Part shown: positions 1 to 64,000 of the stretch, piece by piece
Layout of the letters: the number at the start of each line of letters is the position of its first letter
Numbering within the stretch: the stretch's first letter is position 1
DNA from: Escherichia coli
GTDB lineage: Bacteria; Pseudomonadota; Gammaproteobacteria; Enterobacterales; Enterobacteriaceae
NCBI RefSeq assembly: GCF_030384885.1
Contig: NZ_CP128614.1
Reading direction: 5' to 3' (one strand)
DNA: 64,000 nt
Made by a program: the position numbers and the translations under genes
The notes under the pieces: model-generated
Databases searched by the model: none
What the model was told of the DNA's origin: nothing
What the model saw: the letters and a program-made list of their open reading frames with translations, nothing else

Positions 1-187
1 TACAAAATACTGGATCAAGTGGAAGGAACGAAACCACCAAGAGATTAACCTTACCCGACATAGCAAAGTTCCAAAGAGGGAGTATCTGGGTTCTTACGCA
101 CCAAAAGTTGAGCTAATTGGTAATGCCAGAAAAGTAACGATCACTTGGCATCAGTTCAGCCCTTATAAAACAAGAGCGCCTAGTCAC

Positions 188-391
188 ATGTCAAAACGGG
201 TGCAACCAATGAAAAGTGGAAAATATTCTAAGAACTGTTTTGTAAACCATGCCAGCTGGGAATACGAAATGATTTCTGAAACGGAAGCATTGCTGGAGCC
301 TTACAGAGAAATGCTTGAGCTCTATCATTCAGCATATATCGAACTTGGACGAAAAATCCGTCAATACTCAAAAACTAAGGTGGCACAATGA
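188..391 (+). CDS. hypothetical small protein
   Basis: 67-aa ORF directly upstream of and co-directional with the transfer genes; no recognisable motif. Confidence 0.3.
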   Translation: MSKRVQPMKSGKYSKNCFVNHASWEYEMISETEALLEPYREMLELYHSAYIELGRKIRQYSKTKVAQ

Positions 392-1125
392 CCGACGCAA
401 TTATCACGGACAATGAGCGTATTAACATTGAACCAAAAGATGTAATGGTAAAAGGTTCAAATAAAAAGCAAGGCGTAAACGCTCAAACTTCTACTCAACG
501 TAGACCAGAGCACCAGGGTATGGCCAAAGTTATTATTAACCCCGGCACCCCAGATTTTAACCGGTTTTTAACTGCCAGAAATGGAGCAGTCATCAGAGGT
601 TTTGATGATGTGAGTATCGCTATTTCCTCTCTCTTTAAAACGGTTGATGCAGTTAAACATCCTGACCTTGTTCAGGCTATTCAGGATTGGTTCAACGAGC
701 TGCATGAAGAAAACAATAAGATGAAAGAAAATCTTGTTGCTTATATTAAGTCAATTGAGTTCGACAAGAATGACTCATTCATGTCATCAACTCAGTTTGT
801 ACCTTTCAGTTTTGAACCAGTACAACTCAACTTCAATAACCACAACACCATGAGGTTTTACAAGTACATCTTCGAGATGAACCAGCTCATGAACACAATG
901 TATGAGTACAACTCATTGGGTTTACTGGCTGTAAGCGACTATCCGGTTATGTCTCACAACATTATAAAGAGTATTAATTTATATGTTGAGAATGTGAAAA
1001 AGACTCTGAATGTTTCTCGCCGTAAGGATGGGCCATACAGTCCAGCAGAGTTCATCACCAAAGTAATGCAATATAAAAGTGTGCAGGCATACATTGCAGC
1101 CGAACTGTCAGGCAAACGTCGATAA
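388..1125 (+). CDS. conserved transfer-region protein, possible relaxosome accessory protein
   Basis: 245-aa ORF ending 4 bp before the relaxase ORF on the same strand; function not readable from sequence. Confidence 0.45.
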   Translation: MTDAIITDNERINIEPKDVMVKGSNKKQGVNAQTSTQRRPEHQGMAKVIINPGTPDFNRFLTARNGAVIRGFDDVSIAISSLFKTVDAVKHPDLVQAIQDWFNELHEENNKMKENLVAYIKSIEFDKNDSFMSSTQFVPFSFEPVQLNFNNHNTMRFYKYIFEMNQLMNTMYEYNSLGLLAVSDYPVMSHNIIKSINLYVENVKKTLNVSRRKDGPYSPAEFITKVMQYKSVQAYIAAELSGKRR

Positions 1126-1128
1126 GGT

Positions 1129-4100
1129 ATGATGATGAATTTCAGGGCGCTGTATTTATGTATTAAACGGATTTTGGGGATATTCTCATCTCAGGAGAAT
1201 GATGCAACCTCTGTAATGATTGAGGATATATCAAGCCTCTCTCCTTTTGCGCAGATTCTAGGAGATCAGAAGTACACTGTTCCTGATCATCCAAATCCAG
1301 AAGTCCTGAAATTCATCGAGTATCCAACTCGTCCGACGGGCATACAGACATTTAATGAACAGTCAATCCTGTCTCTGTATCGGGAAAAGCTGCACTCAAT
1401 TTCAATGATGTTAGCTATCAGCGATAGCGACATCAGGGACGATGCATATACATTTACTAATTTAGTATTAAAGCCCTTGGTTGAATATGTTCGCTGGATA
1501 CATCTTTTGCCAGCTTCCGAAAATCATCATCATAATGGTATTGGTGGGTTACTTTCTCACAGCCTGGAAGTGGCCATACTCTCTTTAAAAAATGCGCATC
1601 ACTCAGAACTGAGACCAATCGGATATCAAGATGAAGAAGTAGTCCGTAGAAAAGTATATCTCTATGCTGCGTTTATCTGTGGTTTAGTCCATGATGCCGG
1701 AAAGGTTTACGATCTCGATATTGTAAGCCTGAATTTAGCTAGTCCGATCATTTGGACGCCAAGCTCACAAAGTCTTCTTGACTGGGCACGTGAAAATGAC
1801 GTGGTTGAATACGAAATCCACTGGCGAAAGCGTATTCATAATCAACATAATATCTGGTCCAGCGTTTTCCTTGAGCGAATCCTAAACCCGGTATGTCTTG
1901 CATTTTTGGATCGGGTAAATAAAGAACGTGTTTATTCAAAAATGATCACCGCCCTAAACGTTTATACTGATGGGAATGACTTTTTGTCTAAATGCGTGAG
2001 GACCGCTGATTTCTATTCTACTGGTACAGACCTTAATGTTTTACGTGACCCTATCATGGGTCTGCGTTCTAATGATGCAGCAGCAAGGGCCATTAGTACC
2101 ATCAAGCACAACTTTACCAGTATCAATATCAACAATTACAATGCTAAGCCTATGCACATCATTATCGTAAATGGTGAGGTATACCTTAACGAGAACGCAT
2201 TCCTTGATTTTGTTCTCAATGATTTCGAATTACATAAATATAACTTCCCTCAGGGAGAGGCTGGTAAGACGGTATTGGTAGAATCCCTAGTTCAACGTGG
2301 TTACGTCGAGCCCTATGATGATGAGCGTGTCGTTCACTACTTCATTCCGGGTATCTATTCGGAAAACGAAATATCAAACATCTTTAGAAATGGGATAGGG
2401 AAACTAGAATTCTATAACCTTCTTAAGCTAAGGTGGATTGGTTTAATCTTTGATTCCTATAAAATCCCTGACTCAGTGCCGGGTCTTTTTAGCGTTAATG
2501 CCAATAAAGACTTTATTTACATTGACGAGCAAAAAACAGTTACTGAATACAGAAGACCAGTGCCCGGTCGGGACGCTATAACTAAAATTACTGATACTGT
2601 TGAGACGGCTGTTCTTAAGGTTAATGATTTAGGCCGCTCCACTGCCTCTATTGATGTTGATATACATTCTAAGAAAAATGAAGGCTCATCCGACGATTTT
2701 GAGAAGAAAGCCGAAAGTGATAATGAAATTGATAATGACACGCAGATAGTTAAATCTGAGGGTGAGGAAGCAGCTGATCCTGTCATTCCTGATATAGAAG
2801 AAAGTGAAGATGAATCGGCAAAGGACACGGAATCCCATGTCCTGGTCAACCAACTTCATGAACTCCTTTTAAGCGCTCCACTTTCCAATGACTATATAGT
2901 GTGTGTAGATGCTGTCCCCTACCTCAACATAGATGCCACTATGGCATTGCTGCCGGGATTAGATGAAAAAGCATTTAGTGAAGAGCCCTATTTCCAACTG
3001 ACATTCAGAGAAGGCTCTCTCGATGGAATGTGGATAGTAAGGGACATTGACGATCTGCGTTTAGTCCAGCTCGGCGATAACTGCGCCGGGTTCCAGCTCA
3101 CCTATCATGAGCCAAGAAGGCCAACAACTTTAAAGTCACTTTTCAATACTTCTATGTATCAGGCATTAGTGATTAATGATGAGTCTTCTGTTGAAAACTC
3201 TGCCCCACGTCCAAAGCAAACGCTTGAGCTGCCTCCCCCACGTGTAAATGCAGTCGAAGAACATTCTGGCGACGTGGAATATCATGGAACCGATAGTGCA
3301 TCCGCGACTGGTCCGCTGAAAACTGAGGCTGTGGAATATGAACATTATCAACATCTTTTTGAGGAAGAAGATGAAGAGCATGAGATCATTGATTATACCG
3401 ATTTCACACAGCTTAGTGTTTCTCGGCCAGAAGTCGGTAGTTGTGCAACAAGCTCTTCGGTCCATAATGAAAAGCTTCTCCCCGAGCCGTCAGAATTACC
3501 AGAACTTAACCGAGAACAGAACGCTGATCCCCAGGGTACGATTGAACGCTCTATGGATGTTTCTGTAGGACAAGAAAACTCAGAACCAGATACTGAGGGT
3601 AACTGCCCACCACCAGCTGAAGTTGTGTATTCCCAGACCGAAGCAGCCGCAACCAGTGTGATGGCAAGTGAAGAGCCCGCCTTACCTCCTGTACTTGAAG
3701 AATCAAATGGAGAGCATGCGCCCACAGACGCTAAGGGGCATCATCTTTCGCCAGCACTGGCCAGACTGTTCGCCCCAACAGCACCGGTAGAAAAACAAAA
3801 TCCCAAGCGCAACCGGAATAAATCATCGGACAAAGCAGAAGTACAAAAACCAGCATCACCTGTTTCTGGTCACAATCTGAACAGTAAAGTCTTTGCAACT
3901 ACTGAATCAGACCAAAATGGTGAATTCTCGCTTATAAGCGAAGGTGACGTTACAGAGCTTGAATTTGTAGAAATTGCGTCAGTACTGCATCAAATTCTGT
4001 CCAAAATGGAGGTGGCGTTTAAAAGAAAGCGCAAAAACAGATTTATGGTAAGTACTCCTAATACTCTCTATCTGACCCAATCTTGCGTGGAAAAATTTGG

Positions 4101-4281
4101 GTCGCAGTTAGAGGCTCAAGATCTTTTCAATAAGCTTCCTCAGTACCTCGTTAATTCTGGTGCTGTGATCAATACAAAATGCCATGCATTTAACATGCCT
4201 ACTTTGCTGGCCGCATCAGACCGGGCGAAAGTGGACATTGAACGAATTATCAATAACCTGAAAGAGGCTGGGAACCTATAA
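1129..4281 (+). CDS. traI: MobH-family (HD-domain) conjugative relaxase, TraI-like
   Basis: 1050-aa ORF; His cluster HHHNGIGGLLSHSLEVA and HD motif GLVHDAGK in the N-terminal part as in MobH relaxases; long acidic low-complexity C-terminal half; stop overlaps the next start (ATGA); true start may be an internal Met. Confidence 0.7.
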   Translation: MMMNFRALYLCIKRILGIFSSQENDATSVMIEDISSLSPFAQILGDQKYTVPDHPNPEVLKFIEYPTRPTGIQTFNEQSILSLYREKLHSISMMLAISDSDIRDDAYTFTNLVLKPLVEYVRWIHLLPASENHHHNGIGGLLSHSLEVAILSLKNAHHSELRPIGYQDEEVVRRKVYLYAAFICGLVHDAGKVYDLDIVSLNLASPIIWTPSSQSLLDWARENDVVEYEIHWRKRIHNQHNIWSSVFLERILNPVCLAFLDRVNKERVYSKMITALNVYTDGNDFLSKCVRTADFYSTGTDLNVLRDPIMGLRSNDAAARAISTIKHNFTSININNYNAKPMHIIIVNGEVYLNENAFLDFVLNDFELHKYNFPQGEAGKTVLVESLVQRGYVEPYDDERVVHYFIPGIYSENEISNIFRNGIGKLEFYNLLKLRWIGLIFDSYKIPDSVPGLFSVNANKDFIYIDEQKTVTEYRRPVPGRDAITKITDTVETAVLKVNDLGRSTASIDVDIHSKKNEGSSDDFEKKAESDNEIDNDTQIVKSEGEEAADPVIPDIEESEDESAKDTESHVLVNQLHELLLSAPLSNDYIVCVDAVPYLNIDATMALLPGLDEKAFSEEPYFQLTFREGSLDGMWIVRDIDDLRLVQLGDNCAGFQLTYHEPRRPTTLKSLFNTSMYQALVINDESSVENSAPRPKQTLELPPPRVNAVEEHSGDVEYHGTDSASATGPLKTEAVEYEHYQHLFEEEDEEHEIIDYTDFTQLSVSRPEVGSCATSSSVHNEKLLPEPSELPELNREQNADPQGTIERSMDVSVGQENSEPDTEGNCPPPAEVVYSQTEAAATSVMASEEPALPPVLEESNGEHAPTDAKGHHLSPALARLFAPTAPVEKQNPKRNRNKSSDKAEVQKPASPVSGHNLNSKVFATTESDQNGEFSLISEGDVTELEFVEIASVLHQILSKMEVAFKRKRKNRFMVSTPNTLYLTQSCVEKFGSQLEAQDLFNKLPQYLVNSGAVINTKCHAFNMPTLLAASDRAKVDIERIINNLKEAGNL

Positions 4282-6365
4282 TGTCAGATTCGAAGAGGAC
4301 TAACCTCCATGCACAAGAGAATTTTTATCGGCCTATTCTTGAGTATCGTAGTGCCTCAATACTTTTGATTTGTTCGGTTTCTATGCTTTATATGGGACTT
4401 TCTTCAGACGGACTGGACATCGCCCCAATAGTTCTGTTCACCTCAATATTGCTTTTTTTGCTGTGCCTTTATCGTTGCAAAACAGCAGCGCCATTCTTGA
4501 TGGCTCATTGGCGTGTATTCAAGCGACATTTCATGTTCGTTAGTCTTGATTCACTGCGTGTAATTAACAAAAGTAACTTTTTCTCCAATGAGCGAAAGTA
4601 TCGTCAACTGGTTCAGGATTATCAAAATAAAAATAAGGATATACCCGAGCGAAAGTCCTATTTTTGTGATGGGTTTGAGTGGGGCCCGGAACATGCGGAT
4701 CGGGCATATCAAATAGCTAACCTCTCCAGTGATAAACGTGAGATCGAGTTGCCATTCGTCTTCAACCCAATTAAGAGACATTTTGACGCAATGGCTCGTA
4801 AGATGGGCGGCAGCAATGCAATTTTTGCTGTGGAACGTAGGGAACCCATATTTGTAACTGAAGACAATTGGTTTGGTCATACTCTGATAACCGGAAACGT
4901 GGGTACCGGGAAAACGGTGCTACAGCGTTTACTAAGCATTAGCATGCTTCATCTTGGTCATGTTGTTGTTGTCATAGATCCAAAGAACGATGCAGAGTGG
5001 CGAGAATCTCTAATGGAAGAGGCTAAGACCCTCGGTCTTCCTTTCTATAAATTTCATCCTGGCCAGCCAGCATCTTCGGTCTGTATTGATGTCTGCAACA
5101 CCTATACTAATGTTTCTGACCTAACATCTCGTCTTTTGAGCTTGGTGACAGTTCCCGGTGAGGTTAACCCATTCGTTCAGTATGCCAAGGCTCTCGTTTC
5201 CAATGTGATTTCCGGGCTTTCTTACATAGAGAAAAAGCCTTCTATTTATCTGATTCACAAGAACATGAAAAGCCACATGTCTATTGTGAATCTTACAGTC
5301 AAGGTAATGGAGTCATGTTACGCGAGATATTATGGTTACGATGTCTGGACCGAAAAAGTTAAGTACGTCGCTAACGAAACCTTGCCGGTACGTTTCAAGC
5401 GTCTCGCTGAATGGTTTACGGCTCATTTCATGAATTACGAGGGGTCCGAACAAATAGACTGGTTAGATACTGTTTCCCAGCTTATTGATTACTCAATGTC
5501 CGACCCAGAGCATATGGCTAAAATGACCGCAGGTATTATGCCTGTTTTCGATATGCTCATTGAAAAACCTTTAAATGAGCTTTTATCTCCTAACCCGAAC
5601 TCAGTATCATCAAGAGAAATTGTAACAAGCGAAGGGATGTTCAGCACTGGCGGGGTGCTATACATTTCGCTTGATGGCCTTTCAAACCCCGATACAGCAG
5701 CTGCTATTTCTCAATTAATAATGTCAGATCTGACCTCCTGTGCCGGTAGTCGCTACAACGCTCAGGATGGTGATATGTCAGCTAATTCCAGGATAAGTAT
5801 TTTTGTTGATGAGGCACACTCAGCCATTAACAACCCTATGATTAACCTTCTGGCGCAGGGTCGTGCAGCGAAAATTGCACTGTTTATTTGCACCCAAACC
5901 ATCTCCGACTTTATTGCTGCGGCAAGTGTTGAAACTGCCAATCGAATTACGGGGCTCTGCAACAATTATATAAGCTTGCGAGTCAACGATACTCCTACTC
6001 AGACGCTTGTTGTAGAGAACTTTGGTAAGAGTGCGATAAGCACAAATATGGTCACTTATACGACCGGTTCAGAAACATCTTTGCCGCATAATAACTTCTC
6101 AGGTTCAATCTCAGAAAGAAAGCAGACAACTTTAGAAGAGAGTATTCCAAAGGATCTCTTGGGTCAGGTCCCTATGTTTCACATAGTTGCCAGGCTTCAA
6201 GATGGCAGGAAGGTTGTAGGCCAAATCCCTATTGCTGTTGCTGAGAAACAAATGAAGCCAAACACAACTCTGTCGGAAATGCTTTTCAAGAAGGCCGGAA
6301 AAGTTACTTTGCGTCAAAATCTCGATATCAAAAATCTTAATAAATTTCTAAGGAAGTTTCATTGA
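4281..6365 (+). CDS. traD: conjugative coupling protein (T4CP), TraD-like
   Basis: 694-aa ORF; N-terminal hydrophobic segments, Walker A GNVGTGKT and Walker B-like SIFVDEAH; translationally coupled to the relaxase gene. Confidence 0.8.
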   Translation: MSDSKRTNLHAQENFYRPILEYRSASILLICSVSMLYMGLSSDGLDIAPIVLFTSILLFLLCLYRCKTAAPFLMAHWRVFKRHFMFVSLDSLRVINKSNFFSNERKYRQLVQDYQNKNKDIPERKSYFCDGFEWGPEHADRAYQIANLSSDKREIELPFVFNPIKRHFDAMARKMGGSNAIFAVERREPIFVTEDNWFGHTLITGNVGTGKTVLQRLLSISMLHLGHVVVVIDPKNDAEWRESLMEEAKTLGLPFYKFHPGQPASSVCIDVCNTYTNVSDLTSRLLSLVTVPGEVNPFVQYAKALVSNVISGLSYIEKKPSIYLIHKNMKSHMSIVNLTVKVMESCYARYYGYDVWTEKVKYVANETLPVRFKRLAEWFTAHFMNYEGSEQIDWLDTVSQLIDYSMSDPEHMAKMTAGIMPVFDMLIEKPLNELLSPNPNSVSSREIVTSEGMFSTGGVLYISLDGLSNPDTAAAISQLIMSDLTSCAGSRYNAQDGDMSANSRISIFVDEAHSAINNPMINLLAQGRAAKIALFICTQTISDFIAAASVETANRITGLCNNYISLRVNDTPTQTLVVENFGKSAISTNMVTYTTGSETSLPHNNFSGSISERKQTTLEESIPKDLLGQVPMFHIVARLQDGRKVVGQIPIAVAEKQMKPNTTLSEMLFKKAGKVTLRQNLDIKNLNKFLRKFH

Positions 6366-7474
6366 TGGATGAAAAAATTGTCCTGACGCGCCAGCAAATT
6401 TTAAGCTCTGCACTAAAAGTCAGCAAATGTCGCTCGCTCGTAAAAAGGCGCTTTCAGTCTTTGGGTTTAAAGTACGCAGATTCTCAGGAAGTTCGAGATC
6501 GGCTAACTAAGATAGAAAAAAACGCGTTTCATCATTTGGGAAAATTTTGTCAGAGCAACGATATCGATTCCCTATTCTCCATGGCAAATACCCTGTCTGA
6601 GCTTTTCCTTTTAAAGGGAGAGTTGATCACGACTGATCCCTTTGGGGACCGTGAAACCAGCTACTGGTCGGTACCACAAGGTTCATGCCATGAATGGATT
6701 CAATCGCTGACCACCAGCGAAGGTCCTGAACGTAAATTCGTTAGTTTCCGTATTTCTTTCGATAACAATGACGAACGGTGTGATCTTGTAAAGAAGAATG
6801 CCCGTATGCTTGGTTGTTATCTTTTGCCTTATTTCGTCGATTTGACACGCACGGTGGGCGCATTCATTAATTTGCCAGGTAGTGTCTCTTTTAAACAAGT
6901 ACAGCGCATCAAACCCCAGATTCATCCAGAAACAACACATAGTCATATAGTTACTATTGAGGACTCTCCCTTTCTTTCTCGGTTAAAATTTAAAATCATT
7001 ACTGCCATAGATCGGCTTCCTGACCCTAATGGCCTTTATACAAACACCTTTAACAGCATTATTGACCGTGCACTGCTGACTCATCTCAAAACCGAACAGG
7101 AAAAAATAGATAGTCCAAGAGTCTGCAAAAATGTGATTTCGGCTTTTGCCGACTCAACTCTTTCTCTGCCGGTGTTTAACATCGGCCTAAACGAGCAGTA
7201 CAGATACTGGACGCCGTGGGGCATCAACTTTATAGAATTTTCCCGCCAGGCCGCAAAAGTAAGGACCGCTGTATTTGTTCCTGATGTGGGACAGATCGAG
7301 TGGAAAAGCGCAGAGCATAAAGAACTGGCGGAGTTAAGCCTCATCGACCAAATCATACCTAAACAGTACCACTGGCTCCTGGGTATCCCGACGATGTGGC
7401 GTAACAACTATTGCAATCACGATCAGAGGCTAGCTCTTTTTCGTGAATGGAGGGAAAGCAATGGCTGCGGATAA
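6362..7474 (+). CDS. hypothetical protein of the transfer module
   Basis: 370-aa ORF overlapping the traD stop by 4 bp; no motif recognised. Confidence 0.5.
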   Translation: MMDEKIVLTRQQILSSALKVSKCRSLVKRRFQSLGLKYADSQEVRDRLTKIEKNAFHHLGKFCQSNDIDSLFSMANTLSELFLLKGELITTDPFGDRETSYWSVPQGSCHEWIQSLTTSEGPERKFVSFRISFDNNDERCDLVKKNARMLGCYLLPYFVDLTRTVGAFINLPGSVSFKQVQRIKPQIHPETTHSHIVTIEDSPFLSRLKFKIITAIDRLPDPNGLYTNTFNSIIDRALLTHLKTEQEKIDSPRVCKNVISAFADSTLSLPVFNIGLNEQYRYWTPWGINFIEFSRQAAKVRTAVFVPDVGQIEWKSAEHKELAELSLIDQIIPKQYHWLLGIPTMWRNNYCNHDQRLALFREWRESNGCG

Positions 7475-8123
7475 TACAAGCAGAGCAGCAGTGCTCAGAA
7501 CAATGCTTTTTTTTGGCATGGTCATTTATTTTGGTTACAGCCTGGCTTTCCAGAATACTGAGGAGCTCAAATATCAGATTACTCAGGAGGTTAATGCAAG
7601 CCGGTCCATCATATCAAATGACCGTTGGAAGTCTGTTATTGCAAATAGTGAAGCGACTTTAAATTGGTTGGTACATGACTATAAGTTAATTGACTATCTG
7701 AATACTATTCTGATCCCTGACACCAAAAAACCAGCCAGAGGTATTAACATTGTTGCTGAAAAATTTACCTCTATTAATTACACTATGGCCAAAAACATAC
7801 CCCTCTTACTTTATCAGTCCATTTTCCGGTGGAACTTAATCCTGGGGTGGCTAATCGTTTTTCTGCCCTATCTATTTGCCATGCTAGCAGATGGAATGTA
7901 CCAGTGGAAATTGAAGAGGTACGTATTTGGTAAGGTTACAGTTCAGTTTTATCGTATTTGGTTTCGAGCATTTTGGGTGATCAGTGCTTTAACGATGGTC
8001 TACCTGGTCATGCCGAATATGTCACTATTTAACAATATCGCTCAACTTTTCCCACCAGTCGCTTTATTGATACTGGGAATTGCATTGAATCGCTTGTGGT
8101 CTAACTTTCAAAAACTCATGTAA
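7443..8123 (+). CDS. integral membrane protein
   Basis: 226-aa ORF with several long hydrophobic segments (e.g. LRTMLFFGMVIYFGYSLAF, LILGWLIVFLPYLFAML); overlaps the upstream gene. Confidence 0.5.
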   Translation: MNGGKAMAADNTSRAAVLRTMLFFGMVIYFGYSLAFQNTEELKYQITQEVNASRSIISNDRWKSVIANSEATLNWLVHDYKLIDYLNTILIPDTKKPARGINIVAEKFTSINYTMAKNIPLLLYQSIFRWNLILGWLIVFLPYLFAMLADGMYQWKLKRYVFGKVTVQFYRIWFRAFWVISALTMVYLVMPNMSLFNNIAQLFPPVALLILGIALNRLWSNFQKLM

Positions 8124-8133
8124 AGGTGGTCAG

Positions 8134-9315
8134 ATGTTAAGCAGTAAAAAAAGGAAGTCCCCTACAAATATCAAAGAATCGCTCAATGATAACGCTGACC
8201 GTTTTTATAAGATGTTTCGCATTCATACCACGGCAAAAGTTGCTATGTCGCTAATTGCCATGACCGCTGTAGGGTTTTCTTTCTACAATCTTTACGAACA
8301 ATGGCAGGACGCTGAAGGGAAGAAAGACCATATAGCTGTAATACGGATTTCTGGCGAGATGGGTACCGGCTCGGAAACGGGCGATGGAACAGTGATCGCA
8401 ACAGCTCTTGCCAAAGCTTACAATAATCCCCATGCCAAAGCAGTTATTATCGAGGCAGAGTCAGGTGGTGGTGGTCCCTCTGACGCCATCATTATTTACC
8501 GCCAGATAAACGCGCTTAAAAACCACCAGCCACAGATTGAACGCGTATCAGATGCCGGTTGCTCTCTTTCATCTGTAGCCGCTGACAAGAGTAACAAAAC
8601 CGGGAGCACAGAACGTGGCGATGAAGCACGGTCGAAGCAAAACTCCCTCGAAGTACTCTCCAGCGGTACCGGTCGTTTTTTCTCTGATATCGCAGACTCA
8701 TATAAACCAATCATCGTTAGTGTGAAAGGCATATGCGCATCCGCATGCTATTACGCGGTATCGCCCGCTGATGCAATTTATGCCGACAGTAATGCCCTGA
8801 TCGGTTCTATCGGTGTGCGTATGGACCACTGGAATCTGTCAGAGATCATGAGCACAGTAGGCGTCAAGAATGAGCCCCTTACGGCCGGTGAGTTCAAAGA
8901 TGCTCTTGACCCCTTCCACCCATTGTCCGATTCAACGAGGGAGTTCATGCAGAAGGAGATCCTGAACACGATGCATGAAAAATTTATAACTGATGTTGAA
9001 CTTGGACGGGGTAAAAAGCTTCTCTCGCGTCATGATGCCGATGCTGTTTCTCTCTATTCAGGCCGTGTATGGCCAACACCTCAGGCAGTTAAGTACGGCC
9101 TGGTGGATGGAGATCTTACGTCAGTAGAGATCCGTACACGTCTTTCAAAAATGTACTCCACTGACACGTTCAAAAACTACAATGAGCCTCATCGTAATCT
9201 CCGTTCTGCACTCGGCATGCTGATGAGCCTGTCTTCAAATATTGAGAGCCTTACCGGTACCACTACCCGCTTGGTAGAATCTGTTAATGCCACCAGCTAC
9301 CCCTCTGTGAGGTAA
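8134..9315 (+). CDS. S49-family (SppA-like) serine peptidase
   Basis: 393-aa ORF; N-terminal membrane anchor; segment GICASACYYAVSPADAIYADSNALIGSIGV resembles the signal-peptide-peptidase catalytic region. Confidence 0.55.
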   Translation: MLSSKKRKSPTNIKESLNDNADRFYKMFRIHTTAKVAMSLIAMTAVGFSFYNLYEQWQDAEGKKDHIAVIRISGEMGTGSETGDGTVIATALAKAYNNPHAKAVIIEAESGGGGPSDAIIIYRQINALKNHQPQIERVSDAGCSLSSVAADKSNKTGSTERGDEARSKQNSLEVLSSGTGRFFSDIADSYKPIIVSVKGICASACYYAVSPADAIYADSNALIGSIGVRMDHWNLSEIMSTVGVKNEPLTAGEFKDALDPFHPLSDSTREFMQKEILNTMHEKFITDVELGRGKKLLSRHDADAVSLYSGRVWPTPQAVKYGLVDGDLTSVEIRTRLSKMYSTDTFKNYNEPHRNLRSALGMLMSLSSNIESLTGTTTRLVESVNATSYPSVR

Positions 9316-9316
9316 C

Positions 9317-10048
9317 ATGGATGCTTTCAATCTGCTGTGGAGCATTACGGGGGTAGCTTTCATTATCCTTATTTTCGTCGTGTTGCTGTGTCTGTTGGGT
9401 TTTATGACCTCTGCCATAGCGGAACGGCGGACTGCAAAGGCAATTGAATCTGGGCTTCCTGAAGAAGCTCAGGGGCTACTTAGTGATCTCACCTTTCAGT
9501 TGTCGGCTCATAGCACTACTCAGGTTGATCACATTCTCGTAGCCCCACATGGTATATACGTCATAGAGCAGAAAAACTACGTAGGCAAGCTCTACGGTAC
9601 TCTGGAGGAAAGCCACTGGCGGAAATGGACTCAGTCCCGAACCCTCAAGTTGCAGAACCCGTTTAAGCAAAACCAGGGGCACATCAGGGCTATTCAGTCT
9701 GCTCTTAAGGCTAGAGAACTGGAATGTATCAATGTCGTCATCATAAACGGACGTTGTAAGTTTGATGGCATCAAGCCGGAATGGTTATGTATGGGGATGG
9801 ACGATTTTATCCATAAAGTCAAACAACGACGAGGGCTACGGTTGTTCACACCGGAGTCTGTTCAGCACATCTGTTCGGTGTTGAAGTCAACAAGGAAGTC
9901 GCCAGGGCTCTATACGGACCTTACTCATATTCACAACATAACGACAAAGTACAAAGCCCCGATGAAATTCGAGCAACGAGTAACATACATTCTGCTCAAC
10001 TTTATCCATTATCTGTGGGCAAGTCTGTTCACTAAGCAGAAGCCTTAG
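9317..10048 (+). CDS. NERD-domain protein (predicted nuclease-related)
   Basis: 243-aa ORF; N-terminal TM helix then HILVAPHGIYVIEQKNY...HWRKW, matching the NERD signature as recalled. Confidence 0.55.
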   Translation: MDAFNLLWSITGVAFIILIFVVLLCLLGFMTSAIAERRTAKAIESGLPEEAQGLLSDLTFQLSAHSTTQVDHILVAPHGIYVIEQKNYVGKLYGTLEESHWRKWTQSRTLKLQNPFKQNQGHIRAIQSALKARELECINVVIINGRCKFDGIKPEWLCMGMDDFIHKVKQRRGLRLFTPESVQHICSVLKSTRKSPGLYTDLTHIHNITTKYKAPMKFEQRVTYILLNFIHYLWASLFTKQKP

Positions 10049-10086
10049 CGCTCTATCATTGGTAAGGCTGTAAAATGTCTGCAAAA

Positions 10087-10120
10087 GGCCCCATCGGTAA
10101 ATTGTTGGGGCTTTTTCTTT
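10087..10120 (+). terminator. rho-independent terminator after the transfer operon
   Basis: GC stem GCCCCA...TGGGGC followed by TTTTTCTTT, about 40 bp after the NERD gene stop. Confidence 0.6.
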
Positions 10121-10334
10121 GCGTAGTTCTGATACGGTTTATCCTGTGGAGCATTATGGCCACCAGCCAGCTGGTGACTGGCCAACGCTTTGTATGACGT
10201 AGCCTACTCAGGGCAGGCTATTTTAGAGGGACCGATTTTTATCCGGGCTAATTTAGAAAGAGATAATTTGAACTTAGGCGGGCTGACCACCAGCAGAGAG
10301 GTAAATCACTAGCCGGTGATATTGACAGAAGTCG

Positions 10335-10697
10335 TCAGGGGTTTAACGCCGGAATATTTTGCCAGGCCTCCTGCAAGGTCTGCAAGACTTCTACAAGTGA
10401 TAGTGACGGCCACAGGACTGTTTCCGTCATTATCACTCCAGGTGGCTCGCACTCTACTGGTACCAGAATTAAAACAACACGAGTTCCTTTTACCTGGTAG
10501 GCAAGGTTTACTGCCGGTTGGCGGTAGGAGGCCAGTACACCCTCACCATATTGAGCAGGGTTACTTGCCCAGTTCCGCACCATTGCATACACCTGAGGCA
10601 TATACCGACTATCCAGATCCCCTTTGGGCCGTCTGAACGGCACGATTTCTTCTGAGCGGTAGGTGGTCGTTGTTGTATTGGTTGTCATCTTTGTCAC
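10335..10697 (-). CDS. hypothetical protein
   Basis: 120-aa ORF preceded by a strong RBS (GGGGAGGTG); Thr-rich N-terminus; likely start is the internal ATG. Confidence 0.4.
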   Translation of the reverse strand: MTKMTTNTTTTTYRSEEIVPFRRPKGDLDSRYMPQVYAMVRNWASNPAQYGEGVLASYRQPAVNLAYQVKGTRVVLILVPVECEPPGVIMTETVLWPSLSLVEVLQTLQEAWQNIPALNP

Positions 10698-10753
10698 CTC
10701 CCCTGTTCGTCCATTTAGAGTTTTAAGCTGCTTTACACATCACACTCAACTGA

Positions 10754-11038
10754 TTATTTAAGCTGGTCATCGTCTCTGGCCAGCATAGCCCAACCATTCG
10801 ACTGGTTTTCGCGGGAGTAAGGATTCATTTCAAAATAACTATCTACCGCGTCGCTGTCCGCAACAGAACTGTTGTTAGCTCTCTTTGAACCCTGAACCAC
10901 TACAGCATCAACCTCTGCGGCTTTCCCGTTGCGCTGTACCAGGATTTTAACCGTCTTGGGCTTACGTCTTGCGAGCAGTTTGTTGGCGATAAAAAGCACA
11001 ACAATCCAGGCCAAAAGCACGTATAAAAATTTATTCAT
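10754..11038 (-). CDS. small membrane-anchored protein
   Basis: 94-aa ORF with one N-terminal TM helix (FLYVLLAWIVVLFIANKLL) and a basic juxtamembrane patch; palindromic motif 164 bp upstream. Confidence 0.45.
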   Translation of the reverse strand: MNKFLYVLLAWIVVLFIANKLLARRKPKTVKILVQRNGKAAEVDAVVVQGSKRANNSSVADSDAVDSYFEMNPYSRENQSNGWAMLARDDDQLK

Positions 11039-11201
11039 AATGCCCTCCTTTGTATGTGATTATTATACCTGCTTCCATTGCAGGCCAAACAGGTTCGGTG
11101 TATGAAAAATAGACTTCTCTCCGGCGTATAGCAATCTACTTACTGATCTGTTTTCGTATCAAACTGTATGGCATAACCGAGGGGCGTACGTGGTGAGTCA
11201 G

Positions 11202-11212
11202 AAAGTTACTTT
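11202..11212. promoter_or_regulatory. palindromic motif AAAGTTACTTT, copy 1
   Basis: exact 11-bp palindrome, 164 bp upstream of the minus-strand gene starting at 11038. Confidence 0.55.
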
Positions 11213-11394
11213 TCCGTAATAGTTAATTTCAGATCCTTCTTCCAGTTACGCTTCAGTATAAAACCGATACCCTCTAATTCAGCATCCTTCACGTTTAATA
11301 CGCTTCACTTTAAGGCAGGGCTTTTCGGTTGATATGAATTCTTTTTCCGGTTGCTGGACATGGGTTTCATCCTGATAGTTAAAATTGCAGGCTA

Positions 11395-11697
11395 TCAGTC
11401 ACCACCACCACCTCCTCCTCCTCCTCCTCCACCGCCACCATCACAACCACCAGCTATGCTATTTTCACCATTACAATCACCTCCGAGGGGGTTCAAATGG
11501 CTGCTCCCCTGTAGATGGTGTCCTTGCCAGATCGAACCCGAACCAGCGCCTCCTGAGCGTCTTTGCTTGCCCTGAGGCAATTGTGCAGGCTCACCAGCAC
11601 CGGCGGTCCCAAAAATGTCCCGGGCAATTTTATAAAGAAGGTAAAAAGGTACGCCCAGCATCATAAAAAAGATTACTGAAAATATTACACGTTCCAT
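11395..11697 (-). CDS. small membrane protein with C-terminal poly-glycine tail
   Basis: 100-aa ORF; N-terminal TM helix then a Gly-rich tail ending GGCDGGGGGGGGGGGGGD, encoded by a (GGN)n / (CCT)6 triplet repeat; plus-strand ORFs over the same repeat read as poly-Pro or poly-His, so the coding strand is uncertain. Confidence 0.35.
   Translation of the reverse strand: MERVIFSVIFFMMLGVPFYLLYKIARDIFGTAGAGEPAQLPQGKQRRSGGAGSGSIWQGHHLQGSSHLNPLGGDCNGENSIAGGCDGGGGGGGGGGGGGD
11399..11440. repeat. triplet simple-sequence repeat, (CCA)3(CCT)6 on the + strand
   Basis: caccaccaccacctcctcctcctcctcctccaccgccacc read directly. Confidence 0.8.
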
Positions 11698-12129
11698 TGA
11701 TGATCTCCTGTCTTGTGAGAGACCAGTTATATCAGGGTGATTCAGTATTTCCGTTTAGAAAAGAGTACTAATTTGGCCCTGTTCGATCTTAATTTGCCAT
11801 CCGGGAAAAAGTCATAGGGATAGGCCTGCCAGAGTCAATAACTTCCAGTGATCTGGAGGAGACCCCGGCTCTCTGAGCCCTCATGGATGGTACGGCTTTA
11901 CCCCCTGTAAACAGATTCACGTTCCGCAGGACAAACATCGACTACTGACGTCTCATATTTGCTGACGCTAATCCGACGTCTCATTGCCGTCTGCTTGTTT
12001 TCTTTAAAGGGTGTATTAGACGAATATCAAATCGGAATGGTAGGGGATGTGTGGGCACCATGCCCGGCCCTCTTTGAGCATCTGAGAGATTGGAGACCTA
12101 GCCGGGTAAGATAGCTACTTTCTTACGGG

Positions 12130-12498
12130 TTACCCTTCAAATCCAAAGACGAAACGGACGCTGCCGTTCTCCACGTGGAGACGCTTTACTTCTTCGACAA
12201 ATTCCTGGATCACCTCTCCGGCGTTATCGGGTGGTATGGCTGACAAAATTTCTTCCGAAGTCAGCCATGAGTATGAATGTTCACCGAATAAATCATCATC
12301 TTCGGACGGTATATCATCAGGTAATCCGCGTAATGCGTGGATAAAAACTGCTGATGTGCTCGCCCTTTCACGATCTACATCAAATCCGAGCCAGGCAAAG
12401 TGGAGATATGATCGGTCCCCTTTATAATTGCTTGATAAATTAATCCATTTACCAGGCTTTTCTTCCCTTTGAAATCGCCAGCAGATATCAACGCCCAT
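12130..12498 (-). CDS. hypothetical protein
   Basis: 122-aa ORF, acidic, no motif recognised. Confidence 0.4.
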   Translation of the reverse strand: MGVDICWRFQREEKPGKWINLSSNYKGDRSYLHFAWLGFDVDRERASTSAVFIHALRGLPDDIPSEDDDLFGEHSYSWLTSEEILSAIPPDNAGEVIQEFVEEVKRLHVENGSVRFVFGFEG

Positions 12499-12662
12499 TA
12501 AGAAACTCCATTACTATCGTTCGTATGAGATAACTATCATTTCAGAATACTATGACTTCTTCCCGTATAGAACTAATCGCTCACGCCAACTGGGCGAAGC
12601 CAACCGGTTCCGCCACTTCGCTCATTGGTTTTTAGGCGTAAGCACTGAAGCCAGTCTCCATG

Positions 12663-13205
12663 CTAACTGGCGAGCCTGCGAAAGTCAGACTCGTTGTTAT
12701 AAAGCGGCATATCGTAAGCGGTGTCTGAAATGAACATGCGGATCTGCTCAAGCGTCATGCCACAATGAAAACGGTTTACGCTCACATTGGCCCGGGGGAA
12801 GTCAGCACAAAACGCATTCAAAACATTTTCATGGACAATGCCAATGTTGATCAACGCAGCTGGCCCGTTGTCACGGAAGGATACGACACGGAATCCCCCA
12901 TACCAGCCTGAATGGGAGAAAAATGAAAATGCGCCGGATGCCAGACCATTAGACAGGTCATAGCGCAATTTCCCGCACAGAGACTGGCTGTCTTTGCTGT
13001 ACACGCGATTAATGAAAATACCGGGACCAACTTCTACCGGCTGCTTGTTGCTTGCTAAACACGGAAAGCCCACCAGCGAAACCTCCCTTTCTCCTGACCA
13101 GTTTACCTGATACCCGGCAGTGAGAAAGTCCGTCAGTTCTACGCCAGAAAGAGCATTAATGGCCGCGATATCGGTAGTCAAAATATTTACGTTTTTCATA
13201 TTCAT
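12663..13205 (-). CDS. hypothetical protein
   Basis: 180-aa ORF; next gene downstream of 13267..13704 on the same strand. Confidence 0.45.
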   Translation of the reverse strand: MNMKNVNILTTDIAAINALSGVELTDFLTAGYQVNWSGEREVSLVGFPCLASNKQPVEVGPGIFINRVYSKDSQSLCGKLRYDLSNGLASGAFSFFSHSGWYGGFRVVSFRDNGPAALINIGIVHENVLNAFCADFPRANVSVNRFHCGMTLEQIRMFISDTAYDMPLYNNESDFRRLAS

Positions 13206-13266
13206 CTCATCTTTATTCTAAAGTGCGTTTTTTGTCTATCAGCCCGAGGATTGAAAATTTGAATAT

Positions 13267-13704
13267 TTAATGTGACAGATAAATACCTGTCACTTTTTCA
13301 AAAACAGCCTGTAATTGAATATCGAGAGAGTTCATTTTAAAATCCACCAGCTCAGCTTTATTATCGCAAACCAAATAAAAATAGGAGTCAAATGCGTCTG
13401 TATCTTCATCTTTAAAAATACGGAAGGAATTAATTTTATCATGCCCTTCAAATTCGGCATGAATACCATAGCGAACCGAGCCGTCATCGAACTGAACAAC
13501 CCGTCGTACAGAATTAATCCGGACGTACTGTTTTAAGGCCCTCGCGAAATCGGCATTTAACGCCAACGCTCGTAAGATTGAATCAGCGGTTTCATTCTGC
13601 TTTTTACGATCGTATTCAAATATCCCACAGCCGGTGTTACGAAAGACCGGCTGAAGAGCATTAACCAGGTTGAAGGAATCCACGTTTCTGTCGTTTCTGT
13701 ACAT
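13267..13704 (-). CDS. hypothetical protein
   Basis: 145-aa ORF. Confidence 0.45.
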   Translation of the reverse strand: MYRNDRNVDSFNLVNALQPVFRNTGCGIFEYDRKKQNETADSILRALALNADFARALKQYVRINSVRRVVQFDDGSVRYGIHAEFEGHDKINSFRIFKDEDTDAFDSYFYLVCDNKAELVDFKMNSLDIQLQAVFEKVTGIYLSH

Positions 13705-13748
13705 GAGATATCTCCTGCCCCTCCGCTATACGAAGGGGCTTGATAGGG

Positions 13749-14045
13749 TTACTGCCAGGCTGCGATCACTTCTTCGCACTGGAAATGAGATAAGCACTGC
13801 TGGAGTAGAAGAGCCAGCACCGCTGTGTTAGGGACGCGATTGTTACACCACGCGTTGAAAAGCAGCTGCCATGGACCGGCATAATACCCGGCCAGTTTCT
13901 TTTTTTGTTTAGCTGTACGGCAGCGGGAAATGGCCTGCTGATAAAGGCTTTCATTCTCATCACCAGCCCGTTTTTGCAGAGTGCGATAAATATACGAATA
14001 AAGACTGTCAGAACAGTTTGAAGCGTACGCCAGTTGTTTTTTCAT
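13749..14045 (-). CDS. hypothetical protein
   Basis: 98-aa ORF. Confidence 0.4.
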   Translation of the reverse strand: MKKQLAYASNCSDSLYSYIYRTLQKRAGDENESLYQQAISRCRTAKQKKKLAGYYAGPWQLLFNAWCNNRVPNTAVLALLLQQCLSHFQCEEVIAAWQ

Positions 14046-14165
14046 AATACCTCCTGTTTAGAAGTATTATATGTAAACAGCCTCAGCGGCTAATAACCCG
14101 TAGCAATATAATTTGCATTTTTTCTATTTCTGAAGACGCTTTTTAAATTAATATTTACTGAGTTA

Positions 14166-14444
14166 TCACAACTTATTATTCTTCCCGTCTGCTGTTTTAT
14201 TAATCCCCCAGTTAGTAATCACGCCAAGTCGGCGCAATTTTTCACGTTGTTCATAAATAAAAAAATCGCCAAGGCAGTCTTTTAAAACTTCACTATCCTG
14301 ATATTTTATTTTTTGAAGCATCCTCGCAACTATGGCGCGTTTCAGGAATATGGCTGCATCAGACTCAAGCATTTGTGAGGACTGTCTGACGGTCTCCTGC
14401 ATGTCGACGATACTGCTGAGCTTTCGTCTGACCACGCTTAGCAT
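14166..14444 (-). CDS. hypothetical protein
   Basis: 92-aa ORF. Confidence 0.4.
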   Translation of the reverse strand: MLSVVRRKLSSIVDMQETVRQSSQMLESDAAIFLKRAIVARMLQKIKYQDSEVLKDCLGDFFIYEQREKLRRLGVITNWGINKTADGKNNKL

Positions 14445-14628
14445 AGTGTCCGGGAACCGCTTAGCGGCTGAATGTAACCCGCAACAACGTTACGCATTGT
14501 TTTACTCACTGCAATTTTCCATTTAAGTCTGTTTGTTCCACCAGCTGCTAACATCAGCGTTATTCATCCTGAGGTTTCGCCCGCGATTGACAGATCAGAG
14601 GCAGCATGGATGAAATTGCCAGAGTAGA

Positions 14629-14910
14629 TCACTGCATACGCGAATAGTGGTTTGTATTCAGTTCTGCGTTTGCCTGCTTTTCCAGTGCTGTCATAACCCG
14701 GCGGAGCATCGCCAGAGCCTGAACAGGCGAGCTCCCAAACTGCACTTTCACTTCAGCCGTATCATGATCCTGAATCAGGTCGAGTATATTCACTTCGATC
14801 CCTGCCCCGTTTTCATCTTTTGCCGTGCACTGAATACTTACCCGGGTCACCGAATCCGTCAGGACTGGCAGTGGGTTAGTTTTGTCTACGTTGATAACAG
14901 CCTTCTTCAT
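14629..14910 (-). CDS. hypothetical protein
   Basis: 93-aa ORF directly downstream of the ParB-like gene. Confidence 0.45.
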   Translation of the reverse strand: MKKAVINVDKTNPLPVLTDSVTRVSIQCTAKDENGAGIEVNILDLIQDHDTAEVKVQFGSSPVQALAMLRRVMTALEKQANAELNTNHYSRMQ

Positions 14911-14975
14911 TGCCCTGTTTCCCCTTGTCCTGAAAAAGTTACCGACCCGTCCGGATGGAGGGGTCGGTCAGAAAA

Positions 14976-16160
14976 TCATGACTGTCCCTTGTTCATCTTA
15001 TCAGCATGCTTACGCAGGTACTCTTTCAGGTCAGCATGAGCGTTGATGATATCGTTCATTTCATCATTGGTCAGAACAAGCGTGTAAGTATCAGTACTGA
15101 CAGATTCACCTTCTTTAAGCTTGGCTTCTTCAGCAATACGTTCAAAAATCGGGATCGCGGTGTCTGCAATGACGGTCACAGTCTTTTTGTTCAGAACGCT
15201 GGACATGGAAGGTGCTTTACCTGCCGGGTTCTGTTTAGGAGCGCTGTCCTTTGGAGCTGGAGCCGGTTCCTGTACCGGTGGCGTATCCAGCGTCTCCGTA
15301 TTGCTTTCATCGTTCAGTTGATCCGGTACCGGGGTGTTATCGGTAGTATCATCTGCCGGTTGCTCAGCACCGATGTTTTCCGGAGTCTGCGGATCTGCCA
15401 TGCGCTCTTCTACCTTGGCAGCTTTGACGAATTTCAGCGTGTTTTTCGTCGCCTTGCCATAGATGGAGATCGCTTTGTTGATGTTATCTACCGCATCCTC
15501 ACCGCTGTACATATACTCGTCCAGTGCAACGTACATGCTCACCTGATCGCTCACAAGCATGGTCTGTAGTTCAGAAGGCAGGTCCAGTACGCGAACCATC
15601 TGGCGAAGATGCTGCTCTGATTTACCACGTTTTTTTGCCAGTTCCGCAAAGGTCTTAGGCTCTTCTTTATCTTCAACCAGACGCTTAATTGAAAGCGCTT
15701 CAGCTACGACAGACAGCGCCAGGTTGGAGTTGCCGGTCAGGGTGAAGAGTTCTGCTTTTGAAGCGCTACCGCGAAACTCTTCGCAGCGAATACGAGTAAT
15801 GCGTTCACGCCCTTCTGCTTCCAGCTGGCGGTTTGCAATAGCGATGGAACGGATACGGCAAGCCCCCTGACGCAGTACAGGTACGCCATTAACCATCTGA
15901 ACAACGATAGGCGTCACGCTGAACGGGTCTTCCATGTAGGCATCGGCCAGGCTGTTCAGGTGTTCCACAACGTGAGGCATTGAATAGTAGAGCTCGCCCA
16001 TACCGGCCGTGCGGGTGTTAAAGCCTTCCTGCTCTACAACAACCGAAGGGTCAATGATAAGGCCGTTGCCTTTACGGGCACCGTTACCAGTGCGTTCCAG
16101 GTAACCACGAAGGCTGATTTCGTTGCTGTTGTTTTTTACTTCAGTTTCGATTGCGGACAT
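14976..16160 (-). CDS. ParB-like protein with an acidic, Pro-rich linker
   Basis: 394-aa ORF; N-terminal region with GFNTR and RIRSIAIANRQ resembles a ParB/Srx-type domain; central low-complexity acidic/Pro-rich segment; two copies of the palindromic motif upstream. Confidence 0.5.
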   Translation of the reverse strand: MSAIETEVKNNSNEISLRGYLERTGNGARKGNGLIIDPSVVVEQEGFNTRTAGMGELYYSMPHVVEHLNSLADAYMEDPFSVTPIVVQMVNGVPVLRQGACRIRSIAIANRQLEAEGRERITRIRCEEFRGSASKAELFTLTGNSNLALSVVAEALSIKRLVEDKEEPKTFAELAKKRGKSEQHLRQMVRVLDLPSELQTMLVSDQVSMYVALDEYMYSGEDAVDNINKAISIYGKATKNTLKFVKAAKVEERMADPQTPENIGAEQPADDTTDNTPVPDQLNDESNTETLDTPPVQEPAPAPKDSAPKQNPAGKAPSMSSVLNKKTVTVIADTAIPIFERIAEEAKLKEGESVSTDTYTLVLTNDEMNDIINAHADLKEYLRKHADKMNKGQS

Positions 16161-16250
16161 TTTTGTTCTCTTTTTTGGTTGGTTGTTTAACTGCGCTACA
16201 ACACAACAATACCAGGTTCGACATTTTTCCTAATAGGTTGCGGAGAAGAA

Positions 16251-16261
16251 AAAGTAACTTT
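16251..16261. promoter_or_regulatory. palindromic motif AAAGTAACTTT, copy 2
   Basis: 91 bp upstream of the ParB-like gene start. Confidence 0.55.
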
Positions 16262-16376
16262 TTTTAAAAATTTTCCTGAGGCAATACTACTCGATCCGTC
16301 CGTTTTAAATCTTCACAACAGTGGGCCGTTTTTACGTTTAAGCAAAATAACTGGTTCAGAAGGTGACTCAGAGAGA

Positions 16377-16387
16377 AAAGTTACTTT
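16377..16387. promoter_or_regulatory. palindromic motif AAAGTTACTTT, copy 3
   Basis: 217 bp upstream of the ParB-like gene start; extended context GAAAAGTTACTTTTCCGGTTG. Confidence 0.55.
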
Positions 16388-17261
16388 TCCGGTTGTCTGG
16401 GCCAGTGATGGGAGAGTGGCAGGACAGGAATGGCTAAACCGGTGCGGGTCTCTTGTAAGTCGCAGGGGATTCAGGAGATATAGAGGTAAACTGGTACGTT
16501 CAGTTTTTGGATTGAGCCGGGCTTTTGGCCCGGGCTTAAGGAAGCAGAAATTTGAACGAACTGGCAGGTAATGCTTTATGCCGCCGACAGCTGGCCGTCA
16601 GTGCTTTGCTGTTCTGGTTTGACAGTTGGGGGATAACCGGCAGTTAGCCGCTGGCATTCCGCATCACAGAAAGCCCTGAGGTTGCTGAAGACGGACTCCA
16701 TGAAATCAGCATGAGCATACGAGTCTACAGGACGTGTCTTGTTATCTTTCATCTTGTTCTCCTCAATCATTATTAAAACCAGCGGATTTAGTTTCTGGCG
16801 CTCCATCTGCTGACCGGCTTTCCCAGAGAGCAGCGATGTGTCGGGTTCTTTTTCTCATTTTATCGTTTTCATCGGGCCCATCCGGGCGTATAAGAGACCG
16901 ATTTGGCATGTTTAGGAAACGTACTGGCGTAATTAAAAGCTGAGGTTGGATTTGGAATAAAAGGATGCTTTTCCCGTTTGTCGGGTCTTTCGCCACCGCT
17001 GCACGATGATTCTGTCAGGCATTCTGCGCCCTCCCAGGCTGCACATCTGGAAACAAGCGTTGGGATGTTCCCTTCCCCTGCTCACCGTAGAAAGATCGGC
17101 AAGTCCCGACGGTCGTTCCGTACGAGCCGGGTCCAAATAATGAATAAATAAAACGCCGCTTCAATTGTATTGACAATAGAAGTCAGGAGGATCATAGTGT
17201 CATTCATGGTGCGGCTTTCGCACCACCGCCCCGGCGGTACCGGGCAGAACTGGAGTACCTC

Positions 17262-18206
17262 ATGAAACTTTCCCGTCAGACGACTTCTGATACTTCTGTT
17301 GATGGCCGTTCACGCGCATATGCCTGGGGCCGTGTCCATTATTTCATTATCGAACATGCACCAATGGCTGAGCTGGTCGCTATTGACGAGCTGCTGGAAA
17401 AAGCTGGCTGGAGCAATGACGGCTGTCCGAACTATGAGAAAGATGACGAGTTTGGTAATGCTGGTTACAGCTGTGGTTACTGGATCGATATTGACAGCGT
17501 GGGAAGCTTCAAGGCTGACTACAAACGTCTTAAGGGGGAGATTAGTGCGCATATCGCCTCAAAGGCGGCAGAGGTGGAGATCCGCGTACTGGACTCGATG
17601 TCCGACAAAGAATGTAAAGATGTTGCCTCGGTGGCATCTACTGTTCGCCGTGACTTACGTACGCAGTCCGAATCGCTTCATTCACTGCGTACAATCGTAA
17701 CGGTTGATCATTACAATCCCTATGTGACCACCAGCCGCCCGCTGAGCATTTCCGCCTGGACACTTATCCACGACTGTCTGAAAACAGGCACCATCAATGA
17801 CGTCTGTTCACGGTTGAGTTCATTAATCCTGCACTCTGAAGCCGCGATTGCCCGTTGTAAGGGAAGCTCCGACTACTCTTCGGAACACGCTCAGCTATCG
17901 TTTTTTGCTGGTAACGACTATGTCACCAGACGCACCCTTGTTGATGCAGCTCACGAAGAGGCTCTGCGAATGAACCGCCGCTTTGATGAACGCATTGCAA
18001 TGAACGCGGATTCTGATGCCAGAAGGCTCCAGTGCGAATTCAACCTTAGCAACCATGTCGTACAGCGTAGGACCGTTGAATCTGCTCATATCCAGGCACT
18101 CAATGAAGACGTCACCCGTTCACAGGCGGAACCACGCTGCCCTGGAAAGCTTCTTCTGAATATGACCAGTCATGAGGAAGTGCGGGACTCACTGAGCGCC
18201 TGTTAG
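17262..18206 (+). CDS. hypothetical protein
   Basis: 314-aa ORF, first gene of a short plus-strand block; no motif recognised. Confidence 0.5.
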   Translation: MKLSRQTTSDTSVDGRSRAYAWGRVHYFIIEHAPMAELVAIDELLEKAGWSNDGCPNYEKDDEFGNAGYSCGYWIDIDSVGSFKADYKRLKGEISAHIASKAAEVEIRVLDSMSDKECKDVASVASTVRRDLRTQSESLHSLRTIVTVDHYNPYVTTSRPLSISAWTLIHDCLKTGTINDVCSRLSSLILHSEAAIARCKGSSDYSSEHAQLSFFAGNDYVTRRTLVDAAHEEALRMNRRFDERIAMNADSDARRLQCEFNLSNHVVQRRTVESAHIQALNEDVTRSQAEPRCPGKLLLNMTSHEEVRDSLSAC

Positions 18207-18302
18207 TCCAGCGACACCCCCTGCGGCTCTACTACCGGGCCGCAGTCTGCTCCTGCCCAGATGGTGCCAGTGGTGTAATGAATTTGTTTAATAAGGCTAA
18301 GT

Positions 18303-18905
18303 ATGATGAATAAAGAACAACTAATCGACAAACTGGAACGCGTGGTATGTGGTCAGTACTCCTACGAAATGCAGGAGCTTGCGTATTCGGCCCTCTGCTG
18401 CATTAAAGGCACCCCGGACGACTGCGCTAAGTTCCCTGTTACGCGTCCGCTGCCTGACACCTTAGTGGACGTATGGGACGAAATCGGGCAATACCTTGGC
18501 ACAGGCAAAGCCATTGAAACTCGCAGTTGCGGCGTTTCGCTTCTGCTTCATGGACACTGCTACGATTCAAATCATGTGCTTTACTGGCGCAATGCTGGCG
18601 CACTTCCAGCAGCTTGCGATACGCCACTGGCTGGTGGGTCTCGCAAACTGTTCACCTGCTCAGCCTGTGGAGTGGACGGTCTGGATGAACCACCTGAAAC
18701 CAGTTGCCACTGCTGCACAGAGGGGGCCCACTGGGTTGAGAGCAGGCTCTTCACCTCCGGGCAGGCAGACCCTGAAGAATTTAGACCCGTGGCGGTCGTG
18801 AAAGAGTGTGCAGGCTCAACGCCGGATGATCGGCTCATCTGGAGTGTGATTGAACAGCTCAACGGCGAACTGGCGGAAGGCGATAAACTATTTAAGCGAC
18901 GCTGA
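18303..18905 (+). CDS. hypothetical Cys-rich protein
   Basis: 200-aa ORF with clustered Cys (CSACGVDG...CHCC), possibly metal-binding. Confidence 0.45.
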   Translation: MMNKEQLIDKLERVVCGQYSYEMQELAYSALCCIKGTPDDCAKFPVTRPLPDTLVDVWDEIGQYLGTGKAIETRSCGVSLLLHGHCYDSNHVLYWRNAGALPAACDTPLAGGSRKLFTCSACGVDGLDEPPETSCHCCTEGAHWVESRLFTSGQADPEEFRPVAVVKECAGSTPDDRLIWSVIEQLNGELAEGDKLFKRR

Positions 18906-18958
18906 CAGATCACGGCAGCATTTATAACAGACGAACTCCAGAATAATTTAAAGCAACC

Positions 18959-19315
18959 ATGAACATGAAAAAGCCCAAAGCTGCATTACAGAATGCCATG
19001 AAAGAAGATGTGCCAGCTGTGACACAGATTCAGATGCGATCTACGGTTTCCAGAAAGGTTCGCTATGTAAAACAGGCAAATCGAGAGGGTCTGAAATTAT
19101 CTGAGTGGATGTCGCGGCATCTCGACGCTGTCTGTGATACCGCAGATGAGATTCATAAAGGCAAACGCTCAACTCCGGTTGCGCCTGGGAAGATTCCCCC
19201 AGAGGTATACCAGGTGATATACGATCAGTGCGGCGGGTTCGTGGAGTGTGATGCTAATGCCCAGGTTATCTGGGAAGCCTGCCGTAATGCCATTCTTAAC
19301 GGAGACAAAGGGTAA
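18959..19315 (+). CDS. hypothetical protein
   Basis: 118-aa ORF. Confidence 0.4.
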   Translation: MNMKKPKAALQNAMKEDVPAVTQIQMRSTVSRKVRYVKQANREGLKLSEWMSRHLDAVCDTADEIHKGKRSTPVAPGKIPPEVYQVIYDQCGGFVECDANAQVIWEACRNAILNGDKG

Positions 19316-19345
19316 ACGGCAGGTATCGCCTGTCATTTTACCCTT

Positions 19346-19564
19346 GTGAGGACAATACTGATGAACCATGAGAGCCGAACTGTATACCTGAACACGGCCA
19401 TTGAGGCCCTGCTGAAAGCTGAGGCGGCTCTGAACGATCTGGCATTAGCCTATGAGCTTAAACCTGATGAAAAGGCAAGCGCATGCCATCCCAGAACCGG
19501 CACACTTTCCACTGCGTCCCAGGTAAAAAAACTCCGCCGTGTCCTTGAGAAGCAGAAGGTATGA
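19346..19564 (+). CDS. hypothetical small protein
   Basis: 72-aa ORF. Confidence 0.35.
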   Translation: MRTILMNHESRTVYLNTAIEALLKAEAALNDLALAYELKPDEKASACHPRTGTLSTASQVKKLRRVLEKQKV

Positions 19565-19573
19565 AGGGCTGCA

Positions 19574-19876
19574 TCAGCCAGGCCCGGATATAAATACATG
19601 CTCTGCCAGGTGAGTACCACTGCCCGGTAGCCGAATGATAAGTTTTGATTTCACGGTTGCAATTTCTCCCTCTGGCATCACTGCTCCACGATGCACCCCG
19701 ATCAGCTTAGCGTCTGAAAATGAAGATGCACCGGACCTGCATGAAGCGGAACGGTGCCCAGCTGAGTGTTTGTGGGCACAATGAACCGCAATTTCATGAT
19801 GGGAATGAAAGATGGCTGGTGGCCCGCTGATATGAACGCTTACCCTGCATAACGTTACTAACCACAATCTTTTCAC
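19574..19876 (-). pseudogene. possible degenerate RadC-like (JAB/MPN) remnant
   Basis: 100-aa ORF with VH...AHKHSAG, reminiscent of the RadC AHNHPSG region but with the HxHx7Sx2D signature not intact; weak. Confidence 0.2.
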
Positions 19877-19913
19877 TAAAAGAAAAAAGGGTTCCTCCGC
19901 TTTAGAGGAACCC
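19876..19913 (-). terminator. rho-independent terminator (minus-strand sense), probably the displaced hok terminator
   Basis: stem GGGTTCCTC...GAGGAACCC followed on the minus strand by a U-run (plus strand AAAAAA at 19883-19888); adjoins the IS186 insertion site. Confidence 0.5.
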
Positions 19914-19969
19914 TTTCAAAAGGTGCCGATGGCATACTAATCCACACCCTGAAAAGAGGGGGGTTGCCC

Positions 19970-21309
19970 CCATAAGCGCTAACTTAAGGGTTGAACCATC
20001 TGAAGAATGCGACGCCTCGGTGCCTCGTTAAGACGATGCCTCGCGTTCTTCAATTGCGTTTTGTAGGCTGTCAGGGATACTGTCCCACGAATGGCCACCT
20101 GTAAGCTCCAGATGACCATTTTTGTTATTCTCCACAACGAGTTAGTTCTTCTTTTCGGATCCGGCACTTCTGGGGGGGAAATCCAGCGATGGCTGGATTA
20201 TGTCGTCAATTAAAAATGCGGCGAGTAGATTAGCAAATATCCACGCTTTCGCGAGTTCAGGTTCCTTTGCACGCAAAGCATCCAGGTGCAGCAAACTTTT
20301 GAGCCGCTTAAAAGCCAGTTCAATTTGCCATCGCAGACGGTAACAATCAGCCACTTGCTCTGCTGAATATTCATCTTCCGGTAATGATGTTAGCAATAGC
20401 ACATGGCCCGCTGCTTCCAGCGTTTCCGCCTGAACTACTCGTCCTTTTCGACGATTCTCGCTGAGCAGTCGGGTTTTACTGATTAATGCTTTTTCGGGAG
20501 GAAGTGATACGGCAATGAGACGTGCCGGAAAGGGAGCTCCGGCTTTTTTATTACCTGAATTGCCTATCATTACAGTGGTTTCACCGTTCTTACCGCAATC
20601 CAGCCCGCGCAGAAAACCCATCATGTCAAAGCGCATTCCTTCTGCAGTTAACCAGCGCAATCCTCGCCAGTGAACCCGGACGATATAATCAGCTTCTCCA
20701 AAAGCAAGTGAGCGGATACATTCGGGACGCGAACCGAATCCCCGGTCAGCAATGCGTATCTCGTCTGCCGTTTGCGCAAATCGGTCCAGCCGTTCAGCGT
20801 CTCTGCTGTCGGTTAGCTCAAAATCAGTGAACTGACAGGTATGAGGATCATATCCCATATGTAGTCGCCATTCAGCGCTGCCGCCCCCGGGCGCACTGAT
20901 TGCTGTTCCATCGACAAGACGCAATCTCTTTCCGCTTGTACAACCCGTAACTGCGGCGCGTACAGCAAGTGTTTGTGCGGCAAGTATGCCAAACCAGTCG
21001 GCGGCATTCCGCAGCCGCTTCAGGAGAGCCACGTCAGATAATGTTGCAACGTCATGGAGCTGAGCCCATGCAGTGACTTCACGTAATGACATCCCCCCGG
21101 GGCCGTAAGCCAGCCCCAGACGTAGCAGAGTTGCAGCATCACGAATTTCGCGGCGGCGGGTTAGAGCCCCGGCATTACGTGCCGAAGTATCCAGTTCTTC
21201 GGGCTTACCAATATGGGCCAGAATTGCTGACCAGTTATCGTGAGAGTAATTCATCGGCACGTTAAATCATATCAGGCGTAATACCACAACCCTTAAGTTA
21301 GCGCTTATG
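19970..21309 (-). mobile_element. IS186 (IS4 family) insertion sequence
   Basis: about 1340 bp bounded by perfect inverted repeats CATAAGCGCTAACTTAAGGGTTG (19970-19992) and its reverse complement (21287-21309); flanked by a direct duplication of about 12 bp (GGGGGTTGCCCC) within a GC-rich palindromic target. Confidence 0.85.
20142..21260 (-). CDS. insL: IS186 transposase (DDE, IS4 family)
   Basis: 372-aa ORF filling the IS; N-terminus MPMNYSHDNWSAILAHIGKPEEL recognised as IS186 transposase from memory. Confidence 0.85.
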   Translation of the reverse strand: MPMNYSHDNWSAILAHIGKPEELDTSARNAGALTRRREIRDAATLLRLGLAYGPGGMSLREVTAWAQLHDVATLSDVALLKRLRNAADWFGILAAQTLAVRAAVTGCTSGKRLRLVDGTAISAPGGGSAEWRLHMGYDPHTCQFTDFELTDSRDAERLDRFAQTADEIRIADRGFGSRPECIRSLAFGEADYIVRVHWRGLRWLTAEGMRFDMMGFLRGLDCGKNGETTVMIGNSGNKKAGAPFPARLIAVSLPPEKALISKTRLLSENRRKGRVVQAETLEAAGHVLLLTSLPEDEYSAEQVADCYRLRWQIELAFKRLKSLLHLDALRAKEPELAKAWIFANLLAAFLIDDIIQPSLDFPPRSAGSEKKN

Positions 21310-21332
21310 GGGGTTGCCCCCCTCTTTGTCAG

Positions 21333-21491
21333 CTACTTACCGGATTCGTAGGCCAGGATAGCAAATACCTCCCTTGTTCCGTCTTTCATCCGCAACTCGC
21401 AAAGCGAGTTTCGTGTGAGCCAGGTGAATATCAACAGCGTTAAACAAACTATTAATATGCACAAAACAATGGGTTGGTTCGGCATTTTCAT
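21333..21491 (-). CDS. hok: Hok/Gef-family type I toxin
   Basis: 52-aa product [52 protein letters not shown], close to plasmid R1 Hok as recalled; the listed 71-aa ORF is an upstream extension. Confidence 0.7.
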
Positions 21492-21589
21492 GGCCTTCTT
21501 CTCCTTGCATTTAAGCAGGCAAGAGGCTACGCTGTGTGTGACTAGCATACAGGGGCCTCGGGTTGTACTGACCCCAGAAAGTTGGACAG

Positions 21590-22441
21590 TTAAACACGAG
21601 GCATATAGGTCTGATTCCGATATTCAATTGGAGTCAGACCTTTTAATTTCAGGCTAATTCTTCTGCTGTTGTAGTATTCAATATATTCCGTAACAGCATC
21701 CTTCAGCTCGCTTATATTACTGAACTCATCAAGATAAAAACACTCCGACTTTAAGGTTCCAAAGAAACACTCCACCACAGCATTATCCAGACAATTGCCT
21801 TTTCTGGACATGCTTTGTTTAATACCATGTTCTTTAAGGATATTTTGATATCTTCTCATACGATACTGCCATCCCTGGTCAGAGTGCAGAACAGGATGCT
21901 CGTGAGGATTAAGCTTTTTGAATGCCTGATCGAGCATATTCTCGACCATGTTCATCACTGGTCTTTCCGAAAGGCTGTAAGAAATAACTTCGTTGTTGAA
22001 GAGATCTATTACTGGAGACAAATACAGCTTGCGCCCATTGACTGCAAATTCAGTAACATCGGTAACCCACTTCTCGTTTGGCCGCGTAGCCTTGAAATCT
22101 CTTTGGAGAACATTGGGGGCGGTTTGCCCTACCTCTCCTCTGTAAGAGCGGTATCGCTTGACCTTAATCGCTGCCTTCAGTGAGAGGATTCCCATCAGGC
22201 GCTGAACAGCTTTATGGTTAATCTGTTTCCCTTCTCGATGAAGAGACAGCGTTACCCTACGGTATCCGTATCGGCCTCTATTCTCATGATAAATCTCACC
22301 AATACGCTTTTTAACGTCCGCATACTTGTCAGGCTTGCTGAGAGCCTTTAGATGGTAATAAAACGTACTGCGCGGTATCTCCGCAGCCCTGAGAAGCTCA
22401 TCAAGAGGATAAAACTGCCTTAGCTCGTTGAGTACTTTCAC
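21590..22441 (-). CDS. insK: IS150 transposase OrfB (DDE catalytic domain)
   Basis: 283-aa ORF overlapping orfA in the -1 frame; integrase-core motifs ([16 protein letters not shown]) typical of IS3 OrfB. Confidence 0.85.
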
Positions 22442-22959
22442 TTTTTCGTGGGATGAGCTAAGGCTTTCAGCTTTTTTAGATACACAAGCCGCGTTTCAAG
22501 AAATCGAACTTGCCTTTCAAGATCCTCAATGCGTCGGTCTTTTGACAGCTCCAATGCTGATGCCGCTTTTTCTGGATCAACTGATATTGCAATGTTTCTT
22601 TTGGTGCCAATCTTGAGCGCGCGTAAACCAGCTTCTCCGCGCTCTTCATAAACCTTCAGCCACCTGGCTACAGAACCACTACCAGCAAGCATAAAGTGAG
22701 CAGCAGCCTGATTAAGGGACATGTGCTGCTCGATCACCGCTTTCACGACCTTAATACGCAACTCAGGATCAGCACTAACACCTTTAGGTTTGGGAATTAA
22801 ACCTTTTTCTCCATGTTTTTCATAGAGGGCAACCCATGTCCTGACCTGGGTTCGGGGGACACCAAAACGTGCCGAGATGATCCTGTAACCATCATCAGTA
22901 GTGAAGTAGTGATTCACGACTTCAAGGCGCTTTTCAAAAGGGTATTTTGGCTTTGACAT
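22438..22959 (-). CDS. insJ: IS150 transposase OrfA (HTH)
   Basis: 173-aa ORF MSKPKYPFEKRLEVVNHYF... recognised as IS150 InsJ from memory. Confidence 0.85.
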   Translation of the reverse strand: MSKPKYPFEKRLEVVNHYFTTDDGYRIISARFGVPRTQVRTWVALYEKHGEKGLIPKPKGVSADPELRIKVVKAVIEQHMSLNQAAAHFMLAGSGSVARWLKVYEERGEAGLRALKIGTKRNIAISVDPEKAASALELSKDRRIEDLERQVRFLETRLVYLKKLKALAHPTKK

Positions 22960-23291
22960 ATCAGGGGCTATTCCATTTCATCGTCCAACAAAATGGGTGC
23001 AGTACAGGTTAATTGAAAAATTACTCGGGGCTTTCTGCTTTTACCACAGTCAAACAGTGTTACCGCTGGCTGGGGCAAAAGCCTCCAGCACCAGCGTCAT
23101 TATATCACTCTGCCCTGATCAGCCAAACACCCTGCCTGCATAAATCATTGATTTATAATTTATTTGACATGAGTCACTTCCGGTTGTCGGAGACAGTCTT
23201 TTTACACTAAAGAAAAGGGTAACGGGCAGCTGCTTGGTCGGAACATACAGTGCAGTTCCTGCCCGTTTAATTTCCGGATGCAATGGTAGGA

Positions 23292-23897
23292 TCAGGAGGC
23301 ACTGGTTCCGTTGATTAGGGAAAGCTTATGTGCCTGAATACGGCTGTATTCGAGATGGGATGGAATATTACAGATGCGCTCCAGTCGATCATGCAGCCTC
23401 GTGTAGGTCAGTCGATGAATACCGGACATTTCATCAAGTAGCCAGCGCTTGATGTAAGGGTTACAGGAAAGCCGGGCAAGATCGTCGTCATCCACTTCGT
23501 CAAAGAACCAGTACTGCTCCATCGGGACTACCTGAAATATCCACGGCCGGGGATAGTCCCCTGTGACAACCAAAAACCATGCGAGAAAGCATAGACACAG
23601 CTCAACGATCATCAGCATCGAAAATTGCGAATAACTTAGACCAGGCACATAGGGTGAACTATCCGCAACATACCCCCTGAACAATTCCGCCACAAGGTAG
23701 CCCAATAGCGACAAGGCCAGCATCAGGGTCAGGATTAATCCCCCATTAAACGCTACCGAAGCCTTTTGAACCCGATCAGGTGCTGTCCGGCTGCGATAGT
23801 TGGTCACTACTCTTTCTACAAGTGCCCTTATGGCAGCCTGTTCTTTACTGACATCAGCTCCGGAAAAACCGGACGGGCTTTTATTTAATTCAGTCAT
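23292..23897 (-). CDS. membrane protein, unknown function
   Basis: 201-aa ORF with two or three TM helices (GLILTLMLALSLLGYLVAELF, MLMIVELCLCFLAWFLVVT). Confidence 0.5.
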   Translation of the reverse strand: MTELNKSPSGFSGADVSKEQAAIRALVERVVTNYRSRTAPDRVQKASVAFNGGLILTLMLALSLLGYLVAELFRGYVADSSPYVPGLSYSQFSMLMIVELCLCFLAWFLVVTGDYPRPWIFQVVPMEQYWFFDEVDDDDLARLSCNPYIKRWLLDEMSGIHRLTYTRLHDRLERICNIPSHLEYSRIQAHKLSLINGTSAS

Positions 23898-24112
23898 ACC
23901 CCACTCCTGTTATGTGCTCTACTGAACAAACACGTAGATCATACAGAGCTCACGGACGCACTCCTGCCAGATAAAGGAGGGAATTTGGCTGTAAGACGGT
24001 TAGCCAACAGTTCAGGTTATGCGTGGGATCCGGCCAGTCAGAAAGGATTCCGTTATTAACAGGCAAGGTTAAAGGCAGATGGACGTTGAAATTGTGGATG
24101 CTAAAAGGGGTA

Positions 24113-24394
24113 TTACTCTTTTTCCTGCATAGCGGCTTTTTCAGCCCGGGTGGCCAGGCGAGCATTTCCGAAAGGTTCACGGACAAGCAGGGGCTTCTCC
24201 TTCTTCCAGCCCCTGATAGCCGTTTCTCCAAAACGACGTGGTGCATTGCCGTTCCAGCGAGCAATCACATGATTATCATGAATTTCTATAATGACAACGG
24301 GGTGGACAATGACCGTTGTAATGGTGGTATTTCCCATTTTGGTACGGGTTACAGACCAAACCTGCATCCCGGATTCCAGCTGGCTGATTTTCAT
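24113..24394 (-). CDS. hypothetical protein
   Basis: 93-aa ORF. Confidence 0.4.
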   Translation of the reverse strand: MKISQLESGMQVWSVTRTKMGNTTITTVIVHPVVIIEIHDNHVIARWNGNAPRRFGETAIRGWKKEKPLLVREPFGNARLATRAEKAAMQEKE

Positions 24395-24768
24395 ATTATA
24401 TCCTTAAGCCAACACGAACTGCGCCACAAAAATTAATGTGGCGCAATTTACCATAAACAATAAACATCAGATACCCGTGAAGAGATTTCCCTTTATTTTA
24501 AAATTCTTCTGGAGAAAAAATGATATTTCCAGAAGAAGTCAGCGAAATTCAGAAACGGCCATCACAATGGTGCTGCGCTGACGCTGGCGTTCTGCCTTGC
24601 GCTGCCTGCGGCGATAGATCTATTTTGCGCTGACGTAAGGGCAGTCCTCACGGGTATACCAGCAGCAGCCGCAAGGTTCGGGCCGGGGTTTTCCGGCAAG
24701 TCCAAATGGTTTCATCAAGTCACCTTTTTAATATTTTTAATGGCAAGATACTTCCCTAACACATTGTT

Positions 24769-25080
24769 TTATCGCATATAACGCTGTTGCATAAACAGAT
24801 ACAGATAACCCTCAGGAGAAAACATGCAAAGGTTATCAGTGATAACCGCATCCAGATACCGAGTGTCAGTCTGTAAACGTTTTATCACCAGAAAATGTGC
24901 TGCCGCAGCCTTAATGCCAGAACTACCGTTTACAACATTATGTATACCCGCTTCGAATAACGAACGAGCATGAATTACCTTTTCCCGGGCCGCTTCGATC
25001 TCCGCATTAATAACGCATTGCCGCGCCTGGATGACTGCCTCTCCGGTTAAATCGCGGAAATTCATTAGAGATGTGATCAT
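24769..25080 (-). CDS. hypothetical protein
   Basis: 103-aa ORF. Confidence 0.4.
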   Translation of the reverse strand: MITSLMNFRDLTGEAVIQARQCVINAEIEAAREKVIHARSLFEAGIHNVVNGSSGIKAAAAHFLVIKRLQTDTRYLDAVITDNLCMFSPEGYLYLFMQQRYMR

Positions 25081-25302
25081 GATTAACTCTCCAGATTATG
25101 TGGAATCATTATAACAACTGGCATCCCGCCACAAATAACCTGAGAAAAATTCTTTGAAATATTCCTATATATAAGGAATTACAGTCGGAAAAGAAACGAT
25201 GAAATAGCGCCGACCGCTTAAAATCGATAAATTAAAATGGACGGCACTGGAATGAAAAACTGAAAGTAGTAAGACCGTAATTATCCTTCACGGATGTAAG
25301 CT

Positions 25303-25503
25303 TTATAAGAGGAGTACTGGCAAAGCTTTGCCAAGTACTTCGGCGGTTGTGTCTACGATTTTACGGATGTCATCGATCTGCGAAGGCTTATTCAACACCA
25401 CCGTAAAAAGCTCTCCTTCGTTATCAGCCTGCTCGCAGTTTCCGTATCGGCTCCCGTCGTACAGCTGCACAATACGTGACATAGAAGACTTTGTTTGTTT
25501 CAT
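25303..25503 (-). CDS. hypothetical small protein
   Basis: 66-aa ORF immediately downstream of 25543..25767. Confidence 0.4.
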   Translation of the reverse strand: MKQTKSSMSRIVQLYDGSRYGNCEQADNEGELFTVVLNKPSQIDDIRKIVDTTAEVLGKALPVLLL

Positions 25504-25542
25504 GGCTTTGCACCTGCTTTTAGGCAGTTTGGTTACTGGTTA

Positions 25543-25767
25543 TCAGAAGCTGGTTTCATGCGCTTCCGGCTGGGACACGAACTGGTATTTGACGCCGCCA
25601 GGCACACCTACTGCTTCGGCAATAGAGTCGCAAAGCCGCGATAAATCATTTAGTGTCATCGGATATTCAATATCTACAGAATATAAAGCACCTGCATTTT
25701 CAGCATCTTCGATGTTTTTATACTGGGCACTAAATATAGCAATGGTCTGAATTTCGTGGTTATGCAT
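25543..25767 (-). CDS. small acidic protein, paralog of 30732..30971
   Basis: 74-aa ORF sharing the block PMTLNDLSxLCxSxAxAVGxPGGxKY with the 79-aa ORF about 5 kb away. Confidence 0.5.
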   Translation of the reverse strand: MHNHEIQTIAIFSAQYKNIEDAENAGALYSVDIEYPMTLNDLSRLCDSIAEAVGVPGGVKYQFVSQPEAHETSF

Positions 25768-25821
25768 GAACCGGTCCTTATTAAATTATAAAAGCCACCC
25801 GAGAGTGGCCTGAGTTGAAAC

Positions 25822-26025
25822 TTAAATCTGTGAAGTATTTTTGAGAGATTTTTTGCGATCCAGATGCCGGGCAACAATGGTTCCGATAACAAGTAGCATG
25901 ATGACCGCACTGAAGAAGGTGCTGTCAGGGACGCCCTGGAAAAAATCACTGAAACTGTAAACAATAAAAATCAATGCGCAAAAATAGAAAACGATACGAA
26001 CATAAGGGGTAAAAAACATTTTCAT
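25822..26025 (-). CDS. small membrane protein
   Basis: 67-aa ORF with two hydrophobic helices; palindromic motif 141 bp upstream. Confidence 0.45.
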   Translation of the reverse strand: MKMFFTPYVRIVFYFCALIFIVYSFSDFFQGVPDSTFFSAVIMLLVIGTIVARHLDRKKSLKNTSQI

Positions 26026-26165
26026 CGGTTGCCTTCCATTCAGGGAGAATTCTCAGTAATTACATCACACCTGAAGAGAAACTATTTTCGTATAAATGAG
26101 CATTTTCGACATATCAGAGGGGGGGTTTACTCATAAATGAGGTAGTAAGGGTCACACTTGAGGTG

Positions 26166-26176
26166 AAAGTTACTTT
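26166..26176. promoter_or_regulatory. palindromic motif AAAGTTACTTT, copy 4
   Basis: 141 bp upstream of the minus-strand gene starting at 26025; context AAAGTTACTTTCCTGGCTG. Confidence 0.55.
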
Positions 26177-26204
26177 CCTGGCTGCGAACGAACTATCTCA
26201 AATG

Positions 26205-26498
26205 TTAGAGGTGTGCGTTCGCCTTGAGAGCCTCATGCCCTGAGGAGCTCAACTTGAGCCGATAGTATAAACCTGGCTCCAGATGGCTTGCTGGCTGGCA
26301 TAACTCCACGAGGCCGAGCCGGAACAGGACCGGAGAGCTCCTGCACGTCACATCATCAGGATTCCCCATAAACGTACGCCGTTCTCTGGCCCGTCTGAAA
26401 TTGCCAGAGATATCATAGACCGTGCCGGATGCCATCCGTCGTAACACGTAAATCTGTGCCATTGTAAGCTTCTGGGCGGAACTGCTTAAACCTGACAT
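26205..26498 (-). CDS. hypothetical protein
   Basis: 97-aa ORF. Confidence 0.4.
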   Translation of the reverse strand: MSGLSSSAQKLTMAQIYVLRRMASGTVYDISGNFRRARERRTFMGNPDDVTCRSSPVLFRLGLVELCQPASHLEPGLYYRLKLSSSGHEALKANAHL

Positions 26499-26577
26499 AC
26501 CTTCCCCTCCTTATATAAAACAATCCGCCAGCAGCTCGACTGGCGGACAATGTTTGACTGGCAACAGCAAGGACATA

Positions 26578-27069
26578 CTATTTAGTGACAAGTTTGATCT
26601 TGGTTTCACTCATTCGAAGTCGAAACTCCTGAAAACCCTGCTCTACCGCTAACTCCAGCCACTCAACGGGAATGGTATAGCTACAATCAGACCCACCCAA
26701 AGCGGCATCACAAGCGTAATCCCAGTCCTCATCCAGTTTTGGATTCATCCCCTGGGCGTAAGCCACAGTATCGCGGGATGCGGGAGAGCCCTCAAGCTCA
26801 GCATTAGTGATCAGGTATACACCATGACTGTGCGCGAGAAGCACTTTTGGCACCAGATGTGTGCTGGCAATTTTTGAGGATGAGGGAAAGAAAACCCTAC
26901 CAGCTTTACGCGCCTCTTCTTCAGTCTGTCCCTCAGCGTTAAGGAGGGCTCCCCCCGGATAGCATGCCGGGTCATAGATCTGATCTGCGGTGACCGAAAA
27001 CGTTTTTGCGGTGCGAATTTCTTCGATCAGTTTATTAATATCCGCCATTTCAAATACGAGAGTGGTCAC
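26578..27069 (-). CDS. hypothetical protein
   Basis: 163-aa ORF. Confidence 0.45.
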   Translation of the reverse strand: MTTLVFEMADINKLIEEIRTAKTFSVTADQIYDPACYPGGALLNAEGQTEEEARKAGRVFFPSSSKIASTHLVPKVLLAHSHGVYLITNAELEGSPASRDTVAYAQGMNPKLDEDWDYACDAALGGSDCSYTIPVEWLELAVEQGFQEFRLRMSETKIKLVTK

Positions 27070-27073
27070 AGGC

Positions 27074-27421
27074 TTACTCTCCCTCTTCAGTGGACAACAT
27101 CAGATACTTTGTTGCCAGCAGAAGCTCTCCCACATCCTTGAGGGACAATTCAGCTTTGCCTTCTACGGCAAGCTGCAAGCGCTGTCGAATTGCATGAACA
27201 GAATCTGAAGATAAAGATGCCATTTTGCGCAAAACGGCATTAGCCTTTTCTACAGCAGGATACAGAATTTCTGAGTTGGTATTATCTTCGTCATTATCAA
27301 AGATAATTTCAGAATCCATATTGATGTTATCTTCAAGCCAGCTTGAAAGCACTTCAAGTAATGACATCACCTTTTCAATTTGCATATCGCCTCCTCTGTT
27401 AATGTGAAACAAATATAACAA
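27074..27421 (-). CDS. hypothetical acidic protein
   Basis: 115-aa ORF, 5 bp downstream of the previous ORF. Confidence 0.45.
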   Translation of the reverse strand: MLYLFHINRGGDMQIEKVMSLLEVLSSWLEDNINMDSEIIFDNDEDNTNSEILYPAVEKANAVLRKMASLSSDSVHAIRQRLQLAVEGKAELSLKDVGELLLATKYLMLSTEEGE

Positions 27422-27900
27422 AGTGGCTTACCCGGCTAATAACCTGAGCAGAAAGTTTTCGCACTTTGTTTGAAAACAACTTTTCTGCTCAGGTTAATGT
27501 TAAAGTCGCTGTGTAAAAGATAAAGGGCACTAAAGATGATTTAAGCATCAAACAGACTAAATCGGATTCCGTCTTTTATATCGCTTTTAAAATAGAATGA
27601 ATGAAATATAAATTTAGCGTTTATGATTGAACGCTGTAGAGGTTGATTTATCCAGTGATATTCAGTTTGGGGCCTTAAAAAGGTTTTATTTTGGATTCGA
27701 ATTACAAAGGGAGCACCGACATTTTTCTGGGGGCTCCCGCAGAGAAAAAGCGGTGAGGCTATGAAGACGAAGAGGAGGTATTCGACGAAATACTGTATGG
27801 CCACAGGAGAGCTTCAGCACCCATATCCTGCCGTCTCGCTCGCCTGTAATGATTTCAACATGTACAACGTCATACCACGTAGTTGTATTTCTCACTTTGT

Positions 27901-28221
27901 TTATGCTTCCTGACACCGTGTGAACGCAATCTTCGTCTGGATGCGTTCATAGATGGAAAACTGCCTTTCAATGGAACCGGCATTAGACAGTAATTCATGA
28001 AGCTCAGCAGAGTCTGTATCGGGAACGATAGCTACAGAAACTCCATATCTCCGTCCAATTTTGATTAGGTGCGCAAGCTGTTCTTTTTCGGATTCTGTGA
28101 GCATTGCCAGATCTCTTCCGGACACCTGCTCTATAAACGAACCAAGGTTTTTGGGAAAAAAGGGTTCGGCATCAGAGTTATGTGCTGGGCGCGTCTGCGG
28201 CTTATCGAAGCTATTGGGCAT
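27901..28221 (-). CDS. hypothetical protein
   Basis: 106-aa ORF; palindromic motif 152 bp upstream. Confidence 0.45.
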   Translation of the reverse strand: MPNSFDKPQTRPAHNSDAEPFFPKNLGSFIEQVSGRDLAMLTESEKEQLAHLIKIGRRYGVSVAIVPDTDSAELHELLSNAGSIERQFSIYERIQTKIAFTRCQEA

Positions 28222-28372
28222 GAATAGAACCTATACAGTTAGAGAACTGGAGAATGGATAAAGACTCTATGAAAATCAGTTGTGCTACACTCGAATGCTA
28301 ATCAAGCTTTATGATGGCTTTAGTAGGGATGGCCGTCAACTTAAACCGATAAGAAGGGAGCCATTTATCGTT

Positions 28373-28383
28373 AAAGTAACTTT
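28373..28383. promoter_or_regulatory. palindromic motif AAAGTAACTTT, copy 5
   Basis: context AAAGTAACTTTCCCGGATG; 152 bp upstream of the gene starting at 28221. Confidence 0.55.
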
Positions 28384-28400
28384 CCCGGATGATGCTCTTT

Positions 28401-28628
28401 TTACGAAATAAGTTTCTCACACTCCTGTATAAGAGTCGCCCTGGAACGAGATCGACTGGCTTTGCTTAATGAAGAGCGTAGTTGATGTTCATCAACCCCA
28501 TCAGCGATAAACTGACCGATTTTTGTTTCAAGCCGCTGCATTGCCTCGTAAAGCTTGGCATCCGCATTATTTTTAAGAAACCTCAGTATATAATCAGCAA
28601 TAATTTGGACGGGAGTGAACTTATACAT
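28401..28628 (-). CDS. hypothetical small protein
   Basis: 75-aa ORF. Confidence 0.4.
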   Translation of the reverse strand: MYKFTPVQIIADYILRFLKNNADAKLYEAMQRLETKIGQFIADGVDEHQLRSSLSKASRSRSRATLIQECEKLIS

Positions 28629-28855
28629 TATGTATCCTTAAGACGTTGTGTTAAATGATTCAAAAAAATTTATAACCAGACGTAAATTATTATACATAAG
28701 TAAGCACTTTAGCTAACAAGCTGGAGGAGTGAATTTCGGTTAGCAACTATATTTTAGAAGCTGATTGCTGAATAGACAAAGCCCGGCTTACCGGGCATTC
28801 ATTTAATTAGATGCTAGAAATCTGACCCGTCGTCTGACTTTTATTCCAGGCAGAG

Positions 28856-29467
28856 TTAGGAACTAATAATGATGGCCTGGTCAGTTTGAGGAAGCCGGTT
28901 TCCTCTGATAAATGCAGGGTGGTTTAAACGAGAAGAAGAAATGGTCATCGCCAGAAATGTCTCTTCACGCGAACGCAGAAATTCCCCCCATGAATAGGTT
29001 TCCCATACGTCGTGAGAAAGGTCGGATTCCTTTATGTACCGGGATTGCATTGTTGGCTCAAAATCGACAGGGGCTAAACTGTCATAGGATGGATGAACAC
29101 GGTACCCCAATCCCTCCTCCGTCTGATGGTATGCATGTGCCAAAAGGACATCGTGGGAGACCAGGTCATAGTCGTTGTCCTGAACGAGCGTTTTTACGGT
29201 ATGACTAATTTCCCCAAAGCCGTCTATTTCCCAGAGCGTTATCATTGTGAACTCAGCTAAAGTTCGTGGGCTCTTTACCAGAAAGCCATTTAATGCTCGT
29301 CGCCCCTTCAGCATGCCAACGTGGTAGGTCTTGTTGGGATAGGGTTTCATTGCCACCAGCGAATCAGCTTTAAGCTCAAGTGACAATTCAGGGACAGACA
29401 CGGACATGAGAGTACACTTGTTTTTCATATGGTGAAGAATACGTGGCACAAGATGCAGATACATCAT
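28856..29467 (-). CDS. hypothetical protein
   Basis: 203-aa ORF. Confidence 0.45.
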   Translation of the reverse strand: MMYLHLVPRILHHMKNKCTLMSVSVPELSLELKADSLVAMKPYPNKTYHVGMLKGRRALNGFLVKSPRTLAEFTMITLWEIDGFGEISHTVKTLVQDNDYDLVSHDVLLAHAYHQTEEGLGYRVHPSYDSLAPVDFEPTMQSRYIKESDLSHDVWETYSWGEFLRSREETFLAMTISSSRLNHPAFIRGNRLPQTDQAIIISS

Positions 29468-29578
29468 TTTCTCCTTTTATGGATATAACTGGCAGATCCT
29501 CAGCAGCATCAAAATAGTTAATAGACTTTTTTAATTGGTTAACCACTGTTGATTGACTTGTTTTATGTCTCTGAGAAA

Positions 29579-30145
29579 TTATTCGTTTTGTTTCTGTTCG
29601 TTATACTGCTCAAACCAGAAGACGACCGGTTTTACTACAATATGAAGCAAACCAAAACGTTCTGCGGTACGGAAATTCACGCTATATGCGCGAGCCCGTT
29701 CAACCTGTTTGGTAATTTCATTTCTCATTCCTTCAACACTAAAAGCTCCTTTAAAAAGGTTGCAGGGAGCGCATGATGGAAATAAGTTTTCTATTGCATG
29801 CAGTTCAGGGTGCATAACCTTACCCGTACTTCGGGCAACATGAGTTACGCCGCTGCCGACCGGGGCTCTCACCAGTTCAAAGTCGCGTCGAACAGGCTCA
29901 ACATGATCGGCATGCCACCCTTTTTCAGGAAGCTTGCAACCACAATAGGCACAACGCCCCCCAAATTTCATTCGCAGCTCAGCTCGCTGTATTTTAGAGA
30001 TCTTATTTTTAGGTTTTGAGAACCTACCATCAGGTGATTCCGCTTTGGATAACTTTGCTGAGGGCTCAGGTAACTCAACTAAATTCCCGTTGATATTTAT
30101 CACCTTGACCATATCATTTTCCGCCTTTACTAATCTCACGGGCAC
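29579..30145 (-). CDS. HNH endonuclease
   Basis: 188-aa ORF with CAYCGCKL...WHADHVEPV...NLFPSCAPCN (CxxC, H-x-DH, CxxCN), a classical HNH motif arrangement. Confidence 0.6.
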   Translation of the reverse strand: MPVRLVKAENDMVKVININGNLVELPEPSAKLSKAESPDGRFSKPKNKISKIQRAELRMKFGGRCAYCGCKLPEKGWHADHVEPVRRDFELVRAPVGSGVTHVARSTGKVMHPELHAIENLFPSCAPCNLFKGAFSVEGMRNEITKQVERARAYSVNFRTAERFGLLHIVVKPVVFWFEQYNEQKQNE

Positions 30146-30172
30146 AGGAGCTGGCTTAAGTAACCGCTGAAG

Positions 30173-30361
30173 TTAACAGCCACTGACTGCCTCTACCCAG
30201 ACCTTCTGTTTATACTCAATAGGCCACCCCTCTTTATCTGCCCGGATGACGCAATCATTTACCGTGGTGCGTGACCGGATACGAACATCAAGCGGAAGCG
30301 AATCGTTATCCACACGAGCCTGTGCCTCATTTAAAATGCGTAAAAACATCTCTTTGGTCAT
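30173..30361 (-). CDS. hypothetical small protein
   Basis: 62-aa ORF overlapping the next gene by 4 bp. Confidence 0.35.
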   Translation of the reverse strand: MTKEMFLRILNEAQARVDNDSLPLDVRIRSRTTVNDCVIRADKEGWPIEYKQKVWVEAVSGC

Positions 30362-30669
30362 TCAGATACCCCCTCAACTTTGCGAATTTTGATCAGATGA
30401 GGGCGATTCAGTTTACAAAGTTGTTCTGTCGCTTCATCAATCGAATTGAACCGATGAGCCTCTTCGATATTTAAAGTCCAGTATTTCGCTTTCCCTTCTC
30501 CCAGATCGGACTCAAAATAATTTCGCTTTACATCCATTTTTTTAGGCCTGCCATTTATCTTGACGACATTATGTCTGTCATCAAAAAGAAATTCGTCCCC
30601 CTCAAAAGTGATTAATACAAATGGCCCCTCAGGCTTGGAAGTCCGGGGACTTCCCATTTTCAAAGTCAT
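30358..30669 (-). CDS. hypothetical protein
   Basis: 103-aa ORF. Confidence 0.45.
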   Translation of the reverse strand: MTLKMGSPRTSKPEGPFVLITFEGDEFLFDDRHNVVKINGRPKKMDVKRNYFESDLGEGKAKYWTLNIEEAHRFNSIDEATEQLCKLNRPHLIKIRKVEGVSE

Positions 30670-30731
30670 ACTTCAGCCTCTCGATAGAACTCATGAAACC
30701 TCAAATTAAAATGGACTCACACCACACTGAT

Positions 30732-30971
30732 TCAGTATTCCTCCTGAACCCCATTAGGCTCTGTTGTGATTTCATATTTAATACCGCCAGGTGCTCCCAC
30801 AGCGTCCGCGACCGACTCACACAGCAGCGAGAGATCGTTGAGGGTCATTGGGTGTTCAATGTCCAGCGTGAAGAGTTTCCCGGCTTGCTTGGCGGCTGTC
30901 TTGTCAGCATGTTCAGCATTAAAAAGGTATACGGTGTGTTTTTCCTGAGCGGGGGTATTTTGATTTTGCAT
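30732..30971 (-). CDS. small acidic protein, paralog of 25543..25767
   Basis: 79-aa ORF with the shared block PMTLNDLSLLCESVADAVGAPGGIKY; palindromic motif 133 bp upstream. Confidence 0.5.
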   Translation of the reverse strand: MQNQNTPAQEKHTVYLFNAEHADKTAAKQAGKLFTLDIEHPMTLNDLSLLCESVADAVGAPGGIKYEITTEPNGVQEEY

Positions 30972-31103
30972 TGATGATCCTTTTGTTTAGTTCCCCGATT
31001 CCGGGGGTGAGTGAATTAATTTAAATTTATATTTGTCTGGTTTAATTAGAACGTTTCCAGGCTATGCGTAAACAGGTAATGCAAAGGCTGTATCAACAGG
31101 ATT

Positions 31104-31114
31104 AAAGTTACTTT
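31104..31114. promoter_or_regulatory. palindromic motif AAAGTTACTTT, copy 6
   Basis: context AAAGTTACTTTTCTGGATG; 133 bp upstream of the gene starting at 30971. Confidence 0.55.
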
Positions 31115-31220
31115 TCTGGATGCAGCAACGCTTGGACATGATGTCCACATTACATCACGATCAAAGCTAAGTTTTTTTTGTATAACCCCTTCATTTTCGT
31201 GTGTTTCGCGTTTCAGACGC

Positions 31221-33176
31221 TTATACGACCTGCCTGACCATCCTCATCAGAAGGCGGTTTAACAGTCCTTTCGCTGTCGGGCGATTGCTATCGACATAGT
31301 AAAAACCTGTTTTGGTCGTACCGTGAGCACTGCTCAGCACCCTCAGTTCCCAGATAACGTCACGGATAACGCCGCCATTTTCTGGCTTAAGGCATTCAGA
31401 TAAATGGCGCATGAAACGAGCTCTTACGGCACGGTAATAGCGGAACTCCTCTGGCTGGTTAGTATTTTCTTTCACCCGGAGTCGCTGGTTACACAGAGTT
31501 AGAACTGCATCCATCATTCCCGCCTTCAGCTTCGCCTGGATCGCACCTTGTTGCTGTTCCCTCTCACCTTCGAGTAACGTTAAGATTCTTTCTCCGAGTG
31601 CCGTCTTGTTGTGTACGTGCAACTGTACACAGGCAGCTACGCATGCCCAGAATCTGAACTTTTTTATCTGTCCACGCAATTTCCGGGCTACAACCTGACG
31701 GTATGCAGTATCGCTGAGTATTTTAAAACGCCGACTGGCAACCAGCTCTGGAAGCGACACTCTTTCGCCTATCCCCAGGCGGGAAAAGGTTTGTCCCCGT
31801 TGTGCGAGACGATGATAGACAGCGCCCTTCCCTTTTGAAATTCGGACCGCGCCATAACGAAGAAGATACTGAGCAGCAGTCGTTGGAGTAAACTCACCGT
31901 CAGCGATGCTCTGGCGTAACCCGTCGTATTCATGCCAGATAATCCAGGACGCCGTATCTTCTTCAACAGTCAGCTCATCCTCTTCCTCGAATGCCACGAC
32001 GACAGAACTGCTCTCTCCGGTCTTTAGGCTACGTGAAGCCCTGGGGTCAGCCTGCCCGTCAAAATAGGTCATCAGCGGCAACGTATCAGTCAGTCCATCA
32101 TAAGCTGTACCGAACCGGCCTCCGGGCAGTTTCATCCAGAGTGGAGCTGGCATTGGTGTACGGGCCACAGGCAGCATGTCAGGCTCATCCTCAAGAAGGT
32201 CCAGATCGGCCTCTTCCCAGACTCTGCGATAGATCTCAATTGCCCGAAACGGGCGAGGGTTGAAACAGTGCAACGACCAGAGGAAATCAACGTGGATCAC
32301 GTTTGCTTCATGTACAAGCCGAAATTGTGGCTCAGCCATACGACGGTTATAAGCCGTATCGTCCACCTCGCCGGAAAGTAGCTTTCTGCGATGCTTTGCC
32401 GCACGTCTGGCTTCAACATAATCAAGGCTGCAACAGACATGAAAAAGACGTTCAGTCAGGGACGAAGAAAAGATATTGGGTTGAAGACGCACATACCCGC
32501 CTTCGAACACTTTACGACCGATATAATCCCGCAGGCTCCAGTCGTACTGGATCTTAGAAAGAAATCGCTGAAGACGACTTAGGCCTGCCTGATAACCATA
32601 TTTCTCAGGGTCAGTGCGAAGGAGCGTTTCCATTGAATGGTCAACCCCTACGGCTGTGCAAAGCGAGCACCCATATCTAGCCCCACAAGCTGAGGTTCGC
32701 GTGGGTTTCTCCGGCGACCAGATACACTCTCCGGTGGCGTCTTTATAAAGCGTTGCCAGGCTGAAGTTATCCGGCATAAAGCTTGGTAAAGGGAAGCGGG
32801 ATTCGGAACCACAGGCCATTAGAAAAGACCAGATGTCCTGAGTGCGCCACTCCTTTACTGGATAGAGTTCACCACCGTGCTCAGTCAGGGTTACTTTCCT
32901 CGCCTGCCCTCCCATTTTGAGGATATTTCCGGCCCTTCGGGCACTTTCATCATCCCTGGAGCCCAGCATCAGGCATACCCTGCTTCGTACGGATGCCGGG
33001 GCGTTTTTTAGATAACGAGCTTTGGCCTTGCGCAGGGGGGCGATTTTGTAGTCACAAACTACTACCACACTGTTACAGTGTAGAAATTCTGGAAGGCGGT
33101 GCCAGTGTTGGTTTAGGATAATGTTAACAATTTTTCCAGAGTTTTCAGAGAAAAGAGATTTTGAGTGACAAACCAC
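31221..33176 (-). pseudogene. PAPS-reductase-family (DndC/IbrA-like) gene lacking its N-terminal P-loop region
   Basis: 651-aa ORF with GSRDDESARR, EWRTQDIW and CGARYGCSLC motifs of the PAPS-reductase fold but no SGGKDS P-loop; in-frame stop 6 codons upstream of the annotated GTG start (read directly), so the N-terminal part is not encoded here. Confidence 0.5.
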
Positions 33177-33418
33177 TGATGTTTTCCAGAATCACTTTCT
33201 CTTAGAAGATCGATAAAGTCTGTCTATGGGGAGGATCGTCTCCCAGGGTGAAGTCAGTCCACTTCACCGAGTTGCTTCCCCATCGGTGGGTTCTTCAAAA
33301 GGGCAACATGGCCGCCCTCCAGAGGTGAACGTACCTTATGCCTATGTACCAAGCCTTAGATTCCTGATAGTTCTAAGGGCGAGAAATAGCAAACTTACTT
33401 GAAAATTGACTCTGAAAT

Positions 33419-34525
33419 TCAAGCTTCAGCTAGAATAAACTTCCGTTGCTCATCTTCGCATTTATAACATGCGAAATATTTGATTGTTTCCATATCACCA
33501 GTCACATACTCATCACAATGTGGACAGTTAACTGCTGACCATCCTCTATCAAAGCATGAAACACAACTCCACTGACCTTCAATATAGAAAACTGAATTTG
33601 GAGCGTGCTGACATACGTGACAACCAGCGACACATTCGCCACCTTCCTCCCACCAATCATCACCCGTTACATATATGTCGCGACACAATTTTATTAAGAT
33701 ATTTGTGGTGATCTCATGAGCACATTGTGGACATTTATTGATGTCAGGACTGAAAAATTCGAATGGTACTTTACAGTTTGGGCAAGGCAAAGTATCAGTG
33801 ACTTGCTCTACCGCAACGCCCTGCGATTCGCAAACAAGACATTCATAATCATCTCCCCATTTATGAGTATCATTAACTTTACCGGCTTCAAGGCCACATT
33901 GACGGCACTTAACTATTTTAATTTTTTTTAATCTTAAGACGTCAATTTCCTTTGAAAGCTCATTGAATCGGGTGCTGAGGAACTCTTTTTGTTGCAGCAT
34001 TCTCTTATGCACACGCTCAAACTCTTCCTTAAATTTAATAAATTCATCTTTCCATTCAATAGTGAGTAAATTATATAAATGGTGCCATGAAGACCATTGT
34101 TGAGCTACAACCCCTGCTTTATTAGCTTGAGCGCTTGAATATCCAGTGTGTGCAAAGTGAACAATTTGGTTCCTATGCGCACCTAACGTTCTGAACTCAT
34201 CAAGGATACTGTCATCAAGTTTAATGCCAATAACAGTTTTAAGACGTTGAACAGCGTCACTAAAATACACAGAATTAAAGTCACCAACGCTAAATTTTTG
34301 TTTATTAGCTTTGCCAGGATCATCTAATATTAAAGTCCAATGTTCGAGCATTAACCTTGCTTTTAAGAAAAGTTCAATGGCTGTATAGAAATCAACAATC
34401 GAATTTTTGGGTCTTATATTTAAATCATCAATTGACGACTCAAGAAAATCTATAGCATTTATCACTAAAGAATCAAAAAGTTGTTCATTGCTCTGTACTG
34501 TTTGCTTAATGTATGTGCGTGCCAT
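33419..34525 (-). CDS. multi-Cys zinc-ribbon protein, unknown function
   Basis: 368-aa ORF; helical N-terminal half; C-terminal half has at least six CxxC pairs (CRQC, CLVC, CPNC, CPQC, CHVC, CVSC, CPHC, CYKC); very AT-rich coding sequence. Confidence 0.5.
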   Translation of the reverse strand: MARTYIKQTVQSNEQLFDSLVINAIDFLESSIDDLNIRPKNSIVDFYTAIELFLKARLMLEHWTLILDDPGKANKQKFSVGDFNSVYFSDAVQRLKTVIGIKLDDSILDEFRTLGAHRNQIVHFAHTGYSSAQANKAGVVAQQWSSWHHLYNLLTIEWKDEFIKFKEEFERVHKRMLQQKEFLSTRFNELSKEIDVLRLKKIKIVKCRQCGLEAGKVNDTHKWGDDYECLVCESQGVAVEQVTDTLPCPNCKVPFEFFSPDINKCPQCAHEITTNILIKLCRDIYVTGDDWWEEGGECVAGCHVCQHAPNSVFYIEGQWSCVSCFDRGWSAVNCPHCDEYVTGDMETIKYFACYKCEDEQRKFILAEA

Positions 34526-35023
34526 AATGCCTCTTGATTATATTGCCCTTCGAATGTTGAACATTATATCTTTAGAGGCAATATTTTGTCACATCCCACG
34601 ATATTTTGGAGCTGAATTATTTGATCAGGCTTACACAATCTTTCTTCTCTATCCCCATTTACCTTTTGCTCTGTTACCTGCGTTGAAATGGTTGATGACC
34701 CACTAATACTGTACTCTGCCTCTTGTATAAATACATTTCAACATAAGATTGGCAAAGTAATCCTCCATAGTAGCTGCTTGAGTGGTTGATTGTCGGAATA
34801 GTGCATAGCCATTTTGGTCAGCAGAAAGCGCTGTTACCGAATGACTTGATCGTAGTACGTGTCTACTCGCCTACCAGAACTGCTGTCCTCTCATCAACTA
34901 TCTGTATAGGACCATTTGAAACATCAGATATATTTTCAGAAATCTCCTGTTAGCGTGATGGTGACTATCTTAGCTGAGAAGGATTACGAATATATTCTTA
35001 CATCATATTCTTTGAGGTGAAAG

Positions 35024-36247
35024 CTATCTATAATTTTCCAGATAGCAAGTGTCTTTGAATGCATTATAATTGCCAATTTCTTGGTTTATTTCAATTTCAT
35101 AATCTAAGCTGACAATAGGTATTTCAACACCATTTAATAAAAGAGACTCTTGATTTTTCTTCCATTTTTTGTTTTCATTCCATGCTAATTCACTTTTGTT
35201 CTCGGGGTCTCCCATTACTTCAATTTTGATACCTTTTAAAGTAAATGTACAATAAAATGATTTGATGTTTTCTGATGTGGTTTTAAACAACTCCCCTTTG
35301 ATACCAGGGTTGATTAACTTGCATATTTCATTAGCCCCTTTCTCCGTTGTTATGATATCAATATCATTTGCATAAATTTGAACGCCTTGTAAGTACCTAT
35401 TAGCCCCACCAGTTATACTCCAATCCTCCTCAATCGGTTGGAGTAATAATGTTAATTCTGTAATTGCGTCGATCAATTGTTTGCTTTGAAAGTTATTTTT
35501 ATTATAAAGCCGTTGAGCCCAGGTTTGTTTTATTTGCATACTGTGTTTTAAATAAATTGCATTATTAATGCTTGGAGCTGTAAATATCTCATGTTCGTAT
35601 TTAGAATATATGTAAGATAGATATTCTGGTGCTTTGCGATTATTAATCTCTATGAATCCATCTATTTTTTTCATCTCATTGTGGGCGTTGAAAAAACCTG
35701 ACACTTCTGAGAATAAATTATAGAAATTATTTATGACTAGCATCCCAAATATGGCGCGGCTATACTGAAAATCTAAATTATCAGTCAGCGTGGTATACAT
35801 AATAATAATTATACTAACTAGTAGTAGTATTGTTAGTAATAAATAGAATAACTTCTGCTGGAAAGCTTTAATATATAAGATAGAGTTCCAGTATGCATTC
35901 TCTTGTATGAGTGTTATTAACCTCTCTGCACGAAAGCCATTTTTATTTTCCGCATTACCATCAATGTAGAGTCGCTCTCGGTAAAAATTTTCCTCGCCTA
36001 TAATACCTCTCAGCATTTCTAATCTTTTTGTTTCTATAGCCTTAGCTGCATACGAAGTTTTAAAATGCATTGCAAACCAAGTGAGGAGTTGTATTATAAA
36101 CGTGAGGGTTGCAATACCGTAGAGCCAATGAGAATTCAAAAAAATCCCGACGATCGATAAGCAGGAAATCATTAATGTTGAATAACTGATAGACTTAGAT
36201 AAAAAGTCAACTCTATCAAAATAAAAACTACTGTTTTTTGATTCCAT
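35024..36247 (-). CDS. membrane-anchored predicted nucleotidyltransferase (4TM N-terminal domain fused to a Pol-beta-like NTase)
   Basis: 407-aa ORF; about four TM helices in the N-terminal 180 aa; C-terminal ITGGANRYLQGVQIYANDIDI fits the minimal nucleotidyltransferase motif hG[GS]-x(9-13)-DhD; AT-rich. Confidence 0.5.
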   Translation of the reverse strand: MESKNSSFYFDRVDFLSKSISYSTLMISCLSIVGIFLNSHWLYGIATLTFIIQLLTWFAMHFKTSYAAKAIETKRLEMLRGIIGEENFYRERLYIDGNAENKNGFRAERLITLIQENAYWNSILYIKAFQQKLFYLLLTILLLVSIIIIMYTTLTDNLDFQYSRAIFGMLVINNFYNLFSEVSGFFNAHNEMKKIDGFIEINNRKAPEYLSYIYSKYEHEIFTAPSINNAIYLKHSMQIKQTWAQRLYNKNNFQSKQLIDAITELTLLLQPIEEDWSITGGANRYLQGVQIYANDIDIITTEKGANEICKLINPGIKGELFKTTSENIKSFYCTFTLKGIKIEVMGDPENKSELAWNENKKWKKNQESLLLNGVEIPIVSLDYEIEINQEIGNYNAFKDTCYLENYR

Positions 36248-36582
36248 TTCTCTATCTTGCTCACTTTTTTTTGTATTTTTACATACGAATTGACAATGTC
36301 AAGATGTAGGGGGAATAATTTGTTCATAACGCATGGGGAGTAAATAGTTCCTATGAACCAATCATGTCATGATTTTCCACATAACGTGGTGTCAACTACA
36401 AGGCATAATAATCTCAGACATTAGTTCGGATGCTTGTCTCGTAAACTCGAGCTTAAACTTTTAATACTTTAATTGTTATGGCTCAGTCGTTACTGAGAAA
36501 GCTAATTTTGTAAAATAACCACCTACCTTACAGGTGCTAACGGATGCGCAAGCCATTGAATTATCTGGAAAATTCAATGAGT

Positions 36583-37053
36583 TCAATGATTATTTTTTTC
36601 TTCTAATTTTTTTATGACATTCCCATGCTTTTTACCACACCATGCTTGTTTCCTACCCATAATAAGCAAAACCATTGGCTCGGTCGCTTTCAGTCCGGTT
36701 CGCCAAGACCTTAGATCAGTACTTGATGGCTGTGGGAAATCTTCGGGATGCGTATGCCATTCGCCCAAATAGACTAGAAAACCGTCTGATTGCTGAAATA
36801 AGTCATCCACTTTTTGCTGGTGATGTTTGCTTTTTCTTTCTATTCGTAATCGCGATCTTATATCACCTGCGCCTGGTTCTGATATGTGGGTGATGACAAT
36901 GTGTTTCCCACGACGTTCTCCAATAAGGATTCCTCCTGCCTCGGTACTGGCATGATGTAATTGACGATATAAATACAACCGCTGCACAACATCACTCATG
37001 ATGACGACATGATTGTAATCATCATCGATAAAAACTAACTCAGTTATGTTCAT
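36583..37053 (-). CDS. cap3: CBASS Cap3 (JAB/JAMM isopeptidase)
   Basis: 156-aa ORF with EWHTHPEDFPQPSSTD (HxHx7Sx2D JAMM motif); overlaps the cap2 stop by 14 bp. Confidence 0.75.
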   Translation of the reverse strand: MNITELVFIDDDYNHVVIMSDVVQRLYLYRQLHHASTEAGGILIGERRGKHIVITHISEPGAGDIRSRLRIERKSKHHQQKVDDLFQQSDGFLVYLGEWHTHPEDFPQPSSTDLRSWRTGLKATEPMVLLIMGRKQAWCGKKHGNVIKKLEEKNNH

Positions 37054-38809
37054 TGCAGATAGGACAGTTAGGCTGATGTGGCAAAAACTGAGGTTTCAGT
37101 GAACGTCCACCTTCTAACATATGCTCGTTGTAAGTCCATTTGAGGTCAGGCTCAAGAGTACTCAAGACTGCCTGTTGAGCCAAAGATGCCGTTATATTAC
37201 TCACCGCCGCATCATAAGATGTGTATGTGCTACCACAACTTTTATTTTTTTCACTTGAGATATCGAGGTTGTAAAATCGGGAATCGATACCATTATGGTA
37301 TTTTGCTGGATTAGTAACCATACATCCATAGCAGCTTCGGCCATCATCGATTAAAACTTTGGATGCTCGTCCATTACCATCATTGAAGGCGTGGATAATA
37401 ATAGGTCTTTGCTCACAGGGAATCTGTCTTACGATAGCCGCAATACGCTTGGAAACAGGAGGTCGACCTGTTGCATCGATAATAATGTCATATTTTTTCA
37501 TAACATCAATACTGATGGGGAATTGCTTATAAAATCCTTCTACTCTGGTCTGTAAATGCACAGAGTCTTGAAGTTTTGTTGCGAGTGAGAGCGCTTTGGA
37601 CCACCCAAAATCATGTGAAGGTAAAATGTGACGACCAAAATTACTAGGACGGTAGATATCATCATCAAATAAATGCAGTAAACCTTTCCCACAACCGGCA
37701 CCGTTTCGGAGTAACAATTCTGCAATATACCCACCAATGGTTCCGCAACCAACTAAAGCTATACGCTTATCGGATAAGCATTCTTTGCTTCTCCTTTGGG
37801 CATTTCGGCTAAGGAGGGTTGCCATATCAGCGCGAACCACACCCAATCGTTTATATGAGGCGCATACATTTTTACCAGCTAACAATGTGGCAAGTTTGGA
37901 CGTTGATTTTTTAGCTGATCTCTTGTGCCTTCTGAAATCAACAGCGTTAGTATTTAACTCAATATAGATGGCAAATATATCTTGATTGAAAATGTCGAAT
38001 AAAAAAATATATCTTTTCTTCCCCTCTGTTGTGATGTAGTGAACCACTCTGTCCCTGGCATTATGGTCCGCATTTTCTAGCCAGTCCAGTAATTCGCGGA
38101 ATGAAGTCGGTGGCCATTTCATCCCAGCAAGACGATTAGGGTTTACAGAAATATAATGAGTGTTGATAGAATAATTTTTCAAAGATTCTTGACGAAGGTA
38201 TCTTTGATTAAGCCATTTTTTTAAAATGGTTTCAGAGTCCTCGGGAGAGGATTCTTGGACAGTTATATATTCTAGCCTGGGAGAACCATCAGGAAATGTT
38301 GACTCTGAAAACAGTGTCTTAAGTCTGATCCCGCGGCTTGCTTTTGATAAAATATATAAACTATCACTAGGTCGCCAGTAAGTTGCAAATTCACCTTCGA
38401 GTTCTCTCTTATCATTCAGGCCATTAGTAGCGGCTAAAACTGAATTAATCAGTGTTCGGTGAATCTGGGCATCGACTTCTTTGTACGTACCCTCAAGGTT
38501 GTTTGGATCCCAATCAGCTTCCAACTGCTCTACATAACAGAGAATTCCTTCTTGGCTTATGTGAGGCATAAGGCGATCTCTGAACTTTTCAGGCAGATCA
38601 ACTATGCAAGCTAATGGCAGTTCCGTAAAAGGATCTGGCCGAATAACTAGTGCTACATTGAAATTTCCGGCTTCGGTTTCATATTCTTTCGTATAATAGC
38701 CTTTCAGGCGTTCCTGACTGTGTAGGAACGCCTTTTCAGGAAGTTTGCGGGCTAGCGTATAGCGATACCCGCACTCTATCATCATTTTATGGAGCCTTCC
38801 TTCCTCCAT
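37040..38809 (-). CDS. cap2: CBASS Cap2 (E1/E2 ubiquitin-like conjugation enzyme fusion)
   Basis: 589-aa ORF; Rossmann/ThiF-like ALVGCGTIGGYIAELLLRNGAG in the C-terminal half; start overlaps the CD-NTase stop. Confidence 0.75.
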   Translation of the reverse strand: MEEGRLHKMMIECGYRYTLARKLPEKAFLHSQERLKGYYTKEYETEAGNFNVALVIRPDPFTELPLACIVDLPEKFRDRLMPHISQEGILCYVEQLEADWDPNNLEGTYKEVDAQIHRTLINSVLAATNGLNDKRELEGEFATYWRPSDSLYILSKASRGIRLKTLFSESTFPDGSPRLEYITVQESSPEDSETILKKWLNQRYLRQESLKNYSINTHYISVNPNRLAGMKWPPTSFRELLDWLENADHNARDRVVHYITTEGKKRYIFLFDIFNQDIFAIYIELNTNAVDFRRHKRSAKKSTSKLATLLAGKNVCASYKRLGVVRADMATLLSRNAQRRSKECLSDKRIALVGCGTIGGYIAELLLRNGAGCGKGLLHLFDDDIYRPSNFGRHILPSHDFGWSKALSLATKLQDSVHLQTRVEGFYKQFPISIDVMKKYDIIIDATGRPPVSKRIAAIVRQIPCEQRPIIIHAFNDGNGRASKVLIDDGRSCYGCMVTNPAKYHNGIDSRFYNLDISSEKNKSCGSTYTSYDAAVSNITASLAQQAVLSTLEPDLKWTYNEHMLEGGRSLKPQFLPHQPNCPICNEHN

Positions 38810-40110
38810 CAGCCGCTTACCATCGTGGTGTTAATTTTTACAGGCGCCTGCTCCTTAGACGGGGAGATTTGAAATGCAGGAGCCGCAGCAATTGAAGTTA
38901 TTAACGAGGCATTAGTTACTCGTTTTCCAAACGCATTGTTTATCTTACGTAATGCTTCTTCCCTGCTACTTGAACTCTCTGCATCAAGCAAAATCCCCTC
39001 TAAATTTCTCATGGTTTCAACGATGGTTCTCTGATGTACGTTATGATCGCATTCGGCAGGGAAAAGTAACTTTTCATCAGTATCGTCGGGACTTTCCAGA
39101 CCGCGACAGAATTCATTAGGTAGTAATCTTGCAACTAGTTTCATCGTCCCTGTGAGGTCTGAACCATTATGTGCTTCTCTGTCGAGGATGTTTACAACTG
39201 CAGCCATCAGGCTAATAGATGAAGGACCTCCCACTTCCCATTGGGCATCTCTCCAGGCCTTCATAAAGCGGCAAATTGAACGGAGATGACCGCCAATACG
39301 CTTGCAACTATCATTAAACCAATCTTCAACAATTTTGGGGTCGCTGATCGACCACCTTCTTGCACCCTGACGCAGCGCTAAATTAACTTTGTCAGGTTCT
39401 ACTAGATATGCCTCGCGCATATCCATGTTTGCTGATAAAGACTCGAACATGGAGTCGGCACTTTTTATGATGTGTGCTGAATCGGCTGCAGTTTGTTTGG
39501 TCTGAAATTGCTCTTTGGGGATCGCATACATCGGTACGTCGATGTGTGTTTTCTCGTGAGGAATTTTGATGCGTCCGCAGGTGTTTTTTTCTTCATATAC
39601 CCATCCATCGTTTTCAGCCTCTAACGATTTCAGTGACGTATCAACGAGCAGAAGAAGTAAGGTGTGCCCAATACTGGGTTCGGATTCAAAGACCGTCATT
39701 GGCATGTAGGTGCCGTCATCGATATCCATTTCCTGACCCGGGTGAAAAGGTCTGTTTAACGTATCGTATTGAAAACTCCCTTGGGTCCAGAAGCGAGGTT
39801 GAAATTTGATGAAGTCATCACGAGCTACATCTTCCATTTCAAAAATGAGTCGAGCGAGAGTCTCACGGTCTGAGGGAGAGAGGTAGCGAACATTAGTTTG
39901 CTCCAGTTTAAATCTAACGCTTTCAAGCGTCAGAGTTTGCTTTCTGGCGTCTGTAGCAATTTGACGAGCTTCTTTAAACACATCCCTCGTTCTTTCACGG
40001 ACTTTCTGGCGAAGTGCTTTCAGTTTGTCGGATTCAGTCTTACCCAATTTTAGTTTACTGATTAAGCCATCCACACTATGGCTGTAGTAATTGTTAAAAT
40101 CCCAACGCAT
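38809..40110 (-). CDS. dncV: CD-NTase, DncV-like cyclic dinucleotide synthase
   Basis: 433-aa ORF; NTase motif QGSFQYDTLNRPFHPGQEMDIDDG; long stretches match Vibrio cholerae DncV as recalled (MRxxWNFxxYY N-terminus, RFWTQGSFQYDTLNRPF, C-terminal NxAFGxRVTN...STMVSG). Confidence 0.85.
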   Translation of the reverse strand: MRWDFNNYYSHSVDGLISKLKLGKTESDKLKALRQKVRERTRDVFKEARQIATDARKQTLTLESVRFKLEQTNVRYLSPSDRETLARLIFEMEDVARDDFIKFQPRFWTQGSFQYDTLNRPFHPGQEMDIDDGTYMPMTVFESEPSIGHTLLLLLVDTSLKSLEAENDGWVYEEKNTCGRIKIPHEKTHIDVPMYAIPKEQFQTKQTAADSAHIIKSADSMFESLSANMDMREAYLVEPDKVNLALRQGARRWSISDPKIVEDWFNDSCKRIGGHLRSICRFMKAWRDAQWEVGGPSSISLMAAVVNILDREAHNGSDLTGTMKLVARLLPNEFCRGLESPDDTDEKLLFPAECDHNVHQRTIVETMRNLEGILLDAESSSSREEALRKINNAFGKRVTNASLITSIAAAPAFQISPSKEQAPVKINTTMVSG

Positions 40111-41180
40111 CAGTGGATCTCCTGCGCATTCATGCGCTTAAAGGGTTTTGCGGGAGTAGTGAAAAAATTCTTAAGCTTCTGATCTTGAGCGAACTCAACA
40201 TTGGCGAGCTGCCTTCCCCTTGCGCTTAAATTTTCAAGGGAACTCTTCGTGGCATTATCCAGGGTGATATCACTGGCTGCTTCATTGGGGATAATTTCAT
40301 CCAGGTAGATGTAGTTATCCACCGCGTCATGGAGCATAAGCTCACGCTGTAGCATATTTTTATGAAGATGCTGGTTAGCTGTCATGGTTGTAAGCACCAG
40401 CCGTTTTCCCATACCCCAGAGACGACAGTAGCCATTCCACCATGTTTTGCTCAACAACTTTGGACTAAGTGAATACTCTTCACCAACAGTACCGATATTA
40501 AGTATATGTATGTCTTTATGGGTGACGCTGAAGTCAGAATTCATATCCCTGAAAACTTCCAGAAGTCCTATGTAGCTGGGGTTGTTTGCGACCAGACCAC
40601 CATCGGCAAAATATGCGCGGAGATCCTCACAATAGTGTGGGGAAAAATACGTTGGCGCGGCTGAGGTTGCCAGTGCGGCATCTATCAATTTAAGAGGCCC
40701 ATCACGAGTAAAATCTGGGTTGTGTGGTGTCTTGAAAAACTGCGGTTTTCCTGTTGAAAGGTTTACTGCCGGGATCATTACTCGCCGGGTTAGGTCATTG
40801 AATGTGGTTTCAGCCCCAATCATTTCTTGAATTGTTTCGCGAAGAGGATGGCTGCGGTAGATAGGAGCACAAAGTGATCTAAGCAAGTTGGTCAGGGACC
40901 ATCTTTTGGGAAAAATGTCATTCGCCCTATCGAAGAACACTCGTTCCAGCTCACGGGCACTTTTTCCTGTAGCAAGGCCGAGAGCTAATATGCCGCCTAT
41001 TGATGTCCCTGTAATGAGGTCAAAATAATCGCCAATTTTAATATCCTGATTAGGGTATTTGCTGGCAAGTATCCTCTCAATCTCAGAAAGGACACTGATC
41101 GTAAACATTCCCCTGGCCCCCCCGCCATTAAGACTTAGTATCCGCACGCCATAGTGATTTCCTGCACTTATGTCAGACAT
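40110..41180 (-). CDS. capV: CBASS effector CapV (patatin-like phospholipase)
   Basis: 356-aa ORF with patatin motifs GGGARG (oxyanion), GTSIGG (GxSxG nucleophile) and DGG; stop overlaps the dncV start. Confidence 0.85.
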   Translation of the reverse strand: MSDISAGNHYGVRILSLNGGGARGMFTISVLSEIERILASKYPNQDIKIGDYFDLITGTSIGGILALGLATGKSARELERVFFDRANDIFPKRWSLTNLLRSLCAPIYRSHPLRETIQEMIGAETTFNDLTRRVMIPAVNLSTGKPQFFKTPHNPDFTRDGPLKLIDAALATSAAPTYFSPHYCEDLRAYFADGGLVANNPSYIGLLEVFRDMNSDFSVTHKDIHILNIGTVGEEYSLSPKLLSKTWWNGYCRLWGMGKRLVLTTMTANQHLHKNMLQRELMLHDAVDNYIYLDEIIPNEAASDITLDNATKSSLENLSARGRQLANVEFAQDQKLKNFFTTPAKPFKRMNAQEIH

Positions 41181-41630
41181 AGCCAGCTCCCCTCGGAAAG
41201 ATAGCTATAAGATATGTCCGCTTTTGTAGTTTTCAATGTACAAATAACCAGCAAATTTGAAATATGGTTAAAATAACTGCGTTATGGAAATTAATTGAAT
41301 ATTAATTCTTATTTTTGTTTTCCTGATGGAATTAAAATCTAAGTATGTCATTTTCTGGCTAATTTTACGAAAGGAAAATCCATGGCACATGCAGCCATCA
41401 CCTCACTCAGTCTTGGCTACATGAAACAATCTTGGTGTTATCACCGGTGAGCAAGGAATTGAGAGCTAAGCCTTGAAACAGAGGCATATGTGGGAAAGTC
41501 AGTGGAAAAAATGATGGATCCTAATCTCCCTGTTCAATCGTAACGAATTATCGCCCTTTACTCTTTTCCAGATCCGACTTGGATGTTGTTCATCCAGGCC
41601 GCTAAACGTTGCTGTCGCCGGGCCATCTCG

Positions 41631-41927
41631 TCACCATTTCTCCTGTCTGGCGGGCAAATTTTCCAAAGATTTATTCTCTCCCGACGGCATCATTTCTGAT
41701 GAATTTGCCATCGATGAAAGGCTGATTTCTACTCCCAGCACGGTAAACACTTTGAACAGGCGTTCAATACTCGCACTGGCTGGATTGGCCTCCAGACGAG
41801 CATAGGTTTGCTGGGTCACACCTAACCTTTCAGAGACGTCTTTTTGCGTCAGCCCATTCGCTTTACGAAAGCCAAGCAGCATTGGACGCAATTGGGTAAG
41901 TATTTTTATCGGATAAACATTTTTCAT
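41631..41927 (-). CDS. HipB-like XRE-family HTH regulator
   Basis: 98-aa ORF; LGFRKANGLTQKDVSERLGVTQQTYARLEANPASASIERLFKVFTVLGVEISL aligns with E. coli HipB as recalled; no hipA-like gene follows; lies 450 bp upstream of capV on the same strand. Confidence 0.6.
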   Translation of the reverse strand: MKNVYPIKILTQLRPMLLGFRKANGLTQKDVSERLGVTQQTYARLEANPASASIERLFKVFTVLGVEISLSSMANSSEMMPSGENKSLENLPARQEKW

Positions 41928-42201
41928 CGTGGGTAGGCCTCTATATGGTTTGATACACCCTGTAAGCTGTGTTTACATAATTACACCTTAAAAGCTGTTA
42001 AATCAAGATTACAGCTTAAAAGCTGTTCAAAAGTCATAACAGCCTGTTGCTATTAATATGGACAGGAAGAATACGTAGCACTGGCAGACGCAAACCAGAC
42101 TTGGATTGATAACGGCCACTGCTGTTTATTGTTGAATCCGTCTAACCTAATTCCAGTTCAACTATTGAAATAGAACCGGCATAGCGGATACATTACGCAC
42201 G

Positions 42202-42600
42202 TTGTTACCTTGTATCATCAGGATGCCGTTGACTGTGTTTATCAGCCGTGAAGTCATTTCCAGAATCGTGCTTATCATCATGGCTGTTGCCGTGCTGAGC
42301 AGTTCGCTTATGGTAAAACCACAGGCTGTCTACAATCTCCAGGATACAACATCCATCAGTGACCATCAGCACGACAGCGATGAACCGCTGAATGAGCACG
42401 ATCCGTTACAGTTCCACTCGCACGGTAATGTGCATCACCTCAATGCCGATCATTCCCACGATCTGAACAAACTCTTCACGCTGACTGCTTTGCAGGCCTG
42501 GAACGCAGGCATGCGGGCGACGTTCGCGCTAAGTTCAGAACAAATCCTGCGGGTCCCCCAGGCGACCCCCGAACGCCCTCCGAGATCCCTGATTGCGTAA
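42202..42600 (+). CDS. His-rich secreted or membrane protein (possible metal binding)
   Basis: 132-aa ORF with a hydrophobic N-terminus and His/Asp-rich segment HQHDSDEPLNEHDPLQFHSHGNVHHLNADHSHD. Confidence 0.35.
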   Translation: MLPCIIRMPLTVFISREVISRIVLIIMAVAVLSSSLMVKPQAVYNLQDTTSISDHQHDSDEPLNEHDPLQFHSHGNVHHLNADHSHDLNKLFTLTALQAWNAGMRATFALSSEQILRVPQATPERPPRSLIA

Positions 42601-42643
42601 TAACTTCCGTTAATTCGTTATTATTCAATTTGTAAGGGTTTTT

Positions 42644-43043
42644 ATGAATACCAGCCTCGATATACAGGGCCGGTTGAACGGTGGCCTGCTTTCAGCTCAG
42701 GCGCGTTCGGCTTGTCTGTTTTTCCTGTTGTTACTGCTTTTCTACAGCCAGGGCGCGTATGCGCACGACGTGGCGGAGGGCGACAAAGGGTACATCCAGG
42801 AAATCACCGGGATTATCGTCAATGCACAAAGGAGCGTGGGTAACGCTGGAAGGTAATGTTATCAGCCAGCAGGATGAGTGGTACACCTTCCGTGATCCAA
42901 CCGGCACCATCAAAGTGCGCATTCCTCAGAAGGTCTGGAACGGGCAGCACTTCGATGCTCAGGATTTGGTGCGGGTGAGTGGGCAGGTAATTCATGAGAA
43001 TGGTGCTACGAGCCTTGATGTAGGTGTGATTAGCAAGCCCTGA
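42644..43043 (+). pseudogene. YgiW/YdeI (BOF, OB-fold) family periplasmic protein, frameshifted
   Basis: signal peptide in frame 1 (42644..42856) and the OB-fold body (AWVTLEGNVISQQDEWYTFRDPTGTIKVRIP...) in another frame (to 43043); frames switch near 42820-42850. Confidence 0.5.
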
Positions 43044-43235
43044 ATTCCATCAAAACAAGCGGTACTTATAATAACCTTCATCCCGAGCGTGATAGCGCAT
43101 CACAACTTCGAGACTTTCTTCAAGGAATATATACGTCTGGGCATAGGACTCTCCATTATGAGAGTCCAACTAATGAGGGCAATGTATCGATCTGAGTATG
43201 AGATTGCTTTGTGGACTAAGGCAGAAATGAGCCTT

Positions 43236-43547
43236 CTAAGGCTGATCCTTCTTCAAGATTTTGATGAGTTCGATTTGCTGTTGTTCAGACATGTTAGCGA
43301 TCAGGCGAGCTAACTCTGCAGTCGTTTCGTTCTCGCAAAAGAAGTAGTTGATCGGTACCCCAAGTTCATCAGCCATACGCTTAAGAGTATCAATGTCAGG
43401 AGTATGTCTCCCCTTCTCGTAGTGGTTCATGCGGCCACTCGCTGAACTTGGTTCCATGCCAATTCGGATACCCAATTCTTTCTGAGTGATCCCGGCATAC
43501 GTTCTGGCAGCCTTGAGCCTGTCAGGTATCGGATTTGGGTGAGCCAC
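43236..43547 (-). CDS. XRE-family HTH transcriptional regulator
   Basis: 103-aa ORF with HTH LKAARTYAGITQKELGIRIGMEPSSASGRMNHYEKG; divergent from the helicase operon. Confidence 0.6.
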   Translation of the reverse strand: MAHPNPIPDRLKAARTYAGITQKELGIRIGMEPSSASGRMNHYEKGRHTPDIDTLKRMADELGVPINYFFCENETTAELARLIANMSEQQQIELIKILKKDQP

Positions 43548-43572
43548 GAAGTCATCATCATTGCCTTAGAGT

Positions 43573-43623
43573 ACTTAGATTGTCTAAGTTTCGTTGGTTT
43601 CTGTATACTTAGCAATTCTAAGT
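43573..43623. promoter_or_regulatory. two 17-bp palindromic operators in the divergent promoter region
   Basis: ACTTAGAttgTCTAAGT (43573-43589) and ACTTAGcaattCTAAGT (43607-43623), same half-sites, 17 bp apart, between the XRE gene and the helicase-operon start. Confidence 0.6.
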
Positions 43624-43646
43624 TTACTGATTTGGAAGTTTTAACA

Positions 43647-44216
43647 ATGAAGTCTGCAGTGAAGTTGCACCCTTATATTTATAATTTGTTGATAGAAAGA
43701 GATTTTGATGAGTTCGGTGCTATCCATCTCAGGGACGCTTTGCTGAAGATTACAGATTCATATGCTGATGTAACTGAAGCCAGAAAATTCATCCGCCGAC
43801 AACTTATCCGGCTGGAGGCATTGGGCTTCATTTTTAAAATTGAAAATAGCAGTGGGCGTCCGAAGATCCTGTACAAGAAAACGGAAAGCTTCTATTCAAC
43901 GACTTTCATACCAAGAAAATTGCCAAGTAACTCGCGCCTGGCTGCTGTGCCCGAAAATGTGAAACTACACGTTTTGGATGTCGATCTGTTCTTAATGGAC
44001 CTGACAAAAGAAAAAACTGTCCATGAGGCCAAACTTGCCGTCATTCTGAGTGAAATTGAAGAGTACCAGTCTCTTATGGAGCGTTTTCCCAGTAGACGGA
44101 GCTGCTTTATTGAACTCCATCAGCACGCAAAAAATCAGTCCGCCGCTTTGCTTGGCAGGGTTACTGCTTTATCGAAAGTGCTAGGTCAGCTTAGCGATGG
44201 GGATTGCGCATGCTGA
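43647..44216 (+). CDS. hypothetical protein, first gene of the helicase operon
   Basis: listed ORF 43539..44216; likely start is ATG at 43647 (MKSAVKL..., RBS-like GGAAG upstream) since the upstream part overlaps the divergent XRE gene; no catalytic motif recognised; 13-bp overlap with the helicase gene. Confidence 0.5.
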   Translation: MKSAVKLHPYIYNLLIERDFDEFGAIHLRDALLKITDSYADVTEARKFIRRQLIRLEALGFIFKIENSSGRPKILYKKTESFYSTTFIPRKLPSNSRLAAVPENVKLHVLDVDLFLMDLTKEKTVHEAKLAVILSEIEEYQSLMERFPSRRSCFIELHQHAKNQSAALLGRVTALSKVLGQLSDGDCAC

Positions 44217-45598
44217 GGGAGTGGCAGAAAGAATGCTCTGAAGCAGCGCTAGAAAAATATCAATCTGGATCGCCGCACTTTCTATGTCTTGCCAGTCCTG
44301 GTGCAGGAAAAACCGTGATGGCTGCTGAAGTTGCCAGGAAAATGCTGGAGCTGAAACTAGTAGATCTCATCCTATGCTTTGCACCTTCATCTGTGGTGGT
44401 TGCATCCATTGAAAGTACTTTCTCCCATATTCTTCAAAGGAACTTTAATGGTGGTCTTGGTGCAGTAGGTGCTGCGTATACTTATCATAGCTTGATGTAT
44501 TTCGATAAAAGCTTCTGGAAGTCTTTGCAGATGCATCGGGTATTAGTTATTTTCGACGAAATCCATCATTGTTCTGGCGATTCGCTGGATAATGCTAATG
44601 TGTGGGGCGGGGAAATCCTTTCTCAAGTTCAGCAATGTGCCAGTTACTCTTTGGCACTAACAGGGACTCCATGGCGAACTGATAGTACTCCTATAGTGCT
44701 CTCAAATTACACTGATCCGGATGGGGAGATCTGTTGTGACTATGTATATGGACTACATGAGGCTATTGTCGATGGTGTTTGTCGTAAACCTAAAATCGCC
44801 TTGATAAACAGCAATAATTTAGTATATTCATCAAAGGATAATGTTCAGTTTTTTGGTTCCATCACAGATTTCCTGAGTGAAACCGTTGCTTCGTATCAAT
44901 CAATAATTTGGCATCCAGAAGCAATGAAGTATGTACTAGAAGCTGGATGTAAAAAACTTAACGAAATACGCAAAGTTAATTCTGATGCGGGTGGTTTAGT
45001 TGTTGCTTCTTCAGTCGAGCATGCATATAAGCTACTGAATATTTTGGAAAAAGAGTTTGACCAAACAGCGATAATTGTGACGTACCACGATCGAGATGCT
45101 TTGGCTAAGATTGGATATTATCGGCAATCAACTACAGAATGGATTGTTAGCGTTGGTATGATTAGTGAGGGCACAGATATCCCCAGGCTACAGGTCTGCT
45201 GCCATTTGAGTTCTGTCAAAACAGAACTTTACTTCAGACAAGTATTGGGCAGGATATTACGGGTGAATCAGAGTGAAAATCAGGAAGCCTGGTTATTTAC
45301 AATGGCTACAAATGAACTGACATTATTCTCAAACAGATTGGCCGAAGATTTACCTGAAGATTATAAAGTTATGCAACAACAATCTGATGATTGGTCATTC
45401 CCTACAATTGATTCTCAGTCTATGCCTCCAGAGTTTGTGCGGAAAAATGGTATATCTAAAATAAAAGAGATTGATTTAGAAATGGATATTGGTGAAATAA
45501 CTACATCGTCACCTACGATTTCAAGTCAAACAAAACAACTAAAAATGGGCTCAATGCATCAACAAGTGATAGATGCATTTTTATTTTCAATTATTTAA
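44204..45598 (+). CDS. SF2 DExH-box helicase
   Basis: 464-aa ORF with Walker A ASPGAGKT, motif II IFDEIHH, LTGTPWR, and motif VI FRQVLGRILR. Confidence 0.65.
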   Translation: MRMLREWQKECSEAALEKYQSGSPHFLCLASPGAGKTVMAAEVARKMLELKLVDLILCFAPSSVVVASIESTFSHILQRNFNGGLGAVGAAYTYHSLMYFDKSFWKSLQMHRVLVIFDEIHHCSGDSLDNANVWGGEILSQVQQCASYSLALTGTPWRTDSTPIVLSNYTDPDGEICCDYVYGLHEAIVDGVCRKPKIALINSNNLVYSSKDNVQFFGSITDFLSETVASYQSIIWHPEAMKYVLEAGCKKLNEIRKVNSDAGGLVVASSVEHAYKLLNILEKEFDQTAIIVTYHDRDALAKIGYYRQSTTEWIVSVGMISEGTDIPRLQVCCHLSSVKTELYFRQVLGRILRVNQSENQEAWLFTMATNELTLFSNRLAEDLPEDYKVMQQQSDDWSFPTIDSQSMPPEFVRKNGISKIKEIDLEMDIGEITTSSPTISSQTKQLKMGSMHQQVIDAFLFSII

Positions 45599-45654
45599 TT
45601 TTTTATCGTATGCCGTAAACGGTTTGAAGAGTGAATTAACGGCATTGATTCAAG

Positions 45655-45975
45655 TTAAAACTGGCTAGTTACGGCCAGTTTCCCTAGGGAACTATAGTTT
45701 TTATCTATACAACGTGAAGCTAAAGAAGAGTGAATGATTGCCTTTTTTGTAACTAATTTTATTTTTAACTCCTCAAGCTTGTCTTTTAATGATTTATTTT
45801 CCTCTTCAAGAAATGATATTTTTACTAGTGATGCCCTTAATAAGTCATTGAGCTGGTGATGTTCTGAAGCCATTTGACGGAGTCTTTTTCGAGGGGGCTG
45901 AAAGCGTTCTGCAGGCACTGTTAGTGGTATAAAATATGCCCACGACTGTATTCCTGTTGTGTGGTAATTCCTCAA
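45655..45975 (-). CDS. small coiled-coil protein (partial paralog of 45993..46433)
   Basis: 106-aa ORF; MASEHHQLNDLLRASL...EEENKSLKDKLEELK parallels MAAEHHQLSHALRVARSRIEALEQEIKALK in the neighbour. Confidence 0.4.
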   Translation of the reverse strand: MRNYHTTGIQSWAYFIPLTVPAERFQPPRKRLRQMASEHHQLNDLLRASLVKISFLEEENKSLKDKLEELKIKLVTKKAIIHSSLASRCIDKNYSSLGKLAVTSQF

Positions 45976-45992
45976 TGAAAAGAAGTGAATGC

Positions 45993-46433
45993 TTATTTTA
46001 TTCTTACTATCTGGCCTTGTTTTAAAGCTTTTATCTCTTGTTCCAGCGCTTCAATACGTGAACGTGCAACCCTCAGCGCATGGGAGAGCTGATGATGTTC
46101 AGCCGCCATCACTTCCAGACGACGTTTCATATCAGATGCTTTTACACGGTACTGAATTTTCACTTTACGCTCTTGGTTAAATTTATGTCGCAGGGCTTCC
46201 TGTGACTGATGAGTTAGCCTGCCCTGAGGGGATATTTTTAACCGCAGAATTTCCTCCTGGACGCGTGACTTAAATGCCCCGTAGTAGTAACAGGTTCCGT
46301 TTCCCAGCCCGGCCTCCTCTTCAACAGCACGCACCGACAACTTTCGGTTGTCAGGGATACGTTTTGTCTGACCATCAAGGATCCGTTGTAGTGCAGCTTC
46401 AAGTTTAAGGAGTGTATTTTCTGATTTGCTCAT
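45993..46433 (-). CDS. small coiled-coil protein downstream of the recombinase genes
   Basis: 146-aa ORF overlapping the stop of the 720-aa gene by 4 bp. Confidence 0.45.
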   Translation of the reverse strand: MSKSENTLLKLEAALQRILDGQTKRIPDNRKLSVRAVEEEAGLGNGTCYYYGAFKSRVQEEILRLKISPQGRLTHQSQEALRHKFNQERKVKIQYRVKASDMKRRLEVMAAEHHQLSHALRVARSRIEALEQEIKALKQGQIVRIK

Positions 46434-48592
46434 ACGCCTGTCACCTTAATGGGATGTTCATATGTGTCATAGCCAATCCCATGATCCTGCATAACCCGTT
46501 CCGCAGCCCGGATTTGAGTGATACAGTGGGCATACTCACTGATGCTTAGATCCGTCTGTTGCTGAAGATACATTATCAAAGCATTATGACGTTGCTGCCA
46601 CCACATGGCCTTATCCGTATCGATAATGCTTCCACCGCTACGACAATCCACGCAGAATGCAGGGTTGACCACACCATCCATATCGCAGTCATAGCCGTTT
46701 TTGCAGTAACTATGTAGCGTTCCATGCAAAGTAAGTCGTTTTTCCCTGACCAGTCGATAGAGATTATCCCAGCTACTGTAGATCACAGGCTTATCATTAC
46801 GCATAGCTAGAATGGCTTTGCCAAAACTTCCGCTGAGTTGACTATCCCCGTTAAACCAGCTGTCAAAAAGACTAGTTGTCTGTTCGAGCCTTGCTTCATT
46901 CAGTAATTTAATCAGTTCGCTGTCCACCTGTATTGATTGTAGCCGTGCTTCAACAGCACCGTTCCCATACCATTCACTCATTCGCAGGCTGAGGTGTTTA
47001 AACTGTTGTTTGATTGCGATGGGGTGTCCGAGCTGGTTACGTACGGCAAAGCAGGCGAAAGTTCTTCGAAACTGATGGGTTAAAAGGGGCCAGGCCTCTC
47101 CTGTTCTGATCTTATCTTCTATAGCCCCCCTGTCCCGAGGGTTAAGCTGACGGCACTCTGCGAGTGCCTGTTTATCAACAATAGCACCCACATGTCTGGA
47201 AAAATTTTTTAAACGGTCGTTCCACTTGCTGCGTGAAATGAGGACAGGCAGGTTTTTTCTTTGGTACTGGCTGAGCCACAGATTTCCTGCTGTCTCAGTA
47301 AGCGTATCAGACTGCCCTGGGTCGTTGCTGTGAACCGCTATTTTTAACAGCTGTTCACGAGCACACGCGCTGAGAGCCGTCGCAAGCGATATGGCTTTTT
47401 CAACAATAGGGCTTGCCAGCCATTCTTCATTTTTTTTCCCGGCAGCCAGTTTGTGGGTTGCTGCGCTTACCGAGTGAAAATCCTGTCCATTAATGGTGTA
47501 GGTGTGAAAACTGTCCACATGCAATTCAAATATTTCGCTGACTCTCATTCCTGTGAAAGCACCACAACAAATAAAACAGGCTGCCTGAAGTTGAGCACGA
47601 AAACTGACGAGCCAGTTACCGTCTGCTGCGCTACTGGGCAGGAGTCCTGTTCCGGTGAGATGGTTTTTGATTAGGGTATTTTGCGACCGGGGTGTCGCTT
47701 TATTAATTTCTTCTACATATTCTTTTGAACATAATTTCCCCTGTCCGTTAGTCAGCCATGTCCACTTACCTGTAAGTATTTTATAGTCAACAACGGCACG
47801 CCCGATATCATAATTAGACTGCAGTTCACGTTCTAGCTGGGCTAGTGTTTCTCTGTGGGGCCATGCAAGCTCGACAAGTCTAACGGCTTCTCCATAGAGT
47901 ATATTTGCTATTGCCTGGGGGATGGCCAGGGTTTGCCTGTGTTCTGCTTTATTTTTAGCTGACAGTTTTTTGGCTGTCTGTTTGTAGTTCAGCTGTGGCA
48001 GGTCAAGCTGGAAAGGAAGCCATGAATTTAGTCTTTCGACTGACTGTAGTGCAGAGAAAATCAATTCAACAGTTCGCTTACTAAAGGCTTCACGTTCGAT
48101 ATCGTTTTGTAGCTTTTGCCATATCTCGGGTTTATTGAAGTCAGACAGGCACGTGCTGCCACTATGCAAAAGCGTTAATAAACTCTTTTTTAACCCTAAA
48201 TTGAATCGGGAGGTCAGTGTTGACAGCTTGCAGTCTTTTCCGGAGTGATAATTTTGCTCAAATATCCATCCATATACGATAAGCTTCGCCTGAAGGAGAA
48301 GCGCCGGAGCGGACTCCAAATAGGTAAAGTTAAATTCACGCTGGTTTTTATCCGTTCCCTTATCTGAAGCAAAGGGGCTACAGTCCCAGCAATTTTGACC
48401 AAAATATGCTCGCGTGATGTTATGTTTATCGATACATATTGGGAGCTTATCGAGCGCAGACCAGTTTTTGTTTTTTATCAGAAGTAAAATATCTTCTGTG
48501 GCTCCATACGTCAGAGCGTCTTTATGAAATGAGTTCAACAGAATAGCCATAGTGATCCTTATGTCATATCTGTGCTTTGCACATCTGACCAC
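46430..48592 (-). CDS. tyrosine-recombinase-like protein (third of three tandem genes)
   Basis: 720-aa ORF with AFTGMRVSEIFEL (box I Arg) and LTHQFRRTFACFAV (HxxR) in the C-terminal half. Confidence 0.55.
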   Translation of the reverse strand: MVRCAKHRYDIRITMAILLNSFHKDALTYGATEDILLLIKNKNWSALDKLPICIDKHNITRAYFGQNCWDCSPFASDKGTDKNQREFNFTYLESAPALLLQAKLIVYGWIFEQNYHSGKDCKLSTLTSRFNLGLKKSLLTLLHSGSTCLSDFNKPEIWQKLQNDIEREAFSKRTVELIFSALQSVERLNSWLPFQLDLPQLNYKQTAKKLSAKNKAEHRQTLAIPQAIANILYGEAVRLVELAWPHRETLAQLERELQSNYDIGRAVVDYKILTGKWTWLTNGQGKLCSKEYVEEINKATPRSQNTLIKNHLTGTGLLPSSAADGNWLVSFRAQLQAACFICCGAFTGMRVSEIFELHVDSFHTYTINGQDFHSVSAATHKLAAGKKNEEWLASPIVEKAISLATALSACAREQLLKIAVHSNDPGQSDTLTETAGNLWLSQYQRKNLPVLISRSKWNDRLKNFSRHVGAIVDKQALAECRQLNPRDRGAIEDKIRTGEAWPLLTHQFRRTFACFAVRNQLGHPIAIKQQFKHLSLRMSEWYGNGAVEARLQSIQVDSELIKLLNEARLEQTTSLFDSWFNGDSQLSGSFGKAILAMRNDKPVIYSSWDNLYRLVREKRLTLHGTLHSYCKNGYDCDMDGVVNPAFCVDCRSGGSIIDTDKAMWWQQRHNALIMYLQQQTDLSISEYAHCITQIRAAERVMQDHGIGYDTYEHPIKVTGV

Positions 48593-50334
48593 AGGGGATG
48601 TCGTCCTTCATCAGCAAGTTTTCGACGGGCATGTTGTAGTGTTTTTTGATTCAGTAATTTCAGCCTGCTATCAATGTTTACGATGGTCTGGCCAAAGTTT
48701 TTTGTGTAATGGGCTTTATCCAGGTGAAGGTATTGTGATTCTTCCAGATATTCACGGAAGCTTAACACGCACCATAAATCCGTTACTGATTCGACCAGAA
48801 CCTGATGTTTGCAACTCCAGCAGTTTAACAGGTCAGCACAAGCCAGCGTTTCTTCCGGGGGGATCAGCCCGTTTCTCCTGGCCCGGGAAGTGAACATCGT
48901 GGCCATTGTACCAGCCGTGTCGTTACAATAACTTCCATGGGAGTTTCGTACGGGAGGCGATGCTCTTCTGACATAGGCCTCATATGCCAGCACGCTGACC
49001 TTTTGTGCTTCACGTACTTTCTGTTTTGCAGATTCAATACTCTGCCTGTCCCGGACAACCTGTTCCAGTGTCTGGCTGGTATCCCGGTTCATTTGATTGT
49101 TCTCGTAGGGGTTACCATCAGAATATGCCTGACGGATAGTTTCGGGGGTATTATCAAGCAGTAGTGCAGCCTCGACCGGGCCCTTCAGCGCCAGTGTCAG
49201 ATGACTGCCGGTGGCCCGAAAGCGCCTGGTGACCGGCCACAGCCTTTGCCCTAAGTCGTCTGTCATGGGGAAGTGTACAGAGAGCCAGCTACTTTTGAAG
49301 TCATTCAGCAGGCAGGAACTCATCATCTGGACGCTTTTTTTCCGATGACTATAGGTCGGTAAGAGCAGGCCATCCGGGCCGGGGTCTAACAACGTTGACG
49401 CAGTAATGAGCTGGTCAAAAAACTGTGTTGCGTATTTGGGTATTTCCAGCCGATTGTTGTCACCTATCTCAACAGAGATTGTTTTAAATGCCCGGCGCTT
49501 AAAGGCTGGCATCTGATGCCAGTTATCTGATGGTGTATGGCTGCTGAGTGTCGGTCTTTTTAATGTGTACAGGATGGAGCTGTTGCTCCATGTGTAATAA
49601 CTGAGCAGGTATGCGGCTGCATAAAATAATTTTGATACACCGCTGCGTACAGGATACGTTTTCCCTTTCCAGCAAAAAGTCATTGTTGCTGTGATACCGC
49701 TGGCTTTGATATGTGAATCTGGGTCAAGAATAAACTGGGAGTAAAGTTGCCTGAACAGTCCTCTTAGTAAAGGGAGTAATTTTTTCAGGTCACCATCGCT
49801 ATATCCTCGTGTGGGCTCTGATTGTGTATTTCCCGGGTTTTTAAACCCTGACGTAAACTTTGTACTCCGCCCCATCCAGTTGTATAAGGTTGTCAGGTCT
49901 GCCTTTATCCTGGAGGCTGTGCTGTCTTTGATTTCGCCCCTCCTTTGACGAAGTAAATGACATTTCAACTCTCTGATGAACGTGCTCTCAGACAGGGGGA
50001 TAAGTGCTGGCACCTGACTGTCACAGAAAGTAAAATGCTTTCTTGCAGCATTAAAAATATTATACTTTGTTGCAGGTGTGACATCTTCATGGCCAGTAAT
50101 TGCAATAAACAGTGACTGTACAATGTCATCCCGTGCCAGTAATTGCTCATCCCCCTGTTTTATCAGGTTGGTTTTGGGTATGCCCTTATAGCGAAAGCGG
50201 TTAAAATCTAACAGGGTATGAGCATTGGCGCCATTGCGTATTGGTATACAGAGGTGTTCAACCCAGGGCGTTGTGAGTTTTAATTTGCTGCTCATACTTT
50301 CACTCCAGTAGTGCTCTGTGCATAATTTCATCAA
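48559..50334 (-). CDS. recombinase-module protein (second of three)
   Basis: 591-aa ORF overlapping both neighbours; catalytic motifs not clearly readable. Confidence 0.45.
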   Translation of the reverse strand: MMKLCTEHYWSESMSSKLKLTTPWVEHLCIPIRNGANAHTLLDFNRFRYKGIPKTNLIKQGDEQLLARDDIVQSLFIAITGHEDVTPATKYNIFNAARKHFTFCDSQVPALIPLSESTFIRELKCHLLRQRRGEIKDSTASRIKADLTTLYNWMGRSTKFTSGFKNPGNTQSEPTRGYSDGDLKKLLPLLRGLFRQLYSQFILDPDSHIKASGITATMTFCWKGKTYPVRSGVSKLFYAAAYLLSYYTWSNSSILYTLKRPTLSSHTPSDNWHQMPAFKRRAFKTISVEIGDNNRLEIPKYATQFFDQLITASTLLDPGPDGLLLPTYSHRKKSVQMMSSCLLNDFKSSWLSVHFPMTDDLGQRLWPVTRRFRATGSHLTLALKGPVEAALLLDNTPETIRQAYSDGNPYENNQMNRDTSQTLEQVVRDRQSIESAKQKVREAQKVSVLAYEAYVRRASPPVRNSHGSYCNDTAGTMATMFTSRARRNGLIPPEETLACADLLNCWSCKHQVLVESVTDLWCVLSFREYLEESQYLHLDKAHYTKNFGQTIVNIDSRLKLLNQKTLQHARRKLADEGRHPLWSDVQSTDMT

Positions 50335-51679
50335 GCATAGAGATTTTTTCTTTCAGGGCTTCTTTAGTTTTTAGATAGCGTAAATACTTCCATGTTGTTG
50401 ATTCATTTTTATGCCCCATCCATTGCATCAGCAGGCTGAGTGCATCGGCAGGCTCTATGCCCGCAGTAAGTAGACTGTACAGGCGATACGTTGCATAACT
50501 GCACCTCAGGTCATGAAACTTATGGTCAAATGCGATCCCTGAATTAATCATTTTTTTTCGCAATTCACCAAATCGGGCACCCGTGCTCTGTGGGGTACAG
50601 GGGGAGCCCTGCTGACTAATAAATAAGGGTTCATTTTGAATGGCAGAAACTAAAGATTCAGATCTGATTTTGTCTGAAAAGAGTGTTCCGGGTACGGTTT
50701 TTATTTCTTGCTGACCCATTTTTAACATCGCTTTAATACGCATCTGTAATTTATCAAAGCGGGTCATTCTTCTTTCGCTAATGGCATAGTGCTGTAATTT
50801 ATCTAAAAGAGTATTAGTTATTTCAATCGTTCTTGTTTTATTATATTTAGTGGGTACACCGTTACTAGGTCCAATAGTGATTTCGTAGTGGGTACGTGAT
50901 TCGGTTCTTTGTACAGCCTGATTTAACGCAGTTAAGGTAAATCCTGTGGCTTCTTCAATTCTGAGCCCACATTGTGCTGCCAGCAGACAAATAAGCTGCA
51001 TTTCAACTGAGGTCTGGCTAAGATGGATTGCAAATTCTGTAAGCATTGTTTGCGAAAGTGGTGATAATCTGCGAATATTCAGACTGTTAGAGTCTTTAGG
51101 GACCCTGATACGTAAATCCGTTGTCTGTACGAAAAATTTTGGCTTCATATGTGCCAGTATGTCGTTATTTCTGAATCTGACAAATTCTATGTCAAAGGGT
51201 TTGTTTGTTTCCGTTACCGGAAAGTAGTGCTCATACGCTGCCCAGAGATAGAACTGTACAAGATGACATATATAGGTATTAGCCGTGGAAAAAGCGATTT
51301 CTCCAGTTTTGACCTTTTTTAGCAGCCCATCATTACGGTAGCGATAGGCAGGTTTTAATGCTTTTACTGCAGGAAAGTTATCCCATGCAAGTTCTTCAGA
51401 CTCCAAAAAGCACCAGTAAAATTTTAACGCTCTTGCATAAGAGCTAAGGTTTTCCAGTCTTTTTTCAGCTTTGAGATGTATAAGCCATTGATTTACAGGT
51501 TCTATATAATTACCATCATAACCATACAATGTAGGAAGTGGACCCACATTTCGTCCCCCCCTGAATTCAATCGATTCATCTGTAGTAATGATATCACCAC
51601 CAATAAATACATCTGCTGAGTTGAGTAAATAAGCCAAGAATGCAGACCTCCAATGGTTGTAAACTTCTGCCATGCTCAT
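50300..51679 (-). CDS. tyrosine recombinase / integrase (first of three)
   Basis: 459-aa ORF with CGLRIEEATG (box I Arg), HKFHDLRCSYATY (HxxR) and C-terminal WKYLRYLK Tyr region. Confidence 0.65.
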   Translation of the reverse strand: MSMAEVYNHWRSAFLAYLLNSADVFIGGDIITTDESIEFRGGRNVGPLPTLYGYDGNYIEPVNQWLIHLKAEKRLENLSSYARALKFYWCFLESEELAWDNFPAVKALKPAYRYRNDGLLKKVKTGEIAFSTANTYICHLVQFYLWAAYEHYFPVTETNKPFDIEFVRFRNNDILAHMKPKFFVQTTDLRIRVPKDSNSLNIRRLSPLSQTMLTEFAIHLSQTSVEMQLICLLAAQCGLRIEEATGFTLTALNQAVQRTESRTHYEITIGPSNGVPTKYNKTRTIEITNTLLDKLQHYAISERRMTRFDKLQMRIKAMLKMGQQEIKTVPGTLFSDKIRSESLVSAIQNEPLFISQQGSPCTPQSTGARFGELRKKMINSGIAFDHKFHDLRCSYATYRLYSLLTAGIEPADALSLLMQWMGHKNESTTWKYLRYLKTKEALKEKISMLDEIMHRALLE

Positions 51680-52783
51680 TCTCCAAAGCCTGATGCTGTT
51701 TCCCCGGAAGATAACAAGAAAAGACCGGGTGTGTGGCTATGAAGAAGATCCTGTATAACTTGAAGAACATGTCCCCGGACATTATATTTCAGTGACATAC
51801 CTTAGTTATGTTTAGCTCATCTTCAGCGAAAAGCCAGTACCAGATTAATCATCTGGAAGAGGTGAGCATCTGTTAAGTTTAGACAATATTTCCCGGAACG
51901 AGAAACTAGCTGGAAAAATGGAAGAGGAAGGTATGAATCAGCGTTTCATCTGGTTTGCGGAAAACAGAGACAAAAAGTATAGGGAGGATATCGATGCTAA
52001 CATATTTTCTCAATGAGATAATGTGTGATAGTAATTTAATGCTTATGTAAAATTGGGCTACCCATTGAAAGAACCAAGAATCAATATAACTGGATAGATG
52101 TTTTGGATGAATTGTTCCTTCAGAAATAAGTGGGGTCTACATACTTTATCAGGTTCAACAGTCTGATACAAAAGATAGTACAACCTCAGTGCCTGGCTGT
52201 TTAGCGCTGGTTTTAAAAGGTTAATCAAAGGTTTTGAAGGAAGGATGATTGAGCAGTAACAGCCTTATGAAGGTTGTATACATTGATACTGCGTGCCCGG
52301 AGAGAAAATGAGAGGGTGAGGCATCGGTTTCACCCTCTCATCAGCCGCTGATATGCTGATGGAAATAAACCACTAGGGCGTACTACTGTATGCTAGATCC
52401 CTTTTAATTTAATCATCTTCTGATTTGTATACAACAACTTTGATTGAGATTTTATTTTTGACAGACGTAACTTATTTTGGCTGAAAAGTTGTATTCGCTA
52501 CCCTCATGAAATTAAAATATGCGGAGTACTTTCTGCCCTGAAAAAGACGCTTCCGTGAAAAGCAGATAAACCCTGATGAGAAAAGATGGTGATCACTAAC
52601 TGACTAGTAGTGATGTTAATTCACGTTTTTTGATTTTTAAGTTCGATACAACTACGTGATAATTTATAGTTTTTATGGGAAAGTGATGCGTTTTACTGAG
52701 GGGTGGCATTCTTCAGTAGGGTAAAAATTAATCTTCCTACAAATTAGTTCTTATATATTGAGATGCTTGGAAAGAATCCGGAC

Positions 52784-53032
52784 TTATGAGTATACGCCAT
52801 GCTCTAAACGCAAAATTAATGATACGACCATTAAACCTCCCTCTTCAGGGTCAATGGCTTCAGTGGGTGTTTTCCAGGCTAATGCTCTGTTAGAGGTATT
52901 GCACCATTTCAAAGCAGAATCTCTGTTCCCCTCAAAAAGCGCTAACGCTTTTAGATGTAGAACACTTTTGGTCATCATCTGTGATCCTGAATGACTTTTT
53001 AGTACTTCAAAAAGGTTGCTTCGTAGAGTCAT
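52784..53032 (-). CDS. DUF2384-like protein (toxin-binding domain of Xre/ParS/MbcA-type antitoxins)
   Basis: 82-aa ORF; DSALKWCNTSNRALAWKTPTEAIDPEEGGLMVVSLILRLEHGVYS fits the recalled DUF2384 consensus (W..P.ALGG.P..L..T..G...V...L.RIEHG); no RES-type partner ORF downstream; palindromic motif 115 bp upstream. Confidence 0.5.
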   Translation of the reverse strand: MTLRSNLFEVLKSHSGSQMMTKSVLHLKALALFEGNRDSALKWCNTSNRALAWKTPTEAIDPEEGGLMVVSLILRLEHGVYS

Positions 53033-53146
53033 TGTTTCGGGTCGTTACGAACTCAACTGTGGCAACCTTGCTTGTCATGATTTCCGAACCTACCTGTCGG
53101 GGCACAGATAATGCCAGCAAAGATACTATTCCATACGCTATCCCAA

Positions 53147-53157
53147 AAAGTTACTTT
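53147..53157. promoter_or_regulatory. palindromic motif AAAGTTACTTT, copy 7
   Basis: 115 bp upstream of the gene starting at 53032. Confidence 0.5.
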
Positions 53158-53396
53158 TCTATAGCAACCTAAACCAGTGTGGTTGTGACCAGTCCCCGGT
53201 ATTAAACACCATAGTCAGTTAGTAATATCAGTTTTCTTTCTTTATCCCATTTTGCCAGTCTATTGCAAACTCCGCTGGCGTCAGAAAATTCAGTGAGGAA
53301 TGAGGCCGACATGCTCTGCACTCTGACCTGATAGCATAAAAAAACTGGCTTTTTAGGCCAGTTTTACAGAGTTGCAAAGGTGTAGGTATAGTTTTT

Positions 53397-53969
53397 CTAC
53401 ACTAACGTGTCATGGTAGGTTGAGCACTGACGGGTTGAAGAATTAGTCCAGGTCGGAAGTCCACGTCCAGTCAGAATGCGGCCTACCCAGCTCTGCGTAA
53501 GAGACGGTTGGGCGACAAGGACTGTGACCGGTAGCTGGTGTTCAGCAATGAACATTCTAAGCTGGTTGAGAACCTGTGAAGCCTGATAGTGCATCTCAGG
53601 GTTTTCGATCAGCGTATCGGACATCTGAATGAAATGATGTTCGCTGATATTTGTGCCGTTACGTACTGCCCTGATCAATGCCATCAGAAATAGGTGAAGA
53701 AGAGAATGGGAGTCTTTACCGCCACTGTATCCCACGCACATCGTCCATCCGTCCGTAATAGCCTGATAAATAGCAGATGTGGCTGACGTGACCAGAGAAG
53801 AAAGACTCACAGTCTCCTTTTCATCGGTATAGTTCAGATCGGCATCGGTTGTCAGGGTCTCCCAAACATCAGCCCATTTATCATGTTTCAAAATGGCAGC
53901 ATTAGCCGCCTCAGGAAAAATAACTTCTGAGGGTAATTCAAGGAATGAGTCACTTTTTTCAATAAACAT
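53397..53969 (-). pseudogene. N-terminal fragment of a PAPS-reductase-family (DndC/IbrA-like) gene
   Basis: 190-aa ORF with P-loop YSGGKDS and DT/PE motif (SDTLIENPE) but none of the downstream fold motifs; those are found in the 31221..33176 ORF. Confidence 0.5.
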
Positions 53970-54141
53970 ATATTTTCCTGAACCACGGCATATGCTGCAT
54001 CACTGATATTTTTATTAGAACTTTAAAATAACTACAGCGCAACCATTTAGCGAAATTATATTAAATCAAAATCACGCAAATTTAATTCTTAAATAGATTT
54101 AAAATAAAAACCCATTGTAATTTAATCTCCCAGCACAGCTA

Positions 54142-54591
54142 TTAGATATAGGTTGGTGGTGTAATAAAAGCCGTGACATTTGTTTTCAACTCAGACAGCG
54201 GAATTGAAGGAGTGTTAAGAGTCATGTCATCACCACAATGGCGTGGTAGAGCAGAAAGCTGAAATGAATCTTTCATCACCCTAATAACCGGGCATTCCGT
54301 ACGTGCTGATGGCATTACTTCCCGCAGCATCGCTTCCTGCCTTGTGCTATCGCTATGCTTATATTCATCCTGGTCTGTTATTTCTTGAATTTCATCTTCA
54401 CCACAAAATGACCAGTTAGCGTCATAGAAGTAAAACTCAGTTAACTGAAGATCGTTTTTTTTCACGTATGTCGCCAATTTGCGGATACGCTGTTCAAGCA
54501 TTGTATCTATCCGTAAGGAAACACTTTGCGGAACATCACTTGCAAAGTCATTGATGCAAACAACGGTAGATACTATGAATTTATTGGTCAT
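54142..54591 (-). CDS. hypothetical protein
   Basis: 149-aa ORF. Confidence 0.45.
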   Translation of the reverse strand: MTNKFIVSTVVCINDFASDVPQSVSLRIDTMLEQRIRKLATYVKKNDLQLTEFYFYDANWSFCGEDEIQEITDQDEYKHSDSTRQEAMLREVMPSARTECPVIRVMKDSFQLSALPRHCGDDMTLNTPSIPLSELKTNVTAFITPPTYI

Positions 54592-54642
54592 GGCAGGCTC
54601 CAGGCCACCGGGGGAACCGGTGGCTACGGTTATCAGGCAGGC

Positions 54643-55434
54643 TTATGCGCCGCAAAGGGTGTCAAGGGAAGGAAGAAGCTTGCTCAGCTTGTCGTAATCG
54701 AGCGGAGACAGTTCTGTAACGAGTTCGACCGAAAGACTGGTGTTGTCTTCTTCACTCAGAATATAGATTCCGTCTTCTGGCTCTTTTCCGGCACATGCCT
54801 TCAGTCGTCTGTTAACGACCTCCTGGGCTGAATCCGCTACGTCGCAGCTCAGGACATAGCTTGCCACATAGCTGCTCTCACCGTGGTAATGCGTCACTTT
54901 ACACAGAGCATACTGGATACCGGCTTTGTGAGCCTCATTCATGAGACGAGAAAACTGACAGCCATCCTGGTAATAGTGGGTATCCTTTGTGACCAGAATA
55001 GTCATACCCCCAAATTCATCTGTCCGGCTTTTACTGCATGTAAATGCAGCAGTAATTGTTACCATTTCCGGGAGGTCGAATACCGACAGCACGGCAGTTG
55101 TGAGGCAAATTGCATGGTCAAGATCAATAGTCTCTCCATGAAAAACTGACAGCCCACTGCTGTTAACTTCTGTTGCGAACGACAGTTCATAATTACAGTC
55201 TGGGCAGGATGGTTGCCCAAAGCTCGGCTCTGAAGGGTCATACTCAGGGTGGTTCTCAATAATACTGAGAATCAGCTTCTCAGTCAGAGAACAATCTGCC
55301 AGTGGCTTATCAATCAAACGCTCACCTTCTGCAATTTCTGCTTCGGTAACGAATGTGATTGCTTCTTGTGCCATTTTAGCCTGCTCCTGAGTGCAGGGAA
55401 TAATAAACGACGCCAGAGTATAATTATCTGCCAC
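54643..55434 (-). CDS. hypothetical protein
   Basis: 263-aa ORF, acidic. Confidence 0.5.
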   Translation of the reverse strand: MADNYTLASFIIPCTQEQAKMAQEAITFVTEAEIAEGERLIDKPLADCSLTEKLILSIIENHPEYDPSEPSFGQPSCPDCNYELSFATEVNSSGLSVFHGETIDLDHAICLTTAVLSVFDLPEMVTITAAFTCSKSRTDEFGGMTILVTKDTHYYQDGCQFSRLMNEAHKAGIQYALCKVTHYHGESSYVASYVLSCDVADSAQEVVNRRLKACAGKEPEDGIYILSEEDNTSLSVELVTELSPLDYDKLSKLLPSLDTLCGA

Positions 55435-55660
55435 AGTTGACTCCTTGATTATTTAATTAATGTATTTGATGAGAAGATCATAACAAACACACTACTACCA
55501 ACTAATAACCTGAAGTCGTTTTTTTAGAAAAAATATTAAGAAGAATATGAACACCACCTCATCTTAAATTAATATTGTTCAGGATTAATATTCATTTTTG
55601 CAAATAAAATCCGCCAGACGGCGGCTTTTATAAAGAGGGAAATATCATTGGAAGCTGAAA

Positions 55661-55918
55661 TTACTTCACGGCAGGCCGACAAATTACGCGACTGCTGTGA
55701 GCTGAAGCGAAACTTGTAGAGGAAACTATAATCACCTTTTCTAAGTCGTCGGCACTGTCGGCAATATGATGCCGAAAAGCCTCCTCTGCATCACCAGGGG
55801 AATCGGCTTCGACCGGGTAGGCCTGATCATCATCATCAAACATAATGCGCCCGGAAATGAGATAAAGTCGGCTCAAATCTGGCGTCGCTGCGCTCGTGCT
55901 TCGTTCGTTCAGATTCAT
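55661..55918 (-). CDS. hypothetical small protein
   Basis: 85-aa ORF. Confidence 0.35.
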   Translation of the reverse strand: MNLNERSTSAATPDLSRLYLISGRIMFDDDDQAYPVEADSPGDAEEAFRHHIADSADDLEKVIIVSSTSFASAHSSRVICRPAVK

Positions 55919-55983
55919 TTTTTCTCCGTCTGTTGCTCGTAAAAAGAATGACGCCGGTTTAAAAGGCGTCGCCAGGGTTCAGG

Positions 55984-56310
55984 CTAAAACGCAGGGTTGC
56001 CATCGAGGAAGCTCATTGGCTGGCCAATAGCGGATGCCACCCTGAGAATTTCACCTGGTGTGGCATAGCGCAGCATTTCTGAGCGTCCAAATTTCTGATA
56101 CTCATCTACTGACATCTTTCTCCACTCGGGGTGAGGATCTTTTCCGCACAGTGACCAGTTGCTTTCAGAGGAATCACGACGGAGAACGTACACATCAAGC
56201 GAGGCTGTAAGCCCGCTTCCATATCCCCGCTGCGCTACAATACGAACCTGAGAACCATCGTCGCGTTGCAACGTCTGGGTTAATTTCGTGATAGGATCCT
56301 GAGAATGCAT
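55984..56310 (-). CDS. hypothetical protein
   Basis: 108-aa ORF; palindromic motif 207 bp upstream. Confidence 0.45.
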   Translation of the reverse strand: MHSQDPITKLTQTLQRDDGSQVRIVAQRGYGSGLTASLDVYVLRRDSSESNWSLCGKDPHPEWRKMSVDEYQKFGRSEMLRYATPGEILRVASAIGQPMSFLDGNPAF

Positions 56311-56516
56311 GCCATTTACCTCGTTTTTAAAAGAATTACCGTAAGTAAATGATACCGAATCGAGAATTCTGGCTAATAGGTCAGAAGAAAAAATATTGCA
56401 TATTTTTGAAGTGTAGGATAATGATTAGAATAAAATGGCCTGAATAAATCGTTAGCTTTAACTCTGCTTATTTCAGAAAAACTCTGAATTAGTAGTGATG
56501 GAAAACGACGCGGTGA

Positions 56517-56527
56517 AAAGTAACTTT
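56517..56527. promoter_or_regulatory. palindromic motif AAAGTAACTTT, copy 8, with extended arms
   Basis: GGTGAAAAGTAACTTTTACACC is a 22-bp near-perfect inverted repeat centred on the core. Confidence 0.55.
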
Positions 56528-57152
56528 TACACCGCAATTCAGAAAAAAGTTTCAGTTAGTCACATTACGAATAACCCGGCTTACTTTCGCATGTGCGTTC
56601 CCCTGCATGTTAAAGTAAAGCCCTCCGGGCAGACTCGTCGCCCACTTAACGCCTCGCTCAGCCATACGCTTCGGTGTTTCCAGCCAACCACGAGGAATAT
56701 TGCCCGGAACGTTACCGATAACCCGTCAAATGCATGCTGCTACCCGGATGCCGCCGGGAATATCGCATTTGGATTCAACAATATGCATGACCTCAGATAA
56801 AGCACCATGCCGCTGGACATGATCGCCAATGTGCAACTCGATAGGAGAAGCCATTTCTGAATCTGACTTCATATCTGTCCACCTTTAATTTAGAAACCGT
56901 CTAAATTACCAAATTAGTTAATCCAACAACATCTGTATCACAACCATCAATTTGTTTTTGTTGGGTCTATATCGTAGAAACAAGTGAATAATGAATACAC
57001 TCGTTAATACAGACAACCGGAAATGAATGACTACCTGATTATCTCAGCGGTATATGCTAAGCCGTTAATATTGCCATTCTCTGGTGGAACCACTGCTAAA
57101 TGAATAAACCGTTTGTCGCTTCAAACCACTTTATCAAAACCGTTAACTTGCA

Positions 57153-58403
57153 TTAAGTCCGATACAGTTCGGCGAGCTCATCCAGCATGGGGTTACTCTT
57201 ATATCCCGGTGCGGCCGTAAAAAGGTTTCGGGAAATCGCCAGCCACTCCATGATTTTGTCCGTCGCCAGCCAACGTCTGCCAAGTCGCTCGGCTGCGATG
57301 GGGACTTTATGCAAGCCAGCGAAGGGATCTACAACAAGATCTCCCGGCTCTGTCAAAAACTCAATCAGAAACGCTGCAAGCCTGGTAGGAGACGTTGCAC
57401 CGTGCAGCGGAAAACCGAGCTCGCGGGCAATGGAATGGCAAAATCTCGTATCAGCGCAGCTATTGCCGTAAAACAAAGTATTCTTGGGGATCGTTCCTTC
57501 TGTTTTATTTCCAAAGGAACCGCTTTTAAGCTGGTACGCCCCATCACCATAAAAGGTCGTGCGATTTTCACCGCCTGCTGCCTGCAATTTTAGATGCTGG
57601 TCTGAATGCGGTTGTAGTACACGTAAGTTGTTTGAACGAACCTTACTCGCATCATTGGTAAACCACAGCACAGGCTCATACGATGAGCAGAGCTGCACCC
57701 GTTGCTTACATGCCCAGTGCGTTGGCGATGGGGGCTTACTGCGATTCACCCACTGAAGCCTGTCCATGAGCTCAAGCCCCAGCTTGTCACATAATGCCAG
57801 TGTCAGACGCTCCAGATACAGAGAACGTGAAGGCCTACCCCTATTAAAGCTATCTTGAGTGATATTCAATGCCACACTTGCGCCCGGTACAAGCTGTTTC
57901 ACGATCGGTTCGAGGATACGCAGAAGCCAGTCAATATAAGCCTGCTCGCCACGCCCCCCTCCGTGCCCGTAGTCTCTTGAATTTCGAAGGAGGTAAGGTG
58001 GCGAGGTCAGGCAAAGATGAATTTGCTCGGTGATATTGCTGAAGAAGGCATAGGCGTTTCCAAAAACCGATGCCCCAAGAGAAGTTGAGAAACCGACAAC
58101 ACAGAGCTTTTCCCATGACTCATGCAGGTTTGTTTTCGTCTTAGAGGCGTATCTCCAGACGCCCCGTTTTTCTGGAACGCGTTCGATGACCCCGGCCTGA
58201 CGGAGAGTCTGCTGAAACCAGCGAACCTTATGTTTGACGCCGCTGGTTCTGGTTTTATCTGACCCAAATTCTTTCAGTTCGTGCAATTCGGCATCCGACA
58301 TGCCAGTTTTACGCTGCACTTCGCGATAAAGCTCGTCGTTGGTCAACGGCGATTCGGAGGCAGCGTAGATATGCGCAATTAAGTCCGTATTAATCGTACT
58401 CAT
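57153..58403 (-). CDS. DNA methyltransferase (N6-adenine or N4-cytosine class)
   Basis: 416-aa ORF with catalytic motif IV LCLTSPPY preceding SAM-binding motif VVDPFAGLH (beta-class order). Confidence 0.7.
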   Translation of the reverse strand: MSTINTDLIAHIYAASESPLTNDELYREVQRKTGMSDAELHELKEFGSDKTRTSGVKHKVRWFQQTLRQAGVIERVPEKRGVWRYASKTKTNLHESWEKLCVVGFSTSLGASVFGNAYAFFSNITEQIHLCLTSPPYLLRNSRDYGHGGGRGEQAYIDWLLRILEPIVKQLVPGASVALNITQDSFNRGRPSRSLYLERLTLALCDKLGLELMDRLQWVNRSKPPSPTHWACKQRVQLCSSYEPVLWFTNDASKVRSNNLRVLQPHSDQHLKLQAAGGENRTTFYGDGAYQLKSGSFGNKTEGTIPKNTLFYGNSCADTRFCHSIARELGFPLHGATSPTRLAAFLIEFLTEPGDLVVDPFAGLHKVPIAAERLGRRWLATDKIMEWLAISRNLFTAAPGYKSNPMLDELAELYRT

Positions 58404-58571
58404 CAGCCATCCTAATGGGGATACAGTTATTATATCGGCCTGATGGTTGGAAGTGAGATTACTAAATCAGACCGATCTGGTTTGTTGAAGACTTTGCCAA
58501 ATCATGCAGCACAGCTGGGCTTGCACAGAGCGAGCCGGGCTCCTTTAGCGGAGACACCTTCGCAAGTTGGA

Positions 58572-59192
58572 TTAATCAGCCTCAAGATTCTGGAACTCAA
58601 TGAGCTTTTGCTCACACTCCTCCCTGCCCCACGATCCCTGCCAGTCACAGATGTCCCGGTACTTACTTTCCAGCTTATCCATCTGTGCGAGATTAGCTGT
58701 TGCGAAGTCTGTCCATATGTCATGCCAGCAAGCGTTGTACGTAACGCCAGCTGGTGGACAATACTCCATTGCATCAGCATTAATAATTTCAACGCGAAGA
58801 TCGGTTGCAAACGAGGCTGCAACGAGGTTAATAACATCCTGTTCTTTTTCGATTACCGTGACATGGGTTACATCGTCTTTCTGAAGAATGGCGTGGAGCA
58901 CCATACCAAGACCAAGACCATTAATGAGCACCCGCCCGGTGGCTCGCTCTATAAAATCCTGGCAGGTTCGGATCTCCATCGGGGTATTGGACATCACCAC
59001 ATCCCAGCCGTTGGACAAGCGGCGATATCTACCGGGCGGGATAAACTCATCTGTATTACCAGTACACTCGGCACGAAGGGCGAGGGTCAGCGCCTTATCT
59101 GTGGTAATTTCGAAAGTGTCCAGTTTCCAAGTTCCGGACTTGCCGTCTTTAACGGGTAAATCAGAAAAGCAGCTCTTCATCGAGGCAACCAA
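58572..59192 (-). CDS. SAM-dependent methyltransferase-like protein
   Basis: 206-aa ORF with Gly-rich VLINGLGLGMVLHAIL resembling class I MTase motif I; substrate unknown. Confidence 0.5.
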   Translation of the reverse strand: MVASMKSCFSDLPVKDGKSGTWKLDTFEITTDKALTLALRAECTGNTDEFIPPGRYRRLSNGWDVVMSNTPMEIRTCQDFIERATGRVLINGLGLGMVLHAILQKDDVTHVTVIEKEQDVINLVAASFATDLRVEIINADAMEYCPPAGVTYNACWHDIWTDFATANLAQMDKLESKYRDICDWQGSWGREECEQKLIEFQNLEAD

Positions 59193-59335
59193 AATTCCAG
59201 TAGTTTTGTTACGCTGAACCTACCACAAACCCGCTCTTAATGAAGGCATCAGGAGCGATAGCGATCTTTGAGGCATCGTTTAAAACAGCGGCATCCTGTA
59301 ACAGACACCCGATATTTTTTTTAATGCCGCAGGTG

Positions 59336-59593
59336 TTAAAGGTAGCGTTGCAAAGTTGCAACATCTTCAGGGGCAACCTCCACGCAGCTCCTGACACTGT
59401 AGTGATTTTCGCCGTTGTAGTCATAAACCCCACCGTCTTCAAAACTCAGCTGTTCAACCTCGCCAGCACACTCGGAAATCAGTGCCGTCTGGCAAGCATT
59501 TTTCTCACAATCGCTGACGAGTATACGAACATAGCTTTTCTCATGGTCGCCGTTACGGTTCTGGATCTTTACGATAAAGTGTTTTTCAGACAT
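59336..59593 (-). CDS. hypothetical small protein
   Basis: 85-aa ORF. Confidence 0.4.
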   Translation of the reverse strand: MSEKHFIVKIQNRNGDHEKSYVRILVSDCEKNACQTALISECAGEVEQLSFEDGGVYDYNGENHYSVRSCVEVAPEDVATLQRYL

Positions 59594-59657
59594 TTGTGCC
59601 TCCAGCTCAGGTTGAGGTTAATTTAGCGTTGCCCCGGTTCACCGGGGCAAGAATAAA

Positions 59658-60086
59658 TCAACCCTTAATGAAATTGTGCCCCCAGGTGTTAGGCTTAAAT
59701 GCCTGCTCTTTGATATATGTTTTCATTACCTTGCAGGTTTTTTTCAGGGCTTTGGTATTGGCATCGGTTACTGGGATAAAATGGCGAGAATGACGGTTTT
59801 CCCGGTACTGCTTATCAGCGTTTGGGTCAATTGCTTCGCTTTGCAGGAGCCCTTCGTGCCTGCCAATTACTATTACGTAGTTCATTTCACCTGAAACACG
59901 ATCCGTGAGTAATTGAAGGGAAATATCAGCTGCTCGCGTGGCCTGGCTTGCAGATATTTTTGCATGCAAGAAAGCCCCCTTTCTGAATTTGGCCGGAGTT
60001 AGCCCTGTAATATCCTCAACACTAAAATTAAGTGAGGAAAGAATTGAAAATAAGTCGCAGCTAATGACTTCAGTATTATTAGGCAT
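59658..60086 (-). CDS. hypothetical protein
   Basis: 142-aa ORF. Confidence 0.45.
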   Translation of the reverse strand: MPNNTEVISCDLFSILSSLNFSVEDITGLTPAKFRKGAFLHAKISASQATRAADISLQLLTDRVSGEMNYVIVIGRHEGLLQSEAIDPNADKQYRENRHSRHFIPVTDANTKALKKTCKVMKTYIKEQAFKPNTWGHNFIKG

Positions 60087-60180
60087 TTTACCCGTCCCCG
60101 TCCATATTCATGATACGGTAATGATACCAGGTCGATATCATTACCTAATAACTTGGTGAAAGAAAATCTGTAATTTTTAG

Positions 60181-60558
60181 TTAACTAAAATTAATAGTCT
60201 CAATACTGCTCAAGAATTCTTTTTTTACGTCCGGTGTAAAAGGTATACGTTCAATGTATTTATAAAGTGTCGCAAATGTTTTGGGTTCAATGTTTCGGGA
60301 GATAATGTCATCAATCGGATCTTCGAACATATTGATAAAGATATCGACATGCTGCTCTCCGCTTTCTGATGCCTTTGAAAGAAGACTGACCACTTCAATG
60401 TAGCGATTATCCTGCTCTGCAATGAACAACCAGTGCCCTTCGTTAAAGGCGGGTGCAGCGCTGTAGCGTTTAACAACAATTTCTGAAAGATTATATCCTG
60501 CCTGATTCAGCAGATTATTAAAGTTGAGTTGAGTTGAAATCACGTCTAACGTTTTCAT
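60181..60558 (-). CDS. hypothetical protein
   Basis: 125-aa ORF; palindromic motif 171 bp upstream. Confidence 0.45.
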   Translation of the reverse strand: MKTLDVISTQLNFNNLLNQAGYNLSEIVVKRYSAAPAFNEGHWLFIAEQDNRYIEVVSLLSKASESGEQHVDIFINMFEDPIDDIISRNIEPKTFATLYKYIERIPFTPDVKKEFLSSIETINFS

Positions 60559-60728
60559 AAAACCTCCTTTTCATCTGTACTTATTATACTGTTACCCAAC
60601 CCCCAGCTAATAACCTCCCAGCAAATTTTCAGAAAAAAAACACCGCCTTTTATTTAAGATTGAACACATCCTTTTTTAATACCAACAATGATTATGAAAC
60701 CACAATGTAAGTGAAGCGCCATTATGGA

Positions 60729-60739
60729 AAAGTAACTTT
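60729..60739. promoter_or_regulatory. palindromic motif AAAGTAACTTT, copy 9
   Basis: 171 bp upstream of the gene starting at 60558. Confidence 0.5.
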
Positions 60740-60965
60740 TGTGCAGCTCATAAATTTTATTTATTAGTTACGTTCCTTTGTCTTGTGGTCGAAGTTCATC
60801 AGGCGAGGCCTAAGAAGAATATGTGTGGTTTCAGCCAATGCGGTGATCGGGCATTATAATTTGGTCGGGCTATTATACGTGGGTAAAGGTAGTGGTAGGG
60901 AGAGGATCAGGTTAAATTGCATTTTCCCGGTTGCCTTCCCTGGCCTACCGGTTTCAGGTCAGACG

Positions 60966-62009
60966 CTAAGACCAGCGGTAATACTTAAAGTAGTCCTCAT
61001 TTACAGCCAAAAACTCCCTTAAACCGTTCATTAATCCCTTTTCAAACGCTGTAACGATAAACCGGTATCCGTCCAGTGTTTCAATGTAGTAGATCCCGCC
61101 CGGTGTTATTCCAACATGCAACACCTCGGCTGTCATCATAAACTGGCCTTCCGGAAAATCATGCGACAGGTATATAAAACCCGTCGTGGCCGGTGCGGGT
61201 GTGGCATTCACTAAGACACCGTTAAACTGCTGCCCGTGCCTCGCCGGTACAAGCTCACTTCCCCTGGTTGACTTATCGAGCAGCCCCTTAACATCTTTTT
61301 GCTCTTTAGATGAGGTATAGCCCCGCACATCACTCCCATCACCTGGGCGAGAGCCGGTGCCGACATGTGCAAGACGACGGTAAGCGCTGCGCATATTGAT
61401 GTGGCAGGATGCCCCGGCTCTACCCTGAAGCCTTACGCCAAAATCTTCGCAAAGTAATAAAATCTGACGTAGCTGGTGTTCATACACGGACGCAGAAAGT
61501 GAAAGGTTGAAACTGGAAAAGGTCAGTTCTAAAACCTTTTCCCGTTTGTCATTGAAATGTGCTTCCAGCCTGATGATTGGCTTTTCCGACATTGCAAAAG
61601 CTTTGTCCGTTGCTCTGTACCGGCATTCATCTCCGAAACATTCTTCAACAACGCTGGCTATAACCGTGTCGTGATCGCCATCTTCCGGAGCTGGCACAAA
61701 GATTTCAAATTGTGCCGGTGTCTCCGGCTCCAGCAGAACGGGATATAAACGCGGAGAATTAAGCAATGCGCATTCAGAATTAATGAGCTTAACCCAGGCG
61801 CTTTTGTCGTCCGGATCCTTAAGCTGCTGTCCAAGGTTATCGCAAAAGTCTACTATCTGACGGGTATGCTCATCCGTGACTGCACAGATCAGGTTAAGAC
61901 CATGCGTGGCCATACTCAATTCCCGGGTTCGGGACTGGGAATTGATCGACCAGGGGTTAAGTGAAAGCGAAATAGGGCTTATGGAAGGGACGACCGTCTC
62001 ATTCTGCAA
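60966..62009 (-). CDS. hypothetical protein downstream of the HigB-like gene
   Basis: 347-aa ORF, 146 bp downstream of the HigB-like toxin gene on the same strand; no HTH recognised. Confidence 0.5.
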   Translation of the reverse strand: MQNETVVPSISPISLSLNPWSINSQSRTRELSMATHGLNLICAVTDEHTRQIVDFCDNLGQQLKDPDDKSAWVKLINSECALLNSPRLYPVLLEPETPAQFEIFVPAPEDGDHDTVIASVVEECFGDECRYRATDKAFAMSEKPIIRLEAHFNDKREKVLELTFSSFNLSLSASVYEHQLRQILLLCEDFGVRLQGRAGASCHINMRSAYRRLAHVGTGSRPGDGSDVRGYTSSKEQKDVKGLLDKSTRGSELVPARHGQQFNGVLVNATPAPATTGFIYLSHDFPEGQFMMTAEVLHVGITPGGIYYIETLDGYRFIVTAFEKGLMNGLREFLAVNEDYFKYYRWS

Positions 62010-62155
62010 ATCTGTAAGCTGGCAGTTCGCAGTAGGCTTCGGGGAAAGGGTACTAAATATGTAACTTGCCTATTGTTTAGTACTGGCCTGGATATAAAAC
62101 ATCGCGTCCATGCTTGTATCCCGGGATGAAATTGAAAATAGCTTCATTTTTAACC

Positions 62156-62452
62156 TTAATGGATGAGCGATTTATAGTCATGTGCTGACAAATGGACATT
62201 ATGTGCGCCATCATTCCATTCAAAGAATAATCGATACTTAGAGTTTACTCGAATGGAGGAATAACGGTTTGACGTCATTCTTAAGCGTTCATAACGCAAG
62301 CTGTTGGATAATAACTCCCGCTCACTCTGGACATTATCCAGCGTTTCGAGTCGACACAGAATCGCGTTAATAATTTCAGAAGGAATACCTGCCGTTGTTT
62401 TTCCATTACGGAAGAACTTTTCAAGCCGTCTGTCTTTAAATGAATGGATCAT
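62156..62452 (-). CDS. HigB-family (RelE/ParE superfamily) toxin-like protein
   Basis: 98-aa ORF; pattern MIxSFKDxxLEKFFxxGxxxGIP...YSSIRVNxKYRLFFEWxDG...HDY matches the recalled killer-protein HigB family. Confidence 0.55.
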   Translation of the reverse strand: MIHSFKDRRLEKFFRNGKTTAGIPSEIINAILCRLETLDNVQSERELLSNSLRYERLRMTSNRYSSIRVNSKYRLFFEWNDGAHNVHLSAHDYKSLIH

Positions 62453-62501
62453 AGTTCCTCCGTAATAATTGACCTTAAAATTAAATTAAAAGGGCTTTGA
62501 A

Positions 62502-62972
62502 TTAATGAATCCCTAAAATGCGGGCGGCGACTGCCAGCTGCTTATCACTTAACTGACGCTGGTGGGTTAAAGAAGACTTAAGGCTTTCCAGAAAATTATT
62601 ACTGCTGGATTGCTGGGTGATTGCATCAACCATTTTTTGATGAGATCTGCACCATGCATTGAACGCAGAGTTGTGGGCGTTTTCAGTCCTCAAACGCTCG
62701 TTTTGCAAGGATGCTGACACTTTGCGGGCAGCTTGAGCATTAATGCGGTACAGCGCATTCAGCGTGTAAGCAGTGCGGGTCGTTTCGAGGCTGTAACCCG
62801 TGGCTTTACAAGCCATACAGCGACTTCTATAAAAATGCTTACGCTCTCCCCGACCATTGCATTTATCGCAAAGAATACGAAAAGTATATTCCGCAGTACC
62901 TTTTACAGAATCAACACAGCGGATTTTTGCGCTGGAGATTTCAATTCCACTGCGATCATAATATTTGGTCAT
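62502..62972 (-). CDS. hypothetical protein with a CxxC zinc-ribbon-like motif
   Basis: 156-aa ORF with CDKCNGRG...CMACKATG. Confidence 0.45.
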   Translation of the reverse strand: MTKYYDRSGIEISSAKIRCVDSVKGTAEYTFRILCDKCNGRGERKHFYRSRCMACKATGYSLETTRTAYTLNALYRINAQAARKVSASLQNERLRTENAHNSAFNAWCRSHQKMVDAITQQSSSNNFLESLKSSLTHQRQLSDKQLAVAARILGIH

Positions 62973-63406
62973 AATGTGATTCCTCCGGTTAGTTCTGGAG
63001 TAATCATGACAGAATGAATCTACTGGCTAATAACCTGAGAGTAAATATTTTAAAAAAACATTGAGAGAGGGTCTGCAAATTTATACACGAAGGATTCAAA
63101 TATAATTTTGTTTAAAAAATTAAGAGCATTCTGAAGTAAAAGTGCATCAAAAAGCATTCATGGATAAATCATGTACTGGTGCCAGCCATTTAAACGCGGG
63201 CATTGTTCCGGAGTGATTAAACGGTTTAGCATCATAGATTAAAACCAAAAGGAAGGCGTCCTTCCCGTCTCGGGAATATTACTTTCCCGTTTGCAATTTA
63301 AGAGCCACTTAATGAGAAAGTAATAATTAAGTCATGCTCAACTCTACATATTACATTGAGGATGGCGTAACAGGGTACGGCATACTACCGCACCCTTCTG
63401 AAGAGC

Positions 63407-63814
63407 TTATGTTTGAGGGAATTCTATAGCAAATGTGGCCGTGCCAGATTGACCACTTACAGCGGGAGTAACGGGATACGTGCGCTCTTCACCATTACCA
63501 AGATCCAGTGACAGCGATTTAGTTTCACCAGGCTGGACCGTAACTCCGGCAACCGTAACGCCGAACTGGGCATTTTTCTGAACAGTCAGGGTTCCGTTTA
63601 ACTGTCCGGTAATGATAGAACCGTCCTGACGCCGCAACACACTGGTTCGGATGATGGCCAGCGGCGTGTTGTCCGTTGCTTTCAGTGCTACGGCTGTGGC
63701 CAGCGTCTTGAGATTATCCAGCATAATCAGATTCGCAGGCTGGTAGGTAAAATTAAGCGTTTTAGTGGTCCGGTTACCTGATTCGTCAATAGCCAGTGCC
63801 TCCAGATGATACAT
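63407..63814 (-). CDS. C-terminal part of a larger Thr/Gly-rich beta-type surface or tail-like protein (partial)
   Basis: 135-aa ORF rich in T, G, V and Q; an overlapping minus-strand ORF in another frame (63727..63921) suggests the gene extends toward the window edge or is frameshifted. Confidence 0.3.
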   Translation of the reverse strand: MYHLEALAIDESGNRTTKTLNFTYQPANLIMLDNLKTLATAVALKATDNTPLAIIRTSVLRRQDGSIITGQLNGTLTVQKNAQFGVTVAGVTVQPGETKSLSLDLGNGEERTYPVTPAVSGQSGTATFAIEFPQT

Positions 63815-64000
63815 CTGTCCCGATTCGTCAGTGTTGGGGAAGATTCTGGGGTATTCCGGAATAAAGACATCCTTGGATAACGGCGTGAATGCCAGGGTGA
63901 CCTTTTCAGAGTTAGGTCCACCAGCGAGCTGAAGCGATGTCAGGGAAGCATCCCCAGAGGCATCAGTAACGCTTATGCGAAGGTTCTCAAGCCCTTTAAC

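What the first reader, a model, noticed from the sequence alone, without database searches (positions are those of the whole stretch)
36583..41927. Complete type II CBASS operon (capV-dncV-cap2-cap3), apparently very close to the Vibrio cholerae system
Four translationally coupled genes encode a patatin phospholipase (GGGARG, GTSIGG, DGG), a CD-NTase with the GS...DID motif, an E1/E2-like Cap2 (GCGTIGG Rossmann) and a JAMM Cap3 (HTHPEDFPQPSSTD). By recall, the CD-NTase shares long identical stretches with V. cholerae DncV, which would imply horizontal acquisition of a cGAMP-signalling system. A HipB-like HTH gene lies 450 bp upstream on the same strand with no hipA, so it may regulate the operon.
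Basis: partly seen in the sequence, partly recalled or inferred. Interest (0 to 1): 0.55.

Follow-up and report, generated by a model that had tools for sequence, protein, structure and literature searches.

The report
Known CBASS operon on mobile island
The four genes are an intact, already-annotated cGAMP-based anti-phage (type II CBASS) operon; it is cargo of a 20-kb mobile island related to Vibrio cholerae VSP-1 that has inserted into an IncHI2 plasmid, and the nearby HipB-like gene is a leftover of an unrelated toxin-antitoxin module.

Summary
capV (41180-40110), dncV (40110-38809), cap2 (38809-37040) and cap3 (37053-36583) lie on the minus strand. They are intact, overlap by 1, 1 and 14 nt, and keep every catalytic residue tested.

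"Very close to V. cholerae" is overstated. Amino-acid identity to the VSP-1 proteins is 65, 60, 53 and 55%. The closest solved relative is the E. coli DncV homologue 4XJ6 (86%). Identical proteins occur on 329-417 public contigs and NCBI already names them as CBASS components.

The HipB idea is not supported. hipB sits in a 1.7-kb fragment (41534-43229) absent from a 96%-identical Klebsiella copy of the operon. That fragment derives from a hipBA-nickel-resistance region, with hipA cut to about 30 codons. Its three palindromic repeats lie only upstream of hipB itself.

Horizontal acquisition is strongly supported. The operon is cargo of a 20,361-bp element (33054-53414, 42% GC) splitting a conserved IncHI2 backbone gene. 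The element carries an intA-tfp-intB-srap recombinase module ("strand-biased circularizing integrative element") and matches catalogued SE-EasCA1043 in length and G+C content. It also encodes homologues of VSP-1 VspR, the reported CBASS repressor, and of VC0176.

This is ordinary biology with a modestly interesting mobile context.

The parts
40110..41180 (-). capV: cGAMP-activated patatin-like phospholipase, the effector (356 aa)
   Evidence: NCBIfam CBASS_lipase scores 366 bits against a cut-off of 200. PADLOC phospholipase effector scores 356 bits. The match to A. baumannii CapV 8ZR9 is 409 bits. G19GGxRG, S60 and D193 are invariant in 9 species. Identity to V. cholerae CapV is 64.7%.
38809..40110 (-). 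dncV: CD-NTase, a cGAMP synthase of the DncV lineage (433 aa)
   Evidence: NCBIfam cGAS scores 332 bits against a cut-off of 150. PADLOC PDLC00821 scores 712 bits over the full length. Identity is 86% to E. coli 4XJ6 and 60% to V. cholerae DncV. G111-S112, D129, D131, D191 and the C-terminal G433 are invariant.
37040..38809 (-). cap2: E2-E1 fusion enzyme (589 aa)
   Evidence: PADLOC E1-E2 PDLC00841 scores 911 bits over the full length. Pfam finds Prok-E2_B at 13-148 and ThiF at 339-525. C91, the GCGTIG loop at 354, C493/C496, C525 and C582/C585 are invariant. Its length equals that of E. coli TW11681 Cap2 (PMC10097602).
36583..37053 (-). cap3: JAB/JAMM isopeptidase (156 aa)
   Evidence: NCBIfam Cap3 scores 260 bits against a cut-off of 200. 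The match to PDB 9ILD_A is 239 bits. E38, H100, H102, S110 and D113 are invariant.
36520..36536 (-). Terminator-like hairpin 47 nt downstream of the cap3 stop
   Evidence: Consensus scan only; sequence shown.
41181..41533 (-). capV upstream region shared with the K. oxytoca copy; contains a weak sigma-70-like site (41236-41209) and a GAGGGGA ribosome-binding site
   Evidence: blastn homology with L002 runs up to 41533. The sequence is shown.
41534..43229 (.). 1.7-kb inserted fragment of a hipBA-nickel-resistance region; not part of the CBASS operon
   Evidence: It replaces 61 bp of L002. Positions 41537-42821 are 91% identical to K. pneumoniae pAP855 hipBA and its flank. Positions 42159-43005 match ncr clusters at 88%.
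41631..41927 (-). Orphan hipB-like HTH antitoxin gene (98 aa)
   Evidence: It is 89% identical to the hipB next to an intact hipA in L003. NCBIfam HipB scores 41 bits, below the cut-off of 79.
41559..41627 (-). hipA remnant: a 22-codon ORF, with the frameshifted homology ending about 30 codons into hipA
   Evidence: The remnant reads MARRQQRLAAWMNNIQVGSGKE*. The 442-aa HipA of L003 begins MVRKQQRLAIWMNGIQVGFWEKSKGDDSLRYL.
41954..42026 (.). Three operator-like palindromes (ACAGCTTTTAAGCTGT) spaced 28 bp apart, upstream of hipB
   Evidence: 7 matches against 0.81 expected. They are conserved in the hipBA locus L003. None lies in 41181-41630.
43236..43547 (-). HTH gene (103 aa), homologue of V. 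cholerae VC0176; resembles a controller (C) protein
   Evidence: It is 62% identical to the VSP-1 HTH gene, E = 2e-45. PADLOC Control_protein scores 86 bits.
43573..43623 (.). Two perfect palindromes ACTTAG-N5-CTAAGT in the intergenic region between the HTH gene and the vspR-like gene
   Evidence: They are conserved in L001 and L002. None lies upstream of capV.
43647..44216 (+). vspR-like gene (189 aa; the ORF can also be read from a GTG at 43539)
   Evidence: It is 37% identical over 184 aa to V. cholerae VspR, E = 4e-29. The V. cholerae gene carries Pfam VspR_N and VspR_C. UniRef names the 189-aa form 'Transcriptional regulator VspR'.
44204..45598 (+). Superfamily-2 helicase-like gene co-directional with the vspR-like gene
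   Evidence: Weak matches to RadD and to restriction-enzyme helicase models. The gene is conserved in L002 at 84%.
45993..51679 (-). Recombination module of the island: intA (51679-50300), tfp (50334-48559), intB (48592-46430) and srap (46433-45993), all overlapping
   Evidence: The proteins are 31-41% identical to V. cholerae VC0184, VC0183 and VC0182 and to the V. aestuarianus module. The SE paper's supplement lists VC0182 and VC0184 as srap and tfp. IntA gives PHROG integrase hits. An R...HxxR...H...Y pattern is conserved in IntA and IntB; no conserved HxxR was found in Tfp.
33054..53414 (.). The whole 20,361-bp mobile island (42.0% GC) that carries the operon
   Evidence: The flanks are 100% and 99.96% identical to contiguous DNA of IncHI2 plasmid pNDM33-1, with a junction ambiguity of 2-3 bp. 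The termini form an imperfect inverted repeat. Length and GC match SE-EasCA1043 (20,288 bp, 42.02%).
31221..33053 (-). 3' part of the IncHI2 PAPS-reductase-family gene split by the island; the 5' part is at 53415-53969
   Evidence: The gene is an intact 2,385 bp in pNDM33-1. Junctions are mapped.

Best explanation
The locus is an intact type II CBASS anti-phage operon of the DncV/CapV kind.

Inferred mechanism, taken from characterised homologues and not shown here. During phage infection the DncV-like cyclase makes 3'3'-cGAMP. Its output is boosted because Cap2 (E2-E1) activates the cyclase's C-terminal glycine (G433) and conjugates it to targets. Cap3 (JAMM) reverses that conjugation. cGAMP activates the patatin phospholipase CapV, which degrades the inner membrane and kills the infected cell before phage release.

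Shown here by sequence. All four genes are intact and coupled, and all catalytic residues are present.

Genomic context. The operon is cargo of a 20.4-kb tyrosine-recombinase element of the SE type (intA-tfp-intB-srap) inserted in a backbone gene of an IncHI2 conjugative plasmid. The element is a relative of V. cholerae VSP-1: it shares the CBASS genes, homologues of VC0176 and VspR, and the recombinase module.

The HipB-like gene belongs to a later, unrelated 1.7-kb insertion and is an orphan antitoxin. If any island-encoded protein regulates the operon, the VspR homologue is the best candidate. This last point is an inference at roughly 40% confidence.
For: Family assignment rests. Catalytic residues are invariant across nine species, and the four-gene synteny is conserved in nine loci, with cyclase-cap2-cap3 also on a contig-truncated tenth. 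Coupled junctions are shown.

Identical proteins occur on 329-417 public contigs and carry NCBI CBASS names.

The mechanism of homologues is taken from papers. Cap2 forms a thioester with the cGAS C-terminal glycine, and Cap3 E38 is required (PMC10097602). E. cloacae Cap2 uses an E2 cysteine and an E1 cysteine (bioRxiv 10.1101/2022.03.31.486616). CapV uses a Ser-Asp dyad and is activated by cGAMP (PMC12480259).

VspR as a negative regulator of the VSP-1 CBASS is reported in bioRxiv 10.1101/2023.04.04.535582. hipB as part of an insertion is supported.
Against: Nothing was tested functionally: the nucleotide product, phage defence, conjugation and regulation are all inferred from 53-86% identical homologues. 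E. coli TW11681 Cap2 is reported to have a predicted E1 catalytic cysteine at position 513. This protein has no Cys513; the invariant cysteine in the equivalent region is C525. I could not align the TW11681 sequence to settle the correspondence. In V. cholerae, vspR loss did not alter the CBASS-dependent phenotype tested in one study, so VspR control may be weak or conditional. No operator shared between the regulator genes and the capV upstream region was found. Read-through from the hipB promoter into capV is not excluded, because only a weak hairpin (41398-41382) lies between them.
Confidence: 0.88

Rival explanations
1. The HipB-like HTH protein is the dedicated transcriptional regulator of the CBASS operon.
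For: It lies on the same strand 450 bp upstream with no strong terminator in between. It gives a weak PADLOC hit to CapH, E = 2.5e-4. Incidental read-through from an autoregulated hipB promoter remains possible.
Against: hipB is absent from the 96%-identical K. oxytoca and K. michiganensis copies, where another HTH gene occupies that position. It sits in a fragment 91% identical to a hipBA-ncr region, with hipA truncated. Its palindromic operators occur only upstream of hipB. No CapP partner gene is present. No homologue of this gene was detected near capV in the ten related loci.
Confidence: 0.06
2. The operon works mainly as a cGAMP second-messenger module that tunes host physiology (biofilm, motility) rather than as a phage defence.
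For: In E. coli ECOR31 the homologous DncV and its co-transferred genes down-regulate rdar biofilm formation and motility (PMC6401482). The V. cholerae operon has not been seen to protect against its native phages ICP1-3.
Against: The homologous E. coli TW11681 and V. cholerae operons protect E. coli against several phages (PMC10097602). The neighbours here include a candidate defence gene, HEC-08. Carriage on a mobile island is typical of defence cargo. The two roles are not mutually exclusive.
Confidence: 0.1
3. The operon is a decaying, non-functional passenger.
For: The only near-identical plasmid copy in PLSDB (pMY490-mcr-9) has frameshifts in all four genes, and none of the four genes appears in PLSDB's gene table for it.
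Against: In the window all four ORFs are full length with every catalytic residue. The identical protein sequences occur on hundreds of contigs. That plasmid differs from the window by scattered small indels across the whole region (99.4-99.5% identity), which looks like assembly error rather than decay.
Confidence: 0.03

Closest known systems
E. coli type II CBASS (TW11681 and ECOR31 operons; DncV homologue structure PDB 4XJ6)
   Same: The gene order is the same: capV-dncV-cap2-cap3. Cap2 (589 aa) and Cap3 (156 aa) have the same lengths. DncV is 86% identical to 4XJ6. The C-terminal glycine, the Cap2 C493/C496 pair and Cap3 E38 are all present.
   Different: The host replicon and island differ: RB-HPI on the E. 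coli chromosome against an SE element on an IncHI2 plasmid. No megablast match was found in 5,426 complete E. coli genomes. Cys513 reported for TW11681 Cap2 is not at that position here.
V. cholerae VSP-1 (VC0175-VC0185), including its CBASS operon VC0178-VC0181
   Same: The four CBASS genes are in the same order. Homologues of VC0176 (62%), VspR (37%), VC0182 (41%), VC0183 (31%) and VC0184 (34%) are present. A homologue of the intA gene that completes this module in V. aestuarianus is also present. All lie within one mobile island.
   Different: Protein identity is only 53-65% for the CBASS genes. The VC0176/vspR pair is inverted relative to capV. The recombinase module lies on the other side of the operon. 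There is no AvcD/AvcI (VC0175). Extra cargo is present: the helicase, HEC-08, the TM-NTase gene and the hipB-ncr fragment. The element is plasmid-borne in Enterobacteriaceae.
Strand-biased circularizing integrative elements (SE; Idola et al. 2023, PMC10214605), specifically SE-EasCA1043
   Same: The core order is intA-tfp-intB-srap with overlapping genes, and the ends form imperfect terminal inverted repeats. The size and GC (20,361 bp, 42.02%) compare with 20,288 bp and 42.02% for SE-EasCA1043. The accession numbering in the GenBank AZL64172-64184 series (CDS order) and in RefSeq WP_0233095xx fits the same gene order.
   Different: The catalogued copy is chromosomal in E. asburiae, whereas this one interrupts an IncHI2 plasmid gene. 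The paper's main text does not mention 'defense' or CBASS, and the cargo column for SE-EasCA1043 is empty. Sequence identity with that record could not be checked directly.
hipBA type II toxin-antitoxin module
   Same: The hipB-like gene, its operator palindromes and the first ~30 codons of hipA are 88-91% identical to a bona fide hipBA locus.
   Different: The HipA toxin is missing, so this is not a functional toxin-antitoxin pair.

Membership tests
Type II CBASS (CD-NTase + effector + Cap2 + Cap3) | A CD-NTase with the GS...[DE]x[DE]...D catalytic core | tested here: met
   G111-S112, D129, D131 and D191 align with V. cholerae D131, D133 and D193. NCBIfam cGAS scores 332 bits against a cut-off of 150.
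Type II CBASS (CD-NTase + effector + Cap2 + Cap3) | A nucleotide-activated effector gene in the same operon | tested here: met
   CapV patatin phospholipase; NCBIfam CBASS_lipase scores 366 bits against a cut-off of 200; the S60/D193 dyad is present.
Type II CBASS (CD-NTase + effector + Cap2 + Cap3) | Cap2 with both an E2 and an E1 (ThiF-like) domain and conserved cysteines | tested here: met
   Pfam Prok-E2_B at 13-148 and ThiF at 339-525. PADLOC E1-E2 scores 911 bits. C91 and C525 are invariant.
Type II CBASS (CD-NTase + effector + Cap2 + Cap3) | Cap3 JAB/JAMM isopeptidase with E...HxH...S..D | tested here: met
   E38, H100, H102, S110 and D113 are present. NCBIfam Cap3 scores 260 bits against a cut-off of 200.
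Type II CBASS (CD-NTase + effector + Cap2 + Cap3) | CD-NTase ends in Gly or Ala for Cap2 conjugation | tested here: met
   The C-terminus is ...TTMVSG, and G433 is invariant in 9 species. The requirement is described in PMC10097602.
Type II CBASS (CD-NTase + effector + Cap2 + Cap3) | Protection against phage, and synthesis of 3'3'-cGAMP | not testable with these tools
   This needs plaque assays and LC-MS.
DncV lineage of CD-NTases | Full-length similarity to V. cholerae or E. coli DncV rather than to other CD-NTase clades | tested here: met
   Scores are 787 bits to E. coli 4XJ6 and 562 bits to V. cholerae 5GO3. The next CD-NTase structure (7LJO) scores only 23 bits. The best PADLOC cyclase model scores 712 bits against 284 for the runner-up.
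hipBA toxin-antitoxin module | A HipA kinase toxin gene immediately downstream of hipB | tested here: not met
   Only a frameshifted remnant of about 30 codons remains, against 442 aa in L003.
CapH/CapP CBASS regulators | An HTH repressor paired with a CapP metallopeptidase next to the operon | tested here: not met
   CapH-model hits are weak (E = 2.5e-4 for the 98-aa HTH, 4.3e-9 for the 103-aa HTH). The island ORFs screened against PADLOC gave no CapP match, and none lies next to either HTH gene.
Strand-biased circularizing integrative elements (SE) | Four core genes in the order intA-tfp-intB-srap, with tfp lacking the RHRY motif | tested here: met
   The order and the overlaps are seen. The proteins are homologous to V. 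cholerae VC0182 and VC0184, which the SE paper lists as srap and tfp. An R/HxxR/Y pattern is conserved in IntA and IntB, and none was found in Tfp; that last point rests on only two sequences. Pfam itself gave no significant hit.
Strand-biased circularizing integrative elements (SE) | 13-19-bp imperfect terminal inverted repeats and precise insertion | tested here: met
   The terminal repeat is ACAC(T)GTT..AGTGTAGAAA. The insertion is exact relative to pNDM33-1. The same left end is found in L002.
Strand-biased circularizing integrative elements (SE) | Strand-biased circular intermediate without an empty donor site | not testable with these tools
   This needs PCR and deep sequencing of attS junctions.

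The most novel reading that the evidence does not exclude
The island is an enterobacterial, plasmid-borne counterpart of the V. cholerae seventh-pandemic island VSP-1. It would be an SE-type element whose cargo (CBASS plus VspR and VC0176 homologues) has stayed together across very divergent recombinase cores: 31-45% amino-acid identity for the core proteins, against 53-98% for the CBASS proteins. It has now landed on a conjugative IncHI2 plasmid. This reading would mean that VSP-1 itself is an SE. It would also mean that SE elements shuttle defence cargo between marine Vibrio chromosomes and multidrug-resistance plasmids, with VspR-like repressors travelling with the CBASS they control. The homologies are solid. 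What is uncertain is whether this link is undescribed, and whether VspR really controls this operon.
Probability: 0.6. Interest if true: 0.45.

Novelty: already known. Interest (0 to 1): 0.28.

Why it matters
The operon itself adds nothing new. It is a textbook type II CBASS whose identical proteins are already named as such in public databases, and close homologues have been dissected biochemically.

The context is more useful. A complete abortive-infection system rides on a small tyrosine-recombinase element that can sit either in Enterobacter chromosomes or in a conjugative IncHI2 plasmid. The nearest relative of that plasmid carries mcr-9. The island also shares most of its gene set with V. 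cholerae VSP-1. That offers a tractable case for asking two questions: how defence cargo and its repressor move together between element backbones, and whether plasmid-borne CBASS affects phage susceptibility of resistance-plasmid hosts.

Tried and rejected
- Megablast of the operon against 5,426 complete E. coli genomes found no match. The E. coli relatives are therefore too divergent at the DNA level.
- The single genome-contig scan used query-specific peptide patterns and missed V. cholerae. I recovered the VSP-1 locus instead by exact look-up of the DncV sequence rebuilt from the PDB alignment.
- Pfam found nothing in the VspR-like protein, in Tfp or in IntB beyond E = 0.97. Those assignments therefore rest on pairwise homology, PHROGs and conserved residues.
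- PADLOC and NCBIfam gave nothing for the four recombinase-module proteins apart from weak Xer-like hits for IntA.
- Rfam found no RNA family anywhere in the island at E <= 0.1, so no AvcI-like or other known RNA was detected.
- I searched for the hipB palindrome and the ACTTAG-N5-CTAAGT palindrome upstream of capV and found none. My first attempt used the wrong spacer, N6, and missed even the real sites.
- A GInt (ginABCD) assignment was considered. I rejected it in favour of SE because the integrase-signal-free protein is second in the module, not third, and because the V. cholerae homologues are listed in the SE data set.
- A text search for PDB codes 9ILD and 4XJ6 found no source paper, so the organism of 9ILD is not asserted.

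Full report
**1. Observation**

The region holds four co-directional minus-strand ORFs:
- capV, 41180..40110, 356 aa
- dncV, 40110..38809, 433 aa
- cap2, 38809..37040, 589 aa
- cap3, 37053..36583, 156 aa

A 98-aa helix-turn-helix (HTH) ORF lies at 41927..41631. The first two gene junctions are TGATG, a 1-nt overlap of stop and start codons. The cap3 ATG lies 14 nt inside cap2. A GAGGGGA ribosome-binding site precedes capV, and a terminator-like hairpin follows cap3 at 36536-36520.

**2. What the four genes are**

Three independent profile libraries agree on the assignments.

| Protein | PADLOC | NCBIfam score / curated cut-off |
|---|---|---|
| CapV | phospholipase effector, 356 bits | CBASS_lipase, 366 / 200 |
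| DncV | oligonucleotide cyclase PDLC00821, 712 bits, residues 1-433 of 434 model positions | cGAS, 332 / 150 |
| Cap2 | E1-E2 PDLC00841, 911 bits, full length | no equivalog model |
| Cap3 | JAB, 190 bits | Cap3 isopeptidase, 260 / 200 |

Pfam finds Prok-E2_B (13-148) and ThiF (339-525) in Cap2.

Comparison with solved structures gives these results:
- The cyclase matches the E. coli "VC0179-like protein" 4XJ6 at 787 bits (86% identity).
- It matches V. cholerae DncV entries at about 545-560 bits.
- The next CD-NTase structure scores only 23 bits.
- CapV matches A. baumannii CapV (8ZR9) at 409 bits.
- Cap3 matches 9ILD_A at 239 bits.
- The Cap2 E1 domain matches E. cloacae Cap2 weakly.

**3. 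Integrity**

I fetched ten related loci from other Gammaproteobacteria and the V. cholerae VSP-1 locus. Each of the four proteins was then aligned across nine species. The following residues are invariant:
- CapV: G19-G-G-x-R23-G, S60, D193. These correspond to S58, D192 and R21 of A. baumannii CapV.
- DncV: G111-S112, D129, D131, D191 and the C-terminal G433. Numbering is V. cholerae minus 2.
- Cap2: C91 in the E2 domain, the GCGTIG nucleotide loop, the C493/C496 and C582/C585 pairs, and C525.
- Cap3: E38, H100, H102, S110, D113.

No gene carries an inactivating change.

One point remains unresolved. PMC10097602 predicts C513 as the E1 catalytic cysteine of the 589-aa E. coli TW11681 Cap2. 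This protein has no Cys at 513, and C525 is the invariant cysteine in that stretch. I could not obtain the TW11681 sequence to align it.

**4. How close it is to V. cholerae**

Against the VSP-1 genes (L014), identities are as follows:

| Protein | Identity to V. cholerae |
|---|---|
| CapV | 64.7% |
| DncV | 60.4% |
| Cap2 | 53.1% |
| Cap3 | 52.9-55.2% |

Long identical runs do exist, for example PRFWTQGSFQYDTLNRPF and EKTHIDVPMYAIPK. "Very close" is still an overstatement.

The operon belongs to an enterobacterial branch. For the cyclase, identity is 86% to E. coli 4XJ6, 90% to Brenneria and Affinibrenneria, and 83% to Rahnella. E. coli ECOR31 DncV is reported as 61% identical to the V. cholerae enzyme, the same distance (PMC6401482).

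The four-gene order is conserved in nine of the fetched loci (eight genome-scan loci plus VSP-1). A further contig-truncated locus keeps the cyclase-cap2-cap3 order.

**5. Already annotated**

The exact CapV, DncV, Cap2 and Cap3 sequences are in the public protein collection on 329, 349, 406 and 417 contigs, mostly from the Enterobacter cloacae complex. They are named "CBASS cGAMP-activated phospholipase", "CBASS cGAMP synthase", "E2/UBC family protein" and "CBASS system CD-NTase/cGAS isopeptidase Cap3".

**6. The HipB-like gene**

The operon also occurs at 96% DNA identity on K. oxytoca and K. michiganensis IncHI1B plasmids. blastn shows the following correspondences:
- Window 33053-41533 aligns with that plasmid (L002 4593-13146).
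- Window 43230-45810 aligns with L002 13208-15803.
- Window 41534-43229 (1.7 kb) therefore replaces 61 bp of L002.

The inserted fragment has a clear source:
- It is 91% identical over 41537-42821 to a K. pneumoniae plasmid region in which hipB is followed 4 bp later by a 442-aa hipA.
- Its right part matches nickel-resistance (ncr) clusters.

In the window, hipA is reduced to MARRQQRLAAWMNNIQVGSGKE*. The frameshifted homology stops about 30 codons in.

Three 16-bp palindromes (ACAGCTTTTAAGCTGT), spaced 28 bp apart, lie directly upstream of hipB. They are conserved in the intact hipBA locus. None lies between hipB and capV.

The gene is therefore an orphan antitoxin from an unrelated fragment, probably still autoregulated. 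It is not a dedicated CBASS regulator. Incidental read-through into capV cannot be excluded.

**7. The wider island**

The window flanks are IncHI2 backbone, more than 99% identical to hundreds of plasmids. The backbone includes a MobH relaxase and a TraD coupling protein.

Compared with pNDM33-1, window 28478-33053 and 53415-61842 are contiguous. The join falls inside a 2,385-bp PAPS-reductase-family gene. The intervening 20,361 bp (33054-53414) have 42.0% GC against 45.9% for the flanks, and they end in imperfect inverted repeats. The K. oxytoca copy shares exactly the same left end.

At the right side lie four overlapping minus-strand genes of 459, 591, 720 and 146 aa:
- The first gives PHROG integrase hits.
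- The first and third keep an R...HxxR...H...Y pattern.
- The second gives no integrase signal.

They are 31-41% identical to V. cholerae VC0184, VC0183 and VC0182 and to the V. aestuarianus homologues.

The supplement of Idola et al. [quoted passage not shown] It also lists SE-EasCA1043 from E. asburiae CAV1043 at 20,288 bp and 42.02% GC. The following accession series match the gene order seen here:
- RefSeq WP_0233095xx
- GenBank AZL64172-64184

I conclude the island is that element or a near-identical copy. Direct sequence comparison was not possible.

**8. Relationship to VSP-1**

Beyond the four CBASS genes and the recombinase module, two more island genes have VSP-1 homologues:
- The 103-aa HTH gene (43547-43236) is 62% identical to VC0176.
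- The divergent ORF (189 aa from 43647) is 37% identical over 184 aa to VspR, E = 4e-29. UniRef names it VspR.

VspR is reported as the negative transcriptional regulator of the VSP-1 CBASS. In the K. oxytoca copy this regulator pair lies directly upstream of capV. Here the hipB fragment separates them from it.

Two perfect ACTTAG-N5-CTAAGT palindromes sit between the two regulator genes but not upstream of capV. The 103-aa protein, which resembles a restriction-modification controller protein (86 bits), therefore probably controls its own divergent unit. VspR-like control of capV is an inference from homology only.

**9. Mechanism**

This is inferred from characterised homologues:
- The cyclase makes 3'3'-cGAMP on infection.
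- Cap2 activates and conjugates the cyclase through G433, which raises cGAMP output.
- Cap3 removes the conjugates.
- cGAMP activates CapV, which destroys the membrane.

Sequence evidence shows that every component needed is present and intact. Activity, product and regulation are not shown.

**10. Verdict**

This is a correct call of a known system and an ordinary finding. Two corrections apply: it is not particularly close to V. cholerae, and HipB is irrelevant. One addition is worth recording: the operon is cargo of an SE-type, VSP-1-like island inserted in an IncHI2 plasmid.

Noticed in passing
L001 12187-16769 (pMY490-mcr-9, NZ_CP053569.1): The only near-identical plasmid copy in PLSDB has all four CBASS genes broken into several frames. 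None of the four genes appears in the gene table. Scattered small indels run across the whole region, which suggests assembly errors rather than real decay.
   Followed up: partly
window 33419-34525 (-): A 368-aa protein with several CxxC pairs matches PADLOC candidate defence family HEC-08 (234 bits, full length) and DUF3644. It travels with the CBASS operon in the K. oxytoca plasmid as well (96% aa identity).
   Followed up: partly
window 35024-36247 (-): A 407-aa protein directly downstream of cap3 has an N-terminal multi-pass membrane region and a C-terminal nucleotidyltransferase domain (Pfam PF10706, E = 4e-7). It gives a marginal PADLOC '4TM effector' hit. It is conserved next to the operon in L002 but absent from the Vibrio, Brenneria and Rahnella loci. 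Its function is unknown.
   Followed up: partly
L002 17699-20853 compared with window 45993-50334: The K. oxytoca plasmid carries the same cargo block (HEC-08 through the helicase) at 84-98% aa identity and the same left terminus. Its srap, intB and tfp proteins are only 42-45% identical. This points to exchange of cargo between different SE cores, or replacement of the core.
   Followed up: no
window 31221-33053 and 53415-53969: The island splits a conserved IncHI2 backbone gene (PAPS-reductase/DndC-like family, 794 aa when intact). It creates a 651-aa fusion ORF whose first 41 codons are island DNA.
   Followed up: yes
window 43573-43589 and 43607-43623: Two perfect 17-bp palindromes ACTTAG-N5-CTAAGT, 34 bp apart, lie between the VC0176-like and vspR-like genes. 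They are conserved in L001 and L002 and resemble controller-protein operator boxes.
   Followed up: partly
window 52784-53377: Between intA and the island end lie an 82-aa Xre/MbcA/ParS-type antitoxin fragment without a RES toxin and a 49-aa ORF that looks by eye like an IS3-family transposase C-terminus. This is debris inside the element.
   Followed up: no
window 44204-45598 (+): The SF2 helicase-like gene co-transcribed with the vspR-like gene is annotated 'diguanylate cyclase' in pMY490-mcr-9 but 'DEAD/DEAH box helicase' in the K. oxytoca plasmid. The former name looks like an annotation error.
   Followed up: no
window 1129-6365 and 20142-22441: The backbone features are a MobH relaxase (256 bits) and an SXT-type TraD coupling protein (677 bits). 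IS4-family and IS3-family transposase genes lie further in.
   Followed up: no

What the first reader, a model, noticed from the sequence alone, without database searches (positions are those of the whole stretch)
41631..41927. HipB-like HTH without HipA, directly upstream of CBASS
The protein resembles HipB along its length, yet the gene where hipA would be expected is capV, 450 bp downstream. Either CBASS displaced hipA or a HipB-family repressor has been recruited as the CBASS regulator.
Basis: inference. Interest (0 to 1): 0.42.

Follow-up and report, generated by a model that had tools for sequence, protein, structure and literature searches.

The report
Orphan hipB beside a CBASS operon
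The small regulator gene upstream of this CBASS anti-phage operon is the surviving antitoxin half of a broken hipBA toxin-antitoxin pair, brought in with a nickel-resistance cassette; nothing in the sequence shows it controls CBASS, so it is an ordinary gene remnant.

Summary
ORF 41631-41927 (-) encodes a 98-aa XRE protein whose best family and structure matches are HipB. No hipA follows it, and capV starts 450 bp downstream.

The first 90 nt after hipB (41626-41537) are the first 30 codons of hipA, now frame-shifted. The gap holds no HipB-type operator.

Related loci show how this arose:
- On Klebsiella plasmids the same CBASS island has a different HTH gene (C-protein/CapH-like, 103 aa) and a VspR homologue directly upstream of capV.
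- A metagenomic contig (L022) carries a whole nickel-resistance (ncr)-hipB cassette between that HTH gene and capV. Its junctions are identical to the window's, and it shares a 2-nt deletion in the hipA stump.
- The window is that state minus 7.0 kb. It keeps hipA', hipB, orf121, a hupE'/'ncrY fusion and an IS3 stump.

So the hipBA cassette intruded into the CBASS island, not the reverse.

hipB keeps its ORF and three conserved operators, and shows relaxed purifying selection (dN/dS 0.31). It is most likely a still-active, self-repressing orphan antitoxin. Its only plausible route to CBASS is read-through transcription, which is untested. Orphan antitoxins are a known and common outcome.

The parts
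41631..41927 (-). hipB: orphan HipB-family antitoxin/autorepressor, 98 aa, intact ORF
   Evidence: Searches give the family and structure matches. Orthologues at 76-90% identity are paired with a 441-aa HipA. dN/dS against the other orphan lineage is 0.31, and the HTH core is invariant.
41537..41626 (-). hipA stump: the first ~30 codons of hipA, starting 4 nt after the hipB stop. It carries a 2-nt deletion shared with L022 and a window-specific 1-nt insertion, and reads MARRQQRLAAWMNNIQVGSGKE* before the frame breaks.
   Evidence: About 91% DNA identity to intact hipBA loci continues through the hipB stop and ends at 41537. tblastn matches HipA residues 1-18 at 78% identity, E 1e-4. The indels are visible in the alignment.
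41534..41536 (.). Left junction: 3 nt (TCA) between the end of hipBA-cassette homology (41537) and the end of CBASS-island homology (41533). No IS end is present.
   Evidence: The junction is identical in L022.
41181..41533 (-). Native capV upstream region inherited from the CBASS island. It contains a promoter-like TTGAAA-16-TATCTT at 41236..41209 within a ~75-nt block conserved with the cassette-free island, and a weak terminator-like hairpin at 41398..41382. It holds no HipB operator.
41955..42026 (.). Three HipB operator-like palindromes ACA(G/C)C-N6-GCTGT at 41955-41970, 41983-41998 and 42011-42026, spaced 28 nt apart.
   Evidence: The sites are identical in the intact hipBA loci on Klebsiella plasmids; in the Pantoea chromosomal locus one site is identical and the two others differ at one or two bases.
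42039..42053 (.). Fourth, distal operator (ACAGCC-N4-GGCTGT in intact loci), damaged in the window by a lost base and a G-to-A change.
42235..42600 (+). orf121: His-rich small protein, the conserved neighbour of hipB in the ncr cassette.
42644..42821 (+). hupE' : the first ~59 codons of a HupE/UreJ gene, cut by a 7.0-kb deletion.
   Evidence: the window equals L022 minus L022 2115-9116.
42822..43043 (+). 'ncrY (YgiW/BOF OB-fold) C-terminal fragment, fused to hupE'.
43071..43187 (-). Stump of an IS3-family element (start of orfA plus the terminal repeat). It forms the right edge of the inserted cassette.
43236..43547 (-). HTH103: the island's own XRE regulator (C-protein/CapH-like). On Klebsiella plasmids it lies 430 nt upstream of capV on the same strand.
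   Evidence: PADLOC Control_protein 3.8e-25 and capH 4.3e-9. Position on plasmids. The ORF is intact in L022.
43539..44216 (+). VspR homologue (VspR_N + VspR_C), divergent from HTH103. The real start may be near 43647, giving a 189-aa form.
   Evidence: Precomputed Pfam hits. VspR is the negative regulator of the V. cholerae CBASS (PMC10653837).
44204..45598 (+). ResIII/DEAD helicase-like gene co-oriented with vspR; part of the island.
36583..41180 (-). Type II CBASS operon: capV (40110-41180), cGAS/DncV-like synthase (38809-40110), cap2 (37040-38809) and cap3 (36583-37053).

Best explanation
The gene is an orphan hipB, the antitoxin and autorepressor of a hipBA toxin-antitoxin module, followed by a dead 30-codon stump of hipA.

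It arrived as part of a plasmid-type nickel-resistance cassette with the order IS3 - ncrY - ncrCBA - ... - hupE - orf121 - hipB - hipA. That cassette was inserted into a VSP-1-like CBASS island, between the island's own upstream regulators (a C-protein/CapH-like HTH and a VspR homologue) and capV. IS3-family activity at one end probably did this. The other end of the insertion lies inside hipA and destroyed the toxin gene. A later 7.0-kb deletion removed the nickel genes, leaving hipA'-hipB-orf121-hupE'/'ncrY-IS3'.

Shown here: the anatomy, the junctions and the order of events.

Inferred: HipB is still made, still binds the three intact palindromic operators in front of its own gene, and still represses itself. 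It has no operator at the capV promoter, so CBASS keeps its inherited proximal promoter. Any HipB influence on CBASS would come only from read-through of hipB transcripts across the 450-bp gap. Possible reasons for retention are slow decay after toxin loss or protection against related plasmid-borne HipA toxins.
For: - HipB identity. Orthologues are paired with a full-length HipA 4 nt downstream.
- hipA stump: 90.6-91% DNA identity to intact loci runs from 42821 to 41537 and covers the first 91 nt of hipA. The frameshifts are seen.
- Cassette-free state: K. oxytoca and K. michiganensis plasmids carry helicase-vspR-HTH103 followed by 430 nt and then capV. They are homologous to window 33053-41533 (94%) and 43230-45810 (88%), so window 41534-43229 is extra.
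- Intermediate state: L022 carries the full ncr cluster plus hipB plus the hipA stump between HTH103 and capV. Its junctions are the same, and it shares the 2-nt deletion in the stump. The window equals L022 minus 7.0 kb.
- Source of the cassette: intact ncr-hipBA units on Klebsiella plasmids and ncr units on Enterobacter plasmids.
- IS3 stump at the right edge.
- hipB still constrained: between the window and L022, Nd = 10 and Sd = 9, dN/dS 0.31, binomial p = 0.016 against neutrality. There are no indels in 297 nt, against 2 in the 90-nt hipA stump, and the HTH core is invariant.
- Operators: three palindromes conserved across genera and none in the gap.
- capV-proximal promoter-like block conserved with the cassette-free island.
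- Orphan antitoxins, including partners of HipA toxins, are abundant in Klebsiella (PMC7192599).
Against: - No expression data exist, so HipB synthesis, operator binding and the absence of any effect on capV are all inferred.
- The consensus scan found no sigma-70-like promoter for hipB on the minus strand.
- The distal operator is damaged in the window.
- dN/dS of 0.31 is 2-3 times that of intact pairs (0.11-0.15) and rests on only 19 substitutions.
- No convincing terminator lies between hipB and capV, so read-through cannot be excluded.
- The mechanism of the left junction (hipA nt 91 joined to island DNA with 3 filler bases) is unknown.
- The cassette-free arrangement is inferred to be ancestral because the cassette's end genes are truncated. 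This is not based on a rooted phylogeny.
Confidence: 0.8

Rival explanations
1. HipB has been co-opted as a CBASS regulator. After the insertion cut capV off from its native upstream HTH gene, transcription from the HipB-autorepressed promoter reads through the dead hipA stump into capV-dncV-cap2-cap3. CBASS dosage would then be set partly by HipB.
For: - hipB is on the same strand and 450 nt upstream of capV. This is almost exactly where the native HTH103 sits in the cassette-free island (430 nt).
- Only a weak 5-bp terminator-like hairpin lies in the gap. It is not conserved in the cassette-free island.
- The hipB ORF has been kept under some purifying selection in two lineages since the junction formed.
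- The literature notes that orphan antitoxins can acquire regulatory roles (PMC7192599).
Against: - No HipB operator lies in the capV upstream region.
- capV keeps its conserved proximal promoter-like element.
- The adjacency stems from one event.
- HipB's own operator array is decaying rather than being refined.
- HTH103 and VspR remain intact.
- A 450-nt untranslated stretch would be exposed to Rho-dependent termination (general knowledge, not tested here).
Confidence: 0.12
2. The orphan HipB is kept as an anti-addiction device. It neutralises HipA, and represses the hipBA promoter, of related hipBA modules on incoming conjugative plasmids. This would protect the host or element from post-segregational killing.
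For: - HipB proteins 88-90% identical, with identical operators, sit with active-looking HipA genes on large conjugative Klebsiella and Enterobacter plasmids that share hosts with this element.
- The C-terminal tail, including the terminal Trp, is retained (role of W88 in PMC3376134).
- dN/dS is below 1.
- The anti-addiction concept is cited for orphan antitoxins in PMC7192599.
Against: - There is no direct evidence.
- Ten amino-acid changes have accumulated outside the HTH core since the split, and constraint is relaxed.
- The pattern is equally well explained by the simple rule that a toxin can be lost first while an antitoxin cannot.
Confidence: 0.2
3. hipB is a functionless relic whose ORF is intact only because too little time has passed.
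For: - hipA is dead, and distal operators are decaying independently in both orphan lineages.
- dN/dS is raised 2-3 fold over intact pairs.
- No consensus promoter was detected.
- A 98-codon ORF can survive 19 substitutions by chance.
Against: - The ratio of non-synonymous to synonymous changes is significantly below neutral expectation (p = 0.016).
- hipB has no indels, whereas the adjacent 90-nt stump has two.
- The HTH core and the three proximal operators are unchanged.
Confidence: 0.25

Closest known systems
E. coli K-12 HipB / hipBA type II toxin-antitoxin module (structures 2WIU, 3DNV, 3HZI)
   Same: - Both are Cro/C1-type HTH proteins of about 90-100 aa, alignable over residues 10-79.
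- Both have an unstructured tail ending in Trp.
- In both, the gene lies immediately upstream of hipA (in orthologues of the window gene).
- Both have an array of four palindromic operators in front of the operon (E. coli features from PMC3376134).
   Different: - Identity is only about 30%, and the score is below the NCBIfam equivalog cut-off (41 against 79 bits).
- The operator sequence is ACAGC-N6-GCTGT, not TATCC-N8-GGATA.
- Here the hipA partner is reduced to a 30-codon frame-shifted stump.
Orphan antitoxins from degraded toxin-antitoxin loci (surveyed in Klebsiella, PMC7192599)
   Same: An antitoxin gene is retained with its non-toxin-side context (orf121, hupE) while the toxin side is replaced by unrelated DNA. 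Partners of HipA-domain toxins are among the most frequent orphans in that survey.
   Different: Here the exact history can be reconstructed. The toxin was truncated at the junction created when the cassette entered a CBASS island, and an intermediate state (L022) survives.
Native CBASS transcriptional regulators: VspR of V. cholerae VSP-1, and CapH-type or C-protein-type XRE repressors
   Same: hipB is a small XRE HTH gene upstream of, and co-oriented with, a capV-dncV-cap2-cap3 operon.
   Different: - Those roles are filled in this island by other genes, HTH103 (43236-43547) and the VspR homologue (43539-44216).
- HipB matches capH only weakly (2.5e-4, against 4.3e-9 for HTH103).
- HipB has no operator at capV.
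- HipB is linked to CBASS by a single insertion event.

Membership tests
HipB antitoxin (hipBA type II TA) | Cro/C1 (XRE) HTH domain in a protein of about 90-100 aa | tested here: met
   Pfam HTH_3 at 3.6e-14, residues 21-69.
HipB antitoxin (hipBA type II TA) | Sequence match to curated HipB models or solved HipB structures | tested here: inconclusive
   HipB is the best hit in both NCBIfam (NF007271, 41 bits) and the PDB (2WIU, 1.8e-6). The NCBIfam score is below the 79-bit equivalog cut-off, so the protein is a family relative and not the E. coli equivalog.
HipB antitoxin (hipBA type II TA) | Encoded directly upstream of, and co-transcribed with, a HipA kinase gene (Couple_hipA + HipA_C) | tested here: met
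   Met for orthologues at 76-88% identity: a 441-aa HipA follows 4 nt downstream in L009-L012, L014 and L019-L021. In the window only the first 30 codons of hipA remain, at the same 4-nt spacing.
HipB antitoxin (hipBA type II TA) | Multiple palindromic operators upstream of hipB for autorepression | tested here: met
   Three palindromes at 28-nt spacing plus a damaged fourth, conserved across genera. Binding itself was not tested.
HipB antitoxin (hipBA type II TA) | Conserved C-terminal tryptophan on a disordered tail | tested here: met
   The protein ends ...ARQEKW, and all homologues examined end in EKW. The feature is described in PMC3376134.
Functional hipBA toxin-antitoxin module | Intact HipA toxin partner | tested here: not met
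   Only a 90-nt frame-shifted stump is present, and there is no other HipA-like sequence in the 64 kb.
Dedicated CBASS regulator (VspR / CapH / CapW type) | Recurrent, evolutionarily conserved linkage to CBASS operons | tested here: not met
   The two hipB-capV lineages found (the window type and L022) share one junction and one 2-nt deletion, so they descend from a single event. Other homologues sampled sit with hipA or, in one case, in an unrelated context without hipA.
Dedicated CBASS regulator (VspR / CapH / CapW type) | Cognate binding site in the CBASS promoter region | tested here: not met
   No ACAGC-N6-GCTGT-like site with 3 or fewer mismatches lies in 41181-41630.
Dedicated CBASS regulator (VspR / CapH / CapW type) | Effect on CBASS transcription | not testable with these tools
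   This needs reporter assays or RNA measurements.

The most novel reading that the evidence does not exclude
The insertion rewired CBASS control. By separating capV from its native C-protein/CapH-like HTH and VspR genes, and by placing a HipB-autorepressed, Lon-sensitive promoter in the same position and orientation, the island now couples CBASS operon dosage to HipB stability through read-through transcription. Stress that degrades HipB would then raise CBASS levels.
Probability: 0.1. Interest if true: 0.5.

Novelty: new member of a known kind. Interest (0 to 1): 0.22.

Why it matters
The main value is as a correction. A small HTH gene next to a defence operon looks like its regulator. Here comparative context shows it is the leftover antitoxin of a broken hipBA module, and that the island's real candidate regulators (a C-protein/CapH-like HTH and a VspR homologue) lie 1.6-2.3 kb further upstream.

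The locus is also a clean, datable example of toxin-first decay of a TA module, because the cassette-free, intermediate and final states all still exist.

In this E. hormaechei / IncHI2 lineage, a metal-resistance cassette now separates CBASS from its native regulators. That could matter for CBASS expression, but the effect is untested.

Tried and rejected
- Megablast of the hipB region and of the CBASS operon against complete E. coli genomes found no match.
- Pfam scans of conceptual translations of the gap found nothing, because the stump is too short for Couple_hipA. The hipA stump was established by DNA and tblastn comparison with intact loci instead.
- I considered that the hok/gef-like stretch at 21310-21589 was the old downstream neighbour of hipA, which would make the ~20 kb in between an insertion into hipA. 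I rejected this. The same hok and IS3 arrangement belongs to the IncHI2-type backbone shared with pMY490-mcr-9, identity is only 75-80%, and the island's two halves flank the hipB fragment.
- I considered that the ncr cassette and the CBASS island share homologous large tyrosine recombinases, which could explain the mosaic. BLASTP gave E = 0.06, which is not significant.
- The IS3 next to hipA in L014 and the IS3 next to ncrY in L023 are not the same element (no blastn hit). A simple composite transposon with identical IS copies is therefore not supported.
- Rfam on 41000-43700 found no RNA family.
- The 40-aa ORF at 41268-41390 in the gap is not conserved in frame in the cassette-free island (indels), so I do not treat it as a gene.

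Full report
**Observation**

The ORF at 41631-41927 (minus strand, 98 aa) is real.
- It carries a Cro/C1-type HTH domain (Pfam HTH_3, 3.6e-14).
- Its best curated-family hit is antitoxin HipB (NF007271), aligned over residues 10-78 of an 88-position model. The score is 41 bits, below the 79-bit equivalog cut-off.
- Its best solved-structure relatives are all E. coli HipB (2WIU/3DNV/3HZI, E 1.8e-6, about 30% identity over 70 residues).
- Downstream on the same strand lie capV (40110-41180), a cGAS/DncV-like synthase, cap2 and cap3. This is a type II CBASS operon.
- The hipB-capV gap is 450 bp.

**Is it really hipB?**

The exact protein is widespread: it is on record in 521 contigs, mostly Enterobacter hormaechei, and all eight places examined have the same context.

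Homologues 76-88% identical are followed 4 nt later by a 441-aa HipA with Couple_hipA and HipA_C domains. This holds in metagenomic contigs (L009-L012), on a K. pneumoniae conjugative plasmid where NCBI calls it a HipA family toxin (L014), and in Pantoea chromosomes (L019-L021).

Upstream of hipB are three palindromes, ACA(G/C)C-N6-GCTGT, at 41955, 41983 and 42011. They are spaced exactly 28 nt apart. A fourth, distal palindrome is also present in intact loci. The three sites are identical in the intact Klebsiella-plasmid loci and nearly so in Pantoea, while the surrounding DNA varies. This mirrors the four-operator layout of E. coli hipBA, though the sequence differs (TATCC-N8-GGATA in E. coli; PMC3376134). 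The protein also ends in Trp, as HipB proteins do.

**hipA remnants in the gap**

Four bases after the hipB stop, the minus strand reads ATG GCC CGG ..., giving MARRQQRLAAWMNNIQVGSGKE*.

DNA identity of about 91% to intact hipBA loci runs without a break from 42821 down to 41537. That stretch crosses the hipB stop and covers the first 91 nt of hipA. tblastn with an intact HipA matches residues 1-18 at 78% identity (E 1e-4) and residues 20-30 in a second frame.

The stump carries a 2-nt deletion and, in the window only, a 1-nt insertion. No other HipA-like sequence is present in the 64 kb.

**What the fragment is and how it got there**

Three states of the same island exist.

1. Cassette-free state. 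K. oxytoca and K. michiganensis IncHI1B plasmids carry helicase - vspR-like - HTH103, then 430 nt, then capV-dncV-cap2-cap3 (L013). They are homologous to window 33053-41533 (94%) and 43230-45810 (88%). Window 41534-43229 (1696 nt) therefore replaces a few tens of bases there.

2. Intermediate state. A metagenomic contig (L022) has helicase - vspR - HTH103 - ncrY(ygiW) - ncrC - ncrB - ncrA - four genes - hupE - orf121 - hipB - hipA stump - capV.... It aligns with the window straight through both junctions and shares the 2-nt deletion in the stump.

3. Window state. The window equals L022 minus L022 positions 2115-9116. This 7.0-kb deletion fuses hupE codon ~59 (42821) to the last ~74 codons of ncrY (42822-43043).

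Intact ncr-hipBA units occur on Klebsiella plasmids (L014, L023). The ncr cluster without hipBA occurs on Enterobacter plasmids (L015).

Between 'ncrY and HTH103, positions 43071-43187 are the terminal stump (start of orfA plus the inverted repeat) of an IS3-family element. A similar element sits next to ncrY in L023. The cassette's right edge is thus an IS end, about 35-40 nt from the HTH103 stop codon. The left edge is hipA nt 91 joined to island DNA through three filler bases (TCA), with no IS remnant.

Because both end genes of the fragment are truncated copies of genes that are whole elsewhere, and because the island's two halves are contiguous without it, the cassette intruded into the island. 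CBASS did not land in a resident hipBA locus.

**State of hipB after losing hipA**

The window and L022 diverged after the junction formed.
- In hipB they differ by 9 synonymous and 10 non-synonymous changes, giving dN/dS of 0.31. Pairs of intact loci give 0.11-0.15.
- The shortfall of non-synonymous changes against neutral expectation is modestly significant (binomial p = 0.016).
- All ten replacements lie outside residues 30-62, the HTH core.
- hipB has no indels, whereas the 90-nt stump has two.
- The distal operators are decaying independently. O4 (42039-42053) is damaged in the window. L022 has an 11-nt deletion between O4 and O3 and a mutated O3 half-site.

Together this points to relaxed but not absent constraint.

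**Relation to CBASS**

- The 353 nt upstream of capV (41181-41533) are island DNA.
- The last ~75 nt, including a promoter-like TTGAAA-16-TATCTT (41236..41209), are strongly conserved with the cassette-free island.
- No HipB-type operator occurs in the gap, even allowing 3 mismatches in 10 specified positions.
- The only terminator-like feature is a weak 5-bp hairpin (41398..41382) that is not conserved in the cassette-free island.
- The island's own candidate regulators remain intact. HTH103 (43236-43547) matches PADLOC Control_protein at 3.8e-25 and capH at 4.3e-9. The VspR homologue (43539-44216) has VspR_N and VspR_C domains. VspR is the negative regulator of the V. cholerae CBASS (PMC10653837).

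Direct control of capV by HipB therefore has no support in the sequence. Read-through from the hipB promoter remains possible and is untested.

**Context**

The window is an IncHI2-type backbone. It is 96-98% identical to pMY490-mcr-9 over 18760-61977 and carries a TraI_2 relaxase and a coupling protein. Identical copies of the island also sit on 4.6-5 Mb E. hormaechei contigs.

**Comparison with what is known, and verdict**

Orphan antitoxins left by degraded TA loci are common. Partners of HipA-domain toxins are among the most frequent orphans in Klebsiella (PMC7192599). Suggested roles in that paper include anti-addiction and acquired regulatory functions.

This locus is a well-documented new instance of that known kind. 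The 'recruited regulator' alternative is not supported by sequence evidence.

Interest is low to moderate. The most novel reading not excluded is a HipB-dependent read-through rewiring of CBASS expression. I rate it at about 10%.

Noticed in passing
window 43236-44216: The island's native regulatory pair is a C-protein/CapH-like XRE gene (HTH103, minus strand) divergent from a VspR homologue (plus strand; the 225-aa ORF overlaps HTH103 at the 5' end, so a 189-aa form starting near 43647 is more likely). On Klebsiella plasmids HTH103 lies 430 nt upstream of capV on the same strand. It may be the real proximal CBASS regulator.
   Followed up: partly
window 42644-43043: An in-line fusion of the first ~59 codons of hupE with the last ~74 codons of ncrY (YgiW/BOF). 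It is the scar of a 7.0-kb deletion that removed the ncrABC nickel-resistance genes still present in L022.
   Followed up: yes
window 43071-43187: Stump of an IS3-family element (start of orfA plus the terminal repeat), about 76% identical to the IS3 next to ncrY on K. pneumoniae plasmids.
   Followed up: partly
window 35024-36247: A 407-aa protein just downstream of cap3, conserved in the Klebsiella plasmid island. Its N-terminal half is membrane-like (weak PADLOC '4TM effector' hit, 7.9e-5) and its C-terminal half resembles an Aminoglyc_resit-type nucleotidyltransferase. It may be an additional CBASS-linked gene.
   Followed up: no
window 31221-34525: Two further defence-like genes lie next to CBASS: a strong match to the PADLOC candidate HEC-08 (33419-34525, 5.7e-70) and a DndC/PAPS-reductase-like 651-aa protein (31221-33176).
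   Followed up: no
window 46430-51679: Three consecutive large genes on the minus strand (720, 591 and 459 aa). The 459-aa product has a phage-integrase domain, so this looks like a tyrosine-recombinase trio at the edge of the island.
   Followed up: no
window 1-62000 and L016: The window is 96-98% identical over 18760-61977 to the IncHI2 plasmid pMY490-mcr-9. It carries a MOBH-type relaxase (TraI_2) and a coupling protein at 1129-6365. Yet identical copies of the island lie on 4.6-5 Mb E. hormaechei contigs, and strain MY490 has a copy on both its chromosome record and its plasmid.
   Followed up: partly
window 21310-21589: A hok/gef-like type I toxin region lies between an IS4/IS5-type transposase gene (20142-21260) and an IS3-family element (21590-22959). 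It is 75-80% similar to the hok region downstream of hipA in intact loci, but it belongs to the IncHI2-type backbone.
   Followed up: yes
L018 3001-3400: An Enterobacter sp. homologue (HipB 81% identical) also lacks hipA. A weak 24-residue HipA N-terminal match (E 0.04) follows it directly. This may be a second, independent orphan hipB.
   Followed up: partly
window 42039-42053; L022 ~9880-9920: The distal HipB operators are damaged independently in the two orphan lineages, but are intact in every locus that still has hipA. This fits a loss of need for higher-order HipA-HipB-operator complexes.
   Followed up: partly

Follow-up and report, generated by a model that had tools for sequence, protein, structure and literature searches.

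The window analyzed here is a 64,000-nucleotide stretch of Escherichia coli DNA (NZ_CP128614.1) in which an accessory island of about 20 kb splits an IncHI2-type plasmid backbone. A 400-bp feature at positions 42644-43043 contains two overlapping open frames. The ORF list and a three-frame map place a 70-amino acid ORF in frame 0, running from the ATG at 42644 to a stop codon at 42854-42856, with a signal-peptide-like leader at its N-terminus (...ACLFFLLLLLFYSQGAYA|HD). Frame +1 is open from 42678 to a stop codon at 43041-43043, and it is this frame that shows BOF/OB-fold homology, which continues up to the stop. The 74 C-terminal residues of frame +1 matched the Pfam BOF profile PF04076 with an E value of 5.8e-17 and 62.1 bits (cut-off 25.8); the match covered profile positions 29-103 of 103, the first 28 positions being missing. 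The frame +1 product also matched the NCBIfam NirD/YgiW/YdeI profile NF033674 (65.9 bits, cut-off 35; positions 37-110 of 111), and the OB-fold part scored 66.5 bits with the full-length profile TIGR00156, under the cut-off of 108.15. No Pfam or NCBIfam match was obtained for the 70-amino acid ORF of frame 0. These data confirmed two points of the initial annotation, namely that the leader and the OB-fold body are in different frames and that the 3′ part belongs to the BOF/YgiW/YdeI family, within which it can be specified as ncrY/nirD.

The left half of the feature (42644-42815, top strand) corresponds to codons 1-57 of a 245-codon gene of the HupE/UreJ family and encodes the leader peptide and approximately 17 mature residues. 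In BLASTP comparison with the 245-amino acid HupE/UreJ protein of plasmid pEnt261 (L003), 51 of the 57 residues were identical to its residues 1-57 (89%, E 7e-27), and at the DNA level the left half is 93-94% identical to Klebsiella and Enterobacter plasmid copies. The HupE_UreJ_2 domain of Pfam occupies residues 62-213 of the intact homologue, so that the membrane domain is wholly deleted from the window. The absence of a profile match for the 70-amino acid ORF is explained by the fact that the fragment stops ahead of the start of this domain. Beyond codon 57 the hupE' frame continues for 13 out-of-frame codons to the stop at 42854-42856. Intact NcrY could not be aligned with these 57 codons, even when E values up to 100 were allowed. 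The leader is thus not the signal peptide of a BOF gene, as had been proposed; the true NcrY residues 1-70, with their leader, are missing.

The right half (42816-43043, top strand) corresponds to codons 71-146 of a 146-codon nickel-resistance OB-fold (BOF) gene, ncrY (nirD), and is in frame +1 relative to hupE'. In BLASTP comparison with the NirD/YgiW/YdeI protein of pEnt261, 69 of 76 residues were identical to its residues 71-146 (91%, E 2e-50). The DNA between 42822 and 43049 matched 548 records; in those listed, the genes concerned lie on the same plasmids, are 83-90% identical and encode a "NirD/YgiW/YdeI family stress tolerance protein". Genes matching the right half in RefSeq E. coli plasmids are annotated as "nickel resistance OB fold protein NcrY". 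The start codon, the leader and the part encoding the first 28 BOF profile positions are absent from 'ncrY. A complete BOF protein, with its own start, a signal peptide and a full OB fold in one frame, is therefore not encoded here, the homology to NcrY starting only at residue 71 of 146. Since both halves have strong homologues elsewhere, the pattern is not due to chance.

In intact relatives both parents belong to one module of ten genes, arranged in the order small hypothetical gene, hupE/ureJ, four unnamed genes, ncrA, ncrB, ncrC and ncrY/nirD. The same ten genes in the same order were found in all three plasmids examined in full, pEnt261, an Enterobacter hormaechei IncHI2A plasmid (L009) and an E. 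coli plasmid (L010), with unrelated flanks. In a fourth plasmid, pAP855 (L001), the order is the same through ncrC, where the retrieved stretch ends. The ncrA product is an MFS protein, NcrB a metal-sensing repressor and NcrC an RcnA-like protein; in pAP855 two of the unnamed genes bear annotations, "transmembrane anchor protein" and "Tat pathway signal sequence". The ncrABCY genes are an experimentally described nickel-resistance determinant of Leptospirillum ferriphilum UBK03, in which NcrA and NcrC serve efflux and NcrB is the regulator (PMC3046157). In the enterobacterial plasmid copies ncrA, ncrB/nirB and ncrC are named by AMRFinderPlus in PLSDB, and the OB-fold gene is called NirD-family or NcrY by PGAP. 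A literature search found nothing on nirABCD.

The distance between the hupE start and the ncrY stop is 7,410, 7,407 and 7,412 bp in the three plasmids with different flanks, versus 400 bp in the window. In all four intact modules examined the two parts belong to distinct genes, each read in one frame, with about 7 kb between them. When the ten proteins of the module were used in tblastn searches of the whole 64-kb window, only the first gene (intact), hupE' and 'ncrY were matched; the four unnamed proteins, NcrA, NcrB and NcrC of pEnt261 had no match at E <= 1e-3.

The six genes that precede ncrABCY do so every time (L001 6135-10290, L003 9077-13232, L009 1397-5567 and L010 1404-5562). They encode a His-rich small protein, HupE/UreJ, the "transmembrane anchor" protein, a His-rich protein of 123 amino acids, a 306-amino acid protein with a sub-threshold methyltransferase match and a 252-amino acid "Tat signal" protein, and only HupE/UreJ has a significant Pfam family. 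This set is a conserved, uncharacterised metal-related module.

The point at which the two homologies meet was located by three-way alignment. BLAST comparison of the window with L003 gave two collinear pieces, 42159-42821 aligned to 9001-9663 and 42814-43049 aligned to 16663-16901. The joint lies at 42815|42816, with a 2-bp TA microhomology at 42814-42815: the hupE side reads GGGATTA|ACATCA, the ncrY side GGCCGTA|TCGTCA and the window GGGATTATCGTCA. Over a longer distance the hupE side is ...CACCGGGATTA|ACATCATCC..., the ncrY side ...CAGGCCGTA|TCGTCAATGCAC... and the window ...CACCGGGATTATCGTCAATGCAC.... A switch of frame does exist near the place where it had been reported (42820-42850), although its actual position is 5 nt to the left of that range. 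The two coding parts are joined out of frame, since the offset between 42644 and 42816 is 172 nt, one more than a multiple of 3. The sequence of the left breakpoint is identical in four intact relatives, and the right one is also found in the nearest relative, L003, in the coordinates of which the loss amounts to about 7,007 bp (approximately 7.0 kb). Identity to the window reaches 93.7% on the left and 90.4% on the right in the nearest intact modules. As the searches yielded no intact ancestor exceeding 95% identity on both flanks, the exact sequence of the breakpoints before the deletion and the extent of the microhomology are those suggested by diverged relatives. No homopolymer run of at least 5 bases is present in 42780-42870, and there is no X XXY YYZ slippery heptamer in frame 0 between 42644 and 42856.

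An identical joint, with identical junction sequence, is carried by pMY490-mcr-9 (NZ_CP053569.1), an IncHI2A plasmid of Enterobacter cloacae from chicken. A megablast search of PLSDB with window positions 42100-43300 returned 291 plasmid records; among the matches listed one record alone covered the whole query, and the remaining ones broke off at window positions 42811-42821, under genes annotated as "hypothetical protein" and then "HupE/UreJ family protein". Over these 1,201 bp the window and pMY490-mcr-9 differ by 10 substitutions and no indels, and over 24 kb (32000-56000) they are 99.1% identical. Seven of the substitutions fall inside the 400 bp, and by reading of the two copies five of these seven bases change three residues of the retained frames (R>C, D>G and I>L) and the last residue (P>L). 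The presence of the same joint in two diverged plasmids implies that the scar was inherited from their common ancestor. A search for the exact joint-spanning 20-mer in one genome per species gave two matches, in unrelated MAGs and limited to those 20 nt, where about 0.54 were expected by chance; judged by this 20-mer, the one-genome-per-species set appears to hold no further carrier of the scar. Nothing on pMY490-mcr-9 was found in the literature.

The feature is part of a 1.7-kb block (41534-43229) that has a type II CBASS operon on one side and an HTH/helicase module on the other. This block is extra in comparison with a Klebsiella oxytoca plasmid (L004 11555-11615), where the CBASS phospholipase gene adjoins the HTH/hypothetical/helicase module. 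It consists wholly of what remains of a hipBA-ncr region similar to the one in pAP855: hipA', an orphan hipB, the small gene that is still intact, hupE', 'ncrY and the end of an IS3 element. Window positions 41537-42821 align to L001 5434-6721 with 91% identity. The hipA' relic (41537-41626, bottom strand) is the 5′ end of a HipA-family toxin gene, which in L001 occupies 4199-5524 of the minus strand. It is interrupted by a stop after 22 codons, its translation being MARRQQRLAAWMNNIQVGSGKE* in the window versus MVRKQQRLAIWMNGIQVGFWEK... in L001, and homology ends at about 41537. The adjacent orphan gene for a hipB-like HTH antitoxin of 98 amino acids (41631-41927, bottom strand) is apparently intact in the ORF list. 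It matched the NCBIfam HipB profile NF007271 with E 1.2e-10, under the curated cut-off, and its counterpart in L001, annotated as a helix-turn-helix regulator, adjoins hipA. The intact gene at 42223-42600 (top strand) is the first gene of the ten-gene ncr-linked module and encodes a small His-rich hypothetical protein: in a tblastn search the 121-amino acid protein of L003 gave a full-length match at 42235-42597 with 95% identity. Its homologue in pMY490-mcr-9 (L002 6124-6501) is annotated as a hypothetical CDS, and no Pfam or NCBIfam family was found for the protein. The left-end relic of an IS3-family element (43071-43187, bottom strand) consists of a terminal repeat and about 25 orfA codons. 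Over 119 nt it is 76% identical to an IS3-family transposase gene of L006, at the 5′ end of that gene and the terminus upstream of it, the minus-strand peptide being ...TYIFLEESLEVVMRYHARDEGY compared with MSRRKYTFEQRLEVVMHYLATDEGY of IS3.

Elsewhere in the window, a 90-bp sequence at 21500-21589 shows 81% identity to L001 3921-4012, which in pAP855 separates hipA from an IS3-family transposase gene, and it may be another small relic of a pAP855-like region.

The CBASS operon beside the block is complete (36583-41180, bottom strand) and 94% identical to those of K. oxytoca and Klebsiella michiganensis plasmids. It encodes a patatin-like phospholipase CapV (40110-41180), a DncV-like cGAMP synthase (38809-40110), an E2/E1 (Prok-E2_B + ThiF) fusion (37040-38809) and a JAB deubiquitinase-like protein (36583-37053), all on the bottom strand. 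The block lies exactly between capV and an upstream HTH gene of the same strand (43236-43547); these two genes are about 430 bp apart in L004. The HTH gene product matched the PADLOC "control protein" profile (E 3.8e-25) and capH (E 4e-9), and a CapH-like regulator or promoter may have been cut off from CBASS by the insertion. On the top strand, 43539-45598 encodes a 225-amino acid protein without a family and an overlapping ResIII/DEAD-like helicase of 464 amino acids with weak PADLOC PbeA matches. The pair, conserved beside CBASS in L004, is a possible defence or mobile-element module. Further on, four consecutive and partly overlapping bottom-strand ORFs (45993-51679) encode proteins of 146, 720, 591 and 459 amino acids. 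A tyrosine recombinase (Phage_integrase, E 2e-9) is the product of the last ORF, and the other three had no Pfam or PADLOC match. On the other side of CBASS, the bottom strand of 31221-36247 encodes a 651-amino acid protein with a DndC/PAPS-reductase-like region, a 368-amino acid protein matching PADLOC HEC-08/DUF3644 (E 6e-70) and a 407-amino acid protein with a weak nucleotidyltransferase (Aminoglyc_resit) C-terminus, which adjoins CBASS.

The initial annotation had read the feature as a single BOF (YgiW/YdeI-like) gene, the signal peptide and OB-fold body of which were split by a recent indel, taken here as one of 1-2 bp. The overlap of two frames, one of which carries a leader and the other the BOF domain, agrees with such a reading, as does the total of 400 bp, which is about the size of a normal BOF gene of 130-146 codons. 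However, the leader half, without detectable similarity to the N-terminus of intact NcrY, is a HupE/UreJ sequence, the DNA homology of each half ends abruptly at 42815-42821, the first 28 BOF profile positions are lacking and the switch coincides with neither a homopolymer nor a slippery site. A BOF gene is indeed disrupted and non-functional here, but two different genes are involved and not one. Alignment to intact homologues, which had been suggested as a check, assigned the two sides of the switch to two different genes, with 7,007 bp between their breakpoints in L003, and with the pieces about 7.0 kb and seven genes apart in intact relatives a small indel does not account for the feature. 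We attach practically no credence to the single-gene explanation, and restoration of a BOF gene by a single-base correction is impossible. A sequencing error had been offered as the other cause, and a broader form of this idea is an assembly artefact, either a chimeric join or a collapse losing 7 kb. The window's own assembly at the joint is supported by its agreement with a single other record. This second plasmid, sequenced and deposited independently, has exactly the same joint even though it differs at 10 of 1,201 positions here, with no indel, and by about 0.9% over 24 kb, and breakpoints that share only 2 bp provide no repeat able to collapse an assembly. An artefact is thus very improbable.

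The deletion could also have made a functional chimeric gene, for which three routes are conceivable: translation of the 120-codon ORF of frame +1 (GTG 42681 to 43043), in which the overprinted N-terminus RRVRLVCFSCCYCFSTARA would provide the truncated OB fold with a new hydrophobic leader; initiation at an internal ATG, 42822; or +1 recoding that joins the HupE leader to the OB fold. The 120-amino acid ORF is present in the ORF list, and with the upstream gene and intergenic region intact, transcription through the scar is plausible. A promoter/terminator scan of 41900-43300 had no discriminating value, with 4 promoter-like sites versus 2.2 expected. Against a functional chimera, there is no canonical slippery heptamer, no good Shine-Dalgarno sequence could be read ahead of GTG 42681 or ATG 42822, the OB fold is without its first 28 profile positions, and the substitutions between the two known copies, a small sample, are as expected for a relic. 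We consider a functional chimera highly unlikely. It is similarly hard to believe that an accidental new gene is expressed and was retained in two diverged plasmids as useful, whether as the 120-amino acid protein (a Cys-rich hydrophobic N-terminus from the alternative frame of the hupE leader plus the truncated OB fold) or as a secreted 70-amino acid HupE-leader peptide. A programmed ribosomal frameshift was rejected, there being no slippery heptamer and the homologues keeping the parts as separate genes. An ancestral short form, into which 7 kb was inserted later, was rejected because both flanking frames are truncated inside conserved proteins and domains. An IS-mediated adjacent deletion is unsupported at 42815|42816: the IS3 relic is 28 bp past the ncrY stop and not at the joint. 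This relic may instead explain the right-hand truncation of the whole block.

We are therefore left in little doubt that the feature is the scar of an internal deletion of about 7.0 kb in a plasmid-borne nickel-resistance module and not one frameshifted gene. The deletion fused hupE/ureJ after codon 57 to codon 71 of ncrY, in frame +1 and with a 2-bp TA microhomology. With it went all of the HupE_UreJ_2 membrane domain, the four genes without a name, ncrA and ncrC for efflux, ncrB for the repressor and, from ncrY, the start codon, the leader and the beginning of the OB fold. Neither of the two parental genes remains functional. The likely mechanism is illegitimate (microhomology) recombination or replication slippage, favoured over transposition because the joint contains no insertion-sequence DNA and the microhomology is minimal. 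From the surviving hupE start at most a leader-bearing peptide of 70 amino acids could be made. With ncrA, ncrB, ncrC and other genes missing from the window, this plasmid segment should, on gene content, be unable to specify ncr-type nickel resistance, and the plasmid would no longer confer it. The scar is probably carried passively in the 1.7-kb relic block, within a defence island of an IncHI2-type plasmid.

The significance of the scar is mainly for annotation, with little for biology. The appropriate annotation is a deletion with a gene fragment on either side, hupE/ureJ' and 'ncrY, and neither a frameshifted YgiW/YdeI label nor a "repair" of the frame is warranted. Since ncrA, ncrB and ncrC are gone, nickel resistance could be wrongly predicted for this plasmid by a screen for resistance genes that counts the ncrY fragment. 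As both plasmids carry the scar, it can in addition serve as a convenient marker of lineage that ties the window plasmid to pMY490-mcr-9.

Compared with ncrABCY (nirABCD), the window is without ncrA, ncrB, ncrC and the first 70 codons of ncrY, and the determinant is deleted. With the HupE/UreJ gene (PF13795), which is linked upstream of ncrABCY in Klebsiella and Enterobacter plasmids, it shares a collinear start codon, 57 codons, the upstream intergenic region and the preceding gene, at 89-95% identity, and unlike intact copies it has none of the Pfam domain (residues 62-213). With plasmid NirD/NcrY it shares the segment 42816-43043, ending at the same stop with 91% protein identity to residues 71-146. 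The fragment passes the Pfam and NCBIfam domain cut-offs for the BOF family (PF04076; YgiW and YdeI of E. coli) but, unlike complete BOF proteins, it has no native start codon or signal peptide and covers profile positions 29-103 only. Deletion-generated chimeric pseudogenes are a general class in plasmid accessory regions. The scar has nothing that distinguishes it from them; it is an ordinary deletion pseudogene in a decayed accessory region and shares with that class the abrupt loss of homology on both sides, the 2-bp microhomology, the out-of-frame fusion and the nearby truncated genes and IS relic.

What the first reader, a model, noticed from the sequence alone, without database searches (positions are those of the whole stretch)
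43236..45598. XRE regulator divergent from an unknown-protein plus SF2-helicase operon: candidate uncharacterised defence module
A 103-aa XRE HTH gene is transcribed divergently from a two-gene operon: a roughly 190-aa protein with no recognisable catalytic motif, overlapped by 13 bp with a 464-aa DExH helicase (ASPGAGKT, DEIHH, QxxGRxxR). The 100-bp divergent region holds two 17-bp palindromic operators with identical half-sites (ACTTAG...CTAAGT). The module sits inside a defence island next to CBASS. Short helicase plus small-partner pairs with a dedicated repressor are typical of antiphage systems, and I could not assign this pair to a named system from sequence.
Basis: partly seen in the sequence, partly recalled or inferred. 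Interest (0 to 1): 0.72.

Follow-up and report, generated by a model that had tools for sequence, protein, structure and literature searches.

The report
Controller-gated VspR–helicase cassette beside CBASS
The three genes are real and belong to no named defence system, but two of them are known kinds of regulator (a restriction-type controller protein with its operator boxes, and a relative of the Vibrio cholerae CBASS repressor VspR), and they gate a conserved, uncharacterised helicase found on many mobile islands and CRISPR-guided transposons.

Summary

- **XRE gene.** It encodes a C.Csp231I-class controller (C) protein. The two palindromes are its C-boxes (CTTAG-N5-CTAAG), 19 bp apart, and they lie over the promoter of the divergent operon.
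- **"Unknown" 189-aa protein.** It is a VspR-family winged-helix plus coiled-coil protein, 37% identical to V. cholerae VspR. The XRE is 62% identical to VC0176.
- **Island.** It is a VSP-1-like GInt island on an IncHI2 plasmid.
- **Helicase.** It is a nuclease-less SF2 motor resembling RadD, XPB and HsdR. It has no confident PADLOC hit, and every homologue whose neighbourhood I examined (down to 46% identity) has a VspR partner and a divergent C-protein.

An operator scan returned 116 loci. In 76 of 96 evaluable loci VspR is followed by the helicase. In the other 20, VspR is followed by something else, in several cases a type I RM or CAST tniQ-cas operon. In 27 of 84 loci the cassette abuts tnsABC. 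Flanking genes are mostly defence systems.

The regulatory half is a known kind. The VspR–helicase pair is conserved, widespread and uncharacterised, and a defence role is plausible but unproven.

The parts
43236..43547 (-). C.Csp231I-class controller (C) protein gene, XRE family, 103 aa, GTG start. It is a homologue of V. cholerae VC0176.
   Evidence: PADLOC Control_protein 3.8e-25 over the full profile. PDB C.Csp231I 3lfp E=1.4e-17. 62% identity to the VSP-1 VC0176 homologue.
43573..43589 (.). C-box 1, ACTTAG-ATTGT-CTAAGT. It is proximal to the C gene and overlaps the -35-like hexamers of both divergent promoters.
   Evidence: Conserved in 95 of 95 loci with the paired-box architecture. Same layout as the C.Csp231I operator CTAAG-N5-CTTAG.
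43607..43623 (.). C-box 2, ACTTAG-CAATT-CTAAGT. It overlaps the 3' end of the -10-like hexamer and the predicted start site of the VspR-helicase promoter. The 15-bp cores are 19 bp apart.
   Evidence: The spacer is exactly 19 bp in 95 of 95 loci.
43580..43609 (+). Promoter-like site for the VspR-like/helicase operon: -35 TTGTCT at 43580-85, 18-bp spacer, -10 TATACT at 43604-09.
   Evidence: Consensus scan. The stretch TTTTACTGATTTCTGTATACT between the boxes is conserved across families, although C.Csp231I binding does not need the spacer sequence. This is an inference, not mapped.
43557..43586 (-). Candidate promoter of the C gene: -35 TAGACA at 43586-81, -10 AATGAT at 43562-57. The predicted start lies a few bases before the GTG, so the mRNA would be near-leaderless.
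   Evidence: Consensus scan. Inference only.
43647..44216 (+). VspR-family protein, 189 aa. It has an N-terminal winged helix-turn-helix, a disordered linker and a C-terminal helical hairpin.
   Evidence: Pfam VspR_N and VspR_C on all homologues. 37% identity, E=4e-29, to V. cholerae VspR P0433. AF2 model with pLDDT 77. Foldseek top hits are PadR, AphA and MarR.
44210..45598 (+). SF2 DExH helicase/translocase, 462 aa. It has two RecA lobes (1-380), a disordered tail (385-441) and a short conserved C-terminal motif. There is no nuclease domain. Its start overlaps the VspR-like stop by 7 bp.
   Evidence: Pfam ResIII and Helicase_C. Motifs invariant in 28 homologues. AF2 pTM 0.73. Foldseek top hits are RadD, XPB and the HsdR motor. 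PADLOC gives only weak hits.
45677..45693 (+). Terminator-like hairpin followed by a T-run, 80 bp after the helicase stop. In this window the operon ends here.
   Evidence: The next genes are convergent.
36583..41180 (-). Context: type II CBASS (capV, dncV-like, cap2, cap3), the same type as VSP-1. Ancestrally it lay directly downstream of the C gene on the same strand.
   Evidence: PADLOC. In K. oxytoca plasmid L001 the C gene stop is 431 bp from the capV start.
41534..43229 (.). Context: 1.7-kb segment absent from the K. oxytoca relative. It now separates the C gene from CBASS and carries a HipB-like HTH gene (41631-41927).
   Evidence: blastn of the window against L001. NCBIfam HipB 1.2e-10.
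45993..51679 (-). Context: ginABCD-like operon (459, 591, 720 and 146 aa). These are GInt island recombination genes, and the cassette is the first cargo after ginD.
   Evidence: ORFs. ginD-like is 41% and ginC-like 31% identical to the genes that follow CBASS in VSP-1. ginA gives weak XerC hits. GInt definition from PMC5385486.

Best explanation
This is a self-regulated control cassette of mobile genomic islands, not a classical toxin-type defence system.

**Step 1: the controller.** The XRE protein is a C.Csp231I-class controller. Two dimers bind the two C-boxes, probably as a looped tetramer as in C.Csp231I. The boxes cover the -35 and the -10/+1 of the promoter that drives the VspR-like and helicase genes, and box 1 also overlaps the -35 of the C gene's own promoter. 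When the element enters a cell with no C protein, the VspR-helicase operon should fire. As C protein accumulates the operon is shut off and C autoregulates. This is the 'zygotic induction' logic of C-controlled R-M systems and of Xre in I-F3 CASTs.

**Step 2: the second regulator.** The VspR-like protein is a dimeric winged-helix repressor. Like V. cholerae VspR, it is expected to act on promoters of the island, including the C-gene side and flanking cargo such as CBASS.

**Step 3: the helicase.** It is translationally coupled to VspR. In every helicase locus whose neighbourhood I examined, a VspR gene lies upstream. It is a nuclease-less dsDNA-translocase-type motor. I propose that it works on DNA together with VspR, being loaded or targeted by it, as the enzymatic output of the switch. 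Most likely it serves establishment or control of the island and its defence cargo, rather than killing phage by itself.

**Basis of each step.**
- Shown here by sequence, structure prediction and comparative genomics: the identity of the three proteins, the operator architecture, and the conserved gene order.
- Shown in the literature for homologues: C-box binding, autoregulation and repression of the divergent promoter, and VspR as a repressor of VSP-1 CBASS.
- Inferred: promoter positions, the VspR-helicase partnership, and the biological role of the helicase.
For: **C protein and its boxes.**
- PADLOC Control_protein 3.8e-25 and PDB C.Csp231I 1.4e-17.
- The published operator is CTAAG-N5-CTTAG twice with an 18-bp spacer. 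The window has CTTAG-N5-CTAAG twice with 19 bp.
- The spacer is invariant in 95 of 95 loci. Both boxes always carry the same variant (62 T/A type, 33 A/T type, none mixed).
- XRE residue 42 is His with CTTAG/CTAAG in 62 of 62 loci and Gln with CTAAG/CTTAG in 33 of 33. C.Csp231I and VC0176 are both Gln.
- The boxes overlap the promoter-like hexamers.

**Published behaviour of homologues.**
- Xre proteins of I-F3 CASTs bind such motifs, autoregulate and repress.
- VpxR represses the divergent P_VPA1392, whose box overlaps a TATAAT. The same CGGACTATAATCCG motif stands before VspR-like genes in L009, L131 and L132.

**VspR identity.**. VspR is described as a negative regulator of VSP-1 CBASS. The predicted fold is PadR-like wHTH plus a helical hairpin.

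**Cassette conservation.**
- In 76 of 96 evaluable operator loci VspR is followed by the helicase, with stop and start overlapping.
- Three helicase homologues at 46-54% identity in Enterobacter, Pseudomonas and Alteromonas all have a VspR-family partner and a divergent HTH gene.
- Both C-protein classes (C.Csp231I-like and C.AhdI-like) are used.

**Backbone-like position.**
- tnsA-tnsB-tnsC ends -3 to +23 bp from the C gene in 27 of 84 loci.
- The cassette lies next to ginD in the window, and the same island type holds VC0176-VspR in VSP-1.
- Some genomes carry 2-3 copies.

**Cargo on both sides.**
- After VspR or the helicase: type I RM, CBASS, Gabija, PtuA-like genes and CAST tniQ-cas.
- After the C gene: CBASS, Gabija, type I and type III RM, dGTPase.

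**Helicase.** It has no nuclease or toxin domain.
Against: - No experiment bears on this helicase.
- Promoters are consensus matches only. The scan found 9 in the region against 6.6 expected.
- The His/Gln-to-operator association separates two clades, so it may be a single evolutionary event.
- No physical VspR-helicase interaction was tested, because no complex prediction was available.
- In this window nothing follows the helicase on the same strand, and a 1.7-kb insertion separates the C gene from CBASS. Cargo control here may therefore be vestigial.
- In V. cholerae, loss of vspR had no effect on CBASS-dependent sulfamethoxazole sensitivity, so VspR's regulatory weight is debated.
- The strong enrichment of defence genes around the cassette fits a defence role equally well.
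Confidence: 0.45

Rival explanations
1. Stand-alone two-protein anti-phage or anti-plasmid system. VspR-like would be the DNA-binding sensor or targeting subunit. The helicase would be the effector, a translocase that evicts replication or transcription machinery from invader DNA or remodels it. The C protein would only set the expression level.
For: - The cassette sits in defence islands and Tn7 or GInt cargo next to CBASS, type I and III RM, Gabija, Wadjet with BrxR, dGTPase and PtuA-like genes.
- The motor resembles HsdR and type III/ISP restriction motors.
- C proteins classically gate harmful restriction enzymes.
- Tight translational coupling suggests a complex.
- VspR-like genes are absent from 50,697 phage records.
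Against: - There is no nuclease, toxin or other effector domain in either protein.
- Neither protein has a confident hit in PADLOC 2.0, which includes candidate PDC and HEC families.
- The founding member VspR is a transcriptional repressor and works without a helicase.
- 20 of 96 loci keep VspR but lack the helicase; in several of these a different operon follows directly.
- The fixed position beside tnsC and several copies per genome look like element backbone.
- The helicase is more conserved (about 50% identity between Enterobacteriaceae and Vibrio) than VspR (about 35%), which by my general knowledge is unusual for fast-evolving defence effectors.
Confidence: 0.3
2. Accessory factor for movement or establishment of the mobile element itself. 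The helicase, targeted by VspR, would process donor or target DNA, assist repair after Tn7-like or GInt recombination, or counter host silencing immediately after transfer.
For: - The C-protein logic predicts expression at entry into a new host.
- The cassette abuts tnsABC in 27 of 84 loci, and in the VspR-to-tniQ-cas arrangements it lies between tnsABC and tniQ-cas.
- It abuts ginD in the window.
- The closest solved relatives, RadD and XPB, are DNA-repair motors.
- P_VPA1392 is silenced by H-NS, ToxR and LeuO in V. parahaemolyticus.
Against: - The same cassette occurs with unrelated mobility systems (Tn7-like, GInt, other integrases, plain plasmid backbones) and with none nearby.
- VSP-1 and several CAST loci lack the helicase.
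- None of the CAST papers consulted mentions a helicase requirement for transposition in E. coli.
Confidence: 0.15
3. Signal-transducing derepressor. The helicase would sense phage DNA or replication intermediates and use ATP to strip VspR, or the C-protein loop, from DNA. That would switch on the flanking defence operons during infection, by analogy with CapH/CapP or BrxR/CapW control of defence genes.
For: - Variable defence operons lie directly downstream on both sides.
- VspR represses CBASS in V. cholerae.
- The XRE gives a secondary match to CapH (4e-9).
- A translocase with no effector domain suits a remodelling role.
Against: - No sensor domain is evident.
- The helicase is itself under the repressed promoter, so it would be scarce when needed.
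- In this window no cargo is co-oriented downstream.
- I know of no precedent for helicase-driven derepression of defence islands.
Confidence: 0.1

Closest known systems
C.Csp231I / C.EcoO109I ('motif 8') restriction-modification controller proteins and their C-boxes
   Same: The protein is homologous over its full length, including the C-terminal extension. There are two 15-bp palindromic boxes of the CTAAG-N5-CTTAG type, 18-19 bp apart, upstream of the C gene.
   Different: No restriction endonuclease or methyltransferase is attached. The half-site centre is swapped (CTTAG/CTAAG) and goes with His42 instead of Gln. The boxes are embedded in a divergent promoter that drives a regulator and a helicase.
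VC0176-VspR (VC0177) regulatory core of V. cholerae VSP-1
   Same: The genes are homologous (62% and 37% identity). The divergent layout and paired C-boxes are the same. The same type of CBASS lies in the same island, with ginD- and ginC-like recombination genes.
   Different: VSP-1 has no helicase and no remnant of one. There, CBASS follows VspR, whereas in the window it lies on the C-gene side. The window element is on an IncHI2 plasmid.
Xre regulators of type I-F3 CRISPR-associated transposons (Petassi et al. 2020; VpxR of V. parahaemolyticus)
   Same: The two C-protein classes are the same (about 100 aa C.Csp231I-like and 68 aa C.AhdI-like). The position right after tnsABC matches in 27 of 84 loci. 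Repression of the divergent promoter was shown for VpxR.
   Different: The window carries no Tn7 or CAST genes. The CAST papers consulted do not mention the VspR-like gene or the helicase.
Defence-island transcription regulators CapH/CapP and BrxR/CapW
   Same: All are small HTH regulators at the head of CBASS and other defence operons. The XRE gives a weak CapH match (4e-9).
   Different: There is no CapP metallopeptidase and no WYL domain. The best match by far is to the C-protein family.
RadD, archaeal XPB and the HsdR motor domain (SF2 dsDNA translocases)
   Same: They share the two-lobe SF2 core and are the top structural matches. All helicase motifs are present.
   Different: RadD scores 55 bits against a 720-bit cutoff. 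The helicase lacks RadD's C-terminal domains, HsdR's nuclease and any Bax1-like partner. It is about 380 aa of core plus a disordered tail.
Helicase-plus-partner defence systems (Hachiman HamAB, Gabija GajAB, Pbe)
   Same: A helicase gene is coupled to a smaller partner gene inside defence islands.
   Different: The partner here is a wHTH regulator, not a nuclease. PADLOC models do not match beyond generic helicase similarity.

Membership tests
C.Csp231I/EcoO109I-class controller (C) proteins | Sequence homology to C.Csp231I, including the extended C-terminal helix | tested here: met
   PDB 3lfp E=1.4e-17 over residues 10-93. PADLOC Control_protein 3.8e-25, profile positions 2-94 of 101.
C.Csp231I/EcoO109I-class controller (C) proteins | Two palindromic C-boxes of the form CTAAG-N5-CTTAG upstream of the C gene, separated by a long spacer (18-25 bp) | tested here: met
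   CTTAG-N5-CTAAG twice with a 19-bp spacer. The central base is swapped, in step with His42 versus Gln.
C.Csp231I/EcoO109I-class controller (C) proteins | Part of a restriction-modification system, with the C gene co-transcribed with or upstream of the endonuclease gene | tested here: not met
   No REase or MTase lies adjacent. The neighbours are VspR-like/helicase and (ancestrally) CBASS. It therefore works like a C protein but is not an R-M component here.
C.Csp231I/EcoO109I-class controller (C) proteins | Binds the boxes as dimers and autoregulates | not testable with these tools
   Supported only by homology, by the covariation and by published work on homologues.
VspR family (Pfam VspR_N PF27213 + VspR_C PF27192) | Both Pfam domains present, with homology to V. 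cholerae VspR | tested here: met
   The domains are precomputed on the near-identical cluster representative and all homologues. BLASTP to P0433 'transcriptional regulator VspR [Vibrio cholerae]' gives 37% identity, E=4e-29, over nearly the full length. The copy of Pfam-A that I could scan lacks these new families.
VspR family (Pfam VspR_N PF27213 + VspR_C PF27192) | Encoded divergently from a VC0176-like HTH gene | tested here: met
   The same holds in nearly all of the 111 operator-scan loci that have a VspR-like gene.
VspR family (Pfam VspR_N PF27213 + VspR_C PF27192) | Represses the neighbouring CBASS or island genes | not testable with these tools
   Known only for V. cholerae from the literature.
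GInt genomic islands (ginABCD + cargo) | Operon of three tyrosine recombinases plus a small fourth gene at one end, with cargo starting right after ginD | tested here: inconclusive
   There are four co-oriented overlapping ORFs of 459, 591, 720 and 146 aa. The 459-aa product gives weak XerC/XerA hits around 6e-6, and the others have no NCBIfam hit. The ginC- and ginD-like genes are homologous to VSP-1 genes. Catalytic motifs, att repeats and the AT-rich 3' end were not examined.
[quoted passage not shown] | tnsABC and tniQ-cas8/5-cas7-cas6 flanking the xre gene | tested here: not met
   phmmer with TnsA, TnsB, TnsC, TniQ, Cas8/5 and Cas7 from related loci found nothing among the window ORFs.
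Named helicase-containing defence systems in PADLOC 2.0 (Hachiman, Gabija, Pbe, DISARM, Druantia, type I/III/IV restriction and others) | Protein matches the system's helicase model, and the system's partner genes are adjacent | tested here: not met
   The best hit is PbeA at 1.3e-8 (partial), and the rest are 1e-4 or weaker. The small protein has 0 hits. No nuclease partner is present.
RadD (YejH) DNA-repair helicase | Reaches the NCBIfam equivalog cutoff and has RadD's C-terminal domains | tested here: not met
   55.3 bits against a cutoff of 720. The structural match covers the motor core only.
CapH/CapP CBASS regulators | CapH HTH repressor paired with a CapP metallopeptidase | tested here: not met
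   The capH model scores 4.3e-9, far weaker than Control_protein. No peptidase gene is adjacent.

The most novel reading that the evidence does not exclude
The VspR-family protein and its translationally coupled nuclease-less SF2 translocase would form a previously unrecognised two-protein DNA-directed system under C-protein 'entry-triggered' control. The family is widespread: 516 VspR clusters at 50% identity, spanning Vibrionales, Alteromonadales, Pseudomonadales and Enterobacterales. It would be a near-universal accessory of type I-F3b CRISPR-associated transposons and of VSP-1-like GInt islands. It would either provide a new kind of anti-invader immunity or control when the element's defence and transposition cargo is expressed.
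Probability: 0.35. Interest if true: 0.8.

Novelty: new variant of a known kind. Interest (0 to 1): 0.6.

Why it matters
- **VSP-1 and CBASS regulation.** VspR has been studied as a V. cholerae curiosity. Here it appears as one member of a large family whose usual state includes a helicase that VSP-1 lacks. VC0176 emerges as a restriction-type controller with textbook C-boxes. That gives concrete, testable operators for the long-unclear regulation of the VSP-1 CBASS.
- **CRISPR-guided transposons.** The CAST papers I consulted describe only xre between tnsABC and tniQ-cas. The adjacent VspR-like gene and helicase are conserved there and could affect transposition or its regulation, which is relevant to engineering these elements.
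- **Clinical plasmids.** An almost identical cassette sits on an mcr-9 IncHI2 plasmid, and identical helicase sequences occur on many Enterobacter and E. coli contigs, next to CBASS. Its effect on phage susceptibility or plasmid establishment has practical interest.

Tried and rejected
- **Pfam-A scan of the small protein.** Nothing was found, because the scanned library predates the VspR_N and VspR_C families. The assignment came from precomputed annotations.
- **Small protein in PADLOC, PHROGs and NCBIfam.** No meaningful hit.
- **The search for related loci with broad VspR alignments.** I used the conserved operator DNA as the probe instead. This biases the sample to one operator class, so three helicase-anchored plasmid loci were checked separately.
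- **Phage replication module.** Rejected. The VspR-like protein has no match in 50,697 phage records, although the helicase resembles the generic phrog_16.
- **Helicase remnant in VSP-1.** None found.
- **Extra C-box in front of capV or elsewhere in the window.** Only a half-site-like ACTTAGATTTT lies upstream of capV. A one-mismatch match at 51801 is within chance expectation.
- **Extended -10 promoter.** Considered and dropped because the TG is not in register.
- **Known RNA families.** None in the window at Rfam gathering thresholds.
- **Tn7/CAST genes in the window.** None.
- **Covariation as proof of binding.** The association is perfect, but the two operator types form two clades, so I count it as roughly one event.
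- **Literature search for VspR plus helicase.** Nothing relevant.


Full report
**1. What is in the sequence**

The region holds three genes.
- An XRE-family ORF lies at 43236-43547 (-), 103 aa, with a GTG start.
- A 189-aa ORF lies at 43647-44216 (+).
- A helicase ORF ends at 45598 (+).

The mechanical ORF list starts the helicase at TTG 44204. All 28 aligned homologues begin MLRxWQ, so the start is ATG 44210. That gives 462 aa and a 7-bp overlap (ATGCTGA) with the upstream stop.

The 99-bp intergenic region contains ACTTAGATTGTCTAAGT (43573-43589) and ACTTAGCAATTCTAAGT (43607-43623). These are the only two matches in 64 kb, against 0.14 expected by chance.

A terminator-like hairpin follows the helicase at 45677-45693. 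The next genes are convergent, so here the operon consists of two genes.

The window is 99.6% identical to the IncHI2 plasmid pMY490-mcr-9 of Enterobacter cloacae. Identical helicase sequences occur on many Enterobacter and E. coli contigs.

**2. The XRE protein and the palindromes are a known kind**

- The XRE matches the PADLOC 'Control_protein' model end to end at 3.8e-25.
- It matches the solved C.Csp231I controller protein at 1.4e-17.
- C.Csp231I recognises CTAAG-N5-CTTAG at two 15-bp sites 18 bp apart, a layout that sets this class apart from other C proteins (PMC4321490).
- The window has CTTAG-N5-CTAAG twice, 19 bp apart.

I scanned one genome per species with the box-2 motif and obtained 116 loci. 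Among the 95 loci with full data:
- the spacer is always 19 bp;
- both boxes always carry the same variant (62 CTTAG/CTAAG, 33 CTAAG/CTTAG, none mixed);
- XRE residue 42 is His with the first variant and Gln with the second, without exception.

C.Csp231I and V. cholerae VC0176, which use CTAAG/CTTAG, have Gln. The two types form two clades. This is therefore about one evolutionary event rather than many, but it agrees with the XRE protein reading the boxes.

Consensus promoter hexamers place the -35 of the rightward promoter inside box 1, with its -10 abutting box 2. The -35 of the leftward (C gene) promoter also falls in box 1. These are matches, not mapped promoters.

**3. The 'unknown' protein is a VspR-family regulator**

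- Every homologue carries Pfam VspR_N and VspR_C. The Pfam copy I could scan is older and lacks these families.
- A search seeded with a plasmid gene annotated 'transcriptional regulator VspR' retrieved the V. cholerae VspR cluster (P0433).
- P0433 is 37% identical to the window protein over nearly the full length, E=4e-29.
- The AlphaFold model (pLDDT 77) has an N-terminal winged helix-turn-helix, a disordered linker and a long C-terminal helical hairpin.
- Its best structural matches are PadR, AphA and MarR-type repressors.
- A profile search found 516 family clusters at 50% identity, all about 170-190 aa.
- The papers consulted describe VspR as the negative transcriptional regulator of the VSP-1 CBASS operon, although its weight is debated.

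**4. The whole locus is a relative of VSP-1**

The V. cholerae locus (L128) reads:

dcdV <- VC0176 <-> vspR -> capV-dncV-cap2-cap3, then <- 143 aa <- 703 aa.

The comparison with the window is as follows.
- The window XRE is 62% identical to VC0176.
- The VSP-1 intergenic region has the same paired boxes.
- The 146-aa and 720-aa genes downstream of the helicase are 41% and 31% identical to the 143-aa and 703-aa VSP-1 genes.
- Together with two further upstream ORFs, these form a ginABCD-like operon, as defined for GInt islands.
- The window's CBASS is the same type II system.
- In a K. oxytoca plasmid the C gene stands 431 bp upstream of capV on the same strand. In the window a 1.7-kb insertion (41534-43229) separates them.
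- VSP-1 has no helicase and no remnant of one.

**5. The helicase**

- It has ResIII and Helicase_C domains.
- All SF2 motifs are invariant across 28 homologues down to 38% identity.
- The model (pTM 0.73) shows two RecA lobes (1-380), a disordered and variable tail (385-441), and a short conserved C-terminal motif.
- There is no nuclease or other effector domain.
- The nearest solved structures are RadD, archaeal XPB and the motor of HsdR and other restriction translocases.
- RadD scores 55 bits against a 720-bit family cutoff, so it is not RadD.
- PADLOC gives only weak generic hits.

**6. How the cassette is distributed**

In the operator scan, 111 of 116 loci have a VspR-like gene beside the boxes, almost always with a divergent XRE gene.

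| Measure | Result |
|---|---|
| Evaluable loci with VspR followed by the helicase (stop and start overlapping) | 76 of 96 |
| Evaluable loci with VspR but no helicase | 20 of 96 |
| Helicase loci with room downstream that have a same-strand gene within 400 bp | 39 of 61 |
| Loci where XRE is met tail-to-tail (gap -3 to +23 bp) by tnsA-tnsB-tnsC | 27 of 84 |

- Genes that follow the helicase include type I hsdR (the largest cluster, 16 loci counting both arrangements), CBASS, Gabija gajA and PtuA-like ATPases.
- On the other side, the C gene can be followed on its own strand by CBASS, Gabija, type I or type III RM, or a dGTPase.
- The position after tnsABC is where Petassi et al. placed 'xre' in I-F3 CASTs. 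They showed that these Xre proteins are C-protein homologues that bind their motifs, autoregulate and repress.
- Three helicase-anchored loci at 46-54% identity (Enterobacter, Pseudomonas, Alteromonas) show the same triad with a short HTH gene. The equivalent 68-aa HTH protein in metagenomic locus L009 matches C.AhdI, and L009 shares the box motif of two of these loci. Two C-protein classes therefore appear to serve the same VspR-helicase pair.
- In V. parahaemolyticus, the C.AhdI-like VpxR represses the divergent promoter of the 'hypothetical' VPA1392 through a box overlapping a TATAAT. The same CGGACTATAATCCG motif precedes VspR-like genes in my loci.
- 'vspR' also tracks with the VPaI-7 CAST genes in that species. 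VPA1392 is therefore probably a VspR homologue. I did not verify this directly.
- No VspR-like gene was found in 50,697 phage records.
- None of the papers I found links VspR to a helicase or mentions either gene in CASTs.

**7. Interpretation**

The regulatory half is well supported. It is a C.Csp231I-class controller with its C-boxes gating a divergent promoter, plus a second, VspR-type repressor. By analogy with C-controlled R-M systems and CAST Xre, the VspR-helicase operon should fire when the element enters a cell lacking C protein, and should be shut off once C accumulates.

The helicase is the unexplained part. Four observations point to a control or establishment module of mobile islands, with the helicase acting on DNA together with VspR:
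- a VspR gene lies upstream of the helicase in every locus I examined;
- it lacks any effector domain;
- it sits next to element core genes;
- it occurs in several copies per genome.

I give this reading about 0.45. The rivals are:
- a stand-alone defence system, about 0.3, because the neighbourhood is overwhelmingly defence genes;
- a transposition or integration accessory, about 0.15;
- an infection-triggered derepressor, about 0.1.

**8. Verdict**

But two of the three genes are known kinds of regulator, the locus is a VSP-1 relative, and a direct antiphage role is unproven.

What appears new is the obligate-looking VspR-helicase pairing and its near-constant presence next to xre in I-F3b-type Tn7-like elements.

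Noticed in passing
window 45993-51679 (-): Four co-oriented, overlapping ORFs (459, 591, 720 and 146 aa) resemble a ginABCD operon of GInt islands. The last two are homologous to the genes that follow CBASS in V. cholerae VSP-1. This suggests that VSP-1 and this plasmid island are the same type of element. The cargo (helicase cassette, CBASS, HEC-08 and more) starts right after ginD.
   Followed up: partly
window 45655-45975 (-): A 106-aa ORF between the helicase and ginD shares 50% identity over 36 aa with the C-terminal coiled-coil of ginD (E=1e-8). It may be a relic of a second ginD, and so of an earlier island junction.
   Followed up: partly
window 41534-43229: A 1.7-kb segment is absent from the otherwise collinear K. 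oxytoca plasmid. It carries a HipB-like HTH gene (41631-41927, NCBIfam HipB 1.2e-10). It also holds two overlapping ORFs in different frames: 42644-42856 with a signal-peptide-like start, and 42681-43043 whose C-terminal half looked to me like a small OB-fold stress protein. Together these two look like one frameshifted gene.
   Followed up: no
window 31221-36247 (-): Three further island genes lie here. One is a 368-aa HEC-08/DUF3644 candidate defence protein (33419-34525, PADLOC 5.7e-70). One is a 651-aa PAPS-reductase/DndC-like protein (31221-33176, DndC 1e-17, far below family cutoffs). One is a 407-aa protein with no hit (35024-36247).
   Followed up: no
window 1129-6365 (+): A MobH-family relaxase (1129-4281) and an SXT-type TraD coupling protein (4281-6365) fit the IncHI2 conjugative backbone. 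An IS4-family transposase lies at 20142-21260.
   Followed up: no
L131 (E. hormaechei IncHI2A plasmid NZ_CP156945, locus 4122-6413): A second, divergent version of the triad (68-aa HTH, VspR-like, helicase 54% identical) sits on another IncHI2 plasmid next to TIR-domain genes, a CBASS phospholipase and the ter operon. IncHI2 plasmids therefore carry either of two cassette types.
   Followed up: partly
L129/L130 (V. parahaemolyticus) and L006 (Moritella): Here the C gene is directly followed on its own strand by Gabija gajA-gajB, while VspR stands alone on the other side. Large recombinase-like genes (461, 173, 787 and 780 aa) nearby resemble another gin-like operon.
   Followed up: no
L019-L021, L116-L118 (Vibrio sp. 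T20, V. tetraodonis): Single genomes carry three copies of the cassette with the same operator motif. Resident C proteins should therefore cross-repress incoming copies, which would amount to a kind of immunity between related elements.
   Followed up: no
L002 (pMY490-mcr-9, NZ_CP053569): In the 99.6%-identical public plasmid record, the CBASS genes, the XRE and the helicase are each split into fragments, and the helicase is annotated 'diguanylate cyclase'. This looks like frameshift errors in that assembly rather than biology.
   Followed up: no
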